Source of the DNA: Candidatus Poribacteria bacterium
Lineage (GTDB): Bacteria > Poribacteria > WGA-4E > WGA-3G
Direction: 5' to 3'
NCBI GenBank assembly: GCA_965215265.1
Contig: OZ244048.1
Span: 1,183,121 to 1,247,120 of the forward strand
Length of the DNA stretch: 64,000 nucleotides
The notes beneath the pieces were generated by a model. That model did not search any database. It had not been told where the DNA came from and worked only from the letters and a program-made list of their open reading frames with translations. The translations under genes and the position numbers were made by a program. Below, piece after piece: positions 1 to 64,000 of this stretch; positions within the stretch are counted from its first letter, which is position 1; every line of letters starts with the position of its first letter.

Positions 1-712
1 ATATCAATCCTTCTCAAACCCGGCACCAATGTTTGTTCAATATTCCTTAAAAAATCTTCCGACATCTGATCCACGTGTCGAAAACGCTTAGTTTCCAATC
101 TGTCGCGTAGTCCACGTAGTTCAATTGTTTGGTTCCTAATCTGTTCAAGTTCGTATATAGCTCTCCAAGGTTGCTGGCGTTGAGCGGCAATAATAGCGTG
201 TCTGATATAGTGCAAGATTACGCTGAGTCTGGAACGATAGACTTCTTCCAGATTTGGCCCTGGTCTGTTCTTCCAGCTTGCCTGCATAATGCTCTCAATC
301 CTTCCTGAACGATCGAATACAGTTTTCCAACGTTTTCTTTTCGCGTGGAGCTCATCTAAAGAGAGGAAACAGAGATCAATTTCCAGAAAGTTCTCAAGGA
401 GAAAAACCCAAAGATAGACGTTAACTGCTCTGACAGACTCAAGCGAATGAAATATGGGTAGCATTTCACGAATCTTTACACCCCATTCTTGGAAAGCAGG
501 TCTGACATCGTCAGCCAAGGTTGTAACTGCACATAAATCTATATCGGAGTAAACATCCTCAAAACCTTCTGCACCAGATCCGACAACCACGAGCCCCGCG
601 ACACGATTATCATTTCGTAGGGCAGCTACGAGACGATTAAGGATTTCATCGCGTTCGATAGGTGAAAAATGAGGGAAGTGCTCGATGCCTGCTTGATACG
701 TACGTTCTGTCA
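1..712 (-). CDS. Nucleotidyltransferase-domain protein (ANT/AadA-like adenylyltransferase fold), truncated by the window edge
   Basis: Minus-strand translation from ATG (complement of 710-712) gives MTERTYQAGIEHF...LVVVGSGAEGFEDVYSDIDLCAV, a pol-beta-type NTase motif (GS...D.D) like aminoglycoside adenylyltransferases. The ORF runs off the window start. Confidence 0.5.
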
Positions 713-799
713 TAGTATTCCTGAATTTGCGAATTTTGGTTAAAGAATAGCGCGAGAACTGGTTGAATCCTCATCCTCTTCCAGCTGTACCGTCAAAAA

Positions 800-2932
800 T
801 TAAAACAGAGTTGTTTTCAATAGATGCGCGACTTTGATGAACACAATTCGTTCAGTCTCTCCGTCCACGTATCTATTATCGTTGTAAACGATGAAGAAGT
901 TGCTCTCAGGTAGGTACTCGTAAGCGAAAAGCACAAAGACTCGACGCTCCTTTTTTAGTGTGAATTCTGCGCTTCCCCTCGCAAACATCCGCTGCGCGAA
1001 TTGATAATTCACGATAAATCGGCGCGTCCATTCCGAGAGTCCCCATTCGGTATCAGCCGGTTCCCTCTCATGTAGACGTTGTAGAATGAATTCGAAACTG
1101 AGTTTCGGGGTTGGACGAATCGTAATTTCGGGACGAAGAAAGAACGTGTCTCTATTATCTCGCACACCGAAAGTCCCTGTGTTGCGAATTTGGACATATT
1201 TTGGGGGAAACCACCCAGCGAAGAAGCGGACGGTTCTGTCCGTAAACGGTTGATTTTCATCGTCGACGTGATAATACCATTCCGGGCCGAGTAAAAAAAA
1301 GAAGTTTTTAACGCCGAGGAGTCCGCTAAACCCGGCGCGATGGTTCGTCAACTCCCCTGCATGGTTTTCAAGCCGTTCATACTTTACCTCGCCGCGCAGC
1401 CTTTCAACTGCTCCTTCATATTGCTTATTATAACGCGTTTCCAAGACAAACCCACGCCGATCTATGCGGGGGATAAACCCTGTTTCTGGATTAAAGTCTT
1501 CACCGATGTCCGCGTAAATCGCATCAAATGAAAACACATTTGTCCGCCGGGCGAGTTGGACAAAAACAAGGTCGTCTGCAACGTTTTCTGGTCTGTTATA
1601 GGCACCTGCTTTCCATTCCCTAGCGTACTCCAGATTAAGATTCATCGCGGCGGGCAGCTGAACCCGGGCATCCACGCCGCCGGCTCTGTCGTAGGTTGTG
1701 CCCCGCTGCTTGTTAACGCCTAACATCCCAATAGATGAGGTTTTTCCGAGCTCCCGTTGCAAGCGCAGCACAGTATAGTTATAGTTATTCAGAGGTAGTT
1801 CGCCTTCCTCAATTTCTTGCTCTTCATCCTCAGGTCCGGCGATGGCACTCATCAAGGCAATATTGTACCGGTTCATCTTTCCGATGACCTTTCCACCAGC
1901 GATTAGATCTTCAACCTGGCGACTGTAAAACAGATCGAGAGGCATTTGAAAGAGTTCATTACCTTCCAAGAAGAAAGGTCTTTTTTCTGGGAATCGGAGC
2001 GGAATGTCGCTTAAATTGACTAGGTCTGGATCTGCTTCAATTTGCGCGAAGTCTGGGTTTAGCGTCACATCCACCGTGAAATCGGCAATAGGATACCTGA
2101 TGTCTAATCCTGTATCTGCCTTCATTTCCACGGCTTGATTTCCGATTTTTTGGGGTTTCAAAGTGCTATACGGTTTGAATTTGAGAGGTCGCTTCGTGTC
2201 CAATTCGGTGAGTGGAAGATTGGTAAGATGCCCAAATTTTGAGACAGCGTACTGGCGTTCACCCAGATCTGCCCATGTCTGTTCTTCGCCGCGTGCCTCA
2301 TCGTTTCGCCAAAAGTTAATCCCCCAGGTTGCGACTGCTTTCTCCTTTGAAAATCGGAGTTCTGCGAACGGTATCGCAAATTCTGCGATCCATCTGTCAT
2401 CTTGCTTTCCAGCTTGTCCCTTCCAGTTGCAGTCCCACGAGATCGCAGTCCCAATCTGAGATGAGCCGGTGCGCCTATTTGTGCCCTCATTAGTGAGGCG
2501 CCGATCGGTTTGCGTACCGAGTGGATTTAAGGCGAAAGCATAGCAGTTCCGGTTATCCAAGAATGTATCGATTAAAACCTCTACGTGATCATCAGAAAAG
2601 AAGAAGGAATCACGCCGCGTCTGATTCGCAGCAAGCACATTCATATCTACCTTAAAACATTCAAAAGCAACGTACAGGTTGTGGGTATCATAAGCAACGT
2701 AAACATTGGTTGGCTGACTTGCTGGTTCACCCCGCTGCGGCTCAAATTGAATAAATTCTCCCGTGCGAGCGCAGCTTCCTTGTTCGTCTTGCCAACAAGC
2801 ATCGTCTAATTTCCCATCAATTTGAGGTGGCGTTTTTATTAGAACCGCTTTAATCTGTCGAATAGCGTCGGCTTTTTCTGGCACTATCGCACAGCAACAG
2901 AGGATTCCGAAAAATATTAGCAAAATTCTCAT
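800..2932 (-). CDS. Secreted CBM9-like/DUF5916-type protein (710 aa)
   Basis: Signal peptide MRILLIFFGILCCCAIVP. The N-terminal IKTPPQIDGKLDDACWQ motif is typical of CBM9-like domains that precede DUF5916. Confidence 0.45.
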   Translation of the reverse strand: MRILLIFFGILCCCAIVPEKADAIRQIKAVLIKTPPQIDGKLDDACWQDEQGSCARTGEFIQFEPQRGEPASQPTNVYVAYDTHNLYVAFECFKVDMNVLAANQTRRDSFFFSDDHVEVLIDTFLDNRNCYAFALNPLGTQTDRRLTNEGTNRRTGSSQIGTAISWDCNWKGQAGKQDDRWIAEFAIPFAELRFSKEKAVATWGINFWRNDEARGEEQTWADLGERQYAVSKFGHLTNLPLTELDTKRPLKFKPYSTLKPQKIGNQAVEMKADTGLDIRYPIADFTVDVTLNPDFAQIEADPDLVNLSDIPLRFPEKRPFFLEGNELFQMPLDLFYSRQVEDLIAGGKVIGKMNRYNIALMSAIAGPEDEEQEIEEGELPLNNYNYTVLRLQRELGKTSSIGMLGVNKQRGTTYDRAGGVDARVQLPAAMNLNLEYAREWKAGAYNRPENVADDLVFVQLARRTNVFSFDAIYADIGEDFNPETGFIPRIDRRGFVLETRYNKQYEGAVERLRGEVKYERLENHAGELTNHRAGFSGLLGVKNFFFLLGPEWYYHVDDENQPFTDRTVRFFAGWFPPKYVQIRNTGTFGVRDNRDTFFLRPEITIRPTPKLSFEFILQRLHEREPADTEWGLSEWTRRFIVNYQFAQRMFARGSAEFTLKKERRVFVLFAYEYLPESNFFIVYNDNRYVDGETERIVFIKVAHLLKTTLF

Positions 2933-3289
2933 GGATTTTTGGTGGGTCGCTCCTTTTATTGGCGCAGTGTAAAAGGTTATCTCATACCAACTGAACGGAT
3001 TTGCGTTGTTTCGCCCCGGTACTCTTTACCTACAGCAAAAACTCGTAATCCGGTCGAGATGTTTGCGCCACGAACATCTTTTGTATAACTGATTTCATCA
3101 TATCGCATATTCTGTTTTTTGTCAATGACGTTGAAAAATGAGAGCGGATATGTTAAACTTTAATGCATGCTTATCATACCTAACAAAGCAATTTAGTCTA
3201 TGTAAACCGATCAGAAGGATTGACGTTAAAAGATACGTTAAAATTGTATTCAAAAAGGAGGGCGCGCGGCAAATTAGCCATCAGCGCGC

Positions 3290-4408
3290 TTGTTCATGAC
3301 AAAATTTTTCGTTTCGCTCTGCTTTTTAGCAACACTTTTCCCATCTACACTTTGGGCTGGCCCAGGGCGAACAGGTGCACAAATCCTGAGTTTGGGCGGT
3401 GGCGCACGTGCAAGAGCGTTAGGAGACGCATTTTCCGCAATGTCCGGGGATGTCACGATGTCGCTTTGGAATCCCAGTGGATTGGCGAATATGCCGGAGA
3501 GTAAAGTACGTTCTGGCAAAAAAGCATCGCAAGCATCCATGTTTTATACCGATTATAGCAGCCTATTCGGTGAGGCCGGTGAGGGGTTGTACTACACCTT
3601 TGTCTCTGGCGCGATGCCTATGGGGGATATCGGAACCATTGGAGCAACCCTCCAAATGCAGGGGCAAGGCACGATTGCTGTAACCACGGATTCCCCAGAT
3701 GTCGTTCGCGAGGAGAGCCTCGGCACAAACTGGGCACTCACATTCTCCTATGCTGACCGGGTTACCGAAAATTTGGCGGCAGGTGTCAACGGCAAAATGA
3801 TCCGAATGGTCCTCGGGAGGGAAAGTGGCAGCTCTTATGCCGTTGATCTCGGCATGCAATACCTATTTCCGTTAGAGTTTGTTCCGATAACCCTTGGCAC
3901 GACGATTCAGAACATTGGGCCGGGGATCTCTTTTATTGATGAAAACCAGACAGACCCCTTGCCTCGACTGATGCGGATTGGCACGGCAATAAGCCTTTAC
4001 CGGGATCGATATAACCACTTCCGTTTTGTAAGCGGTATCACCGCCTATATCGACAAACTAAGAGAAAATCAAGCCGAATTAGAAGCAGACTTGGAACGGC
4101 TTAACGCGGAAAGAGAAGAGAAACTGACACGCGAACAACTTCTCTCCGATCGAGGAGTCGGGCTCCGCGCGTTTGAGTGGAGGCACCTCCAAAAGAACCT
4201 TGGCTTAGAATATTGGCTCGGAAAAATATTGGCACTCCGTGTCGGCTACAAATCGGAACCCGGCATTAACCTACCTGAGCTGGCGGATCACTTTACCTAC
4301 GGCATAGGTGTCCAAGTATACCTATTTAATCTCGATTTGACGTTTGGACCGCGGTTTGGACCTAGCCGGGAGCGGCTCCTTGAAGCTACTGGCATAGTCA
4401 TTTTCTAA
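3290..4408 (+). CDS. Outer-membrane beta-barrel protein, UPF0164/PorV-like (possibly T9SS-associated)
   Basis: Signal peptide, GGGARARALGDAFSA...WNPSGLA N-terminal signature and beta-strand-rich C-terminus. An internal coiled-coil insert is present. Confidence 0.4.
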   Translation: MFMTKFFVSLCFLATLFPSTLWAGPGRTGAQILSLGGGARARALGDAFSAMSGDVTMSLWNPSGLANMPESKVRSGKKASQASMFYTDYSSLFGEAGEGLYYTFVSGAMPMGDIGTIGATLQMQGQGTIAVTTDSPDVVREESLGTNWALTFSYADRVTENLAAGVNGKMIRMVLGRESGSSYAVDLGMQYLFPLEFVPITLGTTIQNIGPGISFIDENQTDPLPRLMRIGTAISLYRDRYNHFRFVSGITAYIDKLRENQAELEADLERLNAEREEKLTREQLLSDRGVGLRAFEWRHLQKNLGLEYWLGKILALRVGYKSEPGINLPELADHFTYGIGVQVYLFNLDLTFGPRFGPSRERLLEATGIVIF

Positions 4409-4423
4409 GGGAGTACGCTAAAA

Positions 4424-5317
4424 ATGAGCATCCAAAATTTTTCCAGCACACTGTTGAATCGCTTAGCACTCCCGATATTAGTGGCCATTATCAGTCTCTA
4501 TACGGGTTTATGCATCGCATCTGAAAACATAGAGGCAGCGCCGTTTTCCATCAAGCGTATACAGCAGGATCCTCTGGGTGTGGAGCCGGAAGGCTTATCT
4601 CGTCAGAACGAGCTTAGCGATTATCTACCTACAGCATTCTATCTGGAATCCGCCCTCGGAAATAGAACATTGGAAACAGTCCCAGAAATGCCGGTTATGA
4701 AATCCCCCAATGAGGCGTTCCTCTATTCCCTCGTAATTCCCGGAGCAGGACAGTTCTATACCGGTATGAAACGTGGATACCTCTATGCAGCCGCGGAGGT
4801 CGGATTTCTCGCTACTTACTTTATTCTTCGCAACAGTGCGGTCAACACTCGCGACGAATATCGCGATGTGGTAAGGGAAAACGTTATCTTTGACGGTCCC
4901 GGCTCTTTTGAAAATTGGGACCCTATTGAGGACTTTGAGCACGCTACGCAATACGAAACCTGGAATCACGTCTATGATTCTGAAGAGACCCGGGCCCGTA
5001 CCGGAAAATGGTACTGGAAAGACCTTGACCCAACAAGAAAGGATGAAGAAGATATCAATATTGAGTTTGATTCAAAACACCGGCTCCAGGCGTTCGAATT
5101 GAGACAAGAAGCGAATGACACCTTTGAACGTGCCAAGACCGTCTTAGGTTTAGTGATTTTGAACCATGTTATCAGTGCAATCGATGCACGCCTCTCGGCG
5201 AAAGCCTGGAATCGCGTAACACAAGCGCGTGCTTCCAACACGTTTGAATTTGACATGCAAACGAGCCTTTCACCCGGCAACGTCGGAGGTCTGTTGGTTG
5301 TAAGAAAAAGGTTCTAA
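4424..5317 (+). CDS. Hypothetical secreted/membrane protein
   Basis: 297-aa ORF with N-terminal hydrophobic segment and an IPGAGQFYTG motif. Tightly spaced after the preceding gene. Confidence 0.35.
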   Translation: MSIQNFSSTLLNRLALPILVAIISLYTGLCIASENIEAAPFSIKRIQQDPLGVEPEGLSRQNELSDYLPTAFYLESALGNRTLETVPEMPVMKSPNEAFLYSLVIPGAGQFYTGMKRGYLYAAAEVGFLATYFILRNSAVNTRDEYRDVVRENVIFDGPGSFENWDPIEDFEHATQYETWNHVYDSEETRARTGKWYWKDLDPTRKDEEDINIEFDSKHRLQAFELRQEANDTFERAKTVLGLVILNHVISAIDARLSAKAWNRVTQARASNTFEFDMQTSLSPGNVGGLLVVRKRF

Positions 5318-5338
5318 AGCCGGAAAACGGAGAAATCT

Positions 5339-6277
5339 ATGCCGATTGAGACACAAACACTCTTAGACGTTTTAAATTCAGTCACAGCCATCCCCGTCAT
5401 CCCTTTCAATGGAGAGAAAATCGATTACATTGGGCACGCCAAGAACGTTGACTATTTAATGCGGAACAACTATCTCGAAAATGGACGGAAGCGGGTTATC
5501 GCAATTGCCGGAACAAGCCTCATCCACCATATCAGCGAAACGGAGCAACTCCGGCTGATAGACAAAACTGGAAGACAAATCGCAGATGATGGCGTGCTGA
5601 TATCCGGAATTGTCCCGAATCCGATTAAACAAGCCGGGCAGCTCATTGAAGCACAAGCAGAACTCCAGCGTCCACCAGATGCATACCTACTGATGCCTTT
5701 AACCGGAATCTCCAGTCCACAAGGTGTTTATGAACAGTACATGAAATTTGGGGAAGTATATGGCACTGCATGTGATGCCCGGTTTATCTACTATTTTCGT
5801 CAAAAGCGGGAGAGGGCGGCGGTGATTCGTCTGCTGAACGATTCTCCGCACTTTATCGGTGTAAAAATCGGCACAGATGAACAAGACGTGAAACCTCTGG
5901 TTGAAGGCATCGGCGATAACGGCTTAGTCATGTGGGGCATCGGCGATCGATGCACACGTCCCGCGCAGCGCGGAACAAAAGGACATACCTCCGGAATTGC
6001 GGTTGCGTTTGCCCGGGCTTCAGATGAAATCAATAACGCCCAACGCAGCGGTGATTACAAGACATCTGCACAAATTGAGTCTGATATTGCTGCCTTTGAA
6101 GAAATCCGGTTTAGGAACGAACGGATTTATAATTATGCAGCCGTTGTCGAGGCGATGATTCTGAGCGGCTTTAACGATATTGAAGGCGGCACCGGAGGCC
6201 CCTTCAACCCACGTGTGCCAACAGACATTCAAGAACAGGTTCGCACAGCAACTCAAAAACTAAAAAAATATCATTAA
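5339..6277 (+). CDS. Dihydrodipicolinate synthase/N-acetylneuraminate lyase family aldolase
   Basis: Matches the DHDPS family pattern: TAIPVIPF..GEKIDY, AGTS..SETEQL, and a putative Schiff-base Lys in IGVKIG. Confidence 0.55.
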   Translation: MPIETQTLLDVLNSVTAIPVIPFNGEKIDYIGHAKNVDYLMRNNYLENGRKRVIAIAGTSLIHHISETEQLRLIDKTGRQIADDGVLISGIVPNPIKQAGQLIEAQAELQRPPDAYLLMPLTGISSPQGVYEQYMKFGEVYGTACDARFIYYFRQKRERAAVIRLLNDSPHFIGVKIGTDEQDVKPLVEGIGDNGLVMWGIGDRCTRPAQRGTKGHTSGIAVAFARASDEINNAQRSGDYKTSAQIESDIAAFEEIRFRNERIYNYAAVVEAMILSGFNDIEGGTGGPFNPRVPTDIQEQVRTATQKLKKYH

Positions 6278-6426
6278 TTTGTCTCCAGAATCAATAAGGT
6301 TCATTTGCCTAGAATACCCGTGGCTCCATCGCCCATCAGCAGCTAATAAACATATTGCAGCGTTGGCATGGAAGGAGAGGAGTAGCACTTCAAATTTCGT
6401 CTCGGATTTGACTTCTTCGGAACATT

Positions 6427-7653
6427 TTGTGTATAATTCATGTTAAGGAGATTTCGTCTTTACAATATGCAAAACGGCGAAGCGAAAGCAAGGTGGCAGG
6501 CGGCACCCCAGCACAAACGAACCGAACAATGACAAAAGAAACCGAGTTTTTTACAGCTTTCAATATACCTATCGGACAGTTTCCCGACCGGAGTGCCCGG
6601 TTCTTGCTGGAGAACAAGCACAATGTCCGGGGACTTTTAGAAATTATTGCCGCACCTCTCGTACCGCAGCTAGATTTCGATAGACTTGTACAACTTAACC
6701 GCAGCTTCCTCCCTGCCAATTTACGCGAGCAGGAGTCAGACCTCGTCTATCGCGTGCCGTTTCAGAACGCAACCAAACAGGAAGAGCTGCTCATCTATAT
6801 CCTCATTGAACATCAATCCACCGTGGATGTAAGCATGGCATTTCGGATACTGTTTTATATGATGCAGATTTGGGATGGCCAGCGCCGCCAATGGGAAGCA
6901 GAAAACGTGCCGAAAGGCCAGTGGAAATTCCGCCCAATTCTGCCTATTGTATTTTACACCGGGGACCGGCACTGGAAGCAACCTTTAACTCTGCAGTCCT
7001 TGATGGATGTTCCCGAAGAACTTAAGCGGTTCGTGCCACAATTCGATACCTTGTTTCTTAGTGTGAAAGAGAGCGACGCGGCAAGGTTGACTGAAACAAA
7101 CCATCCGTTCGGGTGGCTACTGAGCGTGCTGCAAAAGGAACACGCACCCAAAGAGGAGTTGCGGACGGTGTTGCTTGCTGCACTGCGCTCTCTGAATACT
7201 TTGGATAACACGGCACACTCGCAGTGGCGGCAAGCAATTTGGTATTTACAGTTATTAATATTCCATCGTCGTCAACCGGATGAACAAGAAGAGTTAATAA
7301 AGTTACTCTCAGAAAATATAGAAGATTTTACCCGTAAAGAGGAGGAAAAAATCATGGCACAGACTATAGCAGAATATCTTAGGGACCAAGGCATTGCAAT
7401 TGGAGAGTCGCGTGGCAGGGAAGAAGGGGAAGCACGTGGCAGAGAAGAAGGGGAAGCGCACGGCAAAACGCAAGCGAAACAAGAGGCTATCCTCAAACTG
7501 CTCGAACTCCGATTTCAGCAGGTGCCCGAAACGGTGAACCGGACCATCACCGAAATCCAGGAACTTTCGCACTTGGACGTGTTATTTGAGAAGGTAGCGA
7601 CTGCACAATCCCTTGACGAAATACAATGGAATGGCAACCCTAATGTAGAATAG
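6427..7653 (+). CDS. Rpn-family (YhgA-like) recombination-promoting nuclease/putative transposase
   Basis: PD-(D/E)XK-type core (LIYILIEHQS). The C-terminal region with REEGEARGREEGEAHG repeats and DUF4351-like tail is typical of Rpn/Transposase_31 proteins. Confidence 0.7.
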   Translation: MCIIHVKEISSLQYAKRRSESKVAGGTPAQTNRTMTKETEFFTAFNIPIGQFPDRSARFLLENKHNVRGLLEIIAAPLVPQLDFDRLVQLNRSFLPANLREQESDLVYRVPFQNATKQEELLIYILIEHQSTVDVSMAFRILFYMMQIWDGQRRQWEAENVPKGQWKFRPILPIVFYTGDRHWKQPLTLQSLMDVPEELKRFVPQFDTLFLSVKESDAARLTETNHPFGWLLSVLQKEHAPKEELRTVLLAALRSLNTLDNTAHSQWRQAIWYLQLLIFHRRQPDEQEELIKLLSENIEDFTRKEEEKIMAQTIAEYLRDQGIAIGESRGREEGEARGREEGEAHGKTQAKQEAILKLLELRFQQVPETVNRTITEIQELSHLDVLFEKVATAQSLDEIQWNGNPNVE

Positions 7654-7728
7654 TGGCGGTGCAATTGTCTAAATCAGGATTTTAAGATTTTCAATTCAAG
7701 AACTGCGTGGTATACCCCCGACAAAAAT

Positions 7729-9444
7729 ATGTCCTATGACAGTTTAACTCTCTTTCTCGTTACAAATGAATTGCGTCAGACCCTTTTGGGCGGCACCATT
7801 CGACACATTGAACAAGCGAATCCGACGACCTTTTTGTTCAAGGCTGTACACGCCGGCAAAACGGACTGGTTCACTCTCTCAGCACATTCTGTGCATGCCC
7901 GCACGCATCTCATTCCGAAGCCTCCACCAGGACAGAAACAGTCATACTTCGCAGACTTTCTGACAACGCATCTCAAAGGCGGAAGGATCACAGCAGTCGA
8001 GCAGCTCGGATGGGACCGTATCTTAAAAATAACGATCCAGCCTATATCTGATGAGCAGATCCAGCCGACACCCAAAGCAGTGATTGCCGAATTAATGGGG
8101 AAACATAGCAACATTATCTTAATTGACGCAACCACCGATCGGATTTTGGAATGTCTCAAACATATTGACGAAAGTGTGAGCCGGCACCGAGAGGTTTTGC
8201 CCGGTGAATCCTACTGTTTGCCACCACAACAAGAGAAAGCAGATCCATTGGAACTGAATGAAGCAGGTTTTAAAGCTCTGCTTGAAAGCGAACCCCGTGT
8301 GACATGGCGTTCGCTGTTTAGCAAAATCGATGGACTCAGTCCAACCCTTTCAAAGGAAATCGTCGCACGGGCGGAGGAGGTACCCTTATGGGAAGCGTAT
8401 CGGCAGGTTATCGCTTATTTTCAATCTAAGCCTGCCGCACCGCACATCCGCTTTGATGGCAAAAATCCCGTGGCTGTATCTCCGATGCCGTTGCGACATC
8501 TTTCGGCTGCGGGCCAACGAGAAACATTTGATACTATGAGTCAGGCACTTAGTGCCTACTACGATGCAATTACTCTGAAGGAAACCGTCGCATCAGAACA
8601 ACGGGCCCTTACGCAAGCATTGGACAAACAGCGGAAGCTACTCAACCGAAAAATGAACGGACTTCGCGAAGATTTAGCACGTGCCGAAAAAGCCGAGGAT
8701 TATCGGATTCTGGGAGAACTGCTGCTCGCCAATCTGCACAATATCAAACGCGGGCAAAAACAGGTCGAATTGCAAAACTACTATACTCCAGACTTGGAGA
8801 ACTTGACGATTTCGCTTAATCCTGAACAGAGTCCCTCTGATAACGCGCAAGCGTATTTCAAGAAGTACACCAAAGCGAAGCGCGGACGTTCACGTATCCA
8901 GCAGCAACTCGCAAATACAGACGCGGAGCAAGAGGTACTACAACTGTATATCTCCAAACTCACATCAGCAGATACGCCGGACATGCTCCAACGGCTTCGT
9001 GCAGAATGCATTGAAAACGGATATATAAAAGCGCAGCGGCGTAAAAATCAGAAACGAAACGTCAGCGAAGGGCTCTTCCGAAAGTATACCTCTACCAACG
9101 GGTTTCAGATCTACGTTGGCAAAAACAGCCAATCCAACGATCTGCTCCTGCGTCAGATTGCGAAACCGCGCGATATGTGGCTACACGCCAAACAGATTCA
9201 CGGATCCCACGTCATCATCCGTAATCCCGAAAACCGGCCCGACATTCCGATGCCCACGTTGTTGCAAGCAGCGCAGCTCGCTGCCTATTTCAGCAAGGCA
9301 CACCACGCTAGCCATGTCCCTGTTGACTATACCTGGGCACGTTATGTAGTTAAACGCAAAGGCAACGTCGCCGGGTACGTCCACTACACGCATGAAAAGA
9401 CGTTATATGTGGAGCCTGCCTTGCCGTCATCAAACGGAGATTAG
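7729..9444 (+). CDS. rqcH: RqcH/NFACT-family ribosome quality control protein (FbpA-like)
   Basis: N-terminal NFACT-N, central coiled coil, C-terminal NFACT-R/DUF814 (GFQIYVGKNSQSNDLL...HGSHVII). Confidence 0.8.
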   Translation: MSYDSLTLFLVTNELRQTLLGGTIRHIEQANPTTFLFKAVHAGKTDWFTLSAHSVHARTHLIPKPPPGQKQSYFADFLTTHLKGGRITAVEQLGWDRILKITIQPISDEQIQPTPKAVIAELMGKHSNIILIDATTDRILECLKHIDESVSRHREVLPGESYCLPPQQEKADPLELNEAGFKALLESEPRVTWRSLFSKIDGLSPTLSKEIVARAEEVPLWEAYRQVIAYFQSKPAAPHIRFDGKNPVAVSPMPLRHLSAAGQRETFDTMSQALSAYYDAITLKETVASEQRALTQALDKQRKLLNRKMNGLREDLARAEKAEDYRILGELLLANLHNIKRGQKQVELQNYYTPDLENLTISLNPEQSPSDNAQAYFKKYTKAKRGRSRIQQQLANTDAEQEVLQLYISKLTSADTPDMLQRLRAECIENGYIKAQRRKNQKRNVSEGLFRKYTSTNGFQIYVGKNSQSNDLLLRQIAKPRDMWLHAKQIHGSHVIIRNPENRPDIPMPTLLQAAQLAAYFSKAHHASHVPVDYTWARYVVKRKGNVAGYVHYTHEKTLYVEPALPSSNGD

Positions 9445-9479
9445 AAAATGCCATTTTCGAAAACAATAGAGGAAAATTA

Positions 9480-12179
9480 ATGAAATACCTGTTTGAAAAT
9501 TTACGCGACGATACACAAAAGTGGCGCAGCACCGGATACCCGTGTACAGATTACCCACTCATCGCGGAAATCCTACGTTGGCAATTTGAAGGTGAACCGC
9601 AAGAGCAAATCGCCCTCAAATACCTCCGAGAACCGCAATTCCAAGCACTAGAAATCTATTGGTTCCTCAGATTGGTGCGAAAGACACCGCATATTGTCGA
9701 TCTTTACAAGCACTATTACAGCGACGATAAACGCGACTTCTTTAAAGCGTTCGGGATTCCAATCGATCCAACCGAGCTCCAATGGATTCCTAATGTTGAC
9801 ACTGTCATTGACCGGGTAAGAACTGACCCTGAATTCGTTAAACAGAAGCGAATCGAGCCCGTTCATGAGGCTGTGACGCTCCCATACCCTAGCTATATCT
9901 TCGCGCTCGCGATGGGCACCGGCAAGACGGTACTCATCGCCACTATTATTGCCACCGAATTCGCCATGGCACTTCGATATCCTGAAGGTAGCTTTATGAA
10001 AAATGCACTCGTCTTTGCACCCGGTACAACCATCATAGAGAGTTTACGCGAGATTAGCGCAGTTCCTTTCGAGAAAATCCTGCCCGCAAGCCTACACCGT
10101 GACTTCCTCGCGAATCTCAAGATGACCTATCCACAGACCGGCGCAAAAGAAATTCAAGTCCAACAAGGCAGCACTTACAATGTCATCGTCACGAATACCG
10201 AGAAAATTAGCCTCAGGGCGAACCTGACGCGACGCACGAATCAGACAGAAATGGAGTTCGAGGAAAAAGAGAAAAAAGCGAAATTAGAGGCAAACCTCCG
10301 ACTGCAAAAAATCGCAAGCCTACCCAATTTAGGGGTTTTTTCCGACGAAGCACACCATACTTACGGCAATAGAATGGATAAAGAACTCAAGCGAGTCCGT
10401 GAAACCGTCAACTACATCAATGAGGAAACGCGCCTCATCGCGGTTGTCAACACCACCGGTACGCCTTACTACAAACGGCAGATGCTCCGCGAAGTTGTCG
10501 CGTGGTACAGCCTCGGTGAAGGTATTGAGGATAATATCCTAAAAAGCCTCAATAACGGGATTATCCATTACGACATTGGTGAACGTTCTGATGAAGATGT
10601 AATCCGAGATGTGATTGTTGAATTTTTCAAGAACTACGATGGCGTTACGCTGTCCAACGGTGCAAAAGCGAAAATCGCTTTCTACTTCAAAACGCAAGAC
10701 CATCTCGGTACCTCACGTCTCCACATTGAAAGAACATTGGCTGAACTCGGCAAGAGCCCAACTCTGATACTTGTTAATACGCAGCGTTCAACTCAAACCG
10801 AGATTGACGAATTCAACCGACTTAACGATCCGGATAGTCAGAAGCGCATCCTACTCCTCATCGGTAAAGGTGTAGAAGGCTGGAATTGCCCGAGTCTATT
10901 TGCCTGTGCCTTAATTAAGGAACAGACAACAAGCAGCAACTTTGTCTTGCAAGCCTCAACGCGATGCCTCCGTCAAGTGCCCGGAAATACGCAGCCCGCC
11001 AAAATCTTTTTGGATACGAAGAACCGAAGCATTTTAGACAAGGAATTGCAGGACAACTTCGGAACTACCTTGCAAAATCTCGGTGGACACACCGCAGCTA
11101 CAGAAGAAATTGAGCTCCGTATTCGCAAGCCAGAACTACCGGAACTGCAAATCTCACGGCTAATTTCTCGTGTTGTTCGGAAGGAACAGACCTCCGGCCC
11201 CTTGCAGTTGACAATTCCGGCTGAAGGAGTAGATGTCCCACCTATTCACCGGGCGACGCTAACACCGAATTTCACAAGCAGGACATCCCGACTCATAGGT
11301 AGAACGGAAATTGACGAGATTCCTTTGATGAACAGATCCACGGATTGCTATACGCTCTCGCGGCGCATCGCAGCAAATTATCACCTCCCTTATATGCAAA
11401 CGCTCAAAAGCCTCAAACTGCTCTATCCAGAAGGTGAGGTCCCCAATACGCACCTCCACCCGCTCTACCAACAAGTGGAAAACCAGTTGCAGAATTACGA
11501 CGTAATTAACGAAGAGGTAACCGAAACCCTGGCACTCATTCGTACCCTTGATAAGGAGGGTAAGCCTGTTTTTGACGAGGAAGAAGATGGATACTACATT
11601 CACCGCTTACGTTTGCTCAAACGCACCGTAGAGCGAATGAAAGAGGGCGGCCTGTTGTTTGAAGCAGGAAACCTATTGGACGAACACGATGTCACTTTCC
11701 ACTATGCACCCTACAACTTTGATACCGTGCCAGAACGCCGCTTTTTTGAGGAAATTCTGAACACGGTCAACGCATCCGGGGACGACATCGACATCTTTCT
11801 ATTTACCGGCGGATTAACGGATCCCAACAAAACGGATTTCCACTTTGAATACAAGGGTGTCGATGGCAATTATCACCGCTATTTTCCCGACTTTGTCATT
11901 GTCAAGAAAACCGGTGCAGTTTTCATCGTCGAAATTAAGGCTGAAAGCGAACGGAACGATGAAACCGTCCAAGCCAAAAGCAAAGCAGTCGAACGTTTGC
12001 CGAAGTTGCAAGCCGCCGGTAGCGAATTGAAGTCGGTTCCACCTTTCAAATATCACGTTGTTTATACCACGACGAATCGACTCCAAGAGAATCTCGACAC
12101 GATTAGACCCGTCATAAATTGGATTCGTCCGACTGAAGACTCAGAAACAGGAGGAGCTTATGAAAATTACGCCGGTTAA
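9480..12179 (+). CDS. res: Type III restriction enzyme Res subunit (helicase + PD-(D/E)XK nuclease)
   Basis: Walker A (AMGTGKT) and DEAH box (FSDEAHHTYG). The C-terminal YFPDFVIV...VFIVEIKAE is a PD-ExK motif. The gene overlaps the downstream mod start by 20 nt. Confidence 0.8.
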   Translation: MKYLFENLRDDTQKWRSTGYPCTDYPLIAEILRWQFEGEPQEQIALKYLREPQFQALEIYWFLRLVRKTPHIVDLYKHYYSDDKRDFFKAFGIPIDPTELQWIPNVDTVIDRVRTDPEFVKQKRIEPVHEAVTLPYPSYIFALAMGTGKTVLIATIIATEFAMALRYPEGSFMKNALVFAPGTTIIESLREISAVPFEKILPASLHRDFLANLKMTYPQTGAKEIQVQQGSTYNVIVTNTEKISLRANLTRRTNQTEMEFEEKEKKAKLEANLRLQKIASLPNLGVFSDEAHHTYGNRMDKELKRVRETVNYINEETRLIAVVNTTGTPYYKRQMLREVVAWYSLGEGIEDNILKSLNNGIIHYDIGERSDEDVIRDVIVEFFKNYDGVTLSNGAKAKIAFYFKTQDHLGTSRLHIERTLAELGKSPTLILVNTQRSTQTEIDEFNRLNDPDSQKRILLLIGKGVEGWNCPSLFACALIKEQTTSSNFVLQASTRCLRQVPGNTQPAKIFLDTKNRSILDKELQDNFGTTLQNLGGHTAATEEIELRIRKPELPELQISRLISRVVRKEQTSGPLQLTIPAEGVDVPPIHRATLTPNFTSRTSRLIGRTEIDEIPLMNRSTDCYTLSRRIAANYHLPYMQTLKSLKLLYPEGEVPNTHLHPLYQQVENQLQNYDVINEEVTETLALIRTLDKEGKPVFDEEEDGYYIHRLRLLKRTVERMKEGGLLFEAGNLLDEHDVTFHYAPYNFDTVPERRFFEEILNTVNASGDDIDIFLFTGGLTDPNKTDFHFEYKGVDGNYHRYFPDFVIVKKTGAVFIVEIKAESERNDETVQAKSKAVERLPKLQAAGSELKSVPPFKYHVVYTTTNRLQENLDTIRPVINWIRPTEDSETGGAYENYAG

Positions 12180-13925
12180 AGGGAGAGCGATGCTGCACTG
12201 GGTGGGCAAACGCCCCATCGGCACGGTGAGCAACTATCCCGCCCAATTGGTGGAAACTTGTAACGTTGAAAACCCAGAGAAAGAGCCGCTATATGATGGA
12301 TTTTTGGAGGGGCCGAACCTCGTTTTTCACGGCGACAACAAGGAGATCCTCTCCACCTTACTCGTCAACGGTTTCCGCAGTAAGATAGACCTCATCTACA
12401 TTGACCCGCCCTTTGCCAGCGGTGCAGACTACGTTCGAAAGGTAAAACTCCGCGGCATTAGCAGGTCAACCTTGGATGAAGGTGCTGGGAACCCAGGTGG
12501 GAGTAGGGGGGGGGTAAACCTGCTTCTTTAACAGGCGAAGGTCACTCCATTATTGAACAGACACAATACACCGACATCTGGGCGAATGATAATTATCTCC
12601 AGTTCATGTTTGAGCGGCTTATCTTAATGCGCGAACTGCTTTCGGATGCCGGCTCTATTTACCTGCACTGTGACCCAACGATGAGTCATTATCTGAAGTT
12701 GCTCATGGATGAAATTTTTAGTGGAATGTTTCGGAGAGAATTAATTTGGGCAATGCCGCGTCCTAGTGGATTTAAAACGCAAGCTCAGAATTGGATCCGA
12801 AATCATGATGTTATTCTCTATTACGCCACAGAAAATGCCATGTTTCATAAGCAATACGAACCTTATGAGGAGTCTTACCTCGCAAATTTCGATAAATCGG
12901 ACGAAAAAGGACGATATTGGCTGCGCAATGGGCAAAAGAGAAGATTAGGGAAAGGCTATACACTCGGAGATGTCTGGACTGACATCGACTCTATGCAAAC
13001 GCAATCCGTGAGTCTGAGTGAAGGGCTTGGCTACCCTACCCAGAAACCGGAGGCTCTAATAGCCCGCATCATCAAAGCGTCAAGCAATGAAGACTCCATC
13101 GTGCTTGATTGCTTCGTGGGCAGTGGCACCACCGCAGTCGTGGCTGAAAAACTCCGCAGACGCTGGATTGCCGCAGATCTGAACAGAGGCGCGATACAGA
13201 CGACAATGAAACGCATCCAGACAACCATTGCCGAACACCGCGGAATCGCTCACTATCGCATCAATAACTATCACTTTGGCAAAGAACAGGAACTCCATCG
13301 GCTTGTCATAGAAAAGTATGGTGTCGAAACGGACAAGAAAGACCGCTTCTTTGACGGCACCGTAGAGGGGACGCTTGTCAAAATCGTTGAGCTGACAAAA
13401 CCGCTCACCCGATTAGATATTCAACTTATCAAAGACGAACTTCAGCACCGCCCTGATGAGGCACGCGCTGTTACAGTCCTCTGCAACGGCAGCGAGTTGG
13501 GAATACAAGCCGAACTTGACGCAGAAAACAAGCGGCACCCGATTAATCAACTCATCGTGCGGGACATCCAACGCGACGGTGTCACTACCTTCGCCCCTGC
13601 TGAAGCAGAAGTTGACTTCAAAAGAGACGGGCAACACGTTACCATCACCCTCGTAGATTATATCAGTCCGAGCCTCTTAGGGCGTTTGGAGATAGCCCGC
13701 ACCCTCTTTGACGAACAAGTTGATGATTTCCGTGCGCAGATTGATTGCGTGCTGATAGATACGGACTACAACGGCACGCATTTCAGAATCGTTGAGAGTG
13801 ATGTGCCGGAGCAGAGAACCGATTTTATCAGGGGCCAATACACGGTAGTGCTGCCGCGCCGTGATGCCCGTGTTGCCGTCAAGATTATTGATATGCTTGG
13901 CGAGGAAACTCTCATCACAGAATAA
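12160..13925 (+). CDS. mod: Type III Mod DNA methyltransferase, allele 1 (frameshifted at a G9 tract, i.e. phase-OFF as sequenced)
   Basis: The N-terminal ORF (12160-12531) carries IYIDPPF (motif IV). The downstream ORF (12606-13925) carries FVGSGTT (motif I). The two frames are split at a homopolymeric G9 run. The order IV-TRD-I is typical of type III beta-class Mod. Confidence 0.75.
12506..12514 (+). repeat. Homopolymeric G9 tract inside mod allele 1
   Basis: Counted directly in the sequence: gagta-GGGGGGGGG-taaacc. 7 or 10 G would give an in-frame fusion of the two mod ORFs. Confidence 0.9.
13035..13925 (+). repeat. Conserved 3' module of mod (891 nt), directly repeated at 14839-15729
   Basis: Near-identical nucleotide sequence between the two mod alleles. 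A similar 5' module is repeated at about 12160-12615 and 13968-14415. Confidence 0.8.
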
Positions 13926-13967
13926 CATCAGAAAAAGGACCTGAAGCCCTATGCGAGAGGAGAACTC

Positions 13968-15729
13968 ATGAAAATTACGCCGGTTAAAGGGAGAGCAATG
14001 CTGCACTGGGTGGGCAAACGCCCCATCGGCACGGTGAGCAACTATCCCGCCCAATTGGTGGAAACTTATAACGTTGAAAACCCAGAGAAAGAGCCGCTAT
14101 ATGATGGATTTTTGGAGGGGCCGAACCTCGTTTTTCACGGCGACAACAAGGAGATCCTCTCCACCTTACTCGTCAACGGTTTCCGCAGTAAGATAGACCT
14201 CATCTACATTGACCCGCCCTTTGCCAGCGGTGCAGACTACGTTCGAAAGGTAAAACTCCGCGGCATTAGCAGGTCAACCTTGGATGAAGGTGCTGGGAAC
14301 CCAGGTGGGAGTAGGGGGGGGTAAACCTGCTTCTTTAACAGGCGAAGGCCCCTCCATTATTGAACAGACACAATACACCGACATCTGGGCGAATGATAAC
14401 TATCTCCAATTCATGTTTGAACGCCTGATCTTGATGCGAGAGCTGCTGAGTGAAAAAGGGAGCATCTACCTGCACTGCGACTGGCATAAGAGCCATCATC
14501 TCCGTATGCTCCTCGATGAAGTGTTCGGCGAACAGAACTTCGTCAATGAGATTGTCTGGAAATATAACTGGGCGAGCACAGTAAAAAAGAAGTTCTCCCA
14601 AAAACATGACACGATTTTCTGGTACGCCAAAAGTGCTGAAGAGTGGATTTTCAATTTAGACGAGATGCGGGAACTGTATACAGAAACACAATTGAAGGGC
14701 TATAAACAGGATGAAGATGGGTATTATACATTGGACTCTTCGGGGAAAAAATGGTACGCACATTCAAAAGGACAATTGCCCGCAGACCTGTTTGAAATTG
14801 GTATTATCAGCAGAAGCGCAAAAGAACGGCAAAAATTTCCTACCCAGAAACCGGAGGCTCTAATAGCCCGCATCATCAAAGCGTCAAGCAAGGAAGACTC
14901 CATCGTGCTTGATTGCTTCGTGGGAAGCGGCACCACCGCAGTCGTGGCTGAAAAACTCCGCAGACGCTGGATTGCCGCAGATCTGAACAGAGGGGCCATA
15001 CAGACGACAATGAAACGCATCCAGACAACTATTGCCGAACACCGCGGAATCGCTCACTATCGCATCAATAACTATCACTTTGGCAAAGAACAGGAACTCC
15101 ATCGGCTTGTCATAGAAAAGTATGGTGTCGAAACGGACAAGAAAGACCGCTTCTTTGACGGCACCGTAGACGGAACCCTCGTCAAAATCGTTGAGCTGAC
15201 GAAACCGCTCACCCGATTAGATATTCAACTTATCAAAGACGAACTGCAGCACCGCCCTGATGAGACGCGCTCGGTGACGGTGCTCTGCAACGGCAGCGAG
15301 CTGGGAATACAAGCTGAACTTGACGCAGAAAACAAGCGGCACCCGATTAATAAACTCATCGTGCGGGACATCCAACGCGACGGGGTTACAACCTTCGCCC
15401 CTGCCGAAGCAGAAGTTGCCTTCAAAAGAGATGGGCAACACGTCACCATTACCCTCGTAGATTATATCAGTCCGAGCCTCTTAGGGCGTTTGGAGATAGC
15501 CCGCACCCTCTTTGACGAACAAGTTGATGATTTCCGTGCGCAGATTGATTGCGTGCTGATAGATACGGACTACAACGGCACGCATTTCAGAATCGTTGAG
15601 AGTGATTTGCCGGAGAAGCAGAGCGATTTTATCAAAGGCCAATACACGGTAGTGCTGCCGCGCCGTGATGCCCGTGTTGCCGTCAAGATTATTGATATGC
15701 TTGGCGAGGAAACGGTAGTAACGGGATAA
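13968..15729 (+). CDS. mod: Type III Mod DNA methyltransferase, allele 2 (different central TRD; frameshifted at a G8 tract)
   Basis: The first 118 codons are near-identical to allele 1. The last ~890 nt (from PTQKPEALIARIIKAS onward) are near-identical to allele 1. The central ~385 nt are unrelated. ORFs 13968-14324 and 14284-15729 overlap at a G8 tract. Confidence 0.75.
14314..14321 (+). repeat. Homopolymeric G8 tract inside mod allele 2
   Basis: gagta-GGGGGGGG-taaacc. This is one G shorter than allele 1 and also out of frame. Confidence 0.9.
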
Positions 15730-15869
15730 ACACTCTCTTTCAGAATCTCCAGCTGCCGGACTTCCAACCGTGTGAACGATATCCCCATTGCACTGTCAAC
15801 AAATTTTTGTTGACAATAGCTGCAACCGTGTTATGGTACGTTTTAATTTAACAGAGGAGGAATTCTTTC

Positions 15870-16259
15870 ATGAAACTGATTAAGTTTTTGGCATTGACGT
15901 TATTCTTGTCTGCTTTCAGTCTGCTTTGGACTGGCGTAACCTCAGCATTAGATGAATGGGTTTTTGTTGACATTGAATCTTACTCTAACACGAAACTGGT
16001 CGAGCACGAGTGGTGGACGTTGAATCCGGGCGACAGCACGCTGTCCCGCTTGCCTATTGGTGAGATTGGTGAATTTGAAGGACCTGACAAAAAAGTGGAG
16101 TTCCAGATTATAGACGGTGCCATCGTCCTGTTCGGTACCAATGCTGTGAAGTGGCCGAAGGCGGTTGAAGACATTGCTGTTGAAGGTAAGGCGACATTCA
16201 TCTATTTTCTTACGCAACCGGTTGGGAACAGAACGGGGTGCCGAGTTACAAATTTGTGA
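15870..16259 (+). CDS. Hypothetical small secreted protein
   Basis: Signal peptide MKLIKFLALTLFLSAFSLLW. Overlaps the next ORF (16238-16594) in another frame near a GGGG run, so a frameshift is possible. Confidence 0.3.
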   Translation: MKLIKFLALTLFLSAFSLLWTGVTSALDEWVFVDIESYSNTKLVEHEWWTLNPGDSTLSRLPIGEIGEFEGPDKKVEFQIIDGAIVLFGTNAVKWPKAVEDIAVEGKATFIYFLTQPVGNRTGCRVTNL

Positions 16260-16594
16260 TGAACTATCAAAATGGCAAGAAGGAAGAATTTGAAATGATT
16301 TCCGGGCATAACTCAGATGATTGGTTCCACGATGGTACACCGCTTGCCGATGATAACTCTGTGTGGGGATGGATTCTGAAAGAAGGAGGTCCTTGTGGGC
16401 ATGCAGGGTTGGTGAATACCAAATGGGAAAATCCGCATCCAGAGGTCTGGATTGATACAATAGATGCAATCTCTTTAGAGTTGGGCTCAGTGCCGATTAT
16501 CCCCGCCATTACATTGGGCGAAGCGACGCTTGCAGTCGAACCTATGTCGAAATTGACAGTGAGATGGGGCAGTCTAAAAGACTCTCGTGATTAA
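16238..16594 (+). CDS. Hypothetical protein (possibly the 3' part of the preceding gene)
   Basis: 118-aa ORF overlapping the 3' end of 15870-16259. Confidence 0.25.
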   Translation: MPSYKFVMNYQNGKKEEFEMISGHNSDDWFHDGTPLADDNSVWGWILKEGGPCGHAGLVNTKWENPHPEVWIDTIDAISLELGSVPIIPAITLGEATLAVEPMSKLTVRWGSLKDSRD

Positions 16595-16691
16595 GATTGA
16601 CTTTCTGCTCTATGCATGCTATAATTAAGCATATTACCAAAAACAATTAGGTGCGATCTCCCGATCGCGATGCTTCTATAGGAGGAATGTA

Positions 16692-18326
16692 ATGCCAGCA
16701 AAGCAGATTATCTTTGACGAAGAGGCGAGGGTCTCTCTCAAGCGCGGGGCAGACACACTCGCCAATGCCGTCAAGGTTACACTCGGCCCACAGGGGAAAA
16801 ACGTGGTGATTCAAAAATCTTTCGGTGCACCGCTGGTAACCTGTGACGGCGTGACCGTGGCAAAAGAAATTGAACTCGAAGACCCCTACGAAAATATGGG
16901 TGCCCAGCTGCTGGAATCCATCGCAACTAAAACAAACGATATCGCCGGCGACGGCACCACCACCGCCACTCTGTTAGGACAAGAAATCCTTCATGAAGGG
17001 CTCAAGAACGTTACCGCCGGCGCAGATCCGATGCAGTTGAAAATCGGCATTGATAAAGCAGTCATCGCAGCCGTTGAGGCTATTAGCACGCAAAGCCGAG
17101 AAGTCAGAAGCCATGAGGAAATCTTGCAGGTTGCTTCCATCGCCGCAAACGACCCGGCAAACGCCAGCGATATTGGGACTATCATCGCAGAAGCAATAGA
17201 AAGAGTTGGAAATGACGGAGCAATCACGATTGAAGAAGGGAAAACTTCTGAGACGACTGTTGATATCGTTGAAGGAATGCAGTTTGACCGCGGTTTCTTA
17301 TCTGCCAATTTCGTCACAGATCCGCAATCACAAGTCGTTGAATTTGAGAACCCTTTCATTCTCATTAATACTGAGAAAATTTCAAATGTGACAGACCTCG
17401 TTCCGATTATGGAAAAAGTCATGCAGCTCGGGCGGCCCTTGCTGATTATCGCCGAGGATGTTGAAGGCGAAGCATTATCCACATTAGTAGTGAACAAACT
17501 CCGTGGCACGCTTCAGGTTGCTGCTGTCAAGGCACCGGGCTTCGGTGACCGGCGCAAAGAAATGCTTGAGGACATTGCAACATTAGCCGGGGGCCAGGTC
17601 ATCGCCGCAGACACCGGAATCCGATTAGAAAACATCGTCGTCGGTATGTTAGGCACGGCACGACGGGTTGTGATTGACAAGGACAATACCACGATTGTCG
17701 GCGGCAGCGGAGCCAAGGACGACGTTGAGGGGAGAGTCACCCAGATTCGGACCCAGATTGAAGAGACTACCTCCGATTATGACCGGGAAAAATTGGAAGA
17801 ACGGCTCGCGAAACTTGCTGGTGGTGTTGCTGTTATCGACGTGGGGGCTGCAACCGAAGTCGAAATGAAGGAGAAAAAGGCACGGTTTGAAGATGCACTC
17901 GCAGCAACGCGCGCCGCAATTGAGGAAGGCATCGTTCCGGGCGGCGGGGTTGCACTCCTACGGGCCGCAAACGGACTTGATACACTCCAATTAGATGGAG
18001 ACCAAGCCACCGGGCTCAACATTGTCAAACGGGGCTTGCTTTCTCCTATCCGAGCTATCGCTGAAAACGCAGGAGAAGAAGGTTCTATTGTCGTTGCCAA
18101 AGTCCAAGAGGGAGAAGGCAATTACGGATTCAACGCCGCGACTGCGCAGTACAGTGATATGATTGAAGACGGAATTGTAGACCCCACAAAGGTTGTACGC
18201 TCTGCCCTGCAGAATGCATCCAGCATTGCCGGATTGCTGTTGACAACGGAAAGCTTGATCACTGAGATTGAGGAACCGCCTGAAGCCGCACCCGCAGCTG
18301 ATCCGCATGCCGGTCACTTCCACTAA
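16692..18326 (+). CDS. groEL: Chaperonin GroEL (60 kDa)
   Basis: Strong full-length similarity to GroEL ([11 protein letters not shown]...[10 protein letters not shown]...). No groES upstream. Confidence 0.95.
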
Positions 18327-18338
18327 AACTTTTATTCA

Positions 18339-18366
18339 TGTCCGGGCGGGTCTTCTGGCCCGCCCA
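18339..18366. terminator. GC-rich hairpin between convergent genes (putative bidirectional terminator)
   Basis: gggcggg-tcttctgg-cccgccc stem-loop lying between the groEL stop and the stop of the minus-strand gene. Confidence 0.35.
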
Positions 18367-18382
18367 CCTTGGCAATTTAGAA

Positions 18383-18931
18383 CTACCGGATGTCATAACG
18401 CGGCTCCAGCCCACTATCCCAATCACAGTCGAGACAAAACATCTCTGCCGGGGCAAAATAATGAATGTTTTTGCTTCGACACTCGGGGCAAATTTCCACC
18501 GGCTTTTCCATTTTATCTCCTTCTTCCTGAATATTGATATGATACACTTTGATCTGCCCAGGATAACGGTGCCCCATCGGACAACGAATAAGGGGGCGAC
18601 TATCGTTCTCAAAACGTTCAATCCGCTCCCGAAGGAACGTGAGCTGCTGGTAGCAGATCGGACACAAGTTTGGGACCAACTCCTTCACGATGAGCAGATC
18701 TGTATTCTCAGCACGAATAGAAACGGCCACAGCGAAGTGATACTCAAGCTGCAATCGGTAAGTACTTTTCACCTGGCTTGATTTTACGGCTGGGTTTATC
18801 AATTCTGAGATAAGTTTTTCGTAACTTCCCGGGCTCAAGACTAACTCTGTCGGAATGAGGCTACCACCTCTTAAACTAGAGAGAAGTTGATAGATACGTT
18901 CTAAAATTGCCGGTCCCTCCTGAGCGTTCAA
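18383..18931 (-). CDS. Hypothetical protein with zinc-ribbon Cys pairs
   Basis: 182 aa with CPIC, CPMGH, CPEC and CLDC motifs. Confidence 0.4.
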   Translation of the reverse strand: MNAQEGPAILERIYQLLSSLRGGSLIPTELVLSPGSYEKLISELINPAVKSSQVKSTYRLQLEYHFAVAVSIRAENTDLLIVKELVPNLCPICYQQLTFLRERIERFENDSRPLIRCPMGHRYPGQIKVYHINIQEEGDKMEKPVEICPECRSKNIHYFAPAEMFCLDCDWDSGLEPRYDIR

Positions 18932-18979
18932 AAGCGATTTATAGACAAAACGCGTCTACCCGGCTTGACGAGATAGATA

Positions 18980-19354
18980 CTATACAGTCCTGTCATCAGG
19001 TGGTTTAGAGACAAGTGAGCGTTCAGAGGGTTGGGCTAATGGAGACTTTCCAAGTTGCGGACGATACACTTCTGCCGGCTGATTGCGCAGAATAATCAGG
19101 TCATCGCCATCGCGCTCAATGATATCGTCCGGCATTAACGTGGTTTCAAATTTCCTCATGCTGGTCATAAAATTAATAGTAATGCGCGCGGCTTCACTCA
19201 TCCGGATACGCCAGCCCCCTTCCGTTTTGACACGAGTAAACCGCTTCCCGATATCAATAGACTGCATCTGAGCAGCATTGATGATAACACCACTTTCCGC
19301 CTCCACCATAAATGTTGTTTCTGTTGTATTACTTTTGCCGTTTTCTTCAACCAT
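18980..19354 (-). CDS. Hypothetical protein
   Basis: 124-aa ORF in an operon-like arrangement with 18383-18931. Confidence 0.3.
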   Translation of the reverse strand: MVEENGKSNTTETTFMVEAESGVIINAAQMQSIDIGKRFTRVKTEGGWRIRMSEAARITINFMTSMRKFETTLMPDDIIERDGDDLIILRNQPAEVYRPQLGKSPLAQPSERSLVSKPPDDRTV

Positions 19355-19578
19355 CTTATACTCCGTAGATATTACCGCAATATCGGAACCGTTGACGGGT
19401 CCGGTGATGTGAAAAATAGAATGTAAAATTTATTAAATTTTATCATAGCGGGGAACGCATTGTCAACCTATTTTTTTTATTGGAATTGAAAAAATGGATA
19501 ACCTCTGATAAAATAGATTGTATTGAAAGAATAGGCTGCTCATGTTGACTGTCCAGTCGTAAAAAAGGAGAAACATAG

Positions 19579-20125
19579 TGAAATCTATAGTTGTAGTTAC
19601 GATGCTCTTTCTGCTCACCTTCTCTGCCTGCGGAACTACCTTCTTGCAAACTTTTGACGATCGGAACCTTAAAAATTTGCAGGAACTAAACCAACATAAC
19701 GTCTCGGGGTTTTGGAAGACTATCAATGGTGAACTCAAGGCGATAAGTTGTTAAGAGGTACCCCATCTAATTACCATTGGGGATGAGACGTGTCAAAATT
19801 ACAACACTGAAATAGATGTCAAGCCGCTTAAAAAACATGGTCTTGGAAATATTGCAATTGCCGTGCAGATTCAAGGTGCCTGGTTGGTTTACTGCACAAT
19901 TGATGATTTGCCTTTTCGCAGAGAAGCAGCTAGCGCTGCGGAGCTCGCAGGCAATTTTTATGATCATAGCTCGGTTATCTTCCATTTTGAAACGAGCCTA
20001 TTTTTGAGATTAAACGAATAGTCAACTCTAAAGTTAGGTTTTCAGGATCATATCATTAGTTTTTGGATTAACGGTGAGCAAGTTTTCAAAACGCTAGACA
20101 TTCCGGGGGCTAAGGAAAAATCAGA
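19579..20125 (+). pseudogene. Degenerate DUF1080 (LamG-like / 3-keto-disaccharide hydrolase family) gene fragment
   Basis: A signal peptide ORF (VKSIVVVTMLFLLTFSAC...FWKTINGELKA) is followed by two further frames with DUF1080-like motifs (GNIAIAVQ; FWINGEQVF). These are interrupted by stops and frameshifts. Confidence 0.3.
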
Positions 20126-20824
20126 ATGCAAGCCATTATTCTCTGCGGGGGTCTTGCTACCCGATTAGGGGAGACGACGAAATATATCCCCAAGATTTTG
20201 CTCGACATCGCCGGAAAAACGGTGTTGGAGTGGCAGATTCGCCTGCTGCAAGAGGCGAATGTTGAGGAGATTGTCCTTGCCTCGGGGCACCTGCACGATG
20301 TCCTCTATGAATACGTTGGGGACTGCTATACGGGGACGTGCATTTGCTATGCCAAAGAGGAGAAAAGACTTGGCACTGGGGGCGCGATTGCTAACGCGAT
20401 GCAACAAATTCGCACTTCTCCATTTTTTGTTCTGAACGGCGACATCCTCCTTGCGAATTTCTCACTCCGAGAGATGTTAGAGCGCTTTCATCGGAAAATG
20501 GCAGGACTACTACTGAGCGTGCAAGTTGATGATATTCGGCCTTATGGCGAGATTGCATTCGATAGCACGGGTAAAATCACCGCGTTTCGTGAGAAGCAGC
20601 CTAACCACCAAGCCGGTTACATCAACAGTGGCATATACCTTTTTAGTCAAACCATCGCAGACGCGTTTCCTAAAGATCAAGAGAATTTCTCCATAGAACG
20701 TGACGTTTTTCCCTATCTCTCCAATCTCTATACGTTGAAAACTGCTGCAGATTGGATAGATATCGGTGTTCCAGAGCGGCTGGCGTACGCCCGAGAACAT
20801 TTCGGCGCGAAAACCGTCCCGTGA
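20126..20824 (+). CDS. Sugar-phosphate nucleotidyltransferase (NDP-sugar pyrophosphorylase family)
   Basis: N-terminal ILCGGLATRLG...KILLDIAGK (the G-x-G-T-R-L signature of this family). Confidence 0.75.
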   Translation: MQAIILCGGLATRLGETTKYIPKILLDIAGKTVLEWQIRLLQEANVEEIVLASGHLHDVLYEYVGDCYTGTCICYAKEEKRLGTGGAIANAMQQIRTSPFFVLNGDILLANFSLREMLERFHRKMAGLLLSVQVDDIRPYGEIAFDSTGKITAFREKQPNHQAGYINSGIYLFSQTIADAFPKDQENFSIERDVFPYLSNLYTLKTAADWIDIGVPERLAYAREHFGAKTVP

Positions 20825-20946
20825 ACCCCCTGAGAACTATAGCGAACAGATGCTCAGGCCCACCTAGTGAAAAAATCGTCTTGACATTAAAACGACAATC
20901 ATGTTATTATATTTTCTGAAAGAGACTATAGGAATCATAACAAAAT

Positions 20947-23370
20947 ATGCGATTTACCTATTTTTGGCCCGGATGGGCAATTGCTCTCGGCATCGCTATC
21001 GCGATTGGCGTAACTGTGTTTATCTATCTGCGGCTCAACCATCCAGTGCAGCCGACTCACCGATTTTTACTGATCGCCCTGCGGAGCACAGCCGTCACTC
21101 TGTTGCTCGGTTGTCTGTTGGCGCCCGTGGTCATCGAAAAAAAAGACATCACACCTCCAACACATCTCTCTGTCTTAGTGGATACCTCACAAAGTATGAA
21201 ACTTGTCGATGGAGGTACCACGTCACGACTCAGTCAAGTAAATCACCTCTTGTTTGGTGAGATGAACACGTTTCTACAAGCCCTGAGCAAAAGGTTTAAG
21301 GTTCATGTCTACCCTTTTGACACCGAACTGCATCAACCTTTAACGGGTACGGAGCCGTTTGCACTAAATCCGACGGGCGCGTTGACAGATATTGGAACGG
21401 CTGTCCGTCAAGCTGCCGCCGAATGGAAAGGACAACAACATGCAGGAATAGTCCTGATCACGGATGGCGTACAGAATGCGAACCCATTGTCGCTGGAGTC
21501 CGTAGATGCATTGCAAACGCCTATCTACCCAATCGGTGTCGGAGCCGTCGAACCTCCCAAGGATATCCAGATTCAGCGGATTGAAGTTTCACCTATGGCT
21601 TACACCGGACATGAACATGCCATCCGGGTGACAGTCGTGCAAACCGGCTACACCGGACAGACAACTCGCTTATCCCTACGGTCCGAAAATGGCGAGATGG
21701 ACACAAAATCCATCACTCCAGAGAATTCCGAACGAAAAACAGTTAATAGCAATACCCTCGTTGATGCCGTAACATTAACACTCGCGGGCGAACCGCCGGC
21801 ACCTGATGAGATGAGGACAAGCACAAAACAGGTGATTGAACTGAAGTTGACACCCGAAATAGCTGGATGTTTTCAATATACCGTCACGCTGCCGGCGTTT
21901 GATGGCGAACTCACTGCTGAAAATAATCAAAAAACGTTCGCTCTAAAAGTGGTTAAAGCAACACTGAACGTTTTCTATTTAGAAGGGACACCGAGGTGGG
22001 AGCATACGTTTCTCAAGCGTGCCTTAATGCGGGACCCTGACATTGAGCTCACCACTGCCCTTTTCTCGAAGAAACCGCCTGCCGACTCAGCGCTTAAACG
22101 TTTAGACGGGTATTACCCAGGGAGCTCACGATTTCCTGATACCCGCGAAGAACTCTTCAAGTATGATGCATTAATCTTAGGTGACATCGGAGCAGAACAT
22201 CTAACTGCCGCGCAACAAGGGTTCATTGTCGATTTTGTTGAAGCTGCCGGAAAAGCGATTTTCTTTTTACCCTCGCGAACAGCACTCGGTAGGGACGGAC
22301 TCATAAACACGGCACTCGCGCGCCTCTTGCCGATTGAGATTCCCGTCACGGGATGTCGTGTGTGGGACAAAGAGTTTCGCGTGCAATTGACGCGCGCTGG
22401 CGCGTTCCACCCGATGCTACAACTCGGAAACACACCTGACCGGAACGTGGCACTATGGCACGGTTTGCCTGCACTCTCGCGCCTTTTTCGCCAATTCAGA
22501 CTTAGAAGCGGTGCAACTGTACTTCTGGAGAAAGGCATAAGCCGGGTCTCTCCATATAGCCCTTCAAGCCATCCGCTAAGGGCAGATGGCGCACGCCAAG
22601 AGTTTAACGTGGGGAGGACACCCAATAGGGATGCGGTGCTAATTTTTCAGCGGGCGGGGCTGGGTAAAAGCCTCCTCATTGCAGCAGAAGGCTTATGGAA
22701 TTGGGATTTTGGTGAAACAGACCTCCGCATCTATCCACAGTTCTGGGCACAAGCAATCCGGTGGATGGCAACCACCACCCCAACAGATGCACAGCGGCTA
22801 TACCTCACCACGGATGCTTCCACGTACGCAATTGGAGATACGGTTTCCGTTACCGCACAGGTTTATTCGGAAACAGGCTCCAATCTCGGTACAGCGCAAA
22901 ATGCGCTTCAAGCAGGTACAACGGTTCAAATAGAGGTAGTACCGCCAGAAGGTGCACCGTTCCCACTACGGGTTGGACACGCCACAACGGATGCGACAAC
23001 CGCAGACAACCGTTATACCGCACAATTTGAGGCACAACACAAGGGGACATACCGTATCCGTGCCACAAGCACAGCGAGCCATAGTGTGTCTACCGGCGAT
23101 GAAACCGCCATCTACGTTCAGCCGCAGCTGGTGGAATTGGAGGCACCACAACGGAACGACTCGCTGCTCAATCAGTTAGCCGCTCAAACCGGAGGCTCCT
23201 ACGTTGCTATCGCGGAGGCCGATCAGCTCCCCGAAAAGATTGTAGATGTCCAAGTGCCGGTTTTCGTTAATGAAGCGCGTGACATCTGGGCGCATCCACT
23301 CCTGCTTATCGGCATTGTTGCCATGCTGGGGACGGAATGGTTTTTACGCAAACGCATCGGGTTGACTTAG
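20947..23370 (+). CDS. vWA-domain membrane protein with two N-terminal TM helices (BatA-like)
   Basis: Two N-terminal TM helices. MIDAS-like LVDTSQSM (DxSxS). 807 aa. Confidence 0.55.
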   Translation: MRFTYFWPGWAIALGIAIAIGVTVFIYLRLNHPVQPTHRFLLIALRSTAVTLLLGCLLAPVVIEKKDITPPTHLSVLVDTSQSMKLVDGGTTSRLSQVNHLLFGEMNTFLQALSKRFKVHVYPFDTELHQPLTGTEPFALNPTGALTDIGTAVRQAAAEWKGQQHAGIVLITDGVQNANPLSLESVDALQTPIYPIGVGAVEPPKDIQIQRIEVSPMAYTGHEHAIRVTVVQTGYTGQTTRLSLRSENGEMDTKSITPENSERKTVNSNTLVDAVTLTLAGEPPAPDEMRTSTKQVIELKLTPEIAGCFQYTVTLPAFDGELTAENNQKTFALKVVKATLNVFYLEGTPRWEHTFLKRALMRDPDIELTTALFSKKPPADSALKRLDGYYPGSSRFPDTREELFKYDALILGDIGAEHLTAAQQGFIVDFVEAAGKAIFFLPSRTALGRDGLINTALARLLPIEIPVTGCRVWDKEFRVQLTRAGAFHPMLQLGNTPDRNVALWHGLPALSRLFRQFRLRSGATVLLEKGISRVSPYSPSSHPLRADGARQEFNVGRTPNRDAVLIFQRAGLGKSLLIAAEGLWNWDFGETDLRIYPQFWAQAIRWMATTTPTDAQRLYLTTDASTYAIGDTVSVTAQVYSETGSNLGTAQNALQAGTTVQIEVVPPEGAPFPLRVGHATTDATTADNRYTAQFEAQHKGTYRIRATSTASHSVSTGDETAIYVQPQLVELEAPQRNDSLLNQLAAQTGGSYVAIAEADQLPEKIVDVQVPVFVNEARDIWAHPLLLIGIVAMLGTEWFLRKRIGLT

Positions 23371-23397
23371 CGGAGGATTTTTGTATCTTTAAGCCCT

Positions 23398-23777
23398 ATA
23401 CTGCTCTATGTTTTGTTAATTACCGTGAAAATCTCGTCTGAGCCTTTCTAGGTTATGTATCTATACATCAAAGGATTTGGGTGGACGGGCGGCGAGTGGC
23501 AGGATAGGTAAGTTTACGAAACGAAGTTGAGGGTGGCGGGGTAGAGGGTAGCAAAGTGGCGAGATAGGTAGTTTACGCGTGTCCTTCAGGATACGCTTAC
23601 TACCTATTCTGCCAACACACGAGTTATTATTACATAACCTTTGATGGTACGGAGATTCTTTCGTCTACAGGAGCCCAATAAAGGCTGCCCAGTGGGTGTC
23701 AGGTAAAAGGTTATCTTCTCTCATGGACAGAGAAAGATACCTATCCTGCCAACACATGACTCATCAAAACACAGACG
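23398..23777. repeat. Cluster of mosaic palindromic intergenic repeats
   Basis: ggcaggataggta...tacctat(t/c)ctgccaacaca palindromes, a cccagtggg motif, two tandem ...tgatggtacggagat modules and gtgaaaatctcgtctgagc. Copies occur at 24588-24760, 28437-28611, 31478-31618, 32395-32470, 55740-56090 and 58618-58720. Confidence 0.7.
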
Positions 23778-24533
23778 TTGATGGTACGGAGATATACGAA
23801 AATGCGTAAGAGATATAGATACCTAACGGATCTTATCCGTGACAGAGATAGAAAAATAAAATCCTTGAAAACGGGGCTTTTCACCGGGTGCCTTCTAGTT
23901 CTCCTCTTTCCGCTTCAACAGCAAGGTATTTCTCTCGGAGAGCAATTTACCATCGCACAGGTCCAATATGGAGGCGGTGGGGATTGGTATGGGGATGCGA
24001 CGGTTATTCCTAATTGGCTTCAGCTTCTTCGCGCACGCACAGACATTGAAACGGCTGAAGACCGGGTGATTCTTAACTTAACAGATCACACACTTTATCA
24101 ATACCCGATGCTCTACTTGGTCGGGCACGGGAATATCCTTTTCACAGAGAGCGAAGTTGAGGTACTGCGTGACTACCTGACACATGGCGGCTTCCTTTTT
24201 GTTAACGATGACTACGGCTTAGACGCGAGTTTTCGCCGCGAAATGCTGCGTGTGTTTCCAGAACAGCCACTGCAACCGATACCGAACAGCCATGAACTTT
24301 ATAGTTGTTTTTATGAATTGCCGGGGCTCCCAAAAATTCATGAACACGATTCGGAACCGGCACAAGGGTTTGGGCTCTTCCATGAAGGACGGATGATAGT
24401 TTACTACGCTTACAGTTCAGACATCGGAGACGGACTTGAAGACGCAGATGTGCATCCAGGGGATACACCTGTTGTTCGCGAACTCGCCGCAAAGATGGCA
24501 GTGAATATCGCCGTCTATGTGCTAACTCATTAA
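23778..24533 (+). CDS. DUF4159-domain protein
   Basis: YGGGGDWYGD...YPMLYLVGHGN...GGFLFVNDDYG resembles DUF4159. The true start is probably ATG at 23802, preceded by GGAG. Confidence 0.55.
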   Translation: MMVRRYTKMRKRYRYLTDLIRDRDRKIKSLKTGLFTGCLLVLLFPLQQQGISLGEQFTIAQVQYGGGGDWYGDATVIPNWLQLLRARTDIETAEDRVILNLTDHTLYQYPMLYLVGHGNILFTESEVEVLRDYLTHGGFLFVNDDYGLDASFRREMLRVFPEQPLQPIPNSHELYSCFYELPGLPKIHEHDSEPAQGFGLFHEGRMIVYYAYSSDIGDGLEDADVHPGDTPVVRELAAKMAVNIAVYVLTH

Positions 24534-24760
24534 ATAAATCTAAACCTAAGGAATCTCCGATCTATAGATGGCAGTTAAAAGGGAAGGACAGAAAAAGAAC
24601 CTATCCTGCCACGAGATTTGTAAAGATTTTAGAAAAACATAAGGCTTGATGTGCTACACTATAGAAAAAAAGGCTCTGACGAGATTTCTAAGGGGCTTAT
24701 CAAAGCAGCAGCCTTTAACGGGCTGAAATATACAAGAAAACGGAGATATACAAAAAAAAC

Positions 24761-27700
24761 ATGCAAACGCAAAATGTCAATCGAGCCTACGAGACTATTA
24801 TTGCCACGCTTCGCGCCACCCGGAAAAAGTGGCGATGGCTGATTTTTACCGAAGGCGTGCTGCTCAGCATTAGTATCCTTTCACTCGTCATGATGGTTGC
24901 CCTCCTAGGGTTTCAGATGCCGCTACCCCGTTGGATACGTCCGACGATTGTACTGTGTGCCATCGGTGTCGGCATCTATACACTGACCCGGACCCTTCTT
25001 CTACCACTGTTCCGCAAACTGACAGATGCCCAGGTGGCAGTGCGTCTCGAGCACGATAACGCAAGAAAAAACCGGATGCTGAGTGCTGTACAGCTGAAAG
25101 ACACATTAACGAACAACCGGTTCGGGTACGCAACCGATTTTATCGAACAGTTGATCGTTAAGGCCGAGGGCGATATCCAGCATATCCAACTGAAACAAGT
25201 ATTTCAGCGCGAGTTTCAAAAGATCAAGCGGAATGCGGGGCTTGCCGTTGCAGCCTTGTCACTTTCCATCCTGGCGGTATTTTGGTTACCGGCTGCTTTC
25301 ACGAATCTCGTTCAAACCTTCCAAGGTTTGCCACAGACACCGCAGGAGATGCTGAACGTCCAAATTGACGATATTCAGCCTGGCAACGTCGAGATTGAGC
25401 GCGGAACAGATGTAGAGATTACCGCAAACGTGCGCGGGCACCTCGGTGCACCGGTCGCTCTTTACTATCAGGTTGGAGAACTGGATGAAAAGGTTAGCAC
25501 AACGGAATGGCAAGTACTCAGCATGCATCAAAGACCGGCAGAAATACTGTATCAAGGAATGATCAAAAACGTCAACCGGCCTCTACAATACTTTATTCAG
25601 GTAAAGGATGCCGCCTCGGAAACGTACCAGATTACCGTGCATCATGAGCCGATAGTCAAACAGTTCCAACTGCAACTCAATGCCCCGGCTTATACAAAAC
25701 TTCCGCCACAAACGTTAGCAGCGAACATAGGTGATATCCAGACGCTCTTTGGGACAGAAGTCGTATTCACCGGTACAAGCAATCAAACGCTTGCTGAAGC
25801 TTATATAGATTTTGACGAGAGTCCAGACGTTTCTTTACAAGTGACAAATACAGATGATAGAGGGGCAACGCTGCGTGGAACTTTCCTCTCACAACGAAGC
25901 GAAAACTATCACATCCGTTTACTCGCACAGGATGGCAGCACTACAAATCGCGCACCGATCCAGTGGACAGTTCAAGTTCTCAAAGATCGCGCACCGACCG
26001 TGGACATCGTTGAACCCTCGCGAGACACCGTTCTGGATGATACAATGTTAGTACCCCTAAAAGTTGAGGCTGATGATGACTATGGGATCCAGAAGTTACA
26101 ACTCGTTTATCGCGTTGAAAAAGAAGGACAAGAATCGGTAAAGCTGCCCTTAAAGATTTGGAACCCTACGCAGCACGCTGTCTTTCTAACGTACACGTGG
26201 GATGTAGAACCGGTAGGGCTATTTCCGGGTGAAACGCTCGCTTATTACGTCCAAGCCTTTGACTCCGATAACGTCTCCGGGCCCAATATCGGTACATCGC
26301 AAACGTATACGCTTCGTTTCCCCTCTCTATCTGAATTATACGACACGATTGCAGAGGAACAGCAGTTAGAACAACAAGGATTTGAATCCTTGTTTGATGA
26401 GCAAGAGAGCGCGACCGGGTTAGTAGATACGCTCTTAAATAAAATCCGTAAAAGCCACGAACTTACCTTCAAGGATGAAAATCTGATGCAACAGGTCATG
26501 GACACCCAGAAACGGATAGAGGAAAGAGCGACACAACTTCTTGAAGAAATGAAGCAGACAGCGGCAGAGATGGAAAATAACGAACTCTTTGATCAGAAAA
26601 CGCTCCAGAAATACCAAGAACTGCAGGCGTTGATGGAGGAGGCACTCTCTGAAGAACACAAAGAACTTTTGCGAAAGTTATCAGAGGCGTTGGCAAAACA
26701 GGAGTTCACCGCGCAGGAAAAGGCTCTGATGGAGGCGAATCTCAATCAAGAGCAGTTTTTGCAGCAGCTGGAACGGGCCAAATCGCTCTATGAGCAACTC
26801 CTCCTTCAACAAGAACTTGAAGCGGCCGTCAAACAGGCAGAAGCCCTGGCTGAACAGCAGAAGCAGTTGATGACGACGTTAGAGGAGATAGAGATAATGC
26901 GTCTCAATGAAGAAGGTGTCGCTACTCTCGACAAAGATTTCGGACAGACTGATGAAGGCCTACGTGAAGGTAATGATGAGAAAAACACGCCAGCGGAACA
27001 TGCCGACACGGGTAATGCTGACAAAAGCACGTCGTCGGAGACAGCCAACGACTTAGCGCAAAAAGAGGACAGAATCGGGGCGGAAGTGGAACATCTCCAA
27101 GAAAAATTGGAGAAACTCGGCACAGATATGCACAAACTCGCCGAAAACCAAGAGAATCCGCCACCACAAATCGAGAAACTCGCAGACGAAATGATACGAC
27201 TCAACCAGTTTGCATCAGAGCACAAACTCGCCGAAACGCTCCAAACTACCAGTGAGCGCCTGCGTCAAGCGCAAACCCAACAAGCGCTTGAGTCCGGACG
27301 GGAGGCGGAACAGACGTTGTCAGAACTCGCACAAGGTTTAGATAACGCTTTGGAATTCATGGAAGGGGCGAACGCTGATGAGACACAAACCGCCATGCGT
27401 CAAGCTGTTTCAAGCGCACTGCAACTCTCACACTTACATGAGAAGGTTATCAATCAGACCGATGCGCTGCTTGCTGTGGGCGATTCCGCTTATATTCCCA
27501 GTGAAATCCAGCGTATGCAACAACTTGCCGCCGACGAACTCAGTACGGCGGCCGGTGTATCGCAGCTCGCGACGCAGCTCTGGGAGCTCGGCATGCGGCA
27601 GATGGAGGTACCGCCGGAAATTGTATGGCAGCTTAACGCTTCAAACGACGCACTCTCTCGCGCAGCACGTGCCCTTGAAGACCGGCAACCGCAACTCGCT

Positions 27701-28354
27701 TTGCCTATCCAACGCACCGCTCTTGCCGAACTCAATCAGGCTATCTTTCAACTGCTCAATGCGATGGGACAAATGAACCAGCAGATGGGGGCAAGCGGAT
27801 TAGAAAACATGCTCGAGCAGCTGCAACAACTCGCCCAAAATCAAGAGCAGCTGAACCAGATGACACAACAACTGAACCAACAAATGCGGCAGCAGGGACA
27901 GACCCCAGGGCTACAAGAACTTCTCAGACAACTTGCTGGACAACAGCAACTTCTCCGTGAGGCAACGGAACGCCTCGCTGAAATGGCAGAGAAAATGGCG
28001 GAAATGCTGGGGAGCCTTGAACAGGTCGCAGACGAGATGACAGAGGTTGAGCAACGTCTCCAGCAAGGCACACTTGACGAACCCGTCATCGAAAAACAGC
28101 AACAGATTCTAACACGGATGCTTGATAGCTTAAAGTCACTACAAAAACGCGATGTCGGAAAGCGACGCAAAGCGGAGGTTGCTAAAGACCCGGCCGCCAG
28201 CGCGCAGGAAGTGCCGCCACTGCACCCCCAGCTGCTTGAAATCGTCCGAAAATTAGAAAACGCCCCTAGTGCAGCCGAAGTGGAAAGTCTGCCTTTTCAA
28301 TATCGGGAACAACTCCGGCTGTACTTCAGGGCACTCTCACGGAAAACACAGTGA
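24761..28354 (+). CDS. Large membrane-anchored coiled-coil protein (1197 aa)
   Basis: N-terminal TM helices, beta-rich middle region, C-terminal ~600 aa of Q/E/L-rich coiled coil. Confidence 0.55.
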   Translation: MQTQNVNRAYETIIATLRATRKKWRWLIFTEGVLLSISILSLVMMVALLGFQMPLPRWIRPTIVLCAIGVGIYTLTRTLLLPLFRKLTDAQVAVRLEHDNARKNRMLSAVQLKDTLTNNRFGYATDFIEQLIVKAEGDIQHIQLKQVFQREFQKIKRNAGLAVAALSLSILAVFWLPAAFTNLVQTFQGLPQTPQEMLNVQIDDIQPGNVEIERGTDVEITANVRGHLGAPVALYYQVGELDEKVSTTEWQVLSMHQRPAEILYQGMIKNVNRPLQYFIQVKDAASETYQITVHHEPIVKQFQLQLNAPAYTKLPPQTLAANIGDIQTLFGTEVVFTGTSNQTLAEAYIDFDESPDVSLQVTNTDDRGATLRGTFLSQRSENYHIRLLAQDGSTTNRAPIQWTVQVLKDRAPTVDIVEPSRDTVLDDTMLVPLKVEADDDYGIQKLQLVYRVEKEGQESVKLPLKIWNPTQHAVFLTYTWDVEPVGLFPGETLAYYVQAFDSDNVSGPNIGTSQTYTLRFPSLSELYDTIAEEQQLEQQGFESLFDEQESATGLVDTLLNKIRKSHELTFKDENLMQQVMDTQKRIEERATQLLEEMKQTAAEMENNELFDQKTLQKYQELQALMEEALSEEHKELLRKLSEALAKQEFTAQEKALMEANLNQEQFLQQLERAKSLYEQLLLQQELEAAVKQAEALAEQQKQLMTTLEEIEIMRLNEEGVATLDKDFGQTDEGLREGNDEKNTPAEHADTGNADKSTSSETANDLAQKEDRIGAEVEHLQEKLEKLGTDMHKLAENQENPPPQIEKLADEMIRLNQFASEHKLAETLQTTSERLRQAQTQQALESGREAEQTLSELAQGLDNALEFMEGANADETQTAMRQAVSSALQLSHLHEKVINQTDALLAVGDSAYIPSEIQRMQQLAADELSTAAGVSQLATQLWELGMRQMEVPPEIVWQLNASNDALSRAARALEDRQPQLALPIQRTALAELNQAIFQLLNAMGQMNQQMGASGLENMLEQLQQLAQNQEQLNQMTQQLNQQMRQQGQTPGLQELLRQLAGQQQLLREATERLAEMAEKMAEMLGSLEQVADEMTEVEQRLQQGTLDEPVIEKQQQILTRMLDSLKSLQKRDVGKRRKAEVAKDPAASAQEVPPLHPQLLEIVRKLENAPSAAEVESLPFQYREQLRLYFRALSRKTQ

Positions 28355-28611
28355 TGTCATAAACTCATTCTGGCAATAGTGTCTCTGGTGAAATGGGCAC
28401 GGGTACTTTCACACTCATTTGCCTGAACGCTTTTTTGTATATCTCAGCCCCATCAAGGGTTATGTATTGTTAAATCCGATCTAAGTCTCGTCGAAGATGA
28501 CTTAGGTATAGTCTTTAAAGTCAAAACACCAGACGGCTCAGACGAGATTTTCACAGATTTTTACAAAACATAGAGCGTCATTGGGCTCCTGTAGACGAAA
28601 AGAGGTAAAAG

Positions 28612-30279
28612 ATGCGTCTCAATTACATATTATATTTATCTGCGTGTTTCATTCTTTGCATTGCAATTCCGACGAACGCCTTCACCGAATCGGAGATAGA
28701 CACCGTCATTCAGAAAATGTCTATTGAGGAAAAAGTTGGGCAGCTGCTGATGGTAGGCTTTGGTGGTAAAAAAGTGAGTGCCGTTGTCAAAGCACATATC
28801 ACCAAACGTTTCGCTGGCGGAATCATCCTCTACGGTAGAAACATTGAAACGCCGGAGCAAGTAGCAAAACTCACAAGGGGCATCCAACAAATCGCTCAGC
28901 AAACCCCGAGTCGCATCCCGCTGTTTATCGCTACAGACCAGGAGGGGGGCATCGTCACGCGACTGAAAAAGGGCGCGACTGTGCTACCCGGAAACATGGC
29001 ATTAGGTGCAACCCGTAATGAGATGTTGGCAGAACAGGCTGGGGAATTGACTGGAGTTGAATTGGCAGCCGTTGGAATTAACCTCAATTTTGCACCTGTC
29101 ATGGATGTTAATAACAACCCGCGCAACCCGGTCATTTCGGTGCGTTCCTACGGTGAATCTCCCCACCTTGTTTCTCAACTCGGCACCGCTTACATCCGCG
29201 GTTTGCAGCGTCAAAACGTACTTGCTGTTGCTAAACATTTCCCAGGACACGGCGATACCCACGTGGATTCCCACAAAAAACTGCCGACTGTCAGACATGA
29301 TACAGAACGATTTTCCGCAGTGGAACTTGTCCCTTTTCGCGCAGCAATTGACGCGCGAGTCAATGCCATCATGTCCGCCCATATCCTCTATCCAGCATTG
29401 GATGAAGATGTGCCGGCGACACTGTCACATCGCATTCTCACCGGAGTCCTACGCGAGCAGCTCGGATTTGAAGGGCTCATCATCACCGATGATCTTGAGA
29501 TGAAAGCGATTGATACCCACTATCAGACAGAGCGAGCAGCTGTCATGGCGATTCAAGCTGGGGCTGACATTATTCTCGTCCCGTGGACGCTCAAAAAACA
29601 ACAGCAGGCTTACAACGCGCTTCGGAAAGCAGTGCAACGAGGTGACATTCCCATCGCCCGTCTTGACAAATCGGTACGGCGTATCTTAGCGGCGAAGAGT
29701 GCGCTTAGGCAAACGGTTCGGAACCTTGAAGATGTCGGCAGTTCAAAACATCGCGATATTGCCCAAACCATCGCTGCACGTGCAATAACCCTAGTCAAAA
29801 ACCACGGACGCGCTCTCCCGTTAAAAACAGAAACTTCGCAGGTGCCCACCCTCCTGATTAGTCCTTCGCGTCTGTTTGCAAATACATTCCGCAAGGCACA
29901 CACGGATATTTCCCATATCACATCCGTGCCGATTCCGAAACAATTTAACGCCGAATCACTGTTACGCCTATTGATTCAGGAATCACAAGGTACGTCCGTT
30001 ATTGTCGCCGGAATTGCATCCGGGCAGCAAGCCGAACTGATTCACCAGCTCAGCCAACGTACATCGATACCCATCGTCGTTATCTCATTCGCATCGCCTT
30101 ATCTGCTCGCAAAATGCCCCGACGTTGCTGCTGCAATCGCTGCTTACGATGAAAATTACGTTTCTATGCTCGCAGCAGTGGAAGTGTTATTAGGGAAAAA
30201 ACAAGCAACGGGGACACTGCCCGTTACAATTCCGACTACGGATGCAGCCGGTGCAAGTAAAAAAACATTACCTAAGTAA
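28612..30279 (+). CDS. Glycoside hydrolase family 3 (beta-N-acetylhexosaminidase/beta-glucosidase, NagZ-like), secreted
   Basis: Signal peptide plus GH3 N-terminal motifs (KVGQLLMVGF, ATDQEGG, HFPGHGDTHVDSH). Confidence 0.85.
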   Translation: MRLNYILYLSACFILCIAIPTNAFTESEIDTVIQKMSIEEKVGQLLMVGFGGKKVSAVVKAHITKRFAGGIILYGRNIETPEQVAKLTRGIQQIAQQTPSRIPLFIATDQEGGIVTRLKKGATVLPGNMALGATRNEMLAEQAGELTGVELAAVGINLNFAPVMDVNNNPRNPVISVRSYGESPHLVSQLGTAYIRGLQRQNVLAVAKHFPGHGDTHVDSHKKLPTVRHDTERFSAVELVPFRAAIDARVNAIMSAHILYPALDEDVPATLSHRILTGVLREQLGFEGLIITDDLEMKAIDTHYQTERAAVMAIQAGADIILVPWTLKKQQQAYNALRKAVQRGDIPIARLDKSVRRILAAKSALRQTVRNLEDVGSSKHRDIAQTIAARAITLVKNHGRALPLKTETSQVPTLLISPSRLFANTFRKAHTDISHITSVPIPKQFNAESLLRLLIQESQGTSVIVAGIASGQQAELIHQLSQRTSIPIVVISFASPYLLAKCPDVAAAIAAYDENYVSMLAAVEVLLGKKQATGTLPVTIPTTDAAGASKKTLPK

Positions 30280-30345
30280 TCTCTGACGAGAGCTACATCG
30301 GATTTACACACAACATAACCGTTTAGGGTTAAGAATTCACCCCGC

Positions 30346-31419
30346 GTGCGGGGACAATTCTTAACGGAGAGATACGAAAACATGACACGCTACACAACCG
30401 TCAGCATCGTTGATGATGCATTTTATATCAACGGAGAAATTACCTATAAAGGACGCTCCTACCAAGGGCATAAGATTGAAGGCTTACTCCTCAATAGCCG
30501 CATGGTGCAAGGGCTCTTTGACGATAGGAATCCGGAGACTGTCCATCGGTGGGAATACCCCGACACCGGCGAATGGGATGCCGAACGAAATACCCGAGAA
30601 TTCCTTGATGCTATGCCGGAATGGCGTTCTTATGGGCTCCTCGCCTTTACTATCAATATTCAAGGCGGAAGCCCGGAGGGCTACTCTAAAGCGCAGCCCT
30701 GGCACAACTCAGGCTTTGAAGTCGATGGGAGTCTCAACCCGGAATACTTGTCTCGACTAGAGCGCATCATCGACCGTGCGGATGAACTCGGCATGGTGGT
30801 AATGCTCGGCTACTTCTACTTCGGGCAGGACCACCGTCTCGCGGATGAGACTGCCGTTATACGCGCCACCGACAACGCAACTCACTGGCTTTTTGACAAA
30901 GGGTATACTAACGTTATCGTTGAGGTTAACAACGAATGCAACGTCCGGTATTCACATGAAATTCTGAGGCCTGAGCGCGTGCATGAGCTCATTGAACGCG
31001 TCAAAGCGACAACACGTGACGACAGAAGATTCCTCACAGGCACGAGTTACGGGGGAGGCAGAGTCCCGTTTGAAAACGTCGTCAGAGCTTCTGATTTTCT
31101 TCTTATCCACGGCAACGGTGTCAGCGATGCGAACCGCATTGTTGAAATGGTACAGCAGACGCGGAACGTGTCCGGATACCGCCCAATGCCCATTCTCTTC
31201 AACGAGGATGACCATTTTGATTTTGACAAACCGTTTAACAACTTTATCGCCGCCGTCAGCCAATACGCTTCGTGGGGGTACTTTGATCCCGGCGAAAATG
31301 ACTATCATCACGGCTATCAGTCCGTACCCGTCCAATGGAAAATCAACACGCCGCGAAAACGCGCTTTTTTCCAGAAGGTACGCGAGATGACTACTGCCCC
31401 ATCATCGCGACTCGGATGA
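30346..31419 (+). CDS. Putative TIM-barrel glycoside hydrolase (clan GH-A-like)
   Basis: VIVEVNNECN (NE acid/base-like) and later NED motifs. Adjacent to the GH3 gene. The start may be the internal Met (MTRYTTV). Confidence 0.4.
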   Translation: MRGQFLTERYENMTRYTTVSIVDDAFYINGEITYKGRSYQGHKIEGLLLNSRMVQGLFDDRNPETVHRWEYPDTGEWDAERNTREFLDAMPEWRSYGLLAFTINIQGGSPEGYSKAQPWHNSGFEVDGSLNPEYLSRLERIIDRADELGMVVMLGYFYFGQDHRLADETAVIRATDNATHWLFDKGYTNVIVEVNNECNVRYSHEILRPERVHELIERVKATTRDDRRFLTGTSYGGGRVPFENVVRASDFLLIHGNGVSDANRIVEMVQQTRNVSGYRPMPILFNEDDHFDFDKPFNNFIAAVSQYASWGYFDPGENDYHHGYQSVPVQWKINTPRKRAFFQKVREMTTAPSSRLG

Positions 31420-31618
31420 ACCGTTACTTTCACACTCGCCGAATGCCATGCGGTATTCGTAGCGTTGACTCAGAATTTTCGTATATTTCAGCCCGATACA
31501 AGGCTGCCCAGTGGGTAGCAGGTAAAAGGTAATTCGAACCTGCCAACACACGAACCATCAAAAGCATAAACGTTGACGGTACGGAGATATACAAAAAAAC
31601 AAAAAAAGGAATCAAGAT

Positions 31619-32383
31619 ATGCCACAAATTTCTCCACTCTATGCCGCTATCGGTATCGGTGTTATCATCATGCTGGCCACGAGCGTTCGTATCCTCAAAG
31701 AGTATGAGCGTGCCGTTATCTTTCGCCTCGGCCGCTTAACAGGGACCCGCGGTCCCGGCCTCGTCCTCATGATCCCATTCTGGATTGAACGCATGCAGCG
31801 CGTCAGTCTTCGCGTCGTCGTCAACGATGTCACGCCGCAAGATGTCATTACCAAAGACAACGTCTCAGTCAGTGTTAACGCAGTGCTTACCTTTCGAGTA
31901 ACGCATCCAGATAAAGCGGTCATTGAGGTAGAAGACTTCGGTTTCGCGATATCTCAAGTAGCACAAACGACTCTCCGGAGCGCGCTCGGCCGCGCTGAAC
32001 TCGACGATCTGCTCTCCGAACGTCAAAAACTCAATCAAGACCTGGAGGACATCATTAAAAGACAGTGCGAACCGTGGGGTATTGAAGTCAGCTCCATGGA
32101 AATTAAGCATGTTGACCTGCCCGCCGAAATGCAACGCGCCATGGCGAAACAGGCAGAAGCAGAGCGCGAACGTCGTGCCAAAATTACGCACGCCCAAGGT
32201 GAATTGGAATCCGCGCACGCTTTAACTGATGCCGCGCAGGTCCTGAGCGAGACACCGACCGCCGTACAGCTCCGATTCCTTCAGGCGTTAGTAGAAGTGA
32301 GTGCAGAGAAAAACTCAACCGTAGTCTTTCCGATTCCGATTGACCTGCTGAGTCCATTTCTTAAGAAAGAGAAGGAGAAATAG
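31619..32383 (+). CDS. SPFH/band-7 (stomatin-like) protein
   Basis: N-terminal TM plus the stomatin core ([10 protein letters not shown]...; [11 protein letters not shown]). Confidence 0.85.
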
Positions 32384-32569
32384 TAGCCTCCTCGTTAAAA
32401 ACGGCAGTGGCGAGATAGGTATTCTTTGTCTCATGGCAAGATTACCTTTTACTCGCCAGTCACTGGGGCGGCTTTTCCTCATAAGAGAGGAAGGGGCTCC
32501 CCAGCAAAACAAGATGCCTCCAAATTATTTAGTTATGTTGAAGACGATGGAGGCATAAAGAGGTCTGTT

Positions 32570-33754
32570 TTGAAAAAACTCAGTGAAATCCAAGCAGCCC
32601 TGACAGAATTAGGGCTTGATGCGTGGCTCTTATATGATTTTCGGGGGATTAACCCGATTGCACAGAATGTGGCTGGGCTTGCTGAATCGCATATTACCCG
32701 CCGGTGGTTCTGTCTTATTCCTGTGCATGGAGAACCGAGGTGGTTAATTCATCGGATCGAAAAGTCAAATTTCGTTGATGTTCCAGGGCACGTTGCTCTC
32801 TACGCCACTTGGCAGGAACTTCATATAAACATGACATCTTTGCTCTCTGATGTTACAAAGATAGCAATGGAATACTCCCCGAATGCGTCAATCCCTTATA
32901 TCTCTCGGGTTGATGGTGGCACCTTGGAGTGGCTCCGCTCGTTTGGTGTATCAGTTTGCACATCTGCAGAATTAGCACAGCGGGTTGAGGCACGGTTGAG
33001 CAAAGCACAGGTTTTAAGTCATGAATCCGCAGCACGGTTGGTTTTGTCTGCGAAAGATAAGGCGTTTGAATGCATCGGCACGCAGCTACGTGCCGGTAAA
33101 CAAATTAGCGAATATGACGTTCAACAGTTCCTTCTTCAAAGGTTTGATGAATCGGAACTTATCACCGACCACCCGCCGATTGTCGCTGTCAATGCGAACA
33201 GCAGCAATCCGCATTATGCCCCCACATCATCCCATACCACCCCGATTAAAACCGGTGATTTTATTTTAATAGATCTGTGGGCGAAACAGAAGCAGCCAGA
33301 TGCTATTTTCGCAGACACAACATGGGTAGCTTATGCAGGAACAAACGTCCCACAGCAATATTTTGAGATTTTTGAGATTGTGAAGGAAGCACGTGATCGG
33401 GGGGTGGCGTTCATTCGTCAAAAATGGGAAGGGACAGAACCCGTTTACGGTTACGCTGTAGATGACTGCGTTCGGGGGTATATTAACGAAAAAGGATATG
33501 GGCAGTTCTTCATTCACCGTACAGGCCATAACATCGGCACGGTTATCCACGGGAACGGTGTGAATTTAGATAATTTGGAGACGCGTGACGAGCGCGAGTT
33601 GATACCGGGTGTCTGCTTTTCGATAGAGCCCGGTATCTACCTTACTGAATTCGGTGTCCGGACTGAGATTGACGTTTTCTTAGGCGATCGAGGGAAAGAC
33701 GGCGTAAGAGTGACAACCTCTCCCGTTCAAAATCAGGTATTACCGTTGCTGTAA
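32570..33754 (+). CDS. M24-family metallopeptidase (Xaa-Pro aminopeptidase-like)
   Basis: Creatinase-N-like N-terminus and M24 C-terminus (HRTGHNIGTVIHG). The ORF is open from 32426, but its 5' end overlaps an intergenic repeat. Proposed start is TTG 32570 after AAGAGG. Confidence 0.7.
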   Translation: MKKLSEIQAALTELGLDAWLLYDFRGINPIAQNVAGLAESHITRRWFCLIPVHGEPRWLIHRIEKSNFVDVPGHVALYATWQELHINMTSLLSDVTKIAMEYSPNASIPYISRVDGGTLEWLRSFGVSVCTSAELAQRVEARLSKAQVLSHESAARLVLSAKDKAFECIGTQLRAGKQISEYDVQQFLLQRFDESELITDHPPIVAVNANSSNPHYAPTSSHTTPIKTGDFILIDLWAKQKQPDAIFADTTWVAYAGTNVPQQYFEIFEIVKEARDRGVAFIRQKWEGTEPVYGYAVDDCVRGYINEKGYGQFFIHRTGHNIGTVIHGNGVNLDNLETRDERELIPGVCFSIEPGIYLTEFGVRTEIDVFLGDRGKDGVRVTTSPVQNQVLPLL

Positions 33755-34490
33755 CCTGATAATTGCGTTTCTTAAGTTCATTGAGTATGTGTCCGAGATA
33801 AATTCTGGCGTTGATTATCCATTGCTCGGCATAACTCCGGGCAAGGATAGGGAGTGCTGTTGCAAGCCGTGGGGCGCTAAGCAACCACTGCTCTGCATAA
33901 GCAGCGTATTCCATATCCACAAGTCCAACGCTTCCGATTGAAAATCGGACATACTGTTTATCGTCTCGTGTTTCCAGATTCAGTTCCAGTGGTGTTTCAA
34001 GCGTCAGCCGTTTTGTTCCATCAATTTCAAGTATCCAGAAAAAGTAATCTTCATTATGTGCGAGGTATCCGATTTCGACCTGAAGCCGGTGGTTTACTTC
34101 TGTTGAGATTGGAATAGCTGCCATGTCGCGTTTGACCAAGAACGGATAGATAGCAGCGAAAAAGATTTGCTCAAATCCGCGCGGTAGGTTTGCATGGTTG
34201 AGGGTGTTGAGGAGAATCTGTTGTTCTTCAGGCTTCTGAAGTTCTAAGCAACTGGTTGCAAAAATCTCGTCCCGAAGGGCGCGCATCTCAACTGTGGCAT
34301 TTGTGTCAAGCGGTATGAGTTGTTCACGCATTTTTAGGATGCGGCGGCGTTTTGGCGAGATCCGCCAAAGTACCCAGTGTACCCACATTTGCCAAGTTTC
34401 TTTCGCGAGAATTTGCCACAATACGGCTTTCATGATGAGAAATCCGCGTTGAAAGAGATTTTCGTGAGTGAGGTTCGGTTGTTGGTTCAT
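33642..34490 (-). CDS. Hypothetical protein
   Basis: 282-aa ORF. Its 3' end overlaps the convergent M24 gene by ~110 nt. Confidence 0.35.
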   Translation of the reverse strand: MNQQPNLTHENLFQRGFLIMKAVLWQILAKETWQMWVHWVLWRISPKRRRILKMREQLIPLDTNATVEMRALRDEIFATSCLELQKPEEQQILLNTLNHANLPRGFEQIFFAAIYPFLVKRDMAAIPISTEVNHRLQVEIGYLAHNEDYFFWILEIDGTKRLTLETPLELNLETRDDKQYVRFSIGSVGLVDMEYAAYAEQWLLSAPRLATALPILARSYAEQWIINARIYLGHILNELKKRNYQVTATVIPDFERERLSLLRRLSLDRLRKRQSQSGHRIQ

Positions 34491-34508
34491 GGTGTACTGT
34501 AATTTTTT

Positions 34509-34537
34509 TTGACTTTTAGCTGAAAATGTGTTAGTAT
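34509..34537 (+). promoter_or_regulatory. Sigma70-like promoter for tRNA-Leu
   Basis: TTGACT-17 nt-TAGTAT, about 14 nt upstream of the tRNA 5' end. Confidence 0.5.
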
Positions 34538-34550
34538 ATTATAGATTGAA

Positions 34551-34635
34551 AAATGCCGGAGTGGTGAAATCGGTAGACGCACTGGACTCAAAATCCAGCG
34601 GGCCCTAGGTCCATGTCGGTTCGAGTCCGACCTCC
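34551..34635 (+). tRNA. tRNA-Leu (anticodon CAA), class II with long variable arm, no encoded CCA
   Basis: Acceptor gccggag/ctccggc, anticodon loop ctCAAaa, long variable arm, T-arm gtcggttcgagtccgac. Confidence 0.9.
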
Positions 34636-34644
34636 GGCATCCGG

Positions 34645-34672
34645 CATCAAAGGGACAGTGCTTGTACTGTCC
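34645..34672. terminator. Hairpin terminator after the tRNA (also 3' of the convergent isomerase gene)
   Basis: aaagggacag-tgcttgta-ctgtcccttt followed by a T-rich stretch. Confidence 0.45.
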
Positions 34673-34681
34673 CTTTCGTCT

Positions 34682-35473
34682 TTACATTTGGGTGATTTTG
34701 TGCATCCGCCGGGCCATATCAATTTGCACCTCGCGAGCCCCACTGACTTCATGAATGACATAACCGTCGTATCCGATGGTTCTAAACGCTTGCATCACAA
34801 CAGGCCAATCTGTGTCGCCTTCTAACAATTTGACGAACTGATGCCCCCCTCTCGAAAAGTCCTTGAAGTGGACGCATTTGATGCGCTCACCGAGCTCTAG
34901 GATCCAATGTTCAGTGTAACCGTAAGCCATCATGTTTGCGGTGTCCAGATAGGTGCCGACCCAATCGCTGTCAACTTCGTCCACAATTTCACGCATCTCC
35001 TTGGGGCTGAGTAGAAATTTGTTCCAGACGTTTTCCAATCCAATGGCAACTTGATGGGCTTCAGCTTCCGGTGCGAGCTCCCTTAAAACTCCTACGAGGT
35101 TATCCCAAACCGCTTGATATGTGCCTTCAGGGGTGAGTTGTCCGGGGGCCAACAAAATTGTGCCGACTTTGAGTACACCTGCTACCGCGATGCCACGGGC
35201 AAGGGAACGTTTTCCTTTTTCGCGGACTGTCGAATCGAGACTGAGCAGATTGCCGCCGTTGGCGTATCCGGCAGTAATACTGCTGATTTCAATACCAGCC
35301 GCACCGCAGGTATCGGCGATGCCTTGAAGTTCTGCCTCGCTCATGTTGATGTCAGTATCTTTGCCTTCCCTGAAAGTCAGTTCAACAGCATCATAACCTG
35401 CTTCCCGACAGAGGTCCAGTGTATCAGTTAACGACATATTTCCGAGAATAATCTGTGTAACCCCTATCTTCAT
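34682..35473 (-). CDS. Sugar phosphate isomerase/epimerase (xylose isomerase-like TIM barrel)
   Basis: Family-typical layout and motifs. Start chosen at MKIGVTQ with AAGGAG RBS (the ORF track extends to 35545). Confidence 0.7.
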   Translation of the reverse strand: MKIGVTQIILGNMSLTDTLDLCREAGYDAVELTFREGKDTDINMSEAELQGIADTCGAAGIEISSITAGYANGGNLLSLDSTVREKGKRSLARGIAVAGVLKVGTILLAPGQLTPEGTYQAVWDNLVGVLRELAPEAEAHQVAIGLENVWNKFLLSPKEMREIVDEVDSDWVGTYLDTANMMAYGYTEHWILELGERIKCVHFKDFSRGGHQFVKLLEGDTDWPVVMQAFRTIGYDGYVIHEVSGAREVQIDMARRMHKITQM

Positions 35474-35709
35474 TTTTTCTCCTTTTCGGTGTAGAATTGA
35501 TTGGCTGTCAATGCCTGGAGGTAGAGGTATCGGGTTTCGAGACATTGTGGACAGCGCAATTCGACGTAATATTTATCGTTAACGACAGCATCAATCCAGG
35601 TATCCGCTGTTGTACTGCCTAAAAACTGGTCAAGTACCTGATATTCTTGCTGACAATCGGGGCAGATTTGCAAATCGTGCCCGATATCAATTTTGTCCAA
35701 CCAACTCAT
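35470..35709 (-). CDS. Small zinc-ribbon protein
   Basis: CPDC...CPQC pairs. ATGA overlap with the downstream isomerase gene. Confidence 0.35.
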   Translation of the reverse strand: MSWLDKIDIGHDLQICPDCQQEYQVLDQFLGSTTADTWIDAVVNDKYYVELRCPQCLETRYLYLQALTANQFYTEKEKK

Positions 35710-35719
35710 TTTTATCGAA

Positions 35720-37000
35720 TTAGATGAGAAATTGCTCAACCGCCTTGAGATATCTACTAGGCATACGTGCTTGGACGTGAACGGATTCGGTTGTGTACTC
35801 GGTTTGAATCACTGTACCGTGCTTGTAGAGCAGATCCAAGGTTTTTCCATCTGTATAAGGGATACCAAGGTGTATAGTGATTAAGTGTGCTGCAAAACGT
35901 TCTGCCAATGCTTCGGTTAGTTTCTCAATACCGTCCCCTCGTTGTGCGGAAATAGGGATTGCGTCCGGATAGCGGCTTCGAATGACTTGGATTTTCTCTA
36001 CGGTTTTGAGCCTGTCAATTTTATTCAGTGCCATCACGGTAGGGAGCTCGGTTGCCTCCAATTCGGCGAGGACTTGGTTGACAGCATCAATCTGTGCCTC
36101 TGCTTCCGGATGACTCACATCGATGACGTGTATTAACAGATCTGCTTCTGCGACTTCTTCCAATGTTGCCTTGAATGCGGCGACGAGTTGGTGTGGCAGC
36201 TTCTTGATAAATCCGACGGTATCGCTCAAAAGCATCTGCTGGTTTTGTGGGAGATTTACTTTCCGCGTGGTTGAGTCAAGTGTTGCAAACAATTTGTTCT
36301 CAGCAAGGACGTTTTCGCCGGTAAGTGTATTGAAGAGGGTTGACTTTCCTGCATTGGTGTATCCGACGAGTGAAACGTTGATTTTTTCGTCACGATTGCG
36401 CCGCTGTACGCATCGCCGCTTTTCAACCTTGTCAAGTGCTTTTCTGACTTGCGAGATGTCCCGGCGTATCCAACGTCTGTCAATTTCGAGTTGGGTTTCC
36501 CCGGGTCCGCGCAGGTATCCACCGCCGCTGCCACCTGTTCCGAGTCGGGAGAGGTGCTTCCACATACGGGTTAGCCGCGGAAGTGCATATTCCAACTGTG
36601 CCAAAGCGACCTGGAGACTAGCTGCCTTTGTCTGCGCGCGTTGCGCGAAGACCTGGAGGATGAGCCCCGTTCTGTCAATGACAGTAGTATCAAGCGCGAT
36701 TTCTACATTTCGCGTTTGCGCCGGTGACATTTCTTCGTCAAAAATAATTGCATCGGCTTCAAGTTCAGTAACTAACGTCTTAAGTTCCTCAACCTTGCCT
36801 GCTCCAATAAAGTAGGTAGGATTCGGCAGATTACGGGACTGAATTGTTTCACAAACCGCTTGGATGCCAGCGGTTTCAGTGAGTTGGCGCAATTCAGATA
36901 AGGATTCCTCGGTTTCGTGCATCAAGGTATCGCGAAGCTTTACACCTACTAAGATTGCGCGTGACGGAGGATTTGGAGCCCGGGTATCGTAAAGTTGCAT
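35720..37000 (-). CDS. hflX: GTPase HflX
   Basis: G1 GYTNAGKST, G3 DTVGF, G4 NKID plus the HflX N-terminal domain. Start at MQLYDTR with AAGGAGG RBS. Confidence 0.9.
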   Translation of the reverse strand: MQLYDTRAPNPPSRAILVGVKLRDTLMHETEESLSELRQLTETAGIQAVCETIQSRNLPNPTYFIGAGKVEELKTLVTELEADAIIFDEEMSPAQTRNVEIALDTTVIDRTGLILQVFAQRAQTKAASLQVALAQLEYALPRLTRMWKHLSRLGTGGSGGGYLRGPGETQLEIDRRWIRRDISQVRKALDKVEKRRCVQRRNRDEKINVSLVGYTNAGKSTLFNTLTGENVLAENKLFATLDSTTRKVNLPQNQQMLLSDTVGFIKKLPHQLVAAFKATLEEVAEADLLIHVIDVSHPEAEAQIDAVNQVLAELEATELPTVMALNKIDRLKTVEKIQVIRSRYPDAIPISAQRGDGIEKLTEALAERFAAHLITIHLGIPYTDGKTLDLLYKHGTVIQTEYTTESVHVQARMPSRYLKAVEQFLI

Positions 37001-37132
37001 AGAGACCTCCTTGTAAATATTAGATATATAGTTTATCATGTGCATGTTCTGTTTTCAACTAAAATCCGTTTCGTAAAAAAATCGTAAATTCCGACGTTTT
37101 TTGTTGCATACTACTTAATATCTATGTTATAA

Positions 37133-37606
37133 TTGAAATATATTGTGAAAACTGTTAAAAAAACCACTCAGAATTCTGTGATAACTGTTAATCGTAAGGC
37201 GCGTTTTGACTACCATTTGCAAGAACGGTATGAAGTAGGTATTGTTTTGCAAGGCACAGAGGTGAAGGCGATTCGTGCGGGGCAGTTCAATCTTACTGAT
37301 AGTTACGCTCGAATTAGCGAAGGCGAGATATTTCTTATAGATGCGCATATCGGGTTGTATAAACACGGCAACCGTGCAAATCATGAACCGAAACGTCCGA
37401 GGAAGCTGCTGCTGCACCGGCGGGAAATCAAGAAGCTTGACCGCTCGATCCGTTCAAAAGGGACGACTCTCGTGCCAACACGTGCTTATTTTAGTAATGG
37501 AAAGGTTAAGGTGGAATTAGCAGTAGCAATCGGTAGGAGGCTGTACGATAAGCGAGATCAGCTCCAGAACGAAGCAGCCGCGCAACAGATTCGGGAATAC
37601 CGTTAA
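37133..37606 (+). CDS. smpB: SsrA-binding protein SmpB
   Basis: Full-length SmpB similarity (NRKARFDY...LQGTEVKA...KLLLHRREI). An alternative GTG start lies at 37145. Confidence 0.9.
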   Translation: MKYIVKTVKKTTQNSVITVNRKARFDYHLQERYEVGIVLQGTEVKAIRAGQFNLTDSYARISEGEIFLIDAHIGLYKHGNRANHEPKRPRKLLLHRREIKKLDRSIRSKGTTLVPTRAYFSNGKVKVELAVAIGRRLYDKRDQLQNEAAAQQIREYR

Positions 37607-37795
37607 GGGGTATTGGCTTGTCAGTGCAAAAACGGTTTTACTAGAAAACGATTTCTGTCCGGGTATGCCTAAGGTGCTGCGTTCTTTAATTTTATGGGCA
37701 CAGTGTTCCTAAGACGGTTTTTCAAAAATTCAGTATGGATGCTAAAAGTCTCGCAAAGTGAACGCGTTTTCAGCGTAAGGTAAGACTGAAAAATC

Positions 37796-38145
37796 GGGGG
37801 TGAAAAGGTTTCGACGAAGGTAGATGAGATATAGGTTGCATGCCGAGGACTCCGCAGGCCTCGTTAAATTGGCGGAACAACTATAATTGCTGATGAAGAA
37901 TTAGCACTAGCTGCTTAATGCGGCTACGCTTTGCCGACTTGCTGCCCGTCAGGGAAGCAAAAGCGTCGCAATACGGGCTAGTAGTTCGTCTTTTCTCAAG
38001 GAACGAGCTGCGAACCATAACTTGAGATAGCCTATTGTGAGACGTGCACAAGCGTGTCTGATAGGTGAATTTTAAACTTGTGATAAGCATGTAGTAGCCT
38101 CTATTGAAATGCTTTCGGACGCGGGTTCGACTCCCGCCACCTCCA
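37796..38145 (+). ncRNA. ssrA: tmRNA (ssrA), ~350 nt
   Basis: 5' gggggtgaaaaggtttcgacg. tRNA-like 3' end ggacgcgggttcgactcccgccacctcca. Internal tag ORF ...ADEELALAA-taa. Lies immediately downstream of smpB. Confidence 0.85.
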
Positions 38146-38170
38146 CTTCCTACTCGGGGCATGGATAGAA

Positions 38171-38578
38171 ATGGCTGAGTTTGAGAACTTACCAGAGCGT
38201 GTCCAAAAACTAATTAACACCGAATTGATATCGGATGAACGGTTCTGTTTTTGCACACTGGGCCGTTCCACACTCTTAAGTCCTGATTTTGTTGTGCTGA
38301 CGACCCACCGTCTGCTGGTAGTCGATGAGCGGCAGATAGGCATTCTCAGCATTTCCTACGCGAATATTCGATGTAACGTTCTGTTTACAGAGATAAAAGC
38401 GGTGCGCCTTGTTTTTGACCTGAGACACCGGCTCCTGGGGCAAGCGTGTCTTGAAATTGAAGTTGCACGTCAACTCTATCTATTAGATAATCTCAATGTA
38501 CGGGAAGCGAAGCGGGTTCAAGCGTTCATCGCTGCCCGTACCTATGTTACTGAAACCGGGAGTTCTTCTATTCAATAG
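38171..38578 (+). CDS. Hypothetical protein, bacterial PH-domain-like
   Basis: 135 aa, LTTHRLLVVDERQ-type pattern. First gene after ssrA. Confidence 0.35.
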   Translation: MAEFENLPERVQKLINTELISDERFCFCTLGRSTLLSPDFVVLTTHRLLVVDERQIGILSISYANIRCNVLFTEIKAVRLVFDLRHRLLGQACLEIEVARQLYLLDNLNVREAKRVQAFIAARTYVTETGSSSIQ

Positions 38579-38678
38579 GGGTACGGCAGCACTACTATGC
38601 TTCCTTGTAGTACACTTTACCAAGTGTCAAGCATGCTTGAAAAGCAACGCCTGATTTCATAGAAGGGCATTTAAAACC

Positions 38679-39401
38679 ATGCTTTCGTATCTGGAATATT
38701 TCCTTGCTTCTTATAATGTTTGGTTCACAGCCCCTCTTTTTATTGTCTTCTTATTTGCGCTCTTTCGGTTATTTATGGGTGGGTTAGATTTTGGTAGCGC
38801 GGAGGGGGATGCTGACGTAGACGCGGATATAGACATAGATGCGGATGTTGACGTAGACGCAGATATAGACATAGATGCGGATGTGGATGCGGATATGGAT
38901 GCGGATGCGGATGCAAATGGGGAGCCTGGTAGTGCCTGGGTTGATGTATTGGGATTTTTGAACGTTGGCCGGGCTCCAGTGATGGTTGTACTCATGTCTA
39001 TTTTTGCAATATGGGGCATTTCCGGCTTGATTGCAAATGGGTTGTTTAATGTTACGGCAAATCCGCAGTGGTTTTGGGCTTCGTGTGTGGTTGCCTTTCT
39101 ATGTAGTTTTGTAGGCACGCGCTACCTCACCTTGGGGGTTTCCAAACTCTTTCCGGAAAGCGAACCGGCCGTTAGGGATATTCAATTGCTCGGTTTAAGC
39201 GGGCGTGTAATTAGCGGTCAAATAACAACGACTTTTGGAACAGTGCGTGTGCATGTTCCAGGTGGGCCAGTATTAACAGTCAATTGCCATATGAAAACGG
39301 GCGAAGAGATGCCGGTGAAAGGGGATACTGTGATACTTGTCAACTATAACAGTGAAAAACGGATTTTTGAGGTAAAAAAAACTGAAGCAGAAATAGGGTA
39401 A
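38679..39401 (+). CDS. NfeD/YqiJ-like membrane protein with acidic D-A-D-[VI] repeat tract
   Basis: N-terminal TM, Asp-rich tandem repeat, further TM helices and C-terminal OB-like domain. Paired with a flotillin-like gene as in yqiJ-yqiK. Confidence 0.55.
   Translation: MLSYLEYFLASYNVWFTAPLFIVFLFALFRLFMGGLDFGSAEGDADVDADIDIDADVDVDADIDIDADVDADMDADADANGEPGSAWVDVLGFLNVGRAPVMVVLMSIFAIWGISGLIANGLFNVTANPQWFWASCVVAFLCSFVGTRYLTLGVSKLFPESEPAVRDIQLLGLSGRVISGQITTTFGTVRVHVPGGPVLTVNCHMKTGEEMPVKGDTVILVNYNSEKRIFEVKKTEAEIG
38812..38925 (+). repeat. In-frame tandem repeat (36-nt units plus 6-nt sub-repeats) encoding (DADV/DIDI)n
   Basis: gacgtagacgcRgatatagacatagatgcggatgt appears twice, followed by gatgcggat iterations. 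Confidence 0.7.
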
Positions 39402-39477
39402 CGTCTGAAGTATTTTTCTTTTATTGATTATATAAAGATCGTTTAGGATTTTTGATGCAGCTTCACTATTTTCATAG

Positions 39478-41382
39478 ATGCACTTTATTAGTGCAGAACC
39501 GATGTATGGAGGAAGTTTTATGTCTCCCAATTTATTTATAACAATTGTCGGAGGATTCGGAGCACTGTTCGCCGTTTTCGTGCTCATTTACAAATCCTTC
39601 TATAGAAAGGCCCCTCCGGATTCCGCGTTAGTGATTTCAGGAGGCAGAAAAAAGCGGGTTGTGTTTGGAGGTAGTCTTGTCAATCCAATTACGAATACAA
39701 CGCAATTGATTTCGTTGAACACAATGCAACTGCCTGTTGAACGCACAGGACAGGCGGCGTTGATTACCAAAGATAGCTTGCGCGTCGATTTGGAAGCGCA
39801 ATTCTACGTAAAAATTGAGCCGAATGAACAGGATGTTCTCAAAGCGGTTGAGAGCCTTGGGGATAAAACGTTGACACCGGCACAGGTTAATTTGCTGCTT
39901 GAAGGTAAACTCGTGGGCGTTTTGCGGAGTGTGGCCGCCACGATGGATCTGCAAGAATTACACGAAAAACGCCAAGAATTCTCAGACCAGGTTCAAGAAG
40001 CGTGCCGGGACGACCTGGAGCAAAACGGGTTTAAGTTGGAAAGCGTCGCTGTGACAAACTTGGATCAGACACCGCTTGAGGCACTTGACGAGAACAACCG
40101 GTTTGATGTCGTCGCAATTCAGACGATTAAACAAGAAGTCGAAGATCGGCAGACGCAGACAGCACGAATTGAGCATGAAAATGCTGTTAAACGTGAAGAA
40201 GACCGGCTCAAATCCGAGCTTGAGATTAAGCAGCGTGAAGAAGAGACAGAGACGCAAGCGTTAGAGGTAGCACGGCGACTTGACTTTGCACAAGAAGAGC
40301 AACAGCGTGAAATCGCTACCAATAAAGCAGAACAAGGACGCACTGTTGAATCGCATAAACTGGAGCAGCTCCAAGCAATTGAAGAAGCGCGTCTACGGCA
40401 AGAGGAAGCGGTAAAGTCCACAGAGATTGCACAGAAGCAGAAACTTGAGTTGGCACGGATTGAACAAGAACGCAAGGTTCAAGAGATGGAGATCAGCCAA
40501 AAGCAGACGGTCGAAATTGCACGTGTACAGCAACAACAGCTGGTCGAAGAGGCTGAAATTCAGCGGAACCTCACGATTGAAAGTGCAAAGATTGAGCAGC
40601 AGCGGGCCGTTGAAGAGGCAGGGATTGCAAGCCGAATAGTACTTATAGAAAAACAGCGCGAAGAAAAAGAGGCAGAGGCACAAAATGCGATCCAGGTTTC
40701 GATAAAAGAGAAGGAACTTGAGGCTGCACTCATTGAACTGTTGGGTGTTTCCGCAGAAAAGGCGAAAGCAGAAGCGAACGTCTTAACTGCTGAGGCGATT
40801 GAAGAAGCAGAGCGGCAAAGCAAAATCGCACTAATTCGTGCCGAGCAAGAAGCAGACGAAGAACGAATTGCCAAGGAACGGGCCGCTGATGCTGAGGCGT
40901 ATGCAGTTGTTGAAGCAGCAAAGGCAGAATTAAGTGCCGCTGAAGTCAAAGCAGAAGCACAACGCATCCTGGCTGAGGCCCTTCTTGTCGAGGCAAAAGC
41001 GAAAGCTGATGGAGAAGAGGCATCTATTGCAGCAAGAAATCAGGCTGAGCCTCAAGTCCTTATTAGTGATGCGGTGTTAGCTCTTATTGAATCGCTGCCG
41101 CAGGTTACGAACGAATTGATGAAACCGGCAGAGCGAATTGAAAGTATCCGGGTGCTGGATCTTGGCGGCAGCAACGGCAGTAATGGGAATGCTGGCGGGA
41201 TGAATCGCATCCTCAGCTCAATTGTGAATGCTGGGGCCGCGATGCCGTTGCTAAAGGAGCTGGTCGGATTCAGCGGACTGGATACAGAAAAAATTGCTGA
41301 AACTGTTAAGGTTTACGCTTCAGGATTGGCACAAAATACCAAAGTAACGGCAGATCCGACTGAAGCGTCGGATTCCAATTAA
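39478..41382 (+). CDS. Flotillin-like SPFH-domain protein (YqiK-like) with long E/A-rich coiled coil
   Basis: N-terminal TM plus SPFH core, then ~300 aa of EEAxxxQ repeats. Confidence 0.8.
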   Translation: MHFISAEPMYGGSFMSPNLFITIVGGFGALFAVFVLIYKSFYRKAPPDSALVISGGRKKRVVFGGSLVNPITNTTQLISLNTMQLPVERTGQAALITKDSLRVDLEAQFYVKIEPNEQDVLKAVESLGDKTLTPAQVNLLLEGKLVGVLRSVAATMDLQELHEKRQEFSDQVQEACRDDLEQNGFKLESVAVTNLDQTPLEALDENNRFDVVAIQTIKQEVEDRQTQTARIEHENAVKREEDRLKSELEIKQREEETETQALEVARRLDFAQEEQQREIATNKAEQGRTVESHKLEQLQAIEEARLRQEEAVKSTEIAQKQKLELARIEQERKVQEMEISQKQTVEIARVQQQQLVEEAEIQRNLTIESAKIEQQRAVEEAGIASRIVLIEKQREEKEAEAQNAIQVSIKEKELEAALIELLGVSAEKAKAEANVLTAEAIEEAERQSKIALIRAEQEADEERIAKERAADAEAYAVVEAAKAELSAAEVKAEAQRILAEALLVEAKAKADGEEASIAARNQAEPQVLISDAVLALIESLPQVTNELMKPAERIESIRVLDLGGSNGSNGNAGGMNRILSSIVNAGAAMPLLKELVGFSGLDTEKIAETVKVYASGLAQNTKVTADPTEASDSN

Positions 41383-41479
41383 CCAGTGGGCGTGCTGATA
41401 AAGCGTGCCCTACAAAGCACTGCTCTCAGCGAAAATTAATTAAATTCTAAACCTTCAGGAATTCAGAGAGGAGCTACAA

Positions 41480-41989
41480 ATGGCTAAGCAGAAACATACT
41501 ATGATTGAATTTAACGTTAACTTTCTCTCTATTGATCAGAGTACCGGTGCTCCGATAGTTGTTCTAAAAGAGAAAGACGGAGACCCCAAGCGGATATTGT
41601 TATTCTTGATTGGCGAATCCGAAGCAAGTTCTATCCATATGCGATTGGAAAAGATGGAACTCCCACGCCCTATGACGCACGATCTGCTCAAGACTGTAAT
41701 TGAAAGGTTGGATGCAGCAGTAAGTTTTGTCTGCGTAACCGCATTTGAGGAGCGGACTTTTTATGCCCAGATAAAACTGCTGGCGAACGGTAATGAGTTT
41801 GATATAGATTCGCGTCCGAGTGATGCAATTGCACTCGCGCTCCGTTGTGACGCTCCCATCTATGTCGCAGAAGACGTGGTAGAAGAACACGGGTTCTCTG
41901 AAAAGAATCTTGAGAAGCCACGGAAACGCGACACCAAAGATCTGTTAGAGAACTTAGATGATGACACCTTAAAACAGTATACAGTTTAG
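41480..41989 (+). CDS. DUF151 bifunctional-nuclease-domain protein
   Basis: PRPMTHDL...RPSDAIALALRCDAPIYV matches the BFN/DUF151 core. Confidence 0.7.
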   Translation: MAKQKHTMIEFNVNFLSIDQSTGAPIVVLKEKDGDPKRILLFLIGESEASSIHMRLEKMELPRPMTHDLLKTVIERLDAAVSFVCVTAFEERTFYAQIKLLANGNEFDIDSRPSDAIALALRCDAPIYVAEDVVEEHGFSEKNLEKPRKRDTKDLLENLDDDTLKQYTV

Positions 41990-42107
41990 AACGGAATGGA
42001 ACGGCGACACGCTCTTCCATTCCGTTTTCCCGATACCCCCTAATAGGCGGCTTTCTTCGCGACAAGGTTGCGTGATATCGCCCAGAGCCGCCTGATTTCG
42101 AGATAGA

Positions 42108-43025
42108 ATGAGATTCAAAACCACGAATTCACTTAACCCCAATTTTACGGTGCTACATCAAGATTGCACGGAAATGTTAAATAGCAAGATACTTGCATCG
42201 AGTATTGACACGACTTTCCTTGATCCGCCGTTTAATCAGGACAAAGCATACAAGACATGGGATGATAATATGCCAGCGGAAATGTATTGGGCCTGGATGC
42301 AGGAAATATGCACCAAGATTTACGCGTTGACTTCCCATGGCGGTGCCATCTATTTCATGCAACGCGAGAAAAATACGGAATTCGTCTTGCAGTGTTTGCG
42401 CGAGTCCGGATGGAACTTCCAAAACCTGATTGTCTGGAAAAAGAAGACCTCGGCTGTTCCTGGAATGAAGCGTTTTGGCAAGCACTATCAGATTATCGCC
42501 TTTGCAACCAAAGGCACCTCGCCGCGCGTTTTTCATCGGCTGCGAATTGATCCACCGCTGCCTTCTAGCTACAAGCACCCCCGGAAAAACGGAATGTTTG
42601 TCACAGATGTTTGGGATGATATTCGTGAGTTAACATCAGGCTATTTTGCAGGCGATGAAGCATTGCGAGACGCAGAAGGGAATCGGTTACACAAGCAACA
42701 GGCACCGGTTCAACTCTTGCTGCGGATCCTCCTCTCTTCAACAAACCCCGGCGATGTCGTACTAGATCCGTTCGCTGGTTCCGGAACGACATTGGTTGTT
42801 GCTGAACAGTTAGGACGGAAGTCAATAGGGATTGAACTAGACCCGTTTAACGTTGCGTTAATTCAAAAACGGATTGCTGAACAGAGAACAGCGGACGATG
42901 TGTCGCGATTTTTCAAAGATTACGCGTGTACTCCGGATTTGGAAACAATTTGGGGAACACCTGAAGCGACCTCCACGGATCCGCTGGTTTCCAAACAGAT
43001 AACACTTTTTGAGTCAAATCGATAG
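42108..43025 (+). CDS. Beta-class DNA methyltransferase (N6-adenine or N4-cytosine), type II
   Basis: Motif IV FLDPPF near the N-terminus and motif I FAGSGTT near the C-terminus. Confidence 0.8.
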   Translation: MRFKTTNSLNPNFTVLHQDCTEMLNSKILASSIDTTFLDPPFNQDKAYKTWDDNMPAEMYWAWMQEICTKIYALTSHGGAIYFMQREKNTEFVLQCLRESGWNFQNLIVWKKKTSAVPGMKRFGKHYQIIAFATKGTSPRVFHRLRIDPPLPSSYKHPRKNGMFVTDVWDDIRELTSGYFAGDEALRDAEGNRLHKQQAPVQLLLRILLSSTNPGDVVLDPFAGSGTTLVVAEQLGRKSIGIELDPFNVALIQKRIAEQRTADDVSRFFKDYACTPDLETIWGTPEATSTDPLVSKQITLFESNR

Positions 43026-43859
43026 ATGGTTAACTCAATTTATCATTTCTTCGCACATTTATGCCTCAAAAGAGAAAAACTTCTTTCAGGAACTCCTCTA
43101 GAGAACTTTCCATTTGATAAGCGAATGCTATCTTGCGAAAATAAAGGGCGTTTTCCAGATTTAGCTATCAGACTCAATCAAGCAGATCGACTATTTAGTG
43201 GTGGCGAATTAATTGAACTCAAGGATAGTAAAACCTATTCGGTGGCTTCTTTTAATTCTACGATTCCGACAGGCGAAAAGGATATTCGCAGGCTAATCAA
43301 AGGGACAGAAAACACCATTCGGACACAGATGCAAAAAGCAGGTAATGATATACTTTCCTTACCCATGCGCCAAGTTTTCTATCTCATTCGTGGCAGGAAG
43401 AAGTCAAATGTGAAAATTTGCTTGACTCATGGGAAGTTTTTTGAGACCGTTCCTGTTTCAACTTTGATTTCAGAGTCATTTGCCCAAGCTTTAGAAGAGC
43501 GGTTAAACGAACTTGGAGAATCGTTATCTACATCAATCAGACAAAAATTATTAGACATATTCAGCGAACAGCAAACTTTTAGTAGAACTAGAAATGTAGA
43601 AGATGCCTCAGTGCGGCTCCGTTTTCGTATTATGACTGAAGTTAAAGCCGGAGGAAATATTTTAAATCCAAATCAGTACCCACAAATTGGCGACAATACG
43701 TTGAACTTTGCTGTTCCATGTCACAGAAATATAAATATAGAAAAGCATCGACAGAACAACCAGATGAAAATCGCTTTTGACTCAATGGAATGCTCACAGC
43801 TATTTTCGCAGATGAAAGTTTTTATCCTTTTGGAGATGAACGTCAGTGCGGCACTCTGA
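43026..43859 (+). CDS. Putative type II restriction endonuclease (PD-ExK), cognate to the upstream MTase
   Basis: ATG immediately follows the MTase TAG stop. FPDLAI...(19 aa)...ELIELKDSK fits PD-(D/E)XK. Markedly AT-rich relative to its neighbours. Confidence 0.5.
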   Translation: MVNSIYHFFAHLCLKREKLLSGTPLENFPFDKRMLSCENKGRFPDLAIRLNQADRLFSGGELIELKDSKTYSVASFNSTIPTGEKDIRRLIKGTENTIRTQMQKAGNDILSLPMRQVFYLIRGRKKSNVKICLTHGKFFETVPVSTLISESFAQALEERLNELGESLSTSIRQKLLDIFSEQQTFSRTRNVEDASVRLRFRIMTEVKAGGNILNPNQYPQIGDNTLNFAVPCHRNINIEKHRQNNQMKIAFDSMECSQLFSQMKVFILLEMNVSAAL

Positions 43860-43979
43860 AATGATTTCAGTATCGCAGGAGGGTGTTTTTCAGAAGTATG
43901 GGATGAAAAAACAGGCACCTTTGCCGTAACTAAGGTGCCTGTTTTGTGAGTGTTTGGCTCTGTCGATGCACCGATCGGA

Positions 43980-45215
43980 CTATTCACTATGCCAAGTATA
44001 GGAGTTACCGTTGCTGGTGCATCCGCCGTTGCCGTTGGTGCATTTGGTGAACGTGGCACCGCATCCTGACCGGGAACAAGTATAGGTTGTTGCGTGCCGA
44101 GCGACAGCTGTAGCGTTGCAGCTCCAGTAAGTGTGTCCCGCACTGCAAGTCGTCTGGTGTGCGGTTGTGCTGGATGCGACACGGTTGTAAGTACAGCGTC
44201 CGTCCCCGCTGTAGGAATTTCCATAGCGGACGGTGCTGCCACTACCACTGCTCGAACCGCTGCCCAAACCGCTGCCACTACCACTGCCCGAACCACTGCC
44301 AGAGCCGCCGTTGCCCGAACCACTGCCGCTGCCGCTGCTACTGCCCGAACCACTACCACTGCTGCCGTCGTTGTAATAGGGAGCATCATAACCGGCACAC
44401 ACGCAATATCGATGTCCGCAGGGGCCGTTTGTTGTGGAGGTGCCCCGGGTGGTGCATGTCCCTGTATCTGTGCACCAATTGAAGGTGGGGTTATTGGCAC
44501 AGCCGGAACTACTAGAACCTGATCCGCTAGAAATAGAGTCAGAAACGTTAACCGAAAAGGACGAAGTTAGAGAGTCATTGGATACAGGATGCAAAATGCC
44601 TGCAGACCAACGCCAATTTTGCATGATCCCAACGACAATAGCGGAATTAGGTCCTGTCGAATTGAAGCCAATACTTAGACCCCTTGTGCTGCCACCGTAG
44701 TTCTCAACAGTCCGAGATCTTGCCGTTGCAGAGCCGCTGGCTGTCCTGTTAAAGGTACCCGTGTTTATCTCGTTGGCGTACCCCCCGCTAAGGATAGGCA
44801 GGGGCCCACCAGTAACACCTATCGCGGCAAAGTTGTAAGCAGGACAGAGTGTTTCTACTCTGAAAGAGAACTTATCGTTGCTAGCCGCTTTCAGTCGAGG
44901 CCCACTTCGCCAATCTCCAATATCAGCATCCTGCGATTGCCCAAACAGCGAAAACACGACCTCACCGTACCCGGATGCGATGATACTTATCTCAAACGTC
45001 CAACTCTCAGGAGGTTTGCCGGGTGACCAGGATTCCGAGAGAATGCGATTTGTGCCACTCTCTATCGTCCGAGTCCCGCTGTATGCCCTACTGCTAGGTA
45101 TTGATGAGGTGATGGTAGCCCCTTGGTGTATGGTGAGTCCTCGAGCGTTGTTGATGTGTAAACCACAGACAGCTAGAGTAACAATTAAAACAATCAGACT
45201 TAATTTTGGCATCAT
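43980..45215 (-). CDS. Secreted protein with Gly/Ser linker and Cys-rich C-terminal modules
   Basis: Signal peptide MMPKLSLIVLIVTLAVCG, ~250-aa N-domain, long (GS)n linker encoded by repetitive DNA, and two Cys-rich segments. Confidence 0.5.
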   Translation of the reverse strand: MMPKLSLIVLIVTLAVCGLHINNARGLTIHQGATITSSIPSSRAYSGTRTIESGTNRILSESWSPGKPPESWTFEISIIASGYGEVVFSLFGQSQDADIGDWRSGPRLKAASNDKFSFRVETLCPAYNFAAIGVTGGPLPILSGGYANEINTGTFNRTASGSATARSRTVENYGGSTRGLSIGFNSTGPNSAIVVGIMQNWRWSAGILHPVSNDSLTSSFSVNVSDSISSGSGSSSSGCANNPTFNWCTDTGTCTTRGTSTTNGPCGHRYCVCAGYDAPYYNDGSSGSGSGSSSGSGSGSGNGGSGSGSGSGSGSGLGSGSSSGSGSTVRYGNSYSGDGRCTYNRVASSTTAHQTTCSAGHTYWSCNATAVARHATTYTCSRSGCGATFTKCTNGNGGCTSNGNSYTWHSE

Positions 45216-45226
45216 TTTTATCTCCT

Positions 45227-45988
45227 TTAATCGTAAAACCTTTCTTCATAAAATTCAAATAGGTGTCCTATACCCATTAACTCGTAGAGTTCTCGGGTTG
45301 CTTCCTCATCACGCAGCCGGGCCTCTTCTTGAGGAATCTCGTCACCGTAACCAATAAAACCATAAGGGCGTGCTGGAAGTTCGCCTTGGTTTGCGTCAAC
45401 CAATTCCTGCATGTCCACCAAAATGTTTTGCATGGCAAAGGAATTGCCCGCTGCTTCTGCACGGTGGTACGCATCCATCAATGCCTTGTAACGTTCAAGG
45501 TCTGCCGGATTTGGAGCAAAGTCTATCCGGAGACTATAATTGACAAGAACGGGCCTATTTCGATACAGCCTGCGAGCGTTGCCCATGCAATCTCGAATGT
45601 GTCGGTATTCGCTTGTCCATGGGGGTTCGTCTCCCCATTCTTCTCGGTATGCTTGGGCCCATTGTTCCCACTGCTTGTCGCGTCTGGCTTGTTCCTCTGG
45701 AAAGAGTTTGGGCGCGGTAGGTATTTCGGGAATGGATACTAGCTCCGCGCCTCCGGTCTCTGTGTCGGTGTTTGCTACATCAGTGTTCACGATGGGAACT
45801 CTCGCATCACTTGAAGTGCTTTCGTCGGCCTGTACAGCTTGTGTAGTAGCAGGCAGCTTGGGTAACGATTCCTCAAACCTTTTCTTTTGCCACTCCGCCC
45901 AGAAGTGCACGCCGAAGACCAAAAGAAGGCAGCCCAGAAGAGTCAGCATCACAACTCGATTCGTCAAGACTTCTTTTACGAGTTTCAT
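45227..45988 (-). CDS. TM-anchored protein, paralog 1 (conserved N-terminal ~55 aa, unique C-terminal domain)
   Basis: Start at MKLVKEV with GGAGGA RBS (the ORF track extends to 46021). The N-terminus is near-identical to 46493-47308. Confidence 0.5.
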   Translation of the reverse strand: MKLVKEVLTNRVVMLTLLGCLLLVFGVHFWAEWQKKRFEESLPKLPATTQAVQADESTSSDARVPIVNTDVANTDTETGGAELVSIPEIPTAPKLFPEEQARRDKQWEQWAQAYREEWGDEPPWTSEYRHIRDCMGNARRLYRNRPVLVNYSLRIDFAPNPADLERYKALMDAYHRAEAAGNSFAMQNILVDMQELVDANQGELPARPYGFIGYGDEIPQEEARLRDEEATRELYELMGIGHLFEFYEERFYD

Positions 45989-46140
45989 GGAGTTTCCTCC
46001 GGTGTTGGAGCACAGCCGCATCCACGGTTGCGGGGTATGGGCACGATATCTTTATCAGTAGAAGATGCTGCTGCAGCGGCTGTCACGGCGGTAGGCGCGG
46101 CACCGCAACATCCGCTTGTCGGCTCAAGCCTCGCAGGGGT
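45890..46140. repeat. ~250-bp direct repeat (second copy 47210-47460, ~95% identical)
   Basis: Spans the 3' end of the small Cys-rich gene, the ATGA junction and the 5' end of the TM-protein gene in both cassettes. Confidence 0.85.
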
Positions 46141-46488
46141 GGATTTCGTCGCTGTCGGTGGGAAAAATATTAAGAAACTCACCTTTTCAACAACTATACC
46201 TGGGTTGAGCTGCAGTCCGGTGTCAAGAGATCCTTCCGCCCGGACACATACCCATCCGATCCCGTACGCCTCGGTTTCAGCTTTGACAAGTAGATCATAA
46301 CTTGCTTGTCTTGTGTCTGTCCGTTTAAGTCTATTGTTTACAAACTCATAGACATCAACAACATCGGCTTTCCCCGGATCCGGTGTCGCCGTCGGTGTTA
46401 CAACGGGCCCCGACATCCGTATATCTGCGTGCACGAAGTGGACAAGCCCTGCCAAAAATACGAAAAACAGAAAATATCTATATTTCAT
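45985..46488 (-). CDS. Small secreted Cys-rich protein, paralog B
   Basis: Signal peptide MKYRYFLFFVFLAGLVHFVHA. The C-terminal 45 aa (...SGCCGAAPTAVTAAAAASSTDKDIVPIPRNRGCGCAPTPEETP) are shared with 47305-47641. Its TGA overlaps the next gene's ATG (ATGA). Confidence 0.45.
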   Translation of the reverse strand: MKYRYFLFFVFLAGLVHFVHADIRMSGPVVTPTATPDPGKADVVDVYEFVNNRLKRTDTRQASYDLLVKAETEAYGIGWVCVRAEGSLDTGLQLNPGIVVEKVSFLIFFPPTATKSTPARLEPTSGCCGAAPTAVTAAAAASSTDKDIVPIPRNRGCGCAPTPEETP

Positions 46489-46492
46489 CACA

Positions 46493-47308
46493 TTATCTCC
46501 TTTCAAGTGTAGCACGGATTTCCGCAATGAGTTGGTCAAAAACATTGTAATCGATACGGAACGATTCGGGGGATGGCGGAAGTAAATCTGCTGCGACATC
46601 ATCCATGCGCTGTATTAATGCCCTTTCATCTTCTGGGGTCATCGGATCACTCGCCCTACGACTGACAGCCGCAGTTATCGTGGGTCTCGGGCCATTCGTC
46701 TTTTCGTAGAGTTCGCGCTTCCATGCTAACCCCAATTCAACCTCTTCCGGCGAGAGATTGTAGAGTTTGATGACAAGCGGATTGTCTATTGCTCGTAAAC
46801 AACTATACCTTGCGAGCTCGTCGTCGGTAAGTTGGTGATAGTTCCCGTATCCTTCCCCCCAGGCGACCTGGATAATTGGATCTTTGTATTTTACAAGTTG
46901 GGCATCGCCGTCCCCGATTTTTGCATACCGATAGCCGGGGGGTGGAGGTTGGAGTCCGAATGACTCATAAAAGGCGAGTCGTGCTTTTTCTTGGGAGGCG
47001 ATCTCTTCCTCTGAAAGCAGGCCCATATCGATGGCGATCTGCTCCTGTTGCGATTTGGGTGTCGCCGAGGCACCCGGGGGAGGGGCCCTGTGGAAGTATC
47101 CTGCTTGTGTGGTGTTGCCGGTGTCGGGTTGTGCGGTAGGTAGATCGGCTTGTGCCTCCTGTATGGACGCTGGCAGCTTGGGTAACGATTCCTCAAACCT
47201 TTTCTTTTGCCGCTCCGCCCAGAAGTGCACGCCGAAGACTAAAAGAAGGCAGCCCAGAAGGGTTAGTATCACAACTCGATTCGTCAAGACTTCTTTTACG
47301 AGTTTCAT
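46493..47308 (-). CDS. TM-anchored protein, paralog 2
   Basis: Same N-terminal 55 aa as paralog 1, then unrelated sequence. The ORF track extends to 47341. Confidence 0.5.
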   Translation of the reverse strand: MKLVKEVLTNRVVILTLLGCLLLVFGVHFWAERQKKRFEESLPKLPASIQEAQADLPTAQPDTGNTTQAGYFHRAPPPGASATPKSQQEQIAIDMGLLSEEEIASQEKARLAFYESFGLQPPPPGYRYAKIGDGDAQLVKYKDPIIQVAWGEGYGNYHQLTDDELARYSCLRAIDNPLVIKLYNLSPEEVELGLAWKRELYEKTNGPRPTITAAVSRRASDPMTPEDERALIQRMDDVAADLLPPSPESFRIDYNVFDQLIAEIRATLERR

Positions 47309-47641
47309 GGGGTTTCCTCCGGTGTTGGAGCACAGCCGCATCCACGGTTGCGGGGTATGGGCACGATATCTTTATCAGTAGGAGGTGCTGCTGCAGCGGC
47401 TGTCACGGCGGTAGGCGCGGCACCGCAACATCCGCTTGTCGGCCCAAGCCTCGCAGGGGCGGGGCCGCAGCCGCCACAGCGGGTAGCAGGGTCTACGCCG
47501 TCACGTGCCGCAGGGGTGATGGCCGCGTCGGCGGTAGCTCGGACTCTAGGGCTCTGGGCAACGATGAAGCCGCTCCAGAGTGCCGTTGCGAAGACAATTA
47601 TCGCGAGGGCAACTTTCACGGGTTTTGTAAGTGTCGGCATT
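47305..47641 (-). CDS. Small secreted Cys-rich protein, paralog A
   Basis: TM/signal segment (KPVKVALAIIVFATALWSGFIVAQSP), then CGGCG..., then the conserved Cys-rich tail. ATGA overlap with paralog 2. The start coordinate is approximate. Confidence 0.4.
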
Positions 47642-48508
47642 TGTGGCCTCCTATAAGTTATCAACTGTTATGACTTGGGGAAAGGGGTATTGCATCAGAA
47701 AGCAACAAGCGTTTATCGGTTCTCGAACAGAAGCTGCCTTCCATTCTATAAAGCGGCAAATACCCCGGTAGACGCAGTCTGTGACTTTGGCAAATATGGT
47801 GGTGCCCGTCCGGTAGGGACGCAGTAGAAGCGTGCACAGCACAAAAGGAATCGTGCGTGGAGAAAAATGGAGCCTCGTGCCCAAACAAGCAGAGCCCGGT
47901 ATTGTGACTTAAGAGTAATTTTTGAGAAGGGGGGTTAACCAGGTGTTAACCAATAGTAAATTGCATTCGATAGCATGCACAGGCAGAAGATGCCTATGCG
48001 CCCACCTCGTGTAGTAGCCGTTGAGGGAACTCACGTTTCTAACGGATGAAGTTAGTAGAAGTTTCTCTGTCACTCGTGTTCCTTGTTCCATGCTGAGATC
48101 GGACTTATAAGAATTATACTACATTTTCATACAAAATGCAAATTTGTTTTACACTTTATGAATATTAGACGATATTTCCTGAAAAATGCAAATTTTTTTA
48201 TAGTAGATTTTAGAATGACTGATACCTTGCTTATTGGCGGGCTGCCAGCGGTGGCGAGAGGTCTTCACTAGACTCACGGCGAGGGGGTTCCACAGCAGAG
48301 CGTTGTCTTGAAAAGGGGTTCTCATAATTTTGGGCGGCACCCGTTTGGAGGTCTATCTCCTTTTCATAATAATTCCTTCTTCTTATGAAGTCTGTATGTC
48401 AGGAGGGATTCTACTACAATACTTCAAACTTTCCTTCGCTTTTTCCACAAGAACCTGCTTATCACAAGCCTGCTACAAAAAATAGGAGTAAATGAGAGAG
48501 GATGTTGC

Positions 48509-48537
48509 TTGACATTTTCAGATTTACGTGGTATTAT
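48509..48537 (+). promoter_or_regulatory. Near-consensus sigma70 promoter upstream of the ABC operon
   Basis: TTGACA-17 nt-TATTAT, about 60 nt upstream of the 48598 ATG. Confidence 0.55.
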
Positions 48538-48597
48538 TTAAATATATTTTATCCCTTTGCGGTCAGGTGACCGCACCTATATGGTTAGATAACGTTT

Positions 48598-49524
48598 ATG
48601 ATTGAAGTTAGAGAACTTACAAAATCCTACGGCCCGACGGTCGCGGTTAACCGTGTCTCTTTCGAGGCGAATGCGGGGGAGGTCCTTGGGTTCCTCGGTC
48701 CGAACGGTGCTGGGAAGACGACAACGATGCGCCTCCTCACCTGCTATCTGTCAGCAGATTCAGGAAGTGCAACGGTTTCTGGTTACGATGTGTTTGAGGA
48801 ATCGGTTGAGGTTCGAAAGCGAATCGGCTACCTACCTGAAAGTGCTCCACTCTATACAGATATGGGTGTAATTGAATATCTGGATTTTATGACGCAGGTC
48901 CGTAATCTTCCGAAGAACGTCCGGAAAGTGCGTATTCGGGAAGTGGTTGAAATCTGTGGATTGGAGGACGTTATCCAAAAGGACATTGGGGAGCTCTCCA
49001 AGGGCTATCGGCAGCGTGTGGGATTAGCACAAAGTCTCATCCATGATCCGCCCATTCTGATTTTAGATGAACCCACCTCAGGGCTTGATCCGAGCCAAAT
49101 TATTGAAATTCGCAATCTGATAAAGAATATTGGACAAGAGAAGCTGGTTCTCTTCAGCACACACATTTTGCCAGAGGTGTCTGCGACATGTAGCCGCATT
49201 CTGATCATCAACGATGGCACGATTGTTGCGAACGGGACACCGGCTGAGTTAGCCAGTCAAGCGGAGGGCGAAGAGATAGTATATCTTCGCATCCGTGGTT
49301 CTAAAGCGGCGATCGACACGAAATTAGACGAATTGGATTTTGTTTCACAGTGGGAGCATCTCGAAACCGAGGACGGGGTAGTCAGTTATCAAGTGACTGC
49401 ACCACAGGGCTGTCAAGCCTCTGAGACCTTATTTCACGTTGTTGTAGATAACCAATGGAGTTTGACGGAGCTCCGTCAAGAGTCGGTTGATTTAGAGGAT
49501 GTATTCCTGAATTTGACAAAGTGA
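48598..49524 (+). CDS. ABC transporter ATP-binding protein (GldA-like, ABC-2 type)
   Basis: Walker A GPNGAGKTT, signature LSKGYRQR, Walker B ILILDEP. Confidence 0.85.
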   Translation: MIEVRELTKSYGPTVAVNRVSFEANAGEVLGFLGPNGAGKTTTMRLLTCYLSADSGSATVSGYDVFEESVEVRKRIGYLPESAPLYTDMGVIEYLDFMTQVRNLPKNVRKVRIREVVEICGLEDVIQKDIGELSKGYRQRVGLAQSLIHDPPILILDEPTSGLDPSQIIEIRNLIKNIGQEKLVLFSTHILPEVSATCSRILIINDGTIVANGTPAELASQAEGEEIVYLRIRGSKAAIDTKLDELDFVSQWEHLETEDGVVSYQVTAPQGCQASETLFHVVVDNQWSLTELRQESVDLEDVFLNLTK

Positions 49525-49598
49525 GGGAGTAGTGTGCTAGATTAGCATTGCGATGCGAAAATTGCGCGATGCTTAGAACAGACAACAAAAAACAGATC

Positions 49599-50315
49599 AT
49601 GACCAATATTATAGCGATCTTTAAGAAGGAATTTAGAAGTTATTTCAATTCGCCCATTGCGTATATTTTTATTACCTTTTTCTTGGGCATTTCTTCATGG
49701 CTCTTTTTTCGTGGTTTTTTCCTGATTAACCAGGCGGAAATGCGTGGGTTTTTCGGGTTAATGCCGTGGCTTTTCTTATTTTTCATTCCTGCTGTTACAA
49801 TGAAACTCTGGGCAGAAGAAAATAAACTTGGTACAGTCGAGATCTTGATGACGTTACCCATTCGGGATTACGAGGTGGTTCTCGGCAAATACTTAGCGAG
49901 TTTTGGGCTGCTTTTGGTGACGACGTTGCTCTCGCTGGGACTTCCTCTATCAGTGATTCATCTGGGGGATCCAGATGGGGGGACGCTAATAAGCGGTTAC
50001 ATCGGGCTTTTATTGATGGGCGGTGCGTACCTCGCGATAGGGTTGTTCACGTCAACGTTGACAGAGAATCAGATTGTCGCCTTTATCTTCGGGATTACTA
50101 CCTGTTTTGTACTATTGATTATCGGGGAGGACATTGTGCTTTTCAATGCACCGAATTGGCTTTTCCCGATTTTTAGTTATCTCGGTTTAGGGGCACATTA
50201 CAGTAGCATTCTGCGGGGTGTACTGGACTCCCGCGATATTATCTATTATCTATCGGTTATCGGATTCTTTCTCTATATGAGTTCGGTGTCCGTTGAGAGT
50301 CGAAAATGGAGGTAA
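49599..50315 (+). CDS. ABC-2 family permease (GldF-like)
   Basis: Six predicted TM helices. Start at MTNIIAIFKKEF (ORF open from 49548). Confidence 0.65.
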   Translation: MTNIIAIFKKEFRSYFNSPIAYIFITFFLGISSWLFFRGFFLINQAEMRGFFGLMPWLFLFFIPAVTMKLWAEENKLGTVEILMTLPIRDYEVVLGKYLASFGLLLVTTLLSLGLPLSVIHLGDPDGGTLISGYIGLLLMGGAYLAIGLFTSTLTENQIVAFIFGITTCFVLLIIGEDIVLFNAPNWLFPIFSYLGLGAHYSSILRGVLDSRDIIYYLSVIGFFLYMSSVSVESRKWR

Positions 50316-51978
50316 AGTTTTGACATCGGAAGGACTCAAATCGGCTTCATCGAAACACCTCAAATACGGTGGCAACGCGGCCGTATTTGTTTTGCTTTTG
50401 TTTGGCATCCTTGTGCTGTTAAATTTCTTGTCCACGCGCCGCTTCATTCGCGCAGATCTGACTGAGGACAAACGGTATACTATCTCGGATGCTACTAAAA
50501 ATGTGCTTGGCACTTTAGACGATATTGTAACGATTACTGCCTATTTTTCAACGGAACCCGCAGAAGTTGCACAAATCCGCCTGAGTGTAAGGGATGTACT
50601 CGACGAATATAATGCATTCTCTCAGAAACTTCAGATTGATTTTGTGAATCCTGCAAGATTGGATGAAGGACAGAAACAGGAGCTCCGGTTCAAGGGGGTG
50701 CCAGAAGTCCAAATCAATGTCTTTAAGGAAGATAAAGCAGAAATCGCGAATGTTTACTTGGGCATCAGCATCGGTTACAGCGGCAAGGAGGAAATCTTGC
50801 CTATTATACAATCTACCGACAACTTGGAGTATGAGTTAACCTCAACCATTCTGAAGGTTACGACGAAAGAGGCGAAAACGGTCGGATTCTTGACGGGGCA
50901 TGACGAGTTAGATATCCAAGCACAAACGTCTCAGGGATTGCGCGAACGGTTAGATAAAAACGCGAAAGGGCAATATAACCTGACTACCGTGGATCTTCAA
51001 GGAGGTCAACCGGTGTCTGACACCGTCACGACCTTAGTCGTCGCAGGCCCAAAACGGGCGTTGGCGGAACGTGAAAAATATGAACTCGATCAGTTTATTA
51101 TGCACGGCGGGAGAGCAATCTTCTTAGTAGATCCGCTGCAGCTTCCTGCCGGAGGTTTACAAGGGACTCCGCTTAGCACTGGCTTGAACGATCTGCTTAC
51201 GCATTACGGTGTTAAATTGGGAAATAATGTGTTAGTCGACCGGCGGTTCCACGATAACGCGCGGTTCCAGCAAGGATTCATGACTGTTTTTCAGCCGTAT
51301 CCGTTTTTTGTTAAAATTATTAAGCCGAATTTCTCTACAGAGAGCACCGTGACGAATCAGTTAGAGGGGTTAACGTTACCATGGACGAGTTCGCTGGAAG
51401 TAGTTGCAGTGGAAGGTGTCACTGGGACAGTTTTGGCAAAAACGAGTGAGTTTGGACAGAGCATCGAAGGGTTTTATAACCTCGCACCCAATTTTCCGAT
51501 ACCGCAGGCCGAATTACAAGCGTATCCGGTTGCGGTGGCTTTAGAAGGAAATTTTAAAAGTTTCTACGCAGATAAAGAAATTCCGCCGGTGGAAACTGGA
51601 ACGGATACCCCGGATGAGACTGCAGAAACGGAGATTGCACCTTCGCAAGACGCACTCGCAAGCAGCCGACTTACTGAAAGTGAACCGACGCAAATTGTTG
51701 TGGTTGGCACAGCGCAATCATTGGCACAGATGCGGCCCGATGGAACCGATTTTTTCTTAAATACGGTTGACTGGTTGACGCTCGGAGATGCTTTAATCGG
51801 CATCCGGTCGCGGGTGGTTACTGAACGTCCACTACGGGCAGCCACTGAGGTTGAGAAAAACTTAATAAAATACATTTGTATCGTTGGCATCCCACTGATT
51901 GTGGTTATCTTTGGGTTGCTCCGTTATTTCTTGAAAAGGAGGGCAAAACGGTTGGTTGAGACCTACGGTTCCTTGTAA
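50293..51978 (+). CDS. GldG-like ABC-transporter auxiliary protein
   Basis: N-terminal TM, large periplasmic domain, C-terminal TM. Family-typical context after GldA/GldF. The start is uncertain (TTG 50320 after GGAGG is plausible). Confidence 0.7.
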   Translation: MRVENGGKVLTSEGLKSASSKHLKYGGNAAVFVLLLFGILVLLNFLSTRRFIRADLTEDKRYTISDATKNVLGTLDDIVTITAYFSTEPAEVAQIRLSVRDVLDEYNAFSQKLQIDFVNPARLDEGQKQELRFKGVPEVQINVFKEDKAEIANVYLGISIGYSGKEEILPIIQSTDNLEYELTSTILKVTTKEAKTVGFLTGHDELDIQAQTSQGLRERLDKNAKGQYNLTTVDLQGGQPVSDTVTTLVVAGPKRALAEREKYELDQFIMHGGRAIFLVDPLQLPAGGLQGTPLSTGLNDLLTHYGVKLGNNVLVDRRFHDNARFQQGFMTVFQPYPFFVKIIKPNFSTESTVTNQLEGLTLPWTSSLEVVAVEGVTGTVLAKTSEFGQSIEGFYNLAPNFPIPQAELQAYPVAVALEGNFKSFYADKEIPPVETGTDTPDETAETEIAPSQDALASSRLTESEPTQIVVVGTAQSLAQMRPDGTDFFLNTVDWLTLGDALIGIRSRVVTERPLRAATEVEKNLIKYICIVGIPLIVVIFGLLRYFLKRRAKRLVETYGSL

Positions 51979-52076
51979 GTTTCGCTGCGTTCTGGCTTAG
52001 TTATACACGGGGCTGTATTTTTCTGTGTTTATCCAGGGCGCTATATTATTCTTGCCAACCGTATCCACTACGAAAA

Positions 52077-53054
52077 ATGAAAACGAGACAACTTCTGATT
52101 TTTGCAGGGGTTTTTGTTGTTTTGGCACTCGTTGTCCTGATTTTTGAGAACCCTTTCGGACAGACTGAGTATCAAAAGAAGATTCAGACAGCAGGGCCCC
52201 TCTTTCCAAAATTTAATAAAGCGCAGGTGGAAAAAGTAGAAATTCTTTCGGACAGTACCACAACAACGCTTAAAAAGGAAAATGACGCATGGCTTGTTGC
52301 TTCCATGGATAATTACCCGGCGGATGCCGAAGGCGTGGAAGAGTTATTGAACAAAGTGACTGAATTCAAGAATACGCAGCGCGTCTCTAACAACCCAGAC
52401 AAGCAAGCTGAGTTCGAGGTAGATAGCACCGGGGTAGAGGTGAAGTTGATGGACGCAAGCGATAAGATATTAGTGCATCTGTTCATTGGAAAAACCACAC
52501 CTGGGTTCCTGAGTAGTTATGTACGTGCTGCGGATTCCAATGATGTTTACGTTGCACAAGGTGCTTTACAAGCTGTGTTTGATAAAGGTTCGCGGACCTG
52601 GAAAGACCGCACGCTCTTTGACTTTAACAAAGGAATTGTAACGCAGGTTAACATCACGTCTCCGGAAGAGACGGTTGAGCTGCGGTTGGATGCTGATGCA
52701 AAATGGCAGATGCTGCAACCGATAGCGTCGGCTGTTAAACAGAGTGAGGTTGACAACCTTCTAACTACGTTCAGCCAATTAGATACAGATGATTTTGCTG
52801 AAGTGAAGGTGTCACTTGCTAACTACGGGTTAGAGTCGCCGGAGTCTTCAATATCTGCAGTTTTGAATGATGGTACCACAGCGACATTGCACATCGGCAA
52901 AGAAGAGGAGGGGAAACGTTACGTCAAACGTGAAGACAAAGCGACCGTCTTCCGGCTCTTCACATCCAATGTGAATCGTTTAATCAAGAAGTCTGAAACG
53001 CTGCGGGAGGAGATACCGGCTTCGGAAACAGAGGAAGCGATGCAGACTGAGTAG
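52077..53054 (+). CDS. DUF4340-domain protein
   Basis: N-terminal TM plus DUF4340-like repeats. This family canonically follows gldG-like genes. Confidence 0.5.
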   Translation: MKTRQLLIFAGVFVVLALVVLIFENPFGQTEYQKKIQTAGPLFPKFNKAQVEKVEILSDSTTTTLKKENDAWLVASMDNYPADAEGVEELLNKVTEFKNTQRVSNNPDKQAEFEVDSTGVEVKLMDASDKILVHLFIGKTTPGFLSSYVRAADSNDVYVAQGALQAVFDKGSRTWKDRTLFDFNKGIVTQVNITSPEETVELRLDADAKWQMLQPIASAVKQSEVDNLLTTFSQLDTDDFAEVKVSLANYGLESPESSISAVLNDGTTATLHIGKEEEGKRYVKREDKATVFRLFTSNVNRLIKKSETLREEIPASETEEAMQTE

Positions 53055-53171
53055 GGCCAGTGTGCCTTCTGTCGATCTCGTAATTAACGGTAGAAGGCAC
53101 TCCCTCACTTATCAGACTTTAAAAACACGTCAAATGGTGCCTTAGAACTGGTTGAAATAGTTCATCCGAAG

Positions 53172-53384
53172 TTGGTTCAAGACAGCATGTTCCTATTCAG
53201 ATTGGATATTGTGGGAGATAAGTTCATGGAAATTAAGGGATTCAGCCTCAGCGGGCTAGGCAGCGCGCAACGGTTTGAGAAGGTGAATTTCAATGCAGGT
53301 GTTATTGAATCGCTGGGACAGAAAGTACAATACATGAAGTACTACTGCCGAAATTTTGACAATGTGGAATTGGCAACGTTGTAG
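53172..53384 (+). CDS. Small hypothetical protein
   Basis: 70-aa ORF in an otherwise empty 400-bp gap. No similarity recognised. Confidence 0.15.
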   Translation: MVQDSMFLFRLDIVGDKFMEIKGFSLSGLGSAQRFEKVNFNAGVIESLGQKVQYMKYYCRNFDNVELATL

Positions 53385-53454
53385 TTTGTGTTCACATTTA
53401 GGATTATGAAATTTCAGTTTCAACAAAGACGTTTCGACTCTTGGAGAATTTACA

Positions 53455-55713
53455 ATGCTTTCAAATCCATTTGAACAAGACAACACTGCCACTTCTTCAG
53501 AACAAGGGCACGGCTTCGGTACTGCCCCAGTCTTCCTTGCTTCTGCTAGTACAATTCTCGGTGCGATTCTTTTCTTACGTTTCGGCTACGCTGTGGCGCA
53601 CGTTGGGCTGTGGGGGACGCTCGCGATAATTGTTTTAGGGCATTTGGTGACGATTCCAACCGTTTTGGCTGTATCAGAGATTGCGACGAACCGGCGTGTT
53701 GCAGGAGGTGGAGCGTACTATATTGTGAGCCGGTCGTTCGGCCCGAGCATTGGTGGTGCGATTGGGGTTGCCCTCTATATTTCGCAAGCGATTTCGGTTG
53801 CGTTCTATATAGTGGCATTCGCGGAGGCATTTGGACCTGTCTATGAGTGGATTAATACTACGTATGGCGTGAACGTTGGTTTGCGATGGGTAAGTCTACC
53901 TTGCACGATTTTGCTGCTTGTGCTGATGCTGACAAAAGGTGCTAATCTTGGCGTGTCGGTTCTGTGGGCTGTGAGTGCGATGCTCGCGGCATCGATTGCC
54001 GCATTCTTGTTGGGCGATGGCCCTACAGAGATAAAACCGGAAGGTCTGAACCTGACTTCAACTATCGAAGGTGCTGATAGTTTCGGCACGGTTTTTGCCA
54101 CCTGTTTTCCTGCATTCACGGGCATGATCGCCGGGCTGGGGCTATCAGGTGACTTGAAGAATCCGCGGAGGAGCATTCCGCTTGGGACAATCGCGGCAAC
54201 ATTAGTGGGAATGGCGATCTATGTCCTCGTTGCAATTAAGTTAGCTCAGCACGCAACACCGGAAGTACTGAATAAAAACCAGTTTGTGATGGCAAAAATC
54301 GCACTGTGGCCCTCTGTCATCTACATTGGGTTGGCTGCGGCCGCACTCTCTTCTGCAGTCGGTTCTATCTTGGTAGCACCTCGGACGCTGCAAGCACTTG
54401 CACGAGATGACGTGCTACCGATTCCGCAGCTGAACCGTCTAATGGAGAAAGGGATAAGAAACACGCAGGAGCCGGTGTATGCGACGTGCGTATCGGGTGT
54501 GATAGCCATTGTATTCGTGGTAGTCGGCAGTTTAGACTTTATTGCTCAAATTCTGAGTATGTTCTTCATGGTAACATACGGGGCCCTCTGCGTGGTGTCG
54601 TTTCTTGAGTATTTCGCGGGTAATCCTTCGTATCGTCCCACGTTCCGTTCTCGTTGGTATTTGTCGCTGTTGGGCACGGTGATGTGCAGCCTGATGATGA
54701 TACAGATTAATGTGTTGTCGGCATTCATCGCACTCTTTCTGATGGTGGCGATTTATTTATGGCTCCGCCGGGGCCACCGGGGTGAACGTGATTTGGCAGC
54801 GATTTTCCAAGGGACGATGTTCCAGTTAACGCGATGGCTGCAGATTATCCTCCAGAAGAGCCGGGTGATTTCATCGCAACGCGAGTGGCGCCCTTCAATC
54901 ATTGCAGTGACTCGTTTTGGTAGAAAACGTTTGGGGCATTTTGACCTGCTCCGCTGGATCTGTCATCGGCATGGTTTTGGACACTTTATCCAGTTTTTCC
55001 AAGGAGATTACTCGTTTCGCGGGGAGGTCAAGGCACGTACCCACGTTAATCGATTGATTGAACGGAGTGAGGTTAGCCGTGCAGGCATCTTTGTAGATTC
55101 GCTGATTTGTCCCACGTTCCAGATGGCACTTGTGCATGTTCTGCAAATGCCGGGGATTTCTGGTTTGCAGAACAACTGTATTCTGCTTGAGTTTGACCGG
55201 GAAATCCCAGATGAGATTCAGGAAGTCGTTACTGGCGCACGCCTCGCAGCGGATTCAGGATTTAATGTTCTTATTCTGCGATCAACGAAATACCGTTTTG
55301 GTTATCGTTCTTCGATCCATCTATGGGTGACAGAGGAGACACTTGCGAATGCACCGTTGATGTTGTTGCTTGCTTATATCATTGTAGGCCATCCGGAGTG
55401 GCGCAGAGGAGAACTCCGGCTATTTGCGTGTTTTGACTCGATTGATGGGGCACGTGAGACAGACAGACTGTCGGCATTGATGAAGGAAGGACGACTGCCG
55501 ATATCCATGCAAAACGTGACATCGCTATTGTGCAGTAGCATAGAGGCATTAGAGCAGGAAGTATCTCATCGATCAGCACAGGCTGATTTGGTTATCGCCG
55601 GATTAACTACGGACGACCTAAAATCCGATCAATTGGCAGAAGTCCTGCGGCATTATGATGGCGCAAATGACGTGCTGTTCGTTCATGCAACCGAGCAAAT
55701 TCTGATTGAGTAA
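53455..55713 (+). CDS. APC-superfamily transporter, SLC12 cation-chloride-cotransporter-like, with cytoplasmic C-terminal domain
   Basis: The N-terminal GTAPVFLASASTILGAILFLRFGYAV resembles the SLC12 signature. About 12 TM helices plus a ~300-aa soluble tail. Confidence 0.55.
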   Translation: MLSNPFEQDNTATSSEQGHGFGTAPVFLASASTILGAILFLRFGYAVAHVGLWGTLAIIVLGHLVTIPTVLAVSEIATNRRVAGGGAYYIVSRSFGPSIGGAIGVALYISQAISVAFYIVAFAEAFGPVYEWINTTYGVNVGLRWVSLPCTILLLVLMLTKGANLGVSVLWAVSAMLAASIAAFLLGDGPTEIKPEGLNLTSTIEGADSFGTVFATCFPAFTGMIAGLGLSGDLKNPRRSIPLGTIAATLVGMAIYVLVAIKLAQHATPEVLNKNQFVMAKIALWPSVIYIGLAAAALSSAVGSILVAPRTLQALARDDVLPIPQLNRLMEKGIRNTQEPVYATCVSGVIAIVFVVVGSLDFIAQILSMFFMVTYGALCVVSFLEYFAGNPSYRPTFRSRWYLSLLGTVMCSLMMIQINVLSAFIALFLMVAIYLWLRRGHRGERDLAAIFQGTMFQLTRWLQIILQKSRVISSQREWRPSIIAVTRFGRKRLGHFDLLRWICHRHGFGHFIQFFQGDYSFRGEVKARTHVNRLIERSEVSRAGIFVDSLICPTFQMALVHVLQMPGISGLQNNCILLEFDREIPDEIQEVVTGARLAADSGFNVLILRSTKYRFGYRSSIHLWVTEETLANAPLMLLLAYIIVGHPEWRRGELRLFACFDSIDGARETDRLSALMKEGRLPISMQNVTSLLCSSIEALEQEVSHRSAQADLVIAGLTTDDLKSDQLAEVLRHYDGANDVLFVHATEQILIE

Positions 55714-56153
55714 TAGACGTTTCAAAAGATTTGATTTTTAAAGACATTACCTAGAGCGGCTCCGACGAGATTTACACACGAGCCATCAAAAGCATAAGCG
55801 TTGATCGTACGGAGATATACGAAAAATTGTAAGATTTACGGGTTTTGTCGCGGCGCATGCTTACAAAGGTGCTAACGTTCAAAGTTTCTTTTTTATTTGC
55901 GTTATGTTTTTATGTTCACCACGGCTCTCGGCTCCATCTTCCTATTTTCAGAAACCAGTGGCAGGAGAGGTATTCCCAGTGGGTGGCGAGTAAAAGGTAG
56001 CAAAGCGAGTCCTCGAGGACTCGCGATACTACCTATCTCGCCACTTTATCTCTCCTTTCAGGAGAGACAAGATAACCTTTTATCTATAGATTTTGTAGTT
56101 TCATAAAGGATTGTTCACGCCAAATTATTCTCAGCAATACCAGATAAAACAGA

Positions 56154-57374
56154 ATGAATGAATGGTTTCAAAATCTCATCCGGATACTTACTGAAACCGA
56201 GGTGCTGCCGTCGGAAGCATTAAATGGAAACCCTCTGACGCTTCTAGAAGTTGGTGTTTTTGTGTTCACATTTGGGGTTTTTCTTACGGGTGCGGGCTTT
56301 TTGCGCCGATGGCTCGCACGTCTGTTTAACCGGCTCCGGATGCCCCAAAATACCCAAAACCGATTGCTTGCCGTTTCATTTCTAATCGTTATGGTGGTGG
56401 GGCTGGTTTTAGCGTTTAGTTTTGCGGGCATCAAAACGAATCTGCTGCAGCGGGTCCTTCACTATCCTCTGACGGAGCTTTTTCAACCGGCCCCGGTTCC
56501 TGAGCTAGATGATGAGACTGCCTCCGGTGAAATCCAATTACCAGATGCCAATGAAAAAAAATTGACATTAGCAGCCCTTTTTTATGCCTTTGTTATTGTT
56601 TTCGGTGTGTTTGTGCTCTCTAAATACGTGCAATTGGTGCTGCGGAGACAGGTTCTACAGGCGTTTCAAATTGCAGAACATACGCAATTTATCTTACTCC
56701 GTTTTTTTCACATCACTGCGATTATTATTGGCATCCTCATCAGTCTCAGCACTATCGGTGTGAGTTTGACGAACTTAGTGTTGATTTTTGGTGGTTTGAG
56801 CATAGGTATCGGTTTTGGATTGCAGAATATCGCCTCGAATCTGATTTCTGGGTTTATTCTGATTTTTGAACGGCCGATCAAGATTGGCGATTTGGTAGAA
56901 ATCATGGATGTGAATATATTCGGCAGAGTCAGTTCGATTAATCTGCGCTCTACCGTCATTGTCTCACTTGATGAGAAAGAAATTATTGTTCCGAATTCGC
57001 AACTCATTACTGAGGCGGTGCACAATCTAACACACTGTAACAGTTTCTATCGGATTCGCGTTTCGGTGGGCGTATCGTACAGTTCAGATATAGAGCTTGT
57101 GAAAAAAACACTGCTTGAGACGGCACATTCGCATCCAGTAGTGATTAAGGATGCCAAACCTGATCAGAAGCAGGTCACGGCACCTATCGTTCGGTTTGTG
57201 AATTTCGGGGAGTCGTCCTTAGATTTTGAATTATTGGCATGGATACCGGATTCTTTTCAGCGATTTGACATTGCTAGTGACTTGCATTTCAGGATCTGGC
57301 ACAACTTTCAAGAATATGGGATTAAGATACCGTTTCCACAGCGGGATGTCCATTTTTATCCAACAACCGATTGA
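56154..57374 (+). CDS. Mechanosensitive ion channel, MscS family
   Basis: TM helices plus the MscS core (FGGLSIGIGFGLQNIASNLISGFILIFERPIKIGDLVEI). Confidence 0.85.
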   Translation: MNEWFQNLIRILTETEVLPSEALNGNPLTLLEVGVFVFTFGVFLTGAGFLRRWLARLFNRLRMPQNTQNRLLAVSFLIVMVVGLVLAFSFAGIKTNLLQRVLHYPLTELFQPAPVPELDDETASGEIQLPDANEKKLTLAALFYAFVIVFGVFVLSKYVQLVLRRQVLQAFQIAEHTQFILLRFFHITAIIIGILISLSTIGVSLTNLVLIFGGLSIGIGFGLQNIASNLISGFILIFERPIKIGDLVEIMDVNIFGRVSSINLRSTVIVSLDEKEIIVPNSQLITEAVHNLTHCNSFYRIRVSVGVSYSSDIELVKKTLLETAHSHPVVIKDAKPDQKQVTAPIVRFVNFGESSLDFELLAWIPDSFQRFDIASDLHFRIWHNFQEYGIKIPFPQRDVHFYPTTD

Positions 57375-57388
57375 ATTGAGAATAGGTG

Positions 57389-58600
57389 CTAAACGTCTGT
57401 GTTTCGGTATGTGACGAGAATTGCGATGCAGATGAGCGTGCCGACAATGCCGATAGGGGAGAAGTTACCGACACCATCAACGAGCAAACCGAGCAGCGGC
57501 GCGAGGATAATTGTCGCAAGCGATTTGGATTGTGCTTCAATAGAGAGGATGGTTGCGCTCATCTCTGGTGTGGACTGTGCATTGAATCGGCTAATTAGGA
57601 CAGGGCGCCAGAAATTTTGGAGGATTGCCAATCCGATAAACAGGACTATCATGGCAGGGTGCAAGTTGCGTATCAATGCAGGAATTAAAAGAGCGAAGAG
57701 GGCGAGTGCTATCCACCACATCAATCTTGCTGCATTTTCATCGCCATCCTGCCAATCGGTAATTTTATGTGAGTTACGTGAGGCGAGTGAGGATAAGAAG
57801 TAGAGGATAAAGTAAACGCCTGCTACCAGCAGGGCGGTCCGCTTTGATTCGCCTAATGTTAACAGTAAAGGCAATGCGATGGCGGTTTGTTCAAGAATAG
57901 GCTGGAGATAATCCTTGCTGGCTTTGTACATCCCCTCAAATCCCATGCCCTCAAAAACCAGTCGGCGTAAGGGCGGAAATTGTACGGACTGTTTCAATGC
58001 CTTACTGAGCAGTGCTGCAACGGCTTTGAGAGAAAATTGGCTCTGCTTGTCACCATCTAATACAGCTGGATAGCCAAGGAAGTTGACGATGTTGACTGCG
58101 TATGGGATAATTGAAAACCAAAAGATGTCTGTGAAATTGCCACGGTAAAATACCAGTACACCTGCAATGAGGACTGAGAGGGCGGAACCCATCTGAGACC
58201 AGGAGCGCGTGTACCCGTAGATTTTCGTTTTTTCATCGGACCTTCCCTGCAACCTGAGCCAATCGAAGATCATCGCTTTATGGGTCCCGCTGCGAAACGC
58301 ATCACCTATGCCGAAGAAGAACATGCCGCCAAACAGGAGAAGAAGGGATTCACTGAGAGCGAATGTGGCAAAGGAGGCAATGTAAGCGAGAAACGAAAGT
58401 ATCATGGCGCGCCGGCGACCGTAGAGGTCGGCTACCGCGCCAGATGGAATTTCAAAGAGGTTGGTGCAGACCTCCCGGAAGCCGATGAGGATACCGATTT
58501 GGAAGAAGGAGAGCCCTTTTTCCAGAAACGCCAAATACAGAAACGAGTCGTAGTAGCGTTGATTCTTTAGAAATCCGTAGATGGAGAATCGAAATAGCAT
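57389..58600 (-). CDS. MFS transporter
   Basis: 12-TM MFS topology. Start moved to MLFRFSIYGF (58600) because the upstream part of the ORF runs through an intergenic repeat. Confidence 0.7.
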   Translation of the reverse strand: MLFRFSIYGFLKNQRYYDSFLYLAFLEKGLSFFQIGILIGFREVCTNLFEIPSGAVADLYGRRRAMILSFLAYIASFATFALSESLLLLFGGMFFFGIGDAFRSGTHKAMIFDWLRLQGRSDEKTKIYGYTRSWSQMGSALSVLIAGVLVFYRGNFTDIFWFSIIPYAVNIVNFLGYPAVLDGDKQSQFSLKAVAALLSKALKQSVQFPPLRRLVFEGMGFEGMYKASKDYLQPILEQTAIALPLLLTLGESKRTALLVAGVYFILYFLSSLASRNSHKITDWQDGDENAARLMWWIALALFALLIPALIRNLHPAMIVLFIGLAILQNFWRPVLISRFNAQSTPEMSATILSIEAQSKSLATIILAPLLGLLVDGVGNFSPIGIVGTLICIAILVTYRNTDV

Positions 58601-58724
58601 CGGTATTTGCCTATTTGGTATACCTTTCTGATGAAGTGGCAGGATAGGTATTCTTTGTCTCTCCTGAAAGGAGAGACAAGAGTACCTTTTACCTGCCACC
58701 CACTGGGAGGTAGGGGAACCTATC

Positions 58725-59729
58725 TTATCCTGCAATCAATTCTTGATGGTAGGCGAACAGTGCAGGGGTGCCACCTGTGTGTAGAAAAATGACGGTTTCG
58801 TCGAGACCGATTTTGCCTTGTTGGATATGCTCAATTAGGCCTGCCATCGCTTTTGAAGTGTAAACCGGATCAAGAAAGATACCTTCGGTGTTTGCAACGA
58901 GTTTAAGTGCTGTGATGGACTCTGGTGTAGGATAGCCGTAAGCTTTGCCGATGTAATCGTCTGTATTTTGGATATCGGCATCGCTGATGTAGGTGTCCAA
59001 TTCTAAGAGTTGGGAGGCTGTATTGGCAGCCTCGCGCATTCGTTGAATCTTGCCTTCCCAATGGATGGGTGCACAGCCAAAAGGTTTCAATTTCATTCCG
59101 AGTGCTTTAGTCCCGAGTACAAGGCCCGCTTGAGTGCCTCCAACGGATGCAGTATAAATCCAATCTGCCTCAATTCCCAATTGGTCCTGCTGTTGTTGAA
59201 TTTCAGTGGTACACCAAGTGAAGGCGACCGCTGCGAGTGCAGTGGAGCGGGGTGAAGCGATGACATAAGGGTGGAACCCGTCACCCCGGAGTTTTTCGGC
59301 GAGTTGGTGTTTTACATCGTCAAGTTCGGGGCCGAACGGGACATCAACAACTTCGACATCGGCACCGGCGATGTGATTCAATAAGAGGTTGCCTTGGGGA
59401 ATGCTCTTATCGTCGCGTGCGAGGCGGAGGTAGCATTTGAGCCCGAGTTTTCCGCATGCAGCTGCGGTTTGTCTGCAGTGATTGGATTGCGATGCAGCAC
59501 CGTGGACAATGGTATCAGCGTTTTGATGGACTGCTTCACCAATAGTGAAGGTGAGTTGTCGGACTTTATTTCCGCCAAATGCTAGTCCTGAGCAATCCTC
59601 TCGCTTGATGAAAATTCTGGGCCCGCCTAATGTTTCGGAAAGGCGTGGGCATTCTTCCAAGGGGGTAGGGAAATGCCCTATGTCTACTTGTGGGATCCGT
59701 TTAATAGCTTGTGTAAGTTGTTGCAGCAT
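58725..59729 (-). CDS. PLP-dependent ACC deaminase/D-cysteine desulfhydrase family enzyme
   Basis: HFPTPLEECPRLSETLGGPRIFIKREDCSGLAFGGNKVRQL matches the family N-terminus including the PLP lysine. Confidence 0.75.
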   Translation of the reverse strand: MLQQLTQAIKRIPQVDIGHFPTPLEECPRLSETLGGPRIFIKREDCSGLAFGGNKVRQLTFTIGEAVHQNADTIVHGAASQSNHCRQTAAACGKLGLKCYLRLARDDKSIPQGNLLLNHIAGADVEVVDVPFGPELDDVKHQLAEKLRGDGFHPYVIASPRSTALAAVAFTWCTTEIQQQQDQLGIEADWIYTASVGGTQAGLVLGTKALGMKLKPFGCAPIHWEGKIQRMREAANTASQLLELDTYISDADIQNTDDYIGKAYGYPTPESITALKLVANTEGIFLDPVYTSKAMAGLIEHIQQGKIGLDETVIFLHTGGTPALFAYHQELIAG

Positions 59730-60281
59730 CAGAGACCTCAGAAGAGATTAATAGCATGTTAAGGTAATGAGCCGCCTCGCACGCCGTGGGTGTAGAACGA
59801 TCTAATGTCCTGAGAAGGCTGACTCTTAACTATAAGTTTCAGGTGTTGCTCCCAATTATAAAAAATTTGGTAAGAATTGTCAATAAAAAATCATTATGAA
59901 GGATTAAAAAATTAAGTGGGTAATAATCGGACATAGTGTAGGAATACCTTGTAGCCATCTTCAAACAGCGTAGTCATGAAATCTCGTCTACCGGGTCTGG
60001 AAAGAAGAAAAAAAAGCGGGCCTGCAAGATGCGCCTCCAAGCATCCGGATAGGAGCCCGCGCTTCCATGTAGGTGGCCCCCGAATCAGCGGCGAACACGC
60101 GTAGGGCATTCATTGGGTATGTATCGTGATAAGGAAAGCGCTCCTACAATCACCGTCCAACAATTTGTGGTAACAGGAGGCCTAGTCCAAATCAGTGGTG
60201 AATGCACGCATGGCATTCACTAGGGCAAAGGGAGATGGAGTGAAAAAACAAGACGAATTTGAGAGCCAATTAGGAAAATTA

Positions 60282-61835
60282 CTATTGACTTTGAATGACA
60301 ACAGCGGTTTGAATGACTTGTTTGCTGTCTTTGGATTGCAGGCCTGGGCGGAGGATTTCAATAATAGTGCCGGATTCAAACTCGCTCTTTTTTATGCCGC
60401 TGAGTTTATGATGTCGGGTAGAGACTTGGGTTTCTCCAATCTCAATGGGCATCAATTCATAGTCGAGGATTTCAAGGAACCAGTTAAGTCGATTCGGCAT
60501 CGGATCTGGATGAACGCATTTGGCGACATTAAGGAACAGTATGTCCCGGATGAATTCAACAAGGAACTTTTTAAAAGTAAGGAGCTCGATTTTTTGCGCG
60601 TGGCTTTTGTCAAGTTCCGCCAGTTTCATTGAGAATTCCTGGATCTCGGTATTACATTCTGACCTAATTTTCTCTAAGTCGTGTTCATTCTCAGCGATTC
60701 TATTTACGGCAGAGAGCGTTGGCGAAGGAACAGACACACCTCTTGTCTGTTTAAGGGTCTGTCTGAGAGCATCTTCTATATCAGTGAGAATTTCCGGAAG
60801 TTCAGCGTTTTTAACAGTTTCTTTTTCGGCTTCTTTCCGCCACGCGCTGAGTTCGTTCACCATGAGATTAAGTAGGAAAACGACGGTCTCCTCTTGGGTG
60901 AGAGTGTCAGAATCCCAATTTTCAAGAGTGAGACCGTATCCGTCTGCGTAATCCTTTTCGAGTTTGGCAACCCGGTCTTGAAATTCGTTTTGGATGCGCT
61001 CGCCTTCTTCTCGATAGTAAACTTTGTTACGTTTGCTACCGCCGACAAGCCCGAGTTTTCCTAAAATGCCTTTTTGCGTATTTCTGGGTTTGGAGGCAGT
61101 TCCAACGTATCGCTGCACTTTTGCCTTGTGCCGTGCTGCAATGGCACTTTTCGGTAGCGTCGGAATACTGATTTTAAATCCGAAGTTGGATTCCGGTAAT
61201 TGCCTGAATGGTTTGACTGGCACGTTTGCAGATGTGCCCGGTTCCATTCTATTTAAGTCTGTCTGTTGCGGTACTTCTTTTTCTGCGGCGGGTGTGTCTT
61301 CGTCGTCGGACGCTTCTTCCGCTGATATTGTGGGTGGTGCGGTTTCTCCGAGTTGTGTGGTTGATTCTGGAGTGATCTCACTTTCTGTTGCAATAGCTGC
61401 GTTTTCTGTGACTACTGCGTCTTGTTGGTTTGGCGTGGTATCTGTGCGCGCTTCGTCTAATAGTTTTTCTGCCTTTGATTCCATTGGCGTAAAGGGTTCA
61501 GGGCTGCGTTCCTCGAGCACGAATTCGTCTTTAAGTCGTTCTAATTCTTCAAGGATTTTTTCAATGGGCGTTGAAATCGGATTGTACTTGTCGACGAAAA
61601 AAGTTAAGCGGTATGCTTCCATGACATCTCTGGGCATCACAGCGGACTGTTTCTCATCGGAGAGTTGAAAATCTGTCCAATTGGCACGCCCGCTAATCGG
61701 TCTGCGTTGATACATGACGCGTACTTGTCTTTCTGCCGCAGCGAGATTTTCGAGGCTCATAATGATCCGTGGGCCCCTGTAGGCAAAGGAGACTTCAATG
61801 TCTCGAAAACGCCCGGTTATGCTATTTGCTGCCAT
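60282..61835 (-). CDS. Protein with C-terminal GrpE-like nucleotide-exchange domain and long N-terminal extension
   Basis: The C-terminal ~150 aa follow the GrpE helix plus beta-sandwich pattern (LVEFIRDILFLNVA...GTIIEILRPGL...). The N-terminal ~350 aa are acidic and low-complexity with no match. Confidence 0.45.
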   Translation of the reverse strand: MAANSITGRFRDIEVSFAYRGPRIIMSLENLAAAERQVRVMYQRRPISGRANWTDFQLSDEKQSAVMPRDVMEAYRLTFFVDKYNPISTPIEKILEELERLKDEFVLEERSPEPFTPMESKAEKLLDEARTDTTPNQQDAVVTENAAIATESEITPESTTQLGETAPPTISAEEASDDEDTPAAEKEVPQQTDLNRMEPGTSANVPVKPFRQLPESNFGFKISIPTLPKSAIAARHKAKVQRYVGTASKPRNTQKGILGKLGLVGGSKRNKVYYREEGERIQNEFQDRVAKLEKDYADGYGLTLENWDSDTLTQEETVVFLLNLMVNELSAWRKEAEKETVKNAELPEILTDIEDALRQTLKQTRGVSVPSPTLSAVNRIAENEHDLEKIRSECNTEIQEFSMKLAELDKSHAQKIELLTFKKFLVEFIRDILFLNVAKCVHPDPMPNRLNWFLEILDYELMPIEIGETQVSTRHHKLSGIKKSEFESGTIIEILRPGLQSKDSKQVIQTAVVIQSQ

Positions 61836-62281
61836 CTTCAGTTTTCTCCTTAGCGCGTTAACTTATACTTACAATTCGGGAGTTTGCTCCCACAAAATTT
61901 CATACTGATATATTGTCTAATTTAACGTTTTTCGTCGGATTGGGTTACAAAAATGGAGTGAATACTAAATTTATTTGATGTAGTATATACTACTGTGCTT
62001 TAGTGGATGAGAGGCTGCCGTGTGCTATATACAGTCTTCGTCGTATCACAATTTATTGTGTGTCTTTATAAACGGCGGAGTCCGATGGTGAAGAAGGCAC
62101 TTATGATTGGGAGCTCGCTCCACGAAAGGGATAGTTGACATAGATACCGCGTTACGGGCCAGTAGACAGGTGATAACTCGTCCTCCTACAATGCCTTTTT
62201 TATCTCTGTGGTGTCTTTTATCAGATGGAAGGTAGATGGGTGAATAAATTTCCGTTTCTACCGGGACAGAACGCTTGCTAT

Positions 62282-64000
62282 TCACCTCTGGATGAACATT
62301 TTCCGTGTTGCGCTGTAACCGCCGGCTTCAATGGAGTAGAAGTAGACTCCGCTTGCGACGGGTTCGCCTATGGTGTTTCGTCCGTCCCAGTAGGCAGTAT
62401 GTGCCCCCGGTCGTTGATTGCTAATTATCTCAAGATGGACGCGTCTGCCTTGTGCATCATAAATTGAGAGAGTGACGTGTGCCGCTGTGGCGAGCTGGTA
62501 CGGAATCCACGTCTCAGGATTGAAAGGGTTCGGGAAATTCTGTCCGAGGTGGTTAATTTTGTTGTAAGTGCGGTCTTGCCAATCGATTTCCGTGTCAATG
62601 CTCGTCTCCTCCGTAAATTCTACAGAGAGGGCGAAACGGTGTGGATGCACCTGGAAAATGCGGAGTTGATACAGATCAGCGACGTAGAGCGTGTTTTCTA
62701 TCAGTTTGAATTCATACGGGAATCGGAGTTGGTTAAACTGGGAGATAGCGGTAAGGGTGCGGGTATCAACAACCTGCAGGCTCTCTTTATCTAATAGATA
62801 GAGGTGTTCTCCTTGTATCTGTGCCTGAATTGGGAGGGCGTTAGTTGCGTATTGGTTTATTTGCTTGAGTTTGCGCGGTTCCGTGACATCGAGCACAATA
62901 ACGCCGACGCGGCTATCTAAAAGGTAGGCGCGTTCCGGAGCAACGGAGACCCCGATGGCATTGCCTTGGGTGGTGTAAGTGGCGATGTGCTGTGGTGTTG
63001 GGGGGCGAGTCGTGTCGAAGATGTGCATGCCGCCTTCCAATGCAGCGACGTATGCCTGATTTTCAGCGTTAAGGGTGATGCGGTAGGCGCTTCCTCGCGC
63101 GGTGTGCTGAGACACAAGGCGGCTCTGCTGTGGAACTCGGATGTCCACGACTGTGAGGGTGCCAGTGCAGAGGTAGGCGTATCCGTCGACAAGTGCGATA
63201 TCAGTAACGGGATTGGCAGTCGGAATGTAGCTCAGAATTTTGTTTTCGAGAATATCAACGATGAACATGCCGTTATCGGCGGCAACGTATCCGAGTCCGT
63301 TCCGGACGCGAATGGTGGCAGCCGTGGCAGGGATGAGCAGTGTACGCGTTACGATGCCTTCATAAGGAGTTGTGAATTCGACGGTTTTTATACCGCCTGC
63401 CCCGATTGCGATGTGGGCGGTGCGCTGTTGTGCTTGAACGACATCGAGTCCGTATGCTATGCCGCTTGATGCGTATCTGTTCATCCAGATTGGGGCATGA
63501 GGTATCCGAGTATCAATTGTCTGGATGCCGCCCTTTCCATCAGCGATGTAAGTGAAGTCATTCCAACGTGCTACGTCATTTGCATTTCCAGAGGTAGGTT
63601 GTGAGGAGATGCGCCTAGGTTGTTGTGCATCCCGCACGTCAATGATCTGAAGTCCTGCGTGCTGGTCAGTGAGGTAAACTGTCTGGTTATGCAACTGAAT
63701 TCCGGTTGCAATGCCGGGGGTGTTTAAGTGTGAAAGGATTCTGGGTTGTTGTGGATTGGCGATGTTGAGAATGCGTAGATTCCCACCTGCGATGTAACCG
63801 TAAAACGCGTCCACCTTAAAATCGTGTACGAAAACGGGAGTAATGCTTCGGGTGACGAAGTTGCCAAATGGGCTTGGATCTAAGATGTGCAGTCCTTGGG
63901 CGAGATCGCTGATGTAGACAGTGTTGTCTTTGATAGCAACGTTGATAGGGGTTCCGGCTGTTTTAAAGAAACGTCGGGGGCGAGGGGTTCCGATGTTCTC
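62282..64000 (-). CDS. LVIVD-repeat beta-propeller protein with T9SS C-terminal sorting domain (5' partial)
   Basis: C-terminal NFPNPFNPETWIPYQL...SGVYFYSIEAGG...KMFIQR matches the Por_Secre_tail signature. Multiple G(L/M)xIxD(V/T)xxPxxP repeats. The reading frame stays open to the window end. Confidence 0.8.
   Translation of the reverse strand, partial: ENIGTPRPRRFFKTAGTPINVAIKDNTVYISDLAQGLHILDPSPFGNFVTRSITPVFVHDFKVDAFYGYIAGGNLRILNIANPQQPRILSHLNTPGIATGIQLHNQTVYLTDQHAGLQIIDVRDAQQPRRISSQPTSGNANDVARWNDFTYIADGKGGIQTIDTRIPHAPIWMNRYASSGIAYGLDVVQAQQRTAHIAIGAGGIKTVEFTTPYEGIVTRTLLIPATAATIRVRNGLGYVAADNGMFIVDILENKILSYIPTANPVTDIALVDGYAYLCTGTLTVVDIRVPQQSRLVSQHTARGSAYRITLNAENQAYVAALEGGMHIFDTTRPPTPQHIATYTTQGNAIGVSVAPERAYLLDSRVGVIVLDVTEPRKLKQINQYATNALPIQAQIQGEHLYLLDKESLQVVDTRTLTAISQFNQLRFPYEFKLIENTLYVADLYQLRIFQVHPHRFALSVEFTEETSIDTEIDWQDRTYNKINHLGQNFPNPFNPETWIPYQLATAAHVTLSIYDAQGRRVHLEIISNQRPGAHTAYWDGRNTIGEPVASGVYFYSIEAGGYSATRKMFIQR

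What the first reader, a model, noticed from the sequence alone, without database searches (positions are those of the whole stretch)
9480..15729. Type III R-M locus with one res and two tandem mod alleles carrying different TRDs between shared 5' and 3' modules
After res (Walker A, DEAH, PD-ExK) come two mod genes in tandem. Their first ~450 nt and last 891 nt are near-identical at the DNA level, but their central ~385 nt are unrelated. These central regions sit between motif IV (DPPF) and motif I (FxGSG), where type III Mod TRDs lie. Two long direct repeats flanking alternative TRDs are the substrate expected for homologous recombination that swaps or deletes specificity. This would be a cis-encoded specificity-switching arrangement, normally seen as allelic variation between strains rather than in tandem. 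Only one res is present, so either Mod could pair with it. The res-mod order with a 20-nt overlap is also the less common orientation.
Basis: partly seen in the sequence, partly recalled or inferred. Interest (0 to 1): 0.75.

Follow-up and report, generated by a model that had tools for sequence, protein, structure and literature searches.

The report
Frameshift-gated tandem mod genes, one res
A restriction-modification operon in a probable sponge symbiont has one restriction gene and two tandem methylase genes with different DNA-recognition cassettes, both knocked out of frame by a slippery run of G; the layout is already known from Mycoplasma, but here it belongs to a family of at least eight such genes, all "off".

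Summary
Their 5' 481 nt are 97.3% identical, their 3' 876 nt are 95.8% identical, and their ~390-nt centres cannot be aligned as DNA.

Only G7, G10 or G13 gives a full-length Mod.

A 99.15%-identical independent assembly has the same locus with G9/G9. The tract is the only net indel in 21.3 kb. The window's genome encodes at least 8 distinct tract-truncated Mod N-termini. At least 19 exist in the database, and none of this clade is in frame. Lengths are only 8 or 9, including in short-read-style assemblies. The reading frame downstream of the frameshift is still under purifying selection (dN/dS 0.10-0.25).

The shared flanks show gene conversion between copies, and the central cassettes are old alleles shared with other genomes.

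Best reading: a Type III-like, poly-G-gated (phase-variable) multi-Mod/one-Res system. Recombination homogenises the flanks over evolutionary time but is not shown to act as a switch.

Tandem SSR-bearing mod genes with a single res are published for Mycoplasma bovis and M. agalactiae. This is therefore a new member of a known kind, found in a new lineage and habitat.

The parts
9480..12179 (+). res: SF2 helicase-nuclease subunit (899 aa), intact. Walker A GTGKT is at 9915-9929, DEAHH at 10344-10358, a motif-VI-like QASTRCLRQ at 10950-10976, and PD...EIK at 11886-11939.
   Evidence: It matches Pfam ResIII at 29.7 bits, above the 22.5 cut-off. The catalytic motifs are invariant across 22 homologues down to 28% identity. 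dN/dS against the syntenic L001 Res is 0.10. A homologue is adjacent to a Mod homologue wherever the fetched contig extends that far among about 100 loci.
12160..13925 (+). mod1 (recognition cassette 'TRD1'), frameshifted. The N-terminal frame is 12160-12531 (123 aa) and the C-terminal frame runs to 13925. It overlaps res by 20 nt.
   Evidence: Pfam N6_N4_Mtase scores E 5e-43 on the repaired protein. The TRD1 cassette is 85% identical to that of P0001 from another genome, while the flanks are only 75-76% identical.
12506..12514 (+). Poly-G tract of mod1, G9 (out of frame; in frame at G7, G10 or G13).
   Evidence: It sits in a loop that is disordered in the Mod model (pLDDT <50), just after motif IV.
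12641..13034 (+). Variable central cassette of mod1: methylase motifs V-VIII plus the recognition domain.
   Evidence: It has no DNA similarity to mod2. Protein identity to the mod2 centre is about 36%.
13926..13967 (+). 42-nt mod1-mod2 spacer with a ribosome-binding-like GAGAGGAGAA. No +-strand terminator was predicted.
13968..15729 (+). mod2 (recognition cassette 'TRD2'), frameshifted. The N-terminal frame is 13968-14324 (118 aa) and the C-terminal frame is open from 14284 to 15729.
   Evidence: Pfam N6_N4_Mtase scores E 4e-53. The TRD2 cassette is 93% identical to that of P0045, against 73-82% for the flanks.
14314..14321 (+). Poly-G tract of mod2, G8 (out of frame; in frame at G7 or G10). 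The orthologous tract is G9 in the 99.15%-identical strain.
   Evidence: It is the only net indel in 21.3 kb.
14448..14838 (+). Variable central cassette of mod2.
12160..12640 (+). Shared 5' module, copy 1. Copy 2 is 13968-14447. Identity is 97.3%.
   Evidence: Sites shared by both copies within a strain indicate gene conversion.
13035..13909 (+). Shared 3' module, copy 1. Copy 2 is 14839-15713. Identity is 95.8%. dN/dS between the two copies is 0.13.

Best explanation
This is a Type III-like restriction-modification operon, res-mod1-mod2, in a probable Poribacteria sponge symbiont.

How it is built:
- One helicase-nuclease (Res) is followed by two tandem Mod methyltransferase paralogs.
- The two Mods have almost identical N- and C-terminal modules, so either should be able to partner the same Res (inferred).
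- They carry different, anciently diverged central recognition cassettes, so they should recognise different DNA motifs (inferred).

How it is gated:
- Each mod has a hypermutable poly-G tract in a disordered loop just after catalytic motif IV.
- Only G7, G10 or G13 gives full-length Mod. In this assembly mod1 is G9 and mod2 is G8, so both are out of frame.
- In Type III systems Res needs Mod to recognise DNA, so the whole system would be silent at the consensus level (established knowledge applied here).
- Slipped-strand mispairing at the tracts would switch each specificity on or off independently (inferred mechanism). The tract mutability itself is shown.

Wider context:
- The two genes belong to a genome-wide family of at least 8 tract-bearing mod paralogs, some tandem and some dispersed.
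- Their flanks are kept about 95% identical by gene conversion, while the cassettes are exchanged as old alleles among genomes.
- Recombination therefore shapes the repertoire over evolutionary time, and the G tract is the fast gate.
For: Architecture and mosaic:
- ORFs, repeats, motifs and the mosaic identity pattern are established.

Mod is Type III-like:
- phmmer hits EcoP15I Mod 4zcf_A at E 6e-22, including the N-terminal region.
- The AF2 model of a close homologue with the same cassette (pLDDT 71.9) matches the H. pylori Type III Mod 6k0w, EcoP15I Mod 4zcf and Mbo45V Mod 7dsu over 400-580 columns. Type II beta-class methylases align over only ~285 columns.

Res:
- It matches Pfam ResIII, and Walker A, DEAHH, motif VI and PD-ExK are invariant.
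- Linkage with Mod is conserved across relatives in both gene orders.

Frameshift gating:
- Full-length products arise only at G7/G10/G13.

Tract hypermutability:
- L020 is 99.15% identical over 21.3 kb, and the only net indel is G8 vs G9 in mod2. A8, T8 and A7 runs are identical in both assemblies.
- A second orthologous pair (the TRD4 copy) is G8-type in the window's genome (P0315) and G9 in L105/L106.

Not a long-read artefact:
- L106, with a SPAdes-style NODE name at 57x coverage, has the same G9 as L105.
- Two JGI contigs and one Logan contig (L107-L109) all have G8.

The tract is compatible with function:
- The syntenic single mod of L001 has a G9 at the same place. It is in frame there because the downstream flank differs by 7 nt.

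Genes are still selected:
- dN/dS of the module downstream of the frameshift is 0.13 between mod1 and mod2. It is 0.10-0.25 among four tract-bearing paralogs with dS up to 0.25, and 0.11-0.13 against L001. No other lesions were found.

Gene conversion and cassette exchange:
- Site patterns in the flanks and module-wise identities support both.

Family size:
- At least 8 distinct truncated N-termini lie on the 4,833,177-nt contig.

Precedent:
- M. bovis has 3 mod + 1 res, each mod with (AG)n.
- M. agalactiae 5632 has two tandem (GA)n mod genes + res, often truncated.
- G[n] tracts gate the H. pylori modH, modJ and modL genes.
Against: - No in-frame allele of this clade was found. At least 19 distinct N-terminal fragments are all 118, 121 or 123 aa (G8- or G9-type). 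No full-length protein more than 75% identical to mod1 appeared in a 5.8-billion-cluster search. ON/OFF switching is therefore inferred, not observed. With random frames, 0 of 8 in one genome has p of about 0.04.
- mod2's G8 is below the G9 or longer criterion of Atack et al. 2018.
- Under a zero-order model about 1 run of G/C of 8 or more is expected per 64 kb, so the tract alone is not statistically remarkable.
- Res could not be tied to solved Type III Res proteins by sequence, profile or fold. Its AF2 model was poor (pLDDT 54.9).
- Res pN/pS between the two near-identical strains is 0.80 on 17 differences. This could mean relaxed constraint or could be noise.
- No methylation or expression data exist.
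Confidence: 0.62

Rival explanations
1. One reading: recombination is the switch. Homologous recombination between the long direct repeats swaps, deletes or amplifies cassettes at appreciable frequency, so the expressed specificity changes by DNA rearrangement.
For: - Gene-conversion signatures appear in the shared flanks between two 99%-identical strains.
- At 9 of 20 sites private to mod2, the allele matches a third paralog.
- Arrays of 1, 2 or 3 copies occur in related genomes, with flanks always about 93-97% identical.
- Dispersed solitary copies could serve as donors.
- P0263 looks like an in-frame deletion joining the N-terminus to the last ~28 aa.
Against: - Cassette identity and order are unchanged between the strains (187 paralog-specific sites in the centre).
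- Direct repeats give deletion or duplication, not reversible switching.
- There are no inverted repeats between the copies and no dedicated recombinase.
- Both genes are out of frame whatever the cassette, so a swap alone would change nothing that is expressed.
Confidence: 0.15
2. Decay: the mod genes are pseudogenes inactivated at a fragile homopolymer. The locus, and the whole family, is a non-functional relic, and the tract length simply drifts.
For: - Every copy seen is out of frame.
- Several relatives have res genes with internal stops or frameshifts: L006, L015, L016 and L017.
- Many truncated Mod fragments exist in related genomes.
- Res pN/pS between the near-identical strains is 0.80.
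Against: - dN/dS downstream of the frameshift is 0.10-0.25 over dS up to 0.25 in four paralogs, and there is no second lesion in any of them.
- Drifting pseudogenes should also show G7, G10, G6 and G11. Only the two out-of-frame lengths lying between the in-frame lengths are seen.
- Res is intact, with long-term dN/dS of 0.10.
Confidence: 0.12
3. Leaky decoding: out-of-frame tracts are the normal state. Transcriptional slippage or ribosomal frameshifting on the G run gives constant low-level full-length Mod, and in-frame alleles are selected against because high expression, or sudden switch-on alongside an active Res, is harmful.
For: - Lengths are confined to 8 and 9, with no in-frame alleles, while purifying selection persists.
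- G9 offers a G GGG GGG slippery heptamer for a -1 shift. G8 places a TAA stop directly after GGG, in a prfB-like +1 context. Both are read directly.
- A 2026 preprint reports frame-dependent low-level expression from frameshifted M. bovis mod1 SSR constructs.
Against: - There is no stable RNA structure downstream of the tract (z-scores 0.16 and 0.27).
- Two different frame offsets would need two different recoding events.
- There is no direct evidence of slippage on G runs here.
- The L001 orthologue is simply in frame.
Confidence: 0.15
4. Artefact: the frameshifts are homopolymer miscalls, and/or the tandem duplication is a mis-assembly of strain alleles.
For: - The relatives fetched are long, near-chromosome-scale MAG contigs, most likely from long reads (inference from their size and naming). 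Indels in homopolymers are the main residual error of long reads (general knowledge).
Against: - The same tandem arrangement is found in an independent assembly.
- G9 is reproduced in a SPAdes-style assembly, and G8 in two JGI contigs plus one Logan contig.
- Turning G8 and G9 into G7 or G10 would need opposite error biases.
- Other 7-8-nt homopolymers agree between the assemblies.
Confidence: 0.03

Closest known systems
Mycoplasma multi-mod Type III loci: M. bovis PG45 Mbo45ORF167P (three mod + one res), M. agalactiae 5632 M1/M2.Mag5632ORF1570P (two tandem mod + res), and M. pulmonis
   Same: - Several tandem mod paralogs have conserved 5'/3' regions and a variable central recognition region, and share a single res.
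- Each mod carries its own simple-sequence repeat soon after motif IV (nt ~320 in M. mycoides, nt 347 here).
- Sequenced alleles are frequently out of frame.
   Different: - The repeat is (AG)n/(GA)n there and poly-G here.
- The order is mod...mod-res there, with mod overlapping res by 14 bp. Here it is res-mod-mod, with res overlapping mod1 by 20 nt.
- The paralogs are 65-70% identical overall there. Here the flanks are 95-99% identical and the centre about 36%.
- The hosts are vertebrate pathogens with minimal genomes there, versus an uncultured sponge symbiont here.
- At least 8 copies per genome here.
- The Res family here is not recognised by the PADLOC restriction-enzyme models.
Phasevarion mod genes with poly-G tracts (H. 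pylori modH/modJ/modL, C. upsaliensis modU) and allelic modA/modB of Neisseria and Haemophilus
   Same: - A mononucleotide G[n] tract inside a Type III mod ORF gates expression.
- Many alleles differ only in the central recognition domain, between conserved flanks.
- Cassettes are exchanged by recombination.
   Different: - Those alleles are alternatives at one locus in different strains. Here several sit in one genome, partly in tandem.
- ON and OFF alleles are both documented there. None is ON here.
[quoted passage not shown]
   Same: - Cassette and flank phylogenies are incongruent.
- Recombination occurs at conserved methylase motifs flanking the cassette (motifs IV-VIII on the 5' side, X-III on the 3' side).
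- Solitary mod copies exist (compared).
   Different: - There the recombining flanks are short (8-117 bp) and lie between non-orthologous loci, and the authors report finding no unequal recombination between tandem paralogs for Type III.
- Here the flanks are 481 and 876 nt, about 95% identical, and arranged in tandem.
EcoP1I / EcoP15I prototype Type III enzymes
   Same: - Mod is a beta-class methylase with sequence and fold similarity to EcoP15I Mod.
- The partner is a helicase with a C-terminal PD-(D/E)xK nuclease, as in Res.
   Different: - There is no detectable sequence or profile relationship of this Res to EcoP1I/EcoP15I Res beyond the helicase motif V-VI region (hhalign probability 11%).
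- The gene order is reversed.
- The prototypes have a single mod without a repeat tract.
Type I hsdS inversion systems (e.g. M. pulmonis hsd, S. pneumoniae SpnD39III)
   Same: Several alternative specificity cassettes are encoded in cis next to a single restriction subunit.
   Different: Those use inverted repeats and a site-specific recombinase to shuffle half-domains reversibly. Here the repeats are direct, no recombinase is present, and gating is by frameshift.

Membership tests
Type III restriction-modification system | Mod is a beta-class N6A/N4C methyltransferase with the order motif IV (DPPY/F) - recognition domain - motif I (FxGxG). | tested here: met
   DPPF lies upstream of FVGSG with the variable region between them. 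Pfam N6_N4_Mtase scores E 5e-43 and 4e-53.
Type III restriction-modification system | Mod is significantly similar to an experimentally confirmed Type III Mod (EcoP15I). | tested here: met
   phmmer against 4zcf_A gives E 6.4e-22 over aa 10-238. Foldseek on the model of a homologue with the same cassette gives 6k0w at E 4e-19, 4zcf at E 2e-18 and 7dsu at E 6e-16, over 400-580 columns. TM-scores are low (0.35-0.49) because the domain arrangement in the model is uncertain.
Type III restriction-modification system | Res has N-terminal SF2 helicase motifs and a C-terminal PD-(D/E)xK nuclease. | tested here: met
   Pfam ResIII scores 29.7 bits against a 22.5 cut-off. G146/G148/K149, DEAHH 289-293, Q491/R495/R498 and P803-D804...E818-x-K820 are invariant in 22 homologues. 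There is a sub-threshold TnsA-like nuclease hit.
Type III restriction-modification system | Res is homologous to characterised Type III Res proteins (EcoP1I/EcoP15I). | tested here: inconclusive
   There is no PDB hit by sequence or profile at E of 1 or better. hhalign against EcoP1I Res covers only the motif V-VI region at 11% probability. The AF2 model is poor (pLDDT 54.9) and Foldseek finds nothing at E of 0.001 or better. No PADLOC REase model matches.
Type III restriction-modification system | mod and res are adjacent and co-inherited. | tested here: met
   Res and Mod homologues are adjacent wherever the contig extends far enough, in 19 genome loci and 80 metagenome loci. Both orders occur, and the sponge-symbiont clade is res-first.
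Type III restriction-modification system | A Mod2Res1 complex, with ATP-dependent cleavage needing two inversely oriented unmethylated sites. | not testable with these tools
   This needs biochemistry.
Phase-variable (contingency) mod gene | A simple-sequence repeat inside the ORF, long enough for high-rate slippage (mononucleotide run of 9 or more, Atack 2018). | tested here: met
   mod1 has G9, which meets the criterion. mod2 has G8, one base short, but its orthologue in L020 is G9.
Phase-variable (contingency) mod gene | Changes in tract length move the gene in and out of frame. | tested here: met
   G7, G10 and G13 give full-length products. G6, G8, G9 and G11 truncate at 118-123 aa.
Phase-variable (contingency) mod gene | Tract length is polymorphic among otherwise near-identical genomes. 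| tested here: met
   mod2 is G8 against G9, the only net indel in 21.3 kb. The TRD4 paralog is G8-type against G9. Two of four orthologous pairs differ.
Phase-variable (contingency) mod gene | Both ON and OFF alleles occur in the population. | tested here: not met
   There are 0 in-frame alleles among at least 19 distinct N-terminal fragments, and no full-length protein of the clade was found. Only consensus assemblies were available, so minority alleles could not be seen.
Phase-variable (contingency) mod gene | Switching changes genome methylation or restriction. | not testable with these tools
   This needs read kinetics or experiments.
Mycoplasma-type multi-mod/one-res locus | Two or more tandem mod paralogs with conserved ends and a variable centre, each with its own SSR, and a single res. 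| tested here: met
   compared.
Mycoplasma-type multi-mod/one-res locus | Gene order is mod(s) upstream of res, with a mod/res overlap. | tested here: not met
   res is first here and overlaps mod1 by 20 nt.
Recombinase-driven specificity shufflon (Type I hsdS type) | Inverted repeats between cassettes and an adjacent site-specific recombinase. | tested here: not met
   Only direct repeats lie between the copies. The two inverted pairs found are 20-nt, 75% matches. The neighbours are an NFACT-family gene and an Rpn/YhgA-like nuclease, not an invertase.

The most novel reading that the evidence does not exclude
The window shows two members of a large family of mod genes (at least 8 copies, tandem and dispersed) that are kept intact by selection yet held permanently in the two out-of-frame tract lengths (G8, G9) that lie between the in-frame lengths (G7, G10). 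This would be a 'latent specificity reservoir'. Either in-frame alleles are lethal or rare because switch-on beside an active Res attacks the unmethylated chromosome, or Mod is made only through low-level slippage or recoding on the G run. Either way this would be a mode of controlling restriction specificity not described for Type III systems, and it would sit in uncultured sponge symbionts, where the same Res/Mod family has spread across several phyla.
Probability: 0.2. Interest if true: 0.72.

Novelty: new member of a known kind. Interest (0 to 1): 0.5.

Why it matters
Repeat-gated Type III methylases are mostly known from host-adapted pathogens, where they act as switchable defence and as epigenetic regulators.

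Here the same logic appears in an uncultured sponge symbiont, in a divergent Res/Mod lineage that a standard defence-system HMM library (PADLOC) only half recognises. It is multiplied to at least eight genes per genome.

The pattern of 'all copies out of frame, yet all under purifying selection, with tracts toggling only between the two OFF lengths' gives a concrete, testable question about the cost of switching a restriction specificity on.

The data to answer it probably already exist: the HiFi reads and their kinetics for these metagenomes.

It also warns annotators that these 'pseudogenes' should not be discarded.

Tried and rejected
1. Exact-pattern scan of metagenome contigs for the tract flank found 0 hits.
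2. Res structure: AF2 with 24 homologues at 62% identity or more gave pLDDT 54.9. Foldseek against the PDB gave only weak TnsA, NucS and DEAD-box hits at E of 0.06 or worse, too weak to use.
3. Sequence, profile and hhalign comparisons of Res with PDB chains and with EcoP1I Res gave nothing significant.
4. Programmed frameshifting: no stable structure lies downstream of the tract (z-scores 0.16 and 0.27).
5. A split-enzyme idea. In the G8 state an ATG at 14284 opens a 481-aa C-terminal ORF overlapping the N-terminal fragment. G9 copies have a TAG at the tract start and no start codon before 12606, so this cannot be general.
6. A census with the 118-aa fragment returned only short proteins, so it is biased by length and is not an unbiased ON/OFF count.
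7. DNA for the other copies on the window's 4.83-Mb contig could not be fetched.
8. Chance occurrence of the tract: under a zero-order model about 1 run of 8 or more G/C is expected per 64 kb, so the tract alone is not significant. The argument rests on its position, conservation and polymorphism.
9. The Dybvig 2007 M. pulmonis paper is not held in the library.

Full report
**1. What is in the sequence**

The region holds three same-strand genes.
- res runs 9480-12179 (899 aa).
- mod1 starts at 12160, inside the last 20 nt of res, and its reading frame ends at 13925.
- After a 42-nt spacer, mod2 runs 13968-15729.

blastn of the two mod genes gives two blocks and nothing significant between them.
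- The 5' block is nt 1-481, 97.3% identical with one gap.
- The 3' block is nt 876-1750, 95.8% identical.

The repeat finder shows the same register, with spacing of 1804-1808 nt.

Both repaired proteins match Pfam N6_N4_Mtase (E 5e-43 and 4e-53). Motif IV DPPF lies upstream of motif I FVGSG, and the divergent block lies between them.

At protein level the centres are about 36% identical. They still contain the methylase core motifs, such as GSIYLHCD and HD.I..Y. Only about 60 residues cannot be aligned at all.

**2.

- mod1 reads 12160-12531 and stops. The rest of the gene is in another frame.
- The break is a G9 run at 12506-12514.
- mod2 breaks at a G8 run at 14314-14321.
- Rebuilding the genes with different tract lengths shows that only G7, G10 or G13 gives a full-length 586-589-aa protein. 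G6, G8, G9 and G11 stop after 118-123 aa.
- These are the only G/C runs of 7 or more in the 64-kb window.
- A zero-order model would allow about one run of 8 or more by chance, so the tract alone proves nothing.

**3. Whose genome this is, and whether the arrangement is real**

A scan of one genome per species with Res found 19 loci.
- All but two are named for groups reported from sponges (Poribacteria, Nitrospinales, Latescibacterota, Ca. Spongiihabitans, several Gammaproteobacteria). Their sponge origin is inferred from the taxon names and the uniform record style, not stated in the records.
- Identity to the window's Res is 56-78%.

The best match, L001 (Ca. Poribacteria, Res 78%), is syntenic with the window.
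- The NFACT gene upstream is 83% identical and GroEL downstream is 89% identical.
- The window is therefore most likely a Poribacteria genome (inference).

A protein search found a C-terminal mod1 fragment 97% identical on another assembly. That contig (L020, GCA_964347105.1) is 99.15% identical to window 2627-23924.
- It has the same res, two split mod genes and the same two cassettes.
- The tandem duplication is therefore not an assembly artefact.

**4. The tract is the mutable spot**

- In the 21.3-kb alignment with L020 there are three gaps. Two are a compensating pair inside a substitution patch. The third, the only net indel, is the mod2 tract: G8 here and G9 there.
- The A8, T8 and A7 runs in the same stretch are identical in the two assemblies.
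- mod1 is G9 in both assemblies.

The same MAG has further copies.
- One sits at a contig end (L021, third cassette, G8).
- One is solitary, between an MFS transporter gene and dnaE (L105, fourth cassette, G9).

L106 has a SPAdes-style name at 57x coverage and is most likely a short-read assembly (inference). It is 99.98% identical to L105 over 11.4 kb with no gaps, and also has G9.

A more distant relative carries a G8 tract in two JGI contigs and one Logan contig. There too a second mod lies just upstream. Long-read homopolymer error therefore does not explain the frameshifts.

**5. A whole family, all out of frame**

- Exact look-up of the truncated N-terminal peptides found them in a 90% cluster of 16 members, all 118 or 123 aa.
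- Six of these lie on a 4,833,177-nt contig, which is the window's genome. The window's own peptides and C-terminal fragments are recorded on it.
- A further search added two more 118-aa fragments on that contig.
- The genome therefore encodes at least 8 distinct tract-truncated Mod N-termini.
- Its orthologues of the third and fourth cassettes (P0311, P0315) start with MKVLGT..., the signature of the G8 state. The fourth-cassette orthologue in L105/L106 is G9.

Tract lengths in the four orthologous pairs, window genome against GCA_964347105.1:

| Copy | Window genome | GCA_964347105.1 |
|---|---|---|
| mod1 | 9 | 9 |
| mod2 | 8 | 9 |
| mod3 | 8 | 8 |
| mod4 | 8 | 9 |

- None of the four in-frame versions of mod1 or mod2 exists in the 15-billion-sequence collection.
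- No full-length protein more than 75% identical to mod1 was listed, although an in-frame paralog would have ranked at the top.
- In all, at least 19 distinct copies show only the two out-of-frame lengths that lie between the in-frame lengths 7 and 10.
- The one in-frame tract-bearing gene is the single mod of L001. It has G9, but its downstream flank is 7 nt longer, so G9 is in frame there.

**6. They are not decaying**

- Downstream of the frameshift, mod1 and mod2 differ by 30.5 synonymous and 14.5 non-synonymous changes, giving dN/dS of 0.13.
- Among four tract-bearing paralogs the ratio is 0.10-0.25, with dS up to 0.25. Against the in-frame L001 gene it is 0.11-0.13.
- No copy has a second lesion.
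- Res is intact. Its dN/dS against L001 is 0.10.
- Between the two near-identical strains Res shows 12.5 non-synonymous and 4.5 synonymous changes. That is too few to interpret.

**7. Recombination between the copies**

I compared the site patterns of window mod1, window mod2, L020 mod1 and L020 mod2 across the shared flanks.
- Twelve sites have both copies of one strain differing from both copies of the other.
- Singleton sites come in clusters, for example 1208-1217, 1302-1319 and 1653-1660.
- Sites that distinguish mod1 from mod2 in both strains are confined to the edges of the cassette and the last 12 nt.
- Parallel mutation cannot give twelve such sites at about 0.4% background divergence, so this is gene conversion.
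- SNP density in the mod region is 5-10 times the background.
- The cassettes themselves are stable: 187 paralog-specific sites and only 6 singletons.

Module-wise identities show the opposite pattern between genomes.

| Comparison | N module | Centre | C module |
|---|---|---|---|
| mod2 vs P0045 | 82% | 93% | 73% |
| mod1 vs P0001 | 76% | 85% | 75% |
| Paralogs within one genome | 95-99% | 36-51% | 94-96% |

The cassettes are therefore old alleles moving between backgrounds, and the flanks are homogenised within each genome. This matches what is described for H. pylori and Neisseria/Haemophilus Type III mod genes.

**8. Arrays elsewhere**

- L012 (Poribacteria) has three intact tandem mod genes after res.
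- L007 (Gammaproteobacteria) has two.
- L103 has two, separated by a small gene pair.
- In all of them the flanks are 93-97% identical and the centres cannot be aligned.
- None of these has a G tract. L103's second mod has only an (AG)5.
- L012's genome also has a solitary fourth paralog 1.3 Mb away.
- Among 80 more distant metagenomic relatives (34-48% identity) every locus has one mod. Res is adjacent wherever the contig reaches. About half are res->mod and half are the canonical mod->res.
- The tract-bearing ~20-aa insert is confined to the window's clade and L001. In other relatives the same loop carries (GN)n expansions.

**9. Is it Type III?**

Mod: yes, by sequence and fold.
- EcoP15I Mod matches at E 6e-22.
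- Foldseek top hits are 6k0w, 4zcf and 7dsu, aligned over nearly the full length.

Res: the architecture and motifs fit. I could not link it to solved Type III Res proteins, and PADLOC has no model for it. I therefore call the system Type III-like.

**10. Mechanism**

Shown:
- Two Mods with different cassettes follow one Res.
- Each Mod is gated by a frameshift at a mutable G tract.
- Selection acts on the gated frames.
- Gene conversion occurs between the copies.

Inferred:
- Slipped-strand mispairing turns each specificity on or off independently.
- Either Mod can use the one Res, because their non-cassette modules are nearly identical.
- With both out of frame the system is silent, since a Type III Res needs Mod for recognition (established knowledge; also stated).

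The absence of any in-frame allele remains unexplained. Possible reasons:
- Counter-selection of switch-on next to an active Res.
- Rarity of ON cells below the consensus level.
- Low-level decoding through the G run.

A preprint shows such leakiness for M. bovis mod1. I found no stimulatory RNA structure here.

**11. Comparison with what is known, and verdict**

- One res with several tandem, repeat-gated mod genes is published for M. bovis PG45 (three mod genes, with (AG)11, (AG)14 and (AG)24).
- It is also published for M. agalactiae 5632 (two tandem (GA)n mod genes + res, often truncated).
- Poly-G-gated Type III mod genes are known in H. pylori and Campylobacter.
- I found no paper on such systems in Poribacteria or sponge symbionts. 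Only a general enrichment of R-M systems is reported there.

The finding is a real and well-formed example of a known kind, in a new lineage. The res-first order, the very high flank identity and the unusually large, uniformly out-of-frame family are its distinctive points.

Noticed in passing
L002-L018, between the end of res (~12600) and the start of mod (e.g. L010 12591-13851, L006 12609-15276, L005 12568-14409, L008 12588-13586): In most relatives, 0.5-3.3 kb of variable cargo is inserted between res and mod. The cargo includes ThsB-like TIR, TIR_2, an OLD-like AAA_15/TOPRIM ATPase, the 8xMP membrane protein, DUF6978+DUF1828, DUF5343+Hypoth_Ymh and an SDH-type protease. The res-mod junction looks like a hotspot for other defence genes. 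The window has no cargo there.
   Followed up: partly
window 42108-43859: A second, unrelated methylase gene (305 aa, N6_N4_Mtase E 7e-45) is followed directly by a 277-aa ORF with no Pfam match, in a low-GC stretch (0.39). It may be a Type II R-M pair. A BFN-domain nuclease gene lies at 41480-41989.
   Followed up: partly
window 6427-7653: A YhgA/Rpn-like 'Transposase_31' (PD-(D/E)xK recombination-promoting nuclease family) lies two genes upstream of res. It is conserved in L020 but absent from the syntenic L001. Any link to the recombination seen in the mod flanks is untested.
   Followed up: no
L104 10001-15723: In the L012 genome a fourth mod paralog, with flanks 94-98% identical to those of the array copies, sits alone 1.3 Mb away. 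It lies next to an IS605-type TnpB and a CBASS pair (CD-NTase + Cap15).
   Followed up: partly
L105/L106 10001-11814; L021 1-1809: Solitary, res-less, tract-frameshifted mod copies lie in housekeeping contexts. One is between an MFS transporter gene and dnaE. Another is next to groES-groEL and starts exactly at a contig end.
   Followed up: partly
L006, L015, L016, L017 res genes (locus coordinates 10001-~12600): Several relatives have res genes with internal stops or frameshifts (1, 34, 3 and 11 stops in the aligned frame) while the neighbouring mod looks intact. This is the familiar drift of Type III systems towards methylase-only loci.
   Followed up: no
Proteins P0064, P0065, P0070, P0080, P0082, P0093, P0096; L007 mods: The loop that holds the G tract in the window carries (Gly-Asn)n expansions of varying length in other relatives. 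This disordered loop after motif IV seems generally prone to repeat expansion.
   Followed up: no
Protein P0263 (135 aa): A Mod-like protein joins the N-terminal ~105 aa in frame to the last ~28 aa of the C-terminal module. It looks like a deletion product of recombination within or between mod copies.
   Followed up: no
L107 2-2482 (also L108): Short JGI contigs of a more distant relative show the end of one mod followed 458 nt later by a second mod with a G8 tract and the TRD2-type cassette. This is another tandem, tract-gated array, in independent samples.
   Followed up: partly

What the first reader, a model, noticed from the sequence alone, without database searches (positions are those of the whole stretch)
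12501..12531. Homopolymeric G tracts (G9 and G8) put both mod alleles out of frame, so this is either a phasevarion or a homopolymer sequencing error
Counting bases directly: allele 1 has 9 G (12506-12514) and allele 2 has 8 G (14314-14321), at the same position just after the DPPF motif. With 7 or 10 G the upstream frame (..PGGSRGG) reads through into ..KPASLTGEG..IIEQTQYTDIW..MFERLILMRELL, giving a full-length Mod. With 8 or 9 G it stops. Both alleles are therefore OFF as sequenced, with different tract lengths. Slipped-strand tracts like this are the hallmark of phase-variable type III mod genes. Alternatively, homopolymer under-calling of a true G10 could produce the same picture.
Basis: seen in the sequence. 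Interest (0 to 1): 0.7.

Follow-up and report, generated by a model that had tools for sequence, protein, structure and literature searches.

The report
Poly-G switches in tandem methylase genes
Two neighbouring DNA-methylase genes of an uncultured sponge bacterium (Poribacteria) are each knocked out of frame by a real run of 8 or 9 G, the classic kind of slippery on/off switch, and the same chromosome appears to carry at least six more such genes, all read as "off".

Summary
In detail: G9 at 12506-12514 and G8 at 14314-14321. Each tract splits an otherwise intact ~588-aa methyltransferase gene, and only 7, 10 or 13 G restore the frame.

The genes are tandem paralogues, not alleles. They share 5' and 3' modules but have different target-recognition domains, and they sit behind an intact Type III-like res gene.

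Under-calling of an in-frame G10 is unlikely. The same out-of-frame G9 or G8 occurs in 13 related copies from at least five other assemblies, including SPAdes-style contigs at 52x and 120x, JGI contigs and a Logan contig.

Long-dead pseudogenes are also unlikely. Every copy has the tract as its only lesion, and the frame downstream of it shows purifying selection (dN/dS 0.02-0.23).

The tract lies in a flexible, lineage-specific loop after the DPPF motif. Other lineages carry G9 (in frame), G12 and G20 in that loop.

Best reading: hypermutable poly-G contingency tracts whose consensus state is OFF. Switching itself is not shown. No in-frame version of this lineage exists in the protein database, which is unexplained.

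This is a new member of a known kind, in sponge symbionts, with about 8 copies per genome.

The parts
9480..12179 (+). res gene (899 aa), intact: SF2 helicase-type ATPase with a C-terminal PD-ExK nuclease motif. Its last 20 nt overlap the mod1 start.
   Evidence: Pfam ResIII 29.7 bits, above the 22.5 cut-off. MGTGKT, FSDEAHH, NTTGTPY, QAxTRCLRQ and PDFV..K..G.....E.K are at least 97% conserved in 54 homologues. A homologue lies upstream on the same strand in nearly all of the 71 of 79 related loci that carry one.
12160..12531 (+). mod1 5' part as sequenced: a 123-aa ORF carrying the DPPF motif and ending 5 codons after the tract. An AGGAGG Shine-Dalgarno sequence lies 5 nt before the ATG.
12506..12514 (+). 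G9 tract of mod1. It is in frame only at 7, 10 or 13 G.
12515..13925 (+). mod1 3' part, in the frame that needs one extra G: conserved EGHSIIEQTQYTDIW block, target-recognition domain (about 12641-13034), FVGSGTT AdoMet motif and a ~230-aa C-terminal domain. There is no stop codon in this frame.
   Evidence: PF01555 at 5e-43 on the repaired protein. dN/dS is 0.02-0.23 among paralogues.
13926..13967 (+). 42-nt spacer between mod1 and mod2, with a GAGGAG Shine-Dalgarno sequence before the mod2 ATG.
13968..14324 (+). mod2 5' part as sequenced: a 118-aa ORF whose TAA stop follows the tract directly.
14314..14321 (+). G8 tract of mod2. It is in frame only at 7, 10 or 13 G. This is the only indel in 17.3 kb when compared with a 99.1%-identical assembly, which has G9 here.
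14284..15729 (+). mod2 3' part: a 481-aa ORF that starts at an ATG just upstream of the tract and reads through it. Its target-recognition domain (about 14448-14838) is unrelated to that of mod1.
   Evidence: PF01555 at 4e-53 on the repaired protein.
12151..12640 (+). Shared 5' module, 96.7% identical to 13957-14447 in mod2. It contains the tract.
13035..13909 (+). Shared 3' module, 95.7% identical to 14839-15713 in mod2.

Best explanation
The window holds a Type III-like restriction-modification locus of a Poribacteria sponge symbiont, in the order res - mod1 - mod2. The two mod genes are tandem paralogues with near-identical 5' and 3' modules and unrelated target-recognition domains.

Each carries a real homopolymeric G tract in a flexible, lineage-specific loop about 30 residues after the catalytic DPPF motif. 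The tract behaves as a hypermutable contingency site. Slipped-strand mispairing during replication adds or removes a G. Lengths of 7, 10 or 13 give a full-length methyltransferase, and any other length truncates it at 118-124 aa.

In the population that was assembled, the majority state of both genes is OFF (G9 and G8). Type III Res enzymes need Mod to find DNA (established knowledge of the family), so the whole system would be silent until a tract slips into frame. Two independent tracts could then give four states and two specificities.

Shown: the tracts, the frames, the intact and selected downstream frames, and recurrence in independent assemblies and lineages.

Inferred: the high switching rate, reversibility, and any effect on methylation, restriction or gene expression.
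For: 1. Tract and frames.

2. Not an assembly artefact. Thirteen related copies outside the window are all out of frame, and all are restored by 7 or 10 G.
- L080: G9 and G9 (99.1% identical over 17.3 kb)
- L081: G8
- L170, L171, L172: G9 each
- L173, L174: G9 each, on SPAdes-style NODE contigs at cov 52 and 120
- L175, L176: G8 each, JGI metagenomes
- L177: G8, Logan SRR7783607

3. A8 and T8 runs inside the window's long ORFs do not break them.

4. Not old pseudogenes.
- In 10 copies with at least 7 different recognition domains, the tract is the only lesion.
- dN/dS downstream of the tract is 0.10-0.23 in the C-terminal module (dS up to 0.24) and 0.02-0.23 just after the tract (dS up to about 1).

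5. Tract instability. The only indel in 17.3 kb between the window and L080 is this tract, 8 versus 9.

6. The same loop carries other G tracts in other lineages: G9 in frame (L012), G12 (L179) and G20 (L178). Other members carry C9, C13 and C10 tracts at three other positions. Repeated origins of this kind are typical of contingency genes.

7. The loop is an ~18-aa insertion absent from most of the family and is modelled at pLDDT about 30, so it can tolerate one Gly more or less.

8. G9 meets the published criterion for a potentially phase-variable mod gene, a mononucleotide tract of at least 9 (PMC5909438).

9. Type III character.
- Foldseek top hits are the Mods 6K0W, 4ZCF (EcoP15I) and 7DSU.
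- Res carries the expected motifs.
- The res-mod pairing is conserved in 71 of 79 loci.
Against: - No in-frame (G7 or G10) version of this lineage was found among 5.8 billion protein clusters, while at least 17 distinct out-of-frame N-terminal fragments exist.
- All 8 fragments attributed to the source chromosome are OFF. (2/3)^8 = 0.04 if the copies were independent. They are probably not, because the 5' modules are homogenised by gene conversion.
- Observed lengths are only 8 and 9, a narrow spread for a fast switch.
- Within the window's own lineage (window, L080, L081, L170-L174), G8 occurs only in long-read-style assemblies and G9 in all six copies from the SPAdes-related assemblies. The 8-versus-9 difference may therefore be partly technical. 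G8 does occur in JGI and Logan contigs of a sister lineage.
- No reads were available, so within-population heterogeneity was not observed.
- Between the two close strains, Res shows 12.5 non-synonymous against 4.5 synonymous changes. This could mean relaxed constraint.
Confidence: 0.6

Rival explanations
1. Recent, parallel inactivation. The tract is simply the most mutable site in the gene. Selection on these methylases has recently relaxed in this symbiont lineage, so every copy has been hit there first. The genes are young pseudogenes and the switch is not used adaptively.
For: - All copies of this lineage are OFF and no ON copy exists in public data.
- Many relatives in sponge-symbiont assemblies are truncated at other places as well (P0138-P0168).
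- Res has dN/dS of about 0.8 between the two close strains.
Against: - OFF states are shared by strains about 1% diverged and by paralogue lineages with dS of 0.25-0.4, yet none of 10 copies (about 460 codons each downstream of the tract) has a second lesion.
- Differences between copies and between strains are strongly biased to synonymous sites.
- A pure G tract is kept in all copies and in a sister lineage at 63% protein identity (L012), although synonymous GGN codons could break it.
Confidence: 0.2
2. Recoding. The out-of-frame lengths are the working state. Some full-length Mod is made through RNA-polymerase slippage on the G run, or through ribosomal frameshifting. For G9 this would be a -1 shift on G_GGG_GGG, which gives exactly the G10 protein. 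For G8 it would be a +1 shift at GGG-UAA, which gives exactly the G7 protein, with the SD-like GGGAG just upstream.
For: - This is the signature of a conserved frameshift. Both ORF parts are under purifying selection, and DNA-level in-frame versions are absent from public data.
- 9 of the 10 copies examined in this lineage outside the window are G9, and both C9 tracts of L022 are likewise one base short of in-frame.
- The geometry of the shift products was worked out from the sequence.
Against: - G8 and G9 need opposite shifts, so there is no single conserved frameshift direction.
- The sister lineage L012 has G9 in frame.
- The 96 nt after the tract have no stable or covarying structure: z = +0.67, and 150 of 200 shuffles fold at least as well.
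- Bacterial transcriptional slippage is documented for A and T runs (PMC1088944 title and abstract). From my own knowledge, evidence for G runs is much weaker.
Confidence: 0.1
3. Assembly or sequencing error. The true tract is an in-frame G10 (or G7) that was mis-sized in the consensus, and both genes are simply ON.
For: - The source is a 4.83-Mb single contig. Related contigs have metaMDBG-style names, so it is probably PacBio HiFi, whose main error class is homopolymer length (own knowledge).
- Within the window's own lineage, G8 calls are seen only in such assemblies.
Against: - Out-of-frame G9 is called at 6 of 6 copies in SPAdes-style and related assemblies, two of them at 52x and 120x.
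- Out-of-frame G8 is called in two JGI contigs and one Logan contig of a sister lineage.
- Not one of at least 17 copies was called in frame.
- G10 read as G8 would require a 2-base consensus error.
- Five A8 runs inside long ORFs of the window are correctly sized.
Confidence: 0.05

Closest known systems
Phase-variable Type III mod genes with mononucleotide G tracts (Helicobacter pylori modH/modJ/modL, Campylobacter upsaliensis modU; survey in PMC5909438)
   Same: - A poly-G tract of about 9 lies inside the mod ORF.
- Frame is restored only at every third length.
- The central target-recognition domain varies between conserved 5' and 3' regions.
- Several tract-bearing mod genes occur in one genome.
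   Different: - The host is an uncultured, non-pathogenic sponge symbiont with a ~4.8 Mb genome.
- The order is res-mod-mod, with two tandem mods behind one res.
- About 8 tract-bearing paralogues appear to lie on one chromosome, against a maximum of 4 in that survey.
- The different recognition domains are paralogues within one genome rather than alleles between strains.
- The tract lies in a lineage-specific loop after DPPF.
- Switching and ON variants have not been observed.
EcoP15I-type Type III restriction-modification enzymes (PDB 4ZCF)
   Same: - The Mod is beta-class (DPPF before FxGxG with the recognition domain between them), and the model's best structural matches are Type III Mods.
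- Res carries DEAH-type helicase motifs and a C-terminal PD-ExK motif.
- The genes are adjacent and overlapping.
   Different: - Gene order is reversed: res is first.
- Sequence identity to the solved Mods is only 15-19%.
- Res has no detectable sequence match in the PDB and none in PADLOC.
- The Mod has an extra ~230-aa C-terminal domain of unknown role.
- No activity is known.
Campylobacter jejuni poly-G 'phasome' (PMC6321876; cj0031 Type IIG enzyme, PMC4889913)
   Same: Many genes in one genome each carry a G8-G10 tract that acts as an independent switch, including a restriction-modification enzyme.
   Different: There the tracts are spread over unrelated genes and switching has been measured experimentally. 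Here one gene family has multiplied together with its tract, and nothing has been measured.
Programmed frameshift sites (dnaX -1 on A_AAA_AAG with upstream SD; prfB +1 at CUU_UGA with upstream SD)
   Same: A slippery run with an SD-like G-rich element just upstream. In the G8 state, a stop codon lies in the A site. Both ORF halves are under purifying selection.
   Different: There is no fixed shift direction, no downstream stimulatory structure (tested), and a sister lineage is in frame at the DNA level.

Membership tests
SSR-driven phase-variable mod gene | Repeat tract inside the ORF, of a length known to be hypermutable (mononucleotide tract of at least 9; PMC5909438) | tested here: met
   mod1 has G9. 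mod2 has G8, one short of the criterion, but its orthologue in L080 has G9.
SSR-driven phase-variable mod gene | Changing the tract length toggles between a full-length and a truncated protein | tested here: met
   Lengths of 7, 10 and 13 G give 586-589 aa. All other lengths give 118-124 aa.
SSR-driven phase-variable mod gene | Tract length differs among close relatives or within a population | tested here: inconclusive
   mod2 has 8 G in the window and 9 G in L080, and this is the only indel in 17.3 kb. Both lengths are OFF, the difference may be confounded by sequencing technology, and no reads were available.
SSR-driven phase-variable mod gene | Both ON and OFF variants occur in nature | tested here: not met
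   No in-frame copy of this lineage was found in the protein database. At least 17 distinct OFF fragments exist. An ON state is seen only in sister lineage L012 (G9 in frame), for which no OFF variant was found.
SSR-driven phase-variable mod gene | Switching changes genome methylation and, for a phasevarion, the expression of a regulon | not testable with these tools
   This needs methylome and expression data.
Type III restriction-modification system | Mod is a beta-class N6-adenine methyltransferase with a central target-recognition domain | tested here: met
   - DPPF at residues 82-85 precedes FVGSGTT at residues 319-325, with a variable region of about 135 aa between them.
- PF01555 at 5e-43.
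- PADLOC MTase_III at 1.6e-51, although MTase_II scores slightly higher.
- Foldseek top hits are 6K0W, 4ZCF and 7DSU.
Type III restriction-modification system | Res combines an SF2 DEAH-type ATPase with a C-terminal PD-(D/E)xK nuclease | tested here: met
   Pfam ResIII is above its cut-off. The conserved motifs GTGKT, DEAH, TGTP, QxxTRxxR and PD..(x)..ExK are present. There is no PDB sequence hit and no PADLOC hit, so membership rests on the motifs.
Type III restriction-modification system | Operon order mod then res | tested here: not met
   The order here is res-mod-mod. res lies upstream in nearly all of the 71 related loci that carry one.
Type III restriction-modification system | Res acts only in complex with Mod, with ATP-dependent cleavage at inversely oriented sites | not testable with these tools
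   This needs biochemistry.
Programmed frameshift or transcriptional slippage site | The same frameshift direction is conserved across homologues | tested here: not met
   G9 copies need +1 nt, G8 copies need -1 nt, and L012 is in frame.
Programmed frameshift or transcriptional slippage site | A stimulatory RNA structure downstream of the slippery site | tested here: not met
   MFE -12.2 kcal/mol against a shuffle mean of -14.0, z = +0.67. The covariation term is about 0 across 9 copies.

The most novel reading that the evidence does not exclude
The out-of-frame tracts are not OFF switches but the working configuration. Full-length Mod would be made at a low, set level by polymerase slippage or ribosomal frameshifting on the G run (-1 on G_GGG_GGG for G9, +1 at GGG-UAA for G8). 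This would explain why about 17 copies under purifying selection are never found in frame at the DNA level. It would be a recoded DNA methyltransferase family using a G-run slippage site, multiplied about 8 times in one symbiont genome.
Probability: 0.1. Interest if true: 0.8.

Novelty: new member of a known kind. Interest (0 to 1): 0.5.

Why it matters
Phase-variable methyltransferases are known almost entirely from cultured, host-adapted pathogens. If these tracts do switch, the mechanism extends to uncultured mutualists of sponges. It would also give the largest set of independently switchable mod genes reported for one genome: about 8, mostly without a res partner, against up to 4 in the 2018 REBASE survey. 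That implies combinatorial methylome states inside a symbiont population exposed to dense phage communities.

Practically, it shows that frameshifted methylase genes in long-read metagenome-assembled genomes should not be repaired or discarded as homopolymer errors. It also names loci where existing HiFi kinetics and read pile-ups could test phase variation in nature directly.

The complete absence of in-frame copies, despite purifying selection on the downstream frame, is an unexplained point worth resolving.

Tried and rejected
1. An exact-pattern scan of JGI metagenome contigs with GGTGGGAGTAGGGGGGG gave 80 loci, none of them a mod gene. The left flank was too specific: relatives have CGTGGGAG.

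2. Look-ups of P0002, P0133 and P0131 found nothing on record, so the other copies on the source chromosome could not be read as DNA. Their tract states were inferred from ORF lengths (118 aa = G8, 123 aa = G9).

3. Three protein searches looked for in-frame versions or for ON/OFF pairs.
- The full repaired Mod1 as query found no in-frame relative carrying the tract loop apart from P0029 (locus L012).
- A 148-aa query spanning the tract found none either, and that tool returned only proteins of similar length.
- The N-terminus of the in-frame sister gene P0029 as query found no OFF variant of that lineage.

4. A downstream RNA structure as frameshift stimulator was rejected.

5. The idea that all copies being OFF departs significantly from random phase was softened. 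The 5' modules fall into only about 5 independent lineages, which gives (2/3)^5 = 0.13. Across the wider family, both ON states (L012, L016, L072) and OFF states occur.

6. Using the G8-versus-G9 difference as proof of switching was rejected as decisive, because it may track the assembly technology.

7. Res was searched against PDB sequences and PADLOC with no hits. The sigma-70 promoter and terminator scan did not differ from shuffles.
Full report
**Observation.** The sequence shows G9 at 12506-12514 and G8 at 14314-14321. These are the only G or C runs of 7 or more in the window. The ORF starting at 12160 stops at 12531 (123 aa). The ORF starting at 13968 stops at 14324 (118 aa), on a TAA directly after the tract. 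Replacing either tract with 7, 10 or 13 G gives one open frame of 586-589 aa. All other lengths truncate. A G8 run alone is not rare: shuffles give 0.9 matches per window. Position and conservation are what make these tracts non-random. R-G-G-G written as a pure G run is expected about 1.5% of the time from local codon usage.

**What the genes are.** Both repaired proteins match PF01555 N6_N4_Mtase (5e-43 and 4e-53). They also hit PADLOC MTase_III and MTase_II models and the PDB sequences of M.MboIIA and the EcoP15I Mod.

DPPF (residues 82-85) precedes FVGSGTT (residues 319-325), with a variable region between them. That is the beta-class order used by Type III Mods. An AlphaFold model (pLDDT 66) has its best Foldseek matches in three Type III Mod structures: 6K0W, 4ZCF and 7DSU.

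The upstream 899-aa gene (9480-12179) overlaps the mod1 start by 20 nt and matches Pfam ResIII. It carries GTGKT, DEAH, TGTP, QxxTRxxR and a C-terminal PD...ExK motif, all conserved in 54 homologues. It has no PDB or PADLOC sequence hit.

The locus is therefore Type III-like, but in the order res-mod-mod. This pairing, almost always with res upstream, recurs in 71 of 79 related loci.

mod1 and mod2 are tandem paralogues, not alleles.
- They share a 490-bp 5' module (96.7% identical) and an 875-bp 3' module (95.7% identical).
- Their central recognition domains are unrelated.
- Each has its own Shine-Dalgarno sequence.

**Source and relatives.** The closest genomes are Candidatus Poribacteria metagenome-assembled genomes from sponges. 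The Mod family also occurs at 50-60% identity in Latescibacterota, Nitrospirales, Spongiihabitans, Dehalococcoidia and other groups whose names suggest sponge association. The window's own ORFs are on record on a 4,833,177-bp contig.

**Is it a sequencing error?** The exact N-terminal fragments belong to a 16-member cluster in which every member is 118 or 123 aa. I fetched DNA for related copies and measured the tracts.

| Locus | Source | Tract |
|---|---|---|
| L080 | GCA_964347105.1, 99.1% identical to the window over 17.3 kb | G9 and G9 |
| L081 | metaMDBG-style contig | G8 |
| L170 | metaMDBG-style contig | G9 |
| L171, L172 | GCA_964347105.1 | G9 each |
| L173, L174 | contigs named NODE_..._cov_51.9 and cov_120.0 (SPAdes naming, hence probably short reads; inferred from the names) | G9 each |
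| L175, L176 | sister lineage, two JGI metagenomes | G8 each |
| L177 | sister lineage, Logan assembly | G8 |

All of these are out of frame, and all are restored by 7 or 10 G. A true G10 would have to be under-called in every assembly, with every assembler, and by two bases in the G8 cases. A8 and T8 runs inside the window's long ORFs are correctly sized. I therefore rate the artefact reading at about 5%.

One caveat concerns the window's own lineage. There, G8 appears only in the long-read-style assemblies, and G9 in all six copies from the SPAdes-related ones. A one-base under-call of G9 as G8 in the window cannot be excluded. Both lengths are OFF.

**Are they dead genes?** Ten copies with at least seven different recognition domains were aligned after repair. 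In none is there a second stop or frameshift.

Pairwise Nei-Gojobori estimates show purifying selection on the frame downstream of the tract.
- dN/dS is 0.10-0.23 in the C-terminal module, with dS up to 0.24.
- dN/dS is 0.02-0.23 in the conserved block just after the tract. L170 versus L173, for example, has 15 synonymous and 0 non-synonymous changes.

The 5' modules that carry the tract differ by dS of 0.25-0.4 between lineages, so the tract is older than that divergence. A single ancestral frameshift followed by neutral decay is therefore excluded. Either the OFF states are recent and independent, which is what a hypermutable, reversible tract produces, or the gene is expressed despite the frameshift.

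Recent relaxation of selection cannot be excluded. Res shows 12.5 non-synonymous against 4.5 synonymous changes between the two close strains. Many relatives are truncated elsewhere.

**Where the tract sits, and how often such tracts arise.** Most family members have a short KLRG-KKEELEA-EGHSVIEQ link after motif IV. The window lineage has an ~18-aa insertion there (ISRSTLDEGAGNPGGSRGGGKPASLTG) that contains the tract. The model gives this segment a pLDDT of about 30, so it is probably a flexible loop that tolerates one Gly more or less.

The same loop carries other repeats in other lineages:
- G9 in frame in L012, a Poribacteria chromosome with 63% protein identity
- G12 in a TARA scaffold and G20 in a 2x contig, both out of frame
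- GNGNGN repeats in further members

Other members carry tracts at three other positions:
- C9 at residue ~37 in both genes of a tandem pair, both out of frame (L022)
- C13 at residue ~372, in frame (L016)
- C10 near the C-terminus, in frame (L072)

Repeated, independent origin of homopolymers in one gene family, with both in-frame and out-of-frame states, is what is expected of contingency loci. A G9 tract also meets the criterion used in the REBASE survey of Type III mod genes, in which 17.4% carry such repeats (PMC5909438).

**Evidence for instability.** In a 17.3-kb alignment of the window with L080 there are 157 substitutions and one indel. That indel is the mod2 tract.

**What does not fit.** No in-frame copy of the window's lineage exists among 5.8 billion protein clusters, against at least 17 distinct OFF fragments. 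Eight distinct fragments are attributed to the source chromosome, six of 118 aa and two of 123 aa. Lengths other than 8 and 9 are not seen.

Taken as independent, 8 OFF of 8 has p = 0.04. However, the 5' modules are homogenised: mod1 and mod2 differ at 2 of 345 upstream positions. They fall into about five lineages, which gives p = 0.13. Selection against ON, a deletion bias, and recoding all remain possible.

I tested the recoding idea. The geometry works: a -1 shift on G_GGG_GGG in G9 gives the G10 protein, and a +1 shift at GGG-UAA in G8 gives the G7 protein. Three things count against it. The two states need opposite shifts. L012 is in frame. The downstream 96 nt have no stable or covarying structure (z = +0.67).

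**Mechanism proposed.** The poly-G tracts are hypermutable by slipped-strand mispairing, and the consensus state of both mods is OFF. Because Type III Res depends on Mod (family knowledge), the locus is silent. A slip to 7 or 10 G turns on one specificity. Two tracts give four states.

Five of the seven related loci read as DNA (L081, L170, L171, L172, and L173/L174, which are one locus in two samples) have no intact res beside the mod. Their similarity to the window begins exactly at the mod ATG and ends at its stop. They would therefore act only on methylation, like the phasevarion methylases. Confidence in this mechanism is 0.6.

**Novelty and score.** Poly-G in a Type III mod is a textbook device, so this is a new member of a known kind. 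The unusual points are:
- the host, an uncultured sponge symbiont. The library searches found no paper that combines Poribacteria or sponge symbionts with phase-variable methyltransferases among the listed results
- the res-mod-mod layout
- about 8 tract-bearing paralogues on one chromosome, against up to 4 in the 2018 survey
- the unexplained lack of ON copies

Interest is 0.5.

Noticed in passing
window 12160-15729 compared with L080: Between two 99.1%-identical assemblies, substitutions run at 23-25 per kb in mod1 and mod2 but only 2-8 per kb in the flanking genes. Blocks such as SDAGSIYLHCDPTMSHYLKLLMDE and SEKGSIYLHCDWHKSHHLRMLLDE assort independently of the recognition domain. This suggests gene conversion among the paralogues.
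   Followed up: partly
L022:8018-8026 and L022:9039-9047: Another Poribacteria genome has a tandem mod pair. Each gene has a C9 tract at residue ~37, and both are out of frame, needing C10 or C7. The first copy is also truncated at residue ~353.
   Followed up: partly
L016:9036-9048; L072:9627-9636: In-frame C13 (GLPPPPRG, residue ~372) and C10 (LPPPPR, near the C-terminus) tracts occur in other members of the Mod family.
   Followed up: partly
L178:4373-4392; L179:677-688; L175:1313-1320: G20, G12 and G8 tracts, all out of frame, lie in the same loop after KLRG in three further lineages. The L178 locus has HTH/Peptidase_M78 and DUF4411 genes between res and mod. The L178 contig has only 2x coverage, so its tract length is unreliable.
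   Followed up: partly
Proteins P0064, P0065, P0070, P0082, P0093 (same loop): Some family members carry GNGNGNG repeats, presumably hexanucleotide repeats, in the loop that holds the G tract here.
   Followed up: no
L008:9975 and 10156; L043:892; L048:977; L026:947: Long intergenic G or C tracts (C10, C12, C18, G24, G9) lie near res-mod loci in other sponge-symbiont genomes. No long ORF or mod N-terminus is associated with them.
   Followed up: partly
Proteins P0138-P0168: Many 180-250-aa N-terminal Mod fragments on long contigs end in frameshifted tails inside the recognition domain. Disruption of this family is common in sponge-symbiont assemblies and is not confined to the G tract.
   Followed up: no
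window 9480-12176 compared with L080: Res differs by 12.5 non-synonymous and 4.5 synonymous changes between the two close strains (dN/dS about 0.8). This may reflect relaxed constraint while the mods are OFF, but the counts are small. NFACT shows a similar ratio from only 4 changes.
   Followed up: partly
L001-L079: The res-mod pair occurs at 50-60% protein identity across many phyla named as sponge symbionts (Poribacteria, Latescibacterota, Nitrospirales, Spongiihabitans, Dehalococcoidia, Binatia and others). This suggests horizontal spread within sponge microbiomes. Tandem double or triple mods occur in L007, L008, L059 and L065.
   Followed up: partly
window 15870-16259 and 16238-16594: Small ORFs with no family match lie between mod2 and groEL. 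The first (15870-16259, 129 aa) is called as a gene of the same length at the matching place in L080. They are not present next to the solitary mod copies.
   Followed up: no
window 6427-7653: A YhgA-like (Transposase_31) gene lies two genes upstream of res. It is conserved in place in L080.
   Followed up: no

What the first reader, a model, noticed from the sequence alone, without database searches (positions are those of the whole stretch)
23398..23777. Family of mosaic palindromic intergenic repeats recurring at at least seven loci
Short modules recur in different combinations and orientations. They include ggcaggataggta / tacctatcctgcc (a perfect inverted pair), cccagtgggtRgcaggtaaaaggt and ggctcNgacgagattt (also present reverse-complemented at 23427). 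Further modules are cctgccaacacaYga..catcaaaaRca.a.acgttgaYggtacggagat and the hairpin tctctcctgaaaggagaga. Some copies fold into ~70-bp imperfect hairpins (58628-58700, 32404-32465, 55982-56085). This looks like a REP/MITE-like element family specific to this lineage. Copies sit in 5' leaders and have forced the ORF finder to over-extend several genes (32426, 58735, 23778).
Basis: seen in the sequence. Interest (0 to 1): 0.55.

Follow-up and report, generated by a model that had tools for sequence, protein, structure and literature searches.

The report
Small mobile repeats invading poribacterial operon spacers
Two families of short non-coding repeats, a roughly 70-base hairpin and a roughly 72-base unit that carries a ribosome-binding site, have spread through the spaces between genes of one uncultivated Poribacteria-like bacterium, a new example of the known REP/MITE kind of small bacterial mobile DNA.

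Summary

The mosaic resolves into two families:
- **H:** a 31-78 nt hairpin with a conserved basal stem, a conserved asymmetric internal loop, a variable apical hairpin and a one-sided tail, CCCACTGGG.
- **AB:** a roughly 72-nt unstructured unit ending in GGAGATATACRAAAA, which usually abuts a start codon.

Evidence that the copies are insertions:
- Three related genomes lack both families at the orthologous sites. A six-gene operon there has spacers of 9, 11, 21, 10 and 80 nt, against 431, 227, 257, 102 and 199 nt here.
- H copies are nested inside H twice and inside AB once.
- One H copy supplies the last 31 residues of a lycopene cyclase.
- A 31-nt mini-H is present in one strain and precisely absent in the window, with no target duplication.
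- Insertions follow AAG in all four cases where the empty site is known or inferred.

Copies also occur in the window flanks and at an unrelated locus, so this is not a single local duplication. Nothing matched in Rfam, GTDB representative genomes, JGI metagenomes, viral contigs or plasmids.

Best reading: REP-like, non-autonomous elements, probably moved as single strands by an unidentified enzyme. It is a new member of a known kind, of moderate interest.

The parts
23376..23444 (-). AB unit, reverse orientation, immediately after the stop codon of the VWA gene (stop at 23370)
   Evidence: nhmmer with the A profile, E=1.7e-13. It is row AB23rc of alignment A2. It is 83% complementary to 28535-28587 (I1).
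23495..23552 (+). H fragments: a left-arm piece (AGTGGCAGGATAGGTA) followed by a degenerate tail-first arm
   Evidence: Exact module match at 23495-23510 (D9). The remainder was read directly by comparison with 55975-56004.
23553..23615 (+). H hairpin lacking the 3' tail (copy W23b)
   Evidence: Covariance model R1, 47.1 bits, E=4e-10. Single-stranded DNA fold -15.7 kcal/mol, z=-5.6.
23614..23658 (+). AB 3' part fused to the preceding H (copy HB23p). Together with that H it is an 80%-identical direct duplicate of 23738-23793.
   Evidence: nhmmer with the B profile, E=5e-15. Direct repeat D12.
23659..23679 (-). AB 3'-end fragment (module C), inverted; an exact reverse complement of 28580-28600
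   Evidence: I17: 21 nt, 100% complementary.
23688..23751 (-). H hairpin, complete with tail (copy W23c)
   Evidence: Model R1, 60.2 bits, E=1.5e-13. Boundaries.
23752..23801 (+). AB 3' part (copy HB23). Its GGAG lies 10 nt before the ATG at 23802 of the DUF4159 gene.
   Evidence: nhmmer with the B profile, E=5.7e-18. Gene start from the public gene call.
24570..24612 (-). Degenerate H hairpin (copy W24)
   Evidence: Model R1, 31.4 bits, E=5e-6.
24613..24668 (+). AB unit (copy AB24a) directly following the degenerate H
   Evidence: nhmmer with the A profile, E=1.2e-9; alignment A2.
24672..24760 (+). AB unit (copy AB24b) with a duplicated 3' end. It abuts the ATG at 24761 of the DUF4175 gene.
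   Evidence: nhmmer with the A profile, E=3.7e-13; sequence.
28432..28496 (-). AB unit, reverse orientation; left arm of a head-to-head inverted AB pair
   Evidence: nhmmer with the B profile E=1.3e-5 and the A profile E=3.1e-5. The pair 28428-28606 folds end to end, z=-2.4.
28535..28604 (+). AB unit, forward; right arm of the pair. It ends 7 nt before the ATG at 28612 of the GH3 gene.
   Evidence: nhmmer with the A profile, E=1.8e-14; sequence.
30282..30381 (+). AB unit (copy AB30) carrying an inserted GC-rich palindrome. Its GGAG lies 12 nt before the ATG at 30382.
   Evidence: Alignment A2; sequence; gene start.
31469..31498 (-). AB 3'-end fragment, inverted, on the left side of the H at 31507
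   Evidence: I7 and I12.
31507..31545 (-). Truncated H (copy W31): tail and basal stem present, apical part deleted
   Evidence: Model R1, 28.9 bits, E=2.4e-5; boundaries.
31546..31598 (+). AB 3' part (copy HB31) upstream of the Band7 gene (ATG at 31619)
   Evidence: nhmmer with the B profile, E=1.8e-16. It is 91% identical to 55774-55826 (D7).
32407..32466 (+). H hairpin (copy W32) between the Band7 stop (32383) and the peptidase M24 start (32570)
   Evidence: Model R1, 65.7 bits, E=5.6e-15; z=-3.4.
55758..55826 (+). AB unit (copy AB55), complete. No gene start follows it directly. It serves as the empty paralogue for the mini-H insertion seen in L012.
   Evidence: nhmmer with the B profile E=1.3e-16 and the A profile E=1.2e-8; compared with L012.
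55955..56085 (+). Outer H (copy W55out, 55955-55974 plus 56044-56085), interrupted by the inner copy
   Evidence: Read. The composite row aligns with intact copies in A1. The apical part scores 16.5 bits with model R1.
55975..56043 (-). Inner H (copy W55in), nested inside the outer H in the opposite orientation
   Evidence: Model R1, 77.1 bits, E=5.6e-18; z=-6.7; boundaries.
58637..58707 (+). H hairpin (copy W58), the best-preserved copy. It lies between two minus-strand genes, 33 nt upstream of the MFS start at 58600.
   Evidence: Model R1, 94.6 bits, E=1.5e-22; fold -23 kcal/mol, z=-6.8; gene start confirmed on record.
62093..62094 (-). Empty site: the sister strain L012 carries a 31-nt mini-H here (CCCAGTGGGTGGCAGGATAGGTATTCTGCCA) and the window does not
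   Evidence: It is the only indel longer than 2 nt in about 50 kb of strain comparison.

Best explanation
The mosaic is made by two lineage-specific families of small non-coding repeats that have colonised the intergenic spacers of this Poribacteria-like genome.

**H** is a REP-like hairpin of 31-78 nt. It has:
- a basal stem, GTGGCAGG/CCTGCCAC;
- a conserved asymmetric internal loop, AT on the 5' side and TTTA on the 3' side;
- a second stem, AGGTA/TACCT;
- an apical hairpin that varies in sequence;
- an unpaired 3' tail, CCCACTGGG.

H behaves as a non-autonomous mobile element. It inserts precisely, without a target-site duplication, immediately 3' of AAG, and often into other H or AB copies.

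I infer, but have not shown, that H moves as single-stranded DNA. The likely agent is a trans-acting HUH/Y1-type enzyme (RAYT or IS200/IS605-like) encoded elsewhere in the genome, which would recognise the loop and tail.

**AB** is a roughly 72-nt unstructured, A-rich unit: GGCTCNGACGAGATTT...ACAAAACATA...TTGATGGTACGGAGATATACRAAAAA. It occurs singly or as head-to-head inverted pairs. When it lies in the forward orientation before a gene, its GGAG sits 10-15 nt upstream of the start codon.

I infer that this built-in Shine-Dalgarno sequence makes insertion between formerly translationally coupled operon genes tolerable. That would explain how a tightly packed operon acquired 100-430 nt spacers.
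For: **Shown**

1. The modules recur far above shuffles. No other dispersed short repeats are present in the window.
2. The H hairpin is supported by pairing. 83.7% of cells pair, against at most 64.6% when the partners are slid. Pairs 9-62 and 10-61 change on both sides (CAGG/CCTG to CGAG/CTCG) in three copies that have different apical types. Three unrelated apical sequences all fold.
3. AB has no consensus structure: 0 predicted pairs.
4. Relatives have empty sites.
   - L006 (85% identical DUF4159 protein) has spacers of 9, 11, 21, 10 and 80 nt in the same operon, against 431, 227, 257, 102 and 199 nt in the window.
   - L007 and L010 also carry no copies.
5. There are nested insertions. 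H lies inside H at window 55975-56043 and at L008 15455-15518. A mini-H lies inside an AB unit at L012 3137-3172, and AB55 is the uninterrupted paralogue.
6. Strains differ at one site. A 31-nt mini-H is present in L012 and precisely absent at window 62093/62094. The strains are 99.5% identical, and there is no target duplication.
7. The 5' flank is AAG in 6 of 16 copies and in 4 of 4 copies with a known or inferred empty site. The background frequency of AAG is 1.7%, giving binomial P=1.6e-7.
8. The family is dispersed. Copies lie at an unrelated carotenoid locus (L008) and in both window flanks.
9. One H copy is fused in frame. The last 31 residues of lycopene cyclase P0167 are translated H, and the seven homologues aligned, out of 119 listed (185-249 aa, at most 92% of the query covered), all end 4-7 residues after the conserved LYEKL/LYEQL.
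10. Forward AB copies place GGAG 10, 15 and 12 nt before the ATGs at 23802, 24761 and 30382.

**From the literature**

IS200/IS605 elements and REPs lack target duplications. They use hairpins with conserved unpaired bases and are processed as single strands (PMC3333891). REPIN spacers vary in sequence but always form hairpins (PMC3337134).
Against: - No transposase of any kind is linked to the elements. None was seen among the public gene calls or Pfam scans covering about 97 kb of this species, apart from a YhgA/Rpn-like PF04754 gene with no adjacent copies.
- The whole genome could not be scanned. Copy number (about one H per 6 kb here) is an extrapolation.
- H carries its tail on one side only, so it is not a symmetric REP doublet.
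- Three of the four empty sites are inferred from paralogous copies, not from true alleles.
- The single polymorphism could be a loss rather than a gain.
- AB mobility is supported only by absence in relatives, by both orientations and by one distant copy. No AB polymorphism or target site was found.
- The role of AB as a Shine-Dalgarno donor is inferred from position alone.
Confidence: 0.65

Rival explanations
1. Classical MITEs: internally deleted derivatives of a DDE-type insertion sequence, recognised through terminal inverted repeats and inserted with a target-site duplication.
For: H is an inverted repeat over its whole length. AB units occur as head-to-head inverted pairs of about 175-190 nt whose outer tips (TTTTTTGTATATCTC ... 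GACGAAAAG) can pair. MITEs typically fold into long hairpins (PMC3184786).
Against: The one true filled/empty allele pair shows a precise 31-nt difference with no duplicated flank. The three paralogue-inferred sites show none either. No duplications are visible around the AB pairs. No insertion sequence with matching ends was seen.
Confidence: 0.12
2. Not mobile: conserved cis-regulatory RNA structures and leaders (attenuators, mRNA-stabilising hairpins, a shared promoter and leader) selected independently upstream of co-regulated genes.
For: Most copies lie within transcription units. Forward AB copies sit next to start codons and carry a Shine-Dalgarno sequence. The hairpin shows compensatory changes. 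Neisseria REP2 is a precedent for repeated upstream regions that carry a ribosome-binding site (PMC3184786).
Against: H occurs in both orientations relative to transcription: about 9 tail-first and 6 arm-first. It is nested within itself and lies between convergent genes in L012. It is translated as a protein tail and is polymorphic between near-identical strains. AB also occurs reversed, just after stop codons. Sigma-70-like promoter and terminator matches in the scanned regions, modules included, are about at shuffle level (promoters) or modestly above it (terminators), and none recurs across copies. There is no Rfam match. Relatives express the same operon without these elements.
Confidence: 0.08
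3. Products of local duplication, slippage and gene conversion within one chromosomal neighbourhood, not of transposition.
For: Ten of the AB copies cluster in one 8-kb operon. There are tandem partial duplications at 23601-23656 / 23738-23793 and a 110-nt tandem repeat at L012 1040-1250. An apical loop is flipped between strains, which shows that palindrome-driven rearrangement does occur.
Against: H copies occur at an unrelated locus whose only similarity to the window is the H elements themselves. The insertions are precise and follow AAG. Slippage between the flanking AAG triplets would leave one AAG, but the empty allele has two.
Confidence: 0.05

Closest known systems
REP / REPIN elements mobilised by RAYT (Y1 HUH) transposases, clustered as BIMEs in E. 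coli
   Same: - Short imperfect palindromes repeated in extragenic space.
- Inverted conserved arms around a spacer that varies in sequence but always forms a hairpin.
- Conserved unpaired nucleotides at the foot and a conserved stem irregularity.
- No target duplication.
- Clustering with other motifs into mosaics.
- Lineage-specific and vertically inherited (PMC3337134, PMC3333891).
   Different: - No sequence similarity to described REPs.
- The conserved foot motif is a 9-nt 3' tail, CCCACTGGG, on one side only, not a 5' GTAG. H is therefore not a symmetric doublet.
- No RAYT gene has been linked to it.
- The arms are not GC-rich.
IS200/IS605-family ends and their non-autonomous derivatives
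   Same: Insertion immediately 3' of a short specific sequence (AAG here), no terminal inverted repeats in the usual sense, no target duplication, dependence on a hairpin, and asymmetric ends (PMC3333891).
   Different: Those elements have separate subterminal hairpins at the left and right ends. H has a single hairpin spanning the element. The strand specificity and the enzyme are unknown here.
MITEs such as Correia (Neisseria) and Nezha (Nostoc/Anabaena)
   Same: Size of 30-190 nt, long hairpin potential, filled versus empty sites between relatives, and fusion with reading frames of flanking genes (PMC3184786).
   Different: [quoted passage not shown] H shows no duplication, and no parent element is known.
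Neisseria REP2 and Borrelia IR upstream repeats; mycobacterial MIRUs
   Same: Like AB, REP2 and the Borrelia IR are repeated sequences placed directly upstream of many unrelated genes, and they carry the ribosome-binding site. MIRUs sit in spacers between genes of operons and are absent from the orthologous sites of relatives (PMC3184786).
   Different: REP2 contains a promoter, an ATG and two internal stem-loops. AB has no consensus structure, no detectable sigma-70 promoter and ends before the ATG. AB also occurs reversed and as inverted pairs. MIRUs are tandem units with small overlapping reading frames.

Membership tests
REP/REPIN-RAYT system | Short imperfect palindrome, many copies, almost only extragenic | tested here: met
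   About 16 H copies in roughly 97 kb. All are intergenic except one that overlaps a gene's 3' end. The genome-wide count is unknown.
REP/REPIN-RAYT system | Two conserved units in inverted orientation around a variable spacer that still forms a hairpin (REPIN) | tested here: inconclusive
   The arms are conserved, and three unrelated apical sequences all fold. However, the tail CCCACTGGG is present on one side only. The 31-36 nt mini-H copies look like singlets.
REP/REPIN-RAYT system | A single-copy Y1/HUH transposase gene (RAYT) flanked by the repeats | not testable with these tools
   Only about 97 kb of the 4.83-Mb genome could be read. No such gene appears in the gene tables or Pfam scans.
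REP/REPIN-RAYT system | Conserved unpaired foot nucleotides plus a stem irregularity needed for recognition (GTAG plus mismatch in E. coli) | tested here: inconclusive
   GTAG is absent. Analogous features are present and conserved: the 9-nt tail and the AT/TTTA internal loop are nearly invariant in alignment A1.
REP/REPIN-RAYT and IS200/IS605-like transposition | Insertion without target-site duplication | tested here: met
   There is a precise 31-nt difference between L012 and the window at 62093/62094, and both alleles have the same flanks.
IS200/IS605-derived elements | Insertion 3' of a specific short target sequence | tested here: met
   AAG precedes the element in 4 of 4 cases with an empty site and in 6 of 16 copies overall, P=1.6e-7. 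Three of the four empty sites are inferred from paralogues.
IS200/IS605-derived elements | Distinct subterminal hairpins at the left and right ends | tested here: not met
   Each copy forms a single hairpin spanning the element.
MITE (TIR/DDE type) | Target-site duplication flanking the element | tested here: not met
   None is present at the polymorphic site or at the three nested sites.
MITE (TIR/DDE type) | Terminal inverted repeats shared with a full-length insertion sequence | not testable with these tools
   Inverted arms exist, but no parent element could be searched for in the genome.
Neisseria REP2-type upstream repeat (considered for AB) | Sits immediately upstream of genes and carries the ribosome-binding site | tested here: met
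   GGAG lies 10, 15 and 12 nt before the ATGs at 23802, 24761 and 30382. AB28 ends 7 nt before 28612. AB55 and the reversed copies do not precede a gene.
Neisseria REP2-type upstream repeat (considered for AB) | Contains a promoter, an ATG and two internal stem-loops | tested here: not met
   Across the scanned regions, sigma-70-like promoter matches are about at the number in shuffles, and the only one overlapping a module is a single 9-of-12 match inside the H cluster. There are 0 consensus base pairs. AB ends before the ATG.
Any curated RNA family (Rfam 15) | Match at the gathering score, or E below 0.01 with relaxed filters | tested here: not met
   The only matches in the window are tmRNA and a tRNA. 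The relaxed scans of 23300-24800 and 55700-56160 gave nothing better than E=0.079.

The most novel reading that the evidence does not exclude
H and AB together may form a self-compensating operon invader. H would be a new class of single-hairpin element that is moved as a single strand, recognised through its asymmetric loop and 9-nt tail by an undescribed enzyme, and targeted to AAG. AB would carry its own ribosome-binding site, so that insertion between translationally coupled genes restores translation of the downstream gene. That would let the elements break up tight operons at little cost and rewire their expression in a sponge-symbiont lineage.
Probability: 0.2. Interest if true: 0.6.

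Novelty: new member of a known kind. Interest (0 to 1): 0.4.

Why it matters
- **New sequence families.** These appear to be undescribed small mobile repeats in Candidatus Poribacteria, an uncultivated phylum. I found no literature on such repeats there.
- **Before-and-after view.** They show repeats expanding operon spacers. They also give a precise filled/empty allele and a candidate target, AAG. Together these make the transposition chemistry testable once the full genome is scanned for the enzyme.
- **Annotation.** The repeats explain over-extended ORFs and a spurious-looking protein tail in this genome.
- **Strain typing.** The copies could serve as markers for typing strains in metagenomes.
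- **Limits.** The phenomenon itself (REP, MITE, REP2, MIRU) is well known, so nothing here is conceptually new unless the mobilising enzyme or the Shine-Dalgarno-donor idea proves unusual.

Tried and rejected
- **Public collection scans.** The exact-pattern scan of 185,579 GTDB representative genomes with the H right arm gave two hits, both chance matches on reading. The JGI metagenome scan also gave two chance hits. Viral contigs gave none for H or AB. A distant BLAST of 23371-23801 against plasmids gave none. The window's own genome seems absent from, or masked in, the genome collection, so no whole-genome count was possible.
- **Rfam.** No family matched.
- **Promoter and terminator scans.** Promoter-like matches are at about the number in shuffles; terminator-like matches are modestly above it (21 against 11.3 and 6 against 4.1), but none recurs across module copies in a consistent orientation. 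The one terminator-like hit in W58 is on the strand opposite to the genes.
- **An autonomous partner in the window.** The 1.8-kb direct repeats at 12.1-15.7 kb are duplicated DNA-methylase genes, not insertion sequences. No Y1 or DDE transposase turned up in the Pfam scans or gene tables.
- **Failed look-ups.** Two look-ups were lost on proteins whose exact sequence is not on record.
- **Six-frame peptide search.** A chimeric six-frame peptide query found only one repeat-containing protein, P0167. Gene callers rarely translate these repeats.
- **Integron attC sites.** Rejected. The gene order is conserved in relatives without the elements, and by direct reading the H termini are TGGCAGG and CCCACTGGG, not GTTRRRY core sites.
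- **CRISPR.** Rejected: there is no regular spacing.
- **Hammerhead-like CUGANGAG in the A module.** Rejected, because the variable position is A, C or T.
- **ECF-type promoter (GAAC...CGTT).** Present only in copy HB31 and not conserved.
- **Orientation of H relative to transcription.** About 9 against 6, so no bias.
Full report
**Observation**

The stretch 23398-23777 lies in a 431-nt spacer between a VWA-domain gene (stop at 23370) and a DUF4159 gene (ATG at 23802).

| Module | Matches | Expected |
|---|---|---|
| GGCAGGATAGGTA (up to 2 mismatches) | 9 | 0.66 |
| CCCAGTGGGTRGCAGGTAAAAGGT | 4 | 0 |
| GGCTCNGACGAGATTT (exact) | 4 | 0.13 |
| ACGTTGAYGGTACGGAGAT | 4 | 0.04 |
| TCTCTCCTGAAAGGAGAGA | 2 sites | 0.04 |

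A repeat search and a short-word self-BLAST found no other dispersed short repeats in the window. All such hits join the same eight spacers: 23371-23801, 24534-24760, 28355-28611, 30280-30381, 31420-31618, 32384-32569, 55714-56153 and 58601-58724. That is 8 of the 22 spacers of at least 80 nt.

**Source organism**

- The window belongs to a 4,833,177-bp contig held by NCBI and ENA.
- Three further assemblies of the same species are 99.3-99.9% identical where they overlap.
- The closest other genomes encode DUF4159 proteins at most 85% identical.
- Several clusters at 74-79% identity are named Candidatus Poribacteria, as are lycopene cyclase homologues.

**Two families**

*H.* Aligning the palindromic copies gives a hairpin of about 70 nt (alignment A1). 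Its parts are:
- a basal stem, GTGGCAGG/CCTGCCAC;
- an asymmetric internal loop, AT on the 5' side and TTTA on the 3' side;
- a second stem, AGGTA/TACCT;
- an apical hairpin of three unrelated sequence types;
- an unpaired 3' tail, CCCACTGGG.

All copies fold this way as single strands, with z-scores from -2.1 to -8.4. On the alignment 83.7% of cells pair, against at most 64.6% when the partners are slid. Pairs 9-62 and 10-61 change on both sides (CAGG/CCTG to CGAG/CTCG) in three copies that have different apical types.

A covariance model built from A1 recovers the known copies and finds no others in the window. It finds none in the relatives L006, L007 or L010.

*AB.* The remaining modules (GGCTCNGACGAGATTT, the ACACAYGA...CATCAAAA stretch, GGTACGGAGATATAC and TTTCGTCTACAGGAGCCCAAT) proved to be parts or variants of one unit of about 72 nt. 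Twelve copies or fragments lie in the window, ten of them in alignment A2.
- AB has no consensus secondary structure.
- It occurs in both orientations.
- It forms head-to-head inverted pairs at 28432-28604 and at L012 3009-3197, and flanks H in inverted fashion at 23659-23801 and 31469-31598.

**Evidence that the copies are insertions**

*Empty orthologous sites.* In L006 the genes VWA, DUF4159, DUF4175, GH3, a hypothetical gene and Band7 follow each other with the spacers below. Nucleotide similarity stops at the stop codons and resumes about 10 nt before the start codons.

| Spacer | 1 | 2 | 3 | 4 | 5 |
|---|---|---|---|---|---|
| L006 (nt) | 9 | 11 | 21 | 10 | 80 |
| Window (nt) | 431 | 227 | 257 | 102 | 199 |

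L007 likewise has short spacers and no copies.

*Nesting.*
- At 55955-56085 a complete H (55975-56043) sits inside another H in the opposite orientation.
- At L008 15428-15563 an H of one apical type sits inside an H of another type.
- At L012 3137-3172 a 36-nt mini-H interrupts an AB unit between CATAAG and CGTTGATCG. These two sequences are contiguous in the paralogue AB55.

*Strain polymorphism.* L012 carries CCCAGTGGGTGGCAGGATAGGTATTCTGCCA between GTGCCTT and CTTCACC. The window reads GTGCCTTCTTCACC at 62093/62094. This is the only indel longer than 2 nt in about 50 kb of strain comparison (L003, L011 and L012 against the window), and no flanking base is duplicated.

*Target.* Read in the arm-to-tail orientation, the three bases before the element are AAG in all four cases with a known or inferred empty site. 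They are AAG in 6 of 16 copies overall, against a background of 1.7% (P=1.6e-7). Slippage between the two AAG triplets that flank the polymorphic copy would leave one AAG. The empty allele has two, which argues for precise insertion or excision.

**Dispersal**

The whole genome could not be scanned, so I translated the repeats in all open frames and searched the protein collection with the concatenated peptides. One protein from the same 4.83-Mb contig matched. It is a lycopene cyclase whose last 31 residues (WQDRYSLSLLSGEKRLPFTYHPLGGGIHDKK) are a translated H.
- Its locus, L008, is unrelated to the window apart from the H copies. It holds an H at the 3' end of the cyclase gene and the nested pair 5 kb away.
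- The seven homologues aligned, out of 119 listed (185-249 aa, at most 92% of the query covered), all end 4-7 residues after the conserved LYEKL/LYEQL.
- In the relative L010 the cyclase gene overlaps the next gene by 11 nt, and the spacer that holds the nested pair is 42 nt instead of 182 nt.

The window flanks add one H (L011 1459-1528), two H (L012 970-1039 and 3137-3172) and five AB copies. The density is about one H per 6 kb in the contiguous 76 kb. Extrapolating that to the whole genome is only a guess.

**What the elements do to genes**

Forward AB copies end at or just before start codons:

| Gene start (ATG) | Distance from the AB GGAG | Note |
|---|---|---|
| 23802 | 10 nt | |
| 24761 | 15 nt | |
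| 30382 | 12 nt | |
| 28612 | n/a | AB28 ends 7 nt upstream; the native-looking GAGGTAAAAG is retained |

In L008 the H tail, CTGGGAGGAGG, supplies the AGGAGG before the downstream ATG.

I therefore infer that these elements are tolerated in operons because they bring, or leave intact, a ribosome-binding site. This is not shown. Other AB copies are reversed just after stop codons, or lie between convergent genes (L012 3099-3197), so AB is not simply a leader.

The sequences on record start at 23802, 32570 and 58600. A public gene call in L012 (start at 1164) does begin inside an AB unit.

**Mechanism**

Shown:
- a conserved hairpin with a conserved irregular loop and a one-sided tail;
- precise insertion without duplication;
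- a specific 3-nt flank on one side;
- both orientations.

These are the hallmarks of elements handled as single-stranded DNA by HUH/Y1 enzymes. IS200/IS605 elements lack terminal repeats and target duplications and insert next to a short target. The E. coli REP transposase needs a conserved foot tetranucleotide and a stem mismatch (PMC3333891). REPIN spacers vary in sequence but always form hairpins (PMC3337134). I therefore consider a RAYT-like or IS200-like enzyme acting in trans the most likely agent.

No such gene was seen in about 97 kb, and the single-sided tail and single hairpin differ from both paradigms. A classical MITE is less likely because the duplication is missing. A purely regulatory RNA is unlikely given the nesting, both orientations, translation as protein and polymorphism. 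Purely local duplication is excluded by the unrelated locus.

**Comparison and novelty**

No match was found in Rfam, in GTDB representative genomes, in JGI metagenomes, in viral contigs or in plasmids. Literature searches found nothing on such repeats in Poribacteria.

In kind, H is closest to REP/REPIN elements. AB is closest to Neisseria REP2 and to MIRUs (PMC3184786). The combination resembles a BIME-type mosaic.

Verdict: a real, lineage-specific pair of small repeat families. It is a new member of a known kind, of moderate interest. The useful handles are the filled/empty allele and the AAG target.

Noticed in passing
window 58665-58669: The apical loop of the H copy W58 is reverse-complemented between strains: TGAAA in the window and TTTCA in L012, seen as three adjacent substitutions at 58666-58668. 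The copies at 56049-56067 and at L008 10680-10700 also carry TTTCA. This looks like a hairpin-loop flip, which would imply that the palindrome is extruded or recombines in vivo.
   Followed up: partly
window 12154-15770: Two tandem direct repeats of about 1.8 kb, 93-99% identical, each encode an N6/N4 DNA methylase (12606-13925 and 14284-15729). They lie just after a ResIII helicase that gives a weak, sub-threshold Pfam match to a TnsA-like endonuclease N-terminal domain (9480-12179). This looks like a duplicated modification gene of a restriction system.
   Followed up: partly
window about 6604-7653: The gene is called PF04754 Transposase_31 (YhgA/Rpn-like) in the public gene table of the sister strain. 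No H or AB copy lies next to it.
   Followed up: no
window 55857-56000: A possible 47-codon ORF (MLTKVLTFKVSFLFALCFYVHH...) lies downstream of AB55. Its last roughly 15 codons run into the nested H elements. The small ORF after the orthologous permease gene in L010 is unrelated.
   Followed up: partly
window 30340-30353; L007 10780-10860: A GC-rich palindrome, CCCCGCGTGCGGGG, flanked by a second inverted repeat (TTAAGAATT/AATTCTTAA), sits inside the AB unit before 30382. The relative L007 has CCCCTGCTTTGCAGGGG and CCCCGCAAAGCGGGG in its DUF4159-DUF4175 spacer. This may be a different REP-like family shared more widely among these genomes.
   Followed up: partly
window 28404-28428 and 31423-31447: A further shared motif, (G)TTACTTTCACACTC, occurs shortly after the stop codons of two operon genes. 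It was not assigned to H or AB.
   Followed up: no
L012 1040-1250: There is a tandem duplication of a 110-nt unit made of an AB unit plus an upstream extension. The extension contains the A module in inverted orientation (AATCTCGTCGGAG ... CTCCGACGAGATT). The public gene call starting at L012 1164 begins inside it.
   Followed up: partly
window 37796-38148, with 37133-37606: A tmRNA gene (tag peptide ADEELALAA) lies next to smpB, and tRNA-Leu(CAA) is at 34554-34642.
   Followed up: no
window 32000-64000: GC skew is near zero or slightly negative up to about 32 kb and clearly positive (+0.08 to +0.2) from about 36 kb onward, although most genes on both sides are on the + strand. This may be a replication-related skew switch.
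   Followed up: no
window 38802-38915 and 44233-44368: There are in-frame tandem repeats with periods of 12 and 18 nt inside coding regions (GATGCGGAT-type and CCGCTGCC-type), that is, low-complexity protein repeats. Paralogous ORFs without Pfam matches lie at 45227-47341 and are 94% identical over 300 nt.
   Followed up: no
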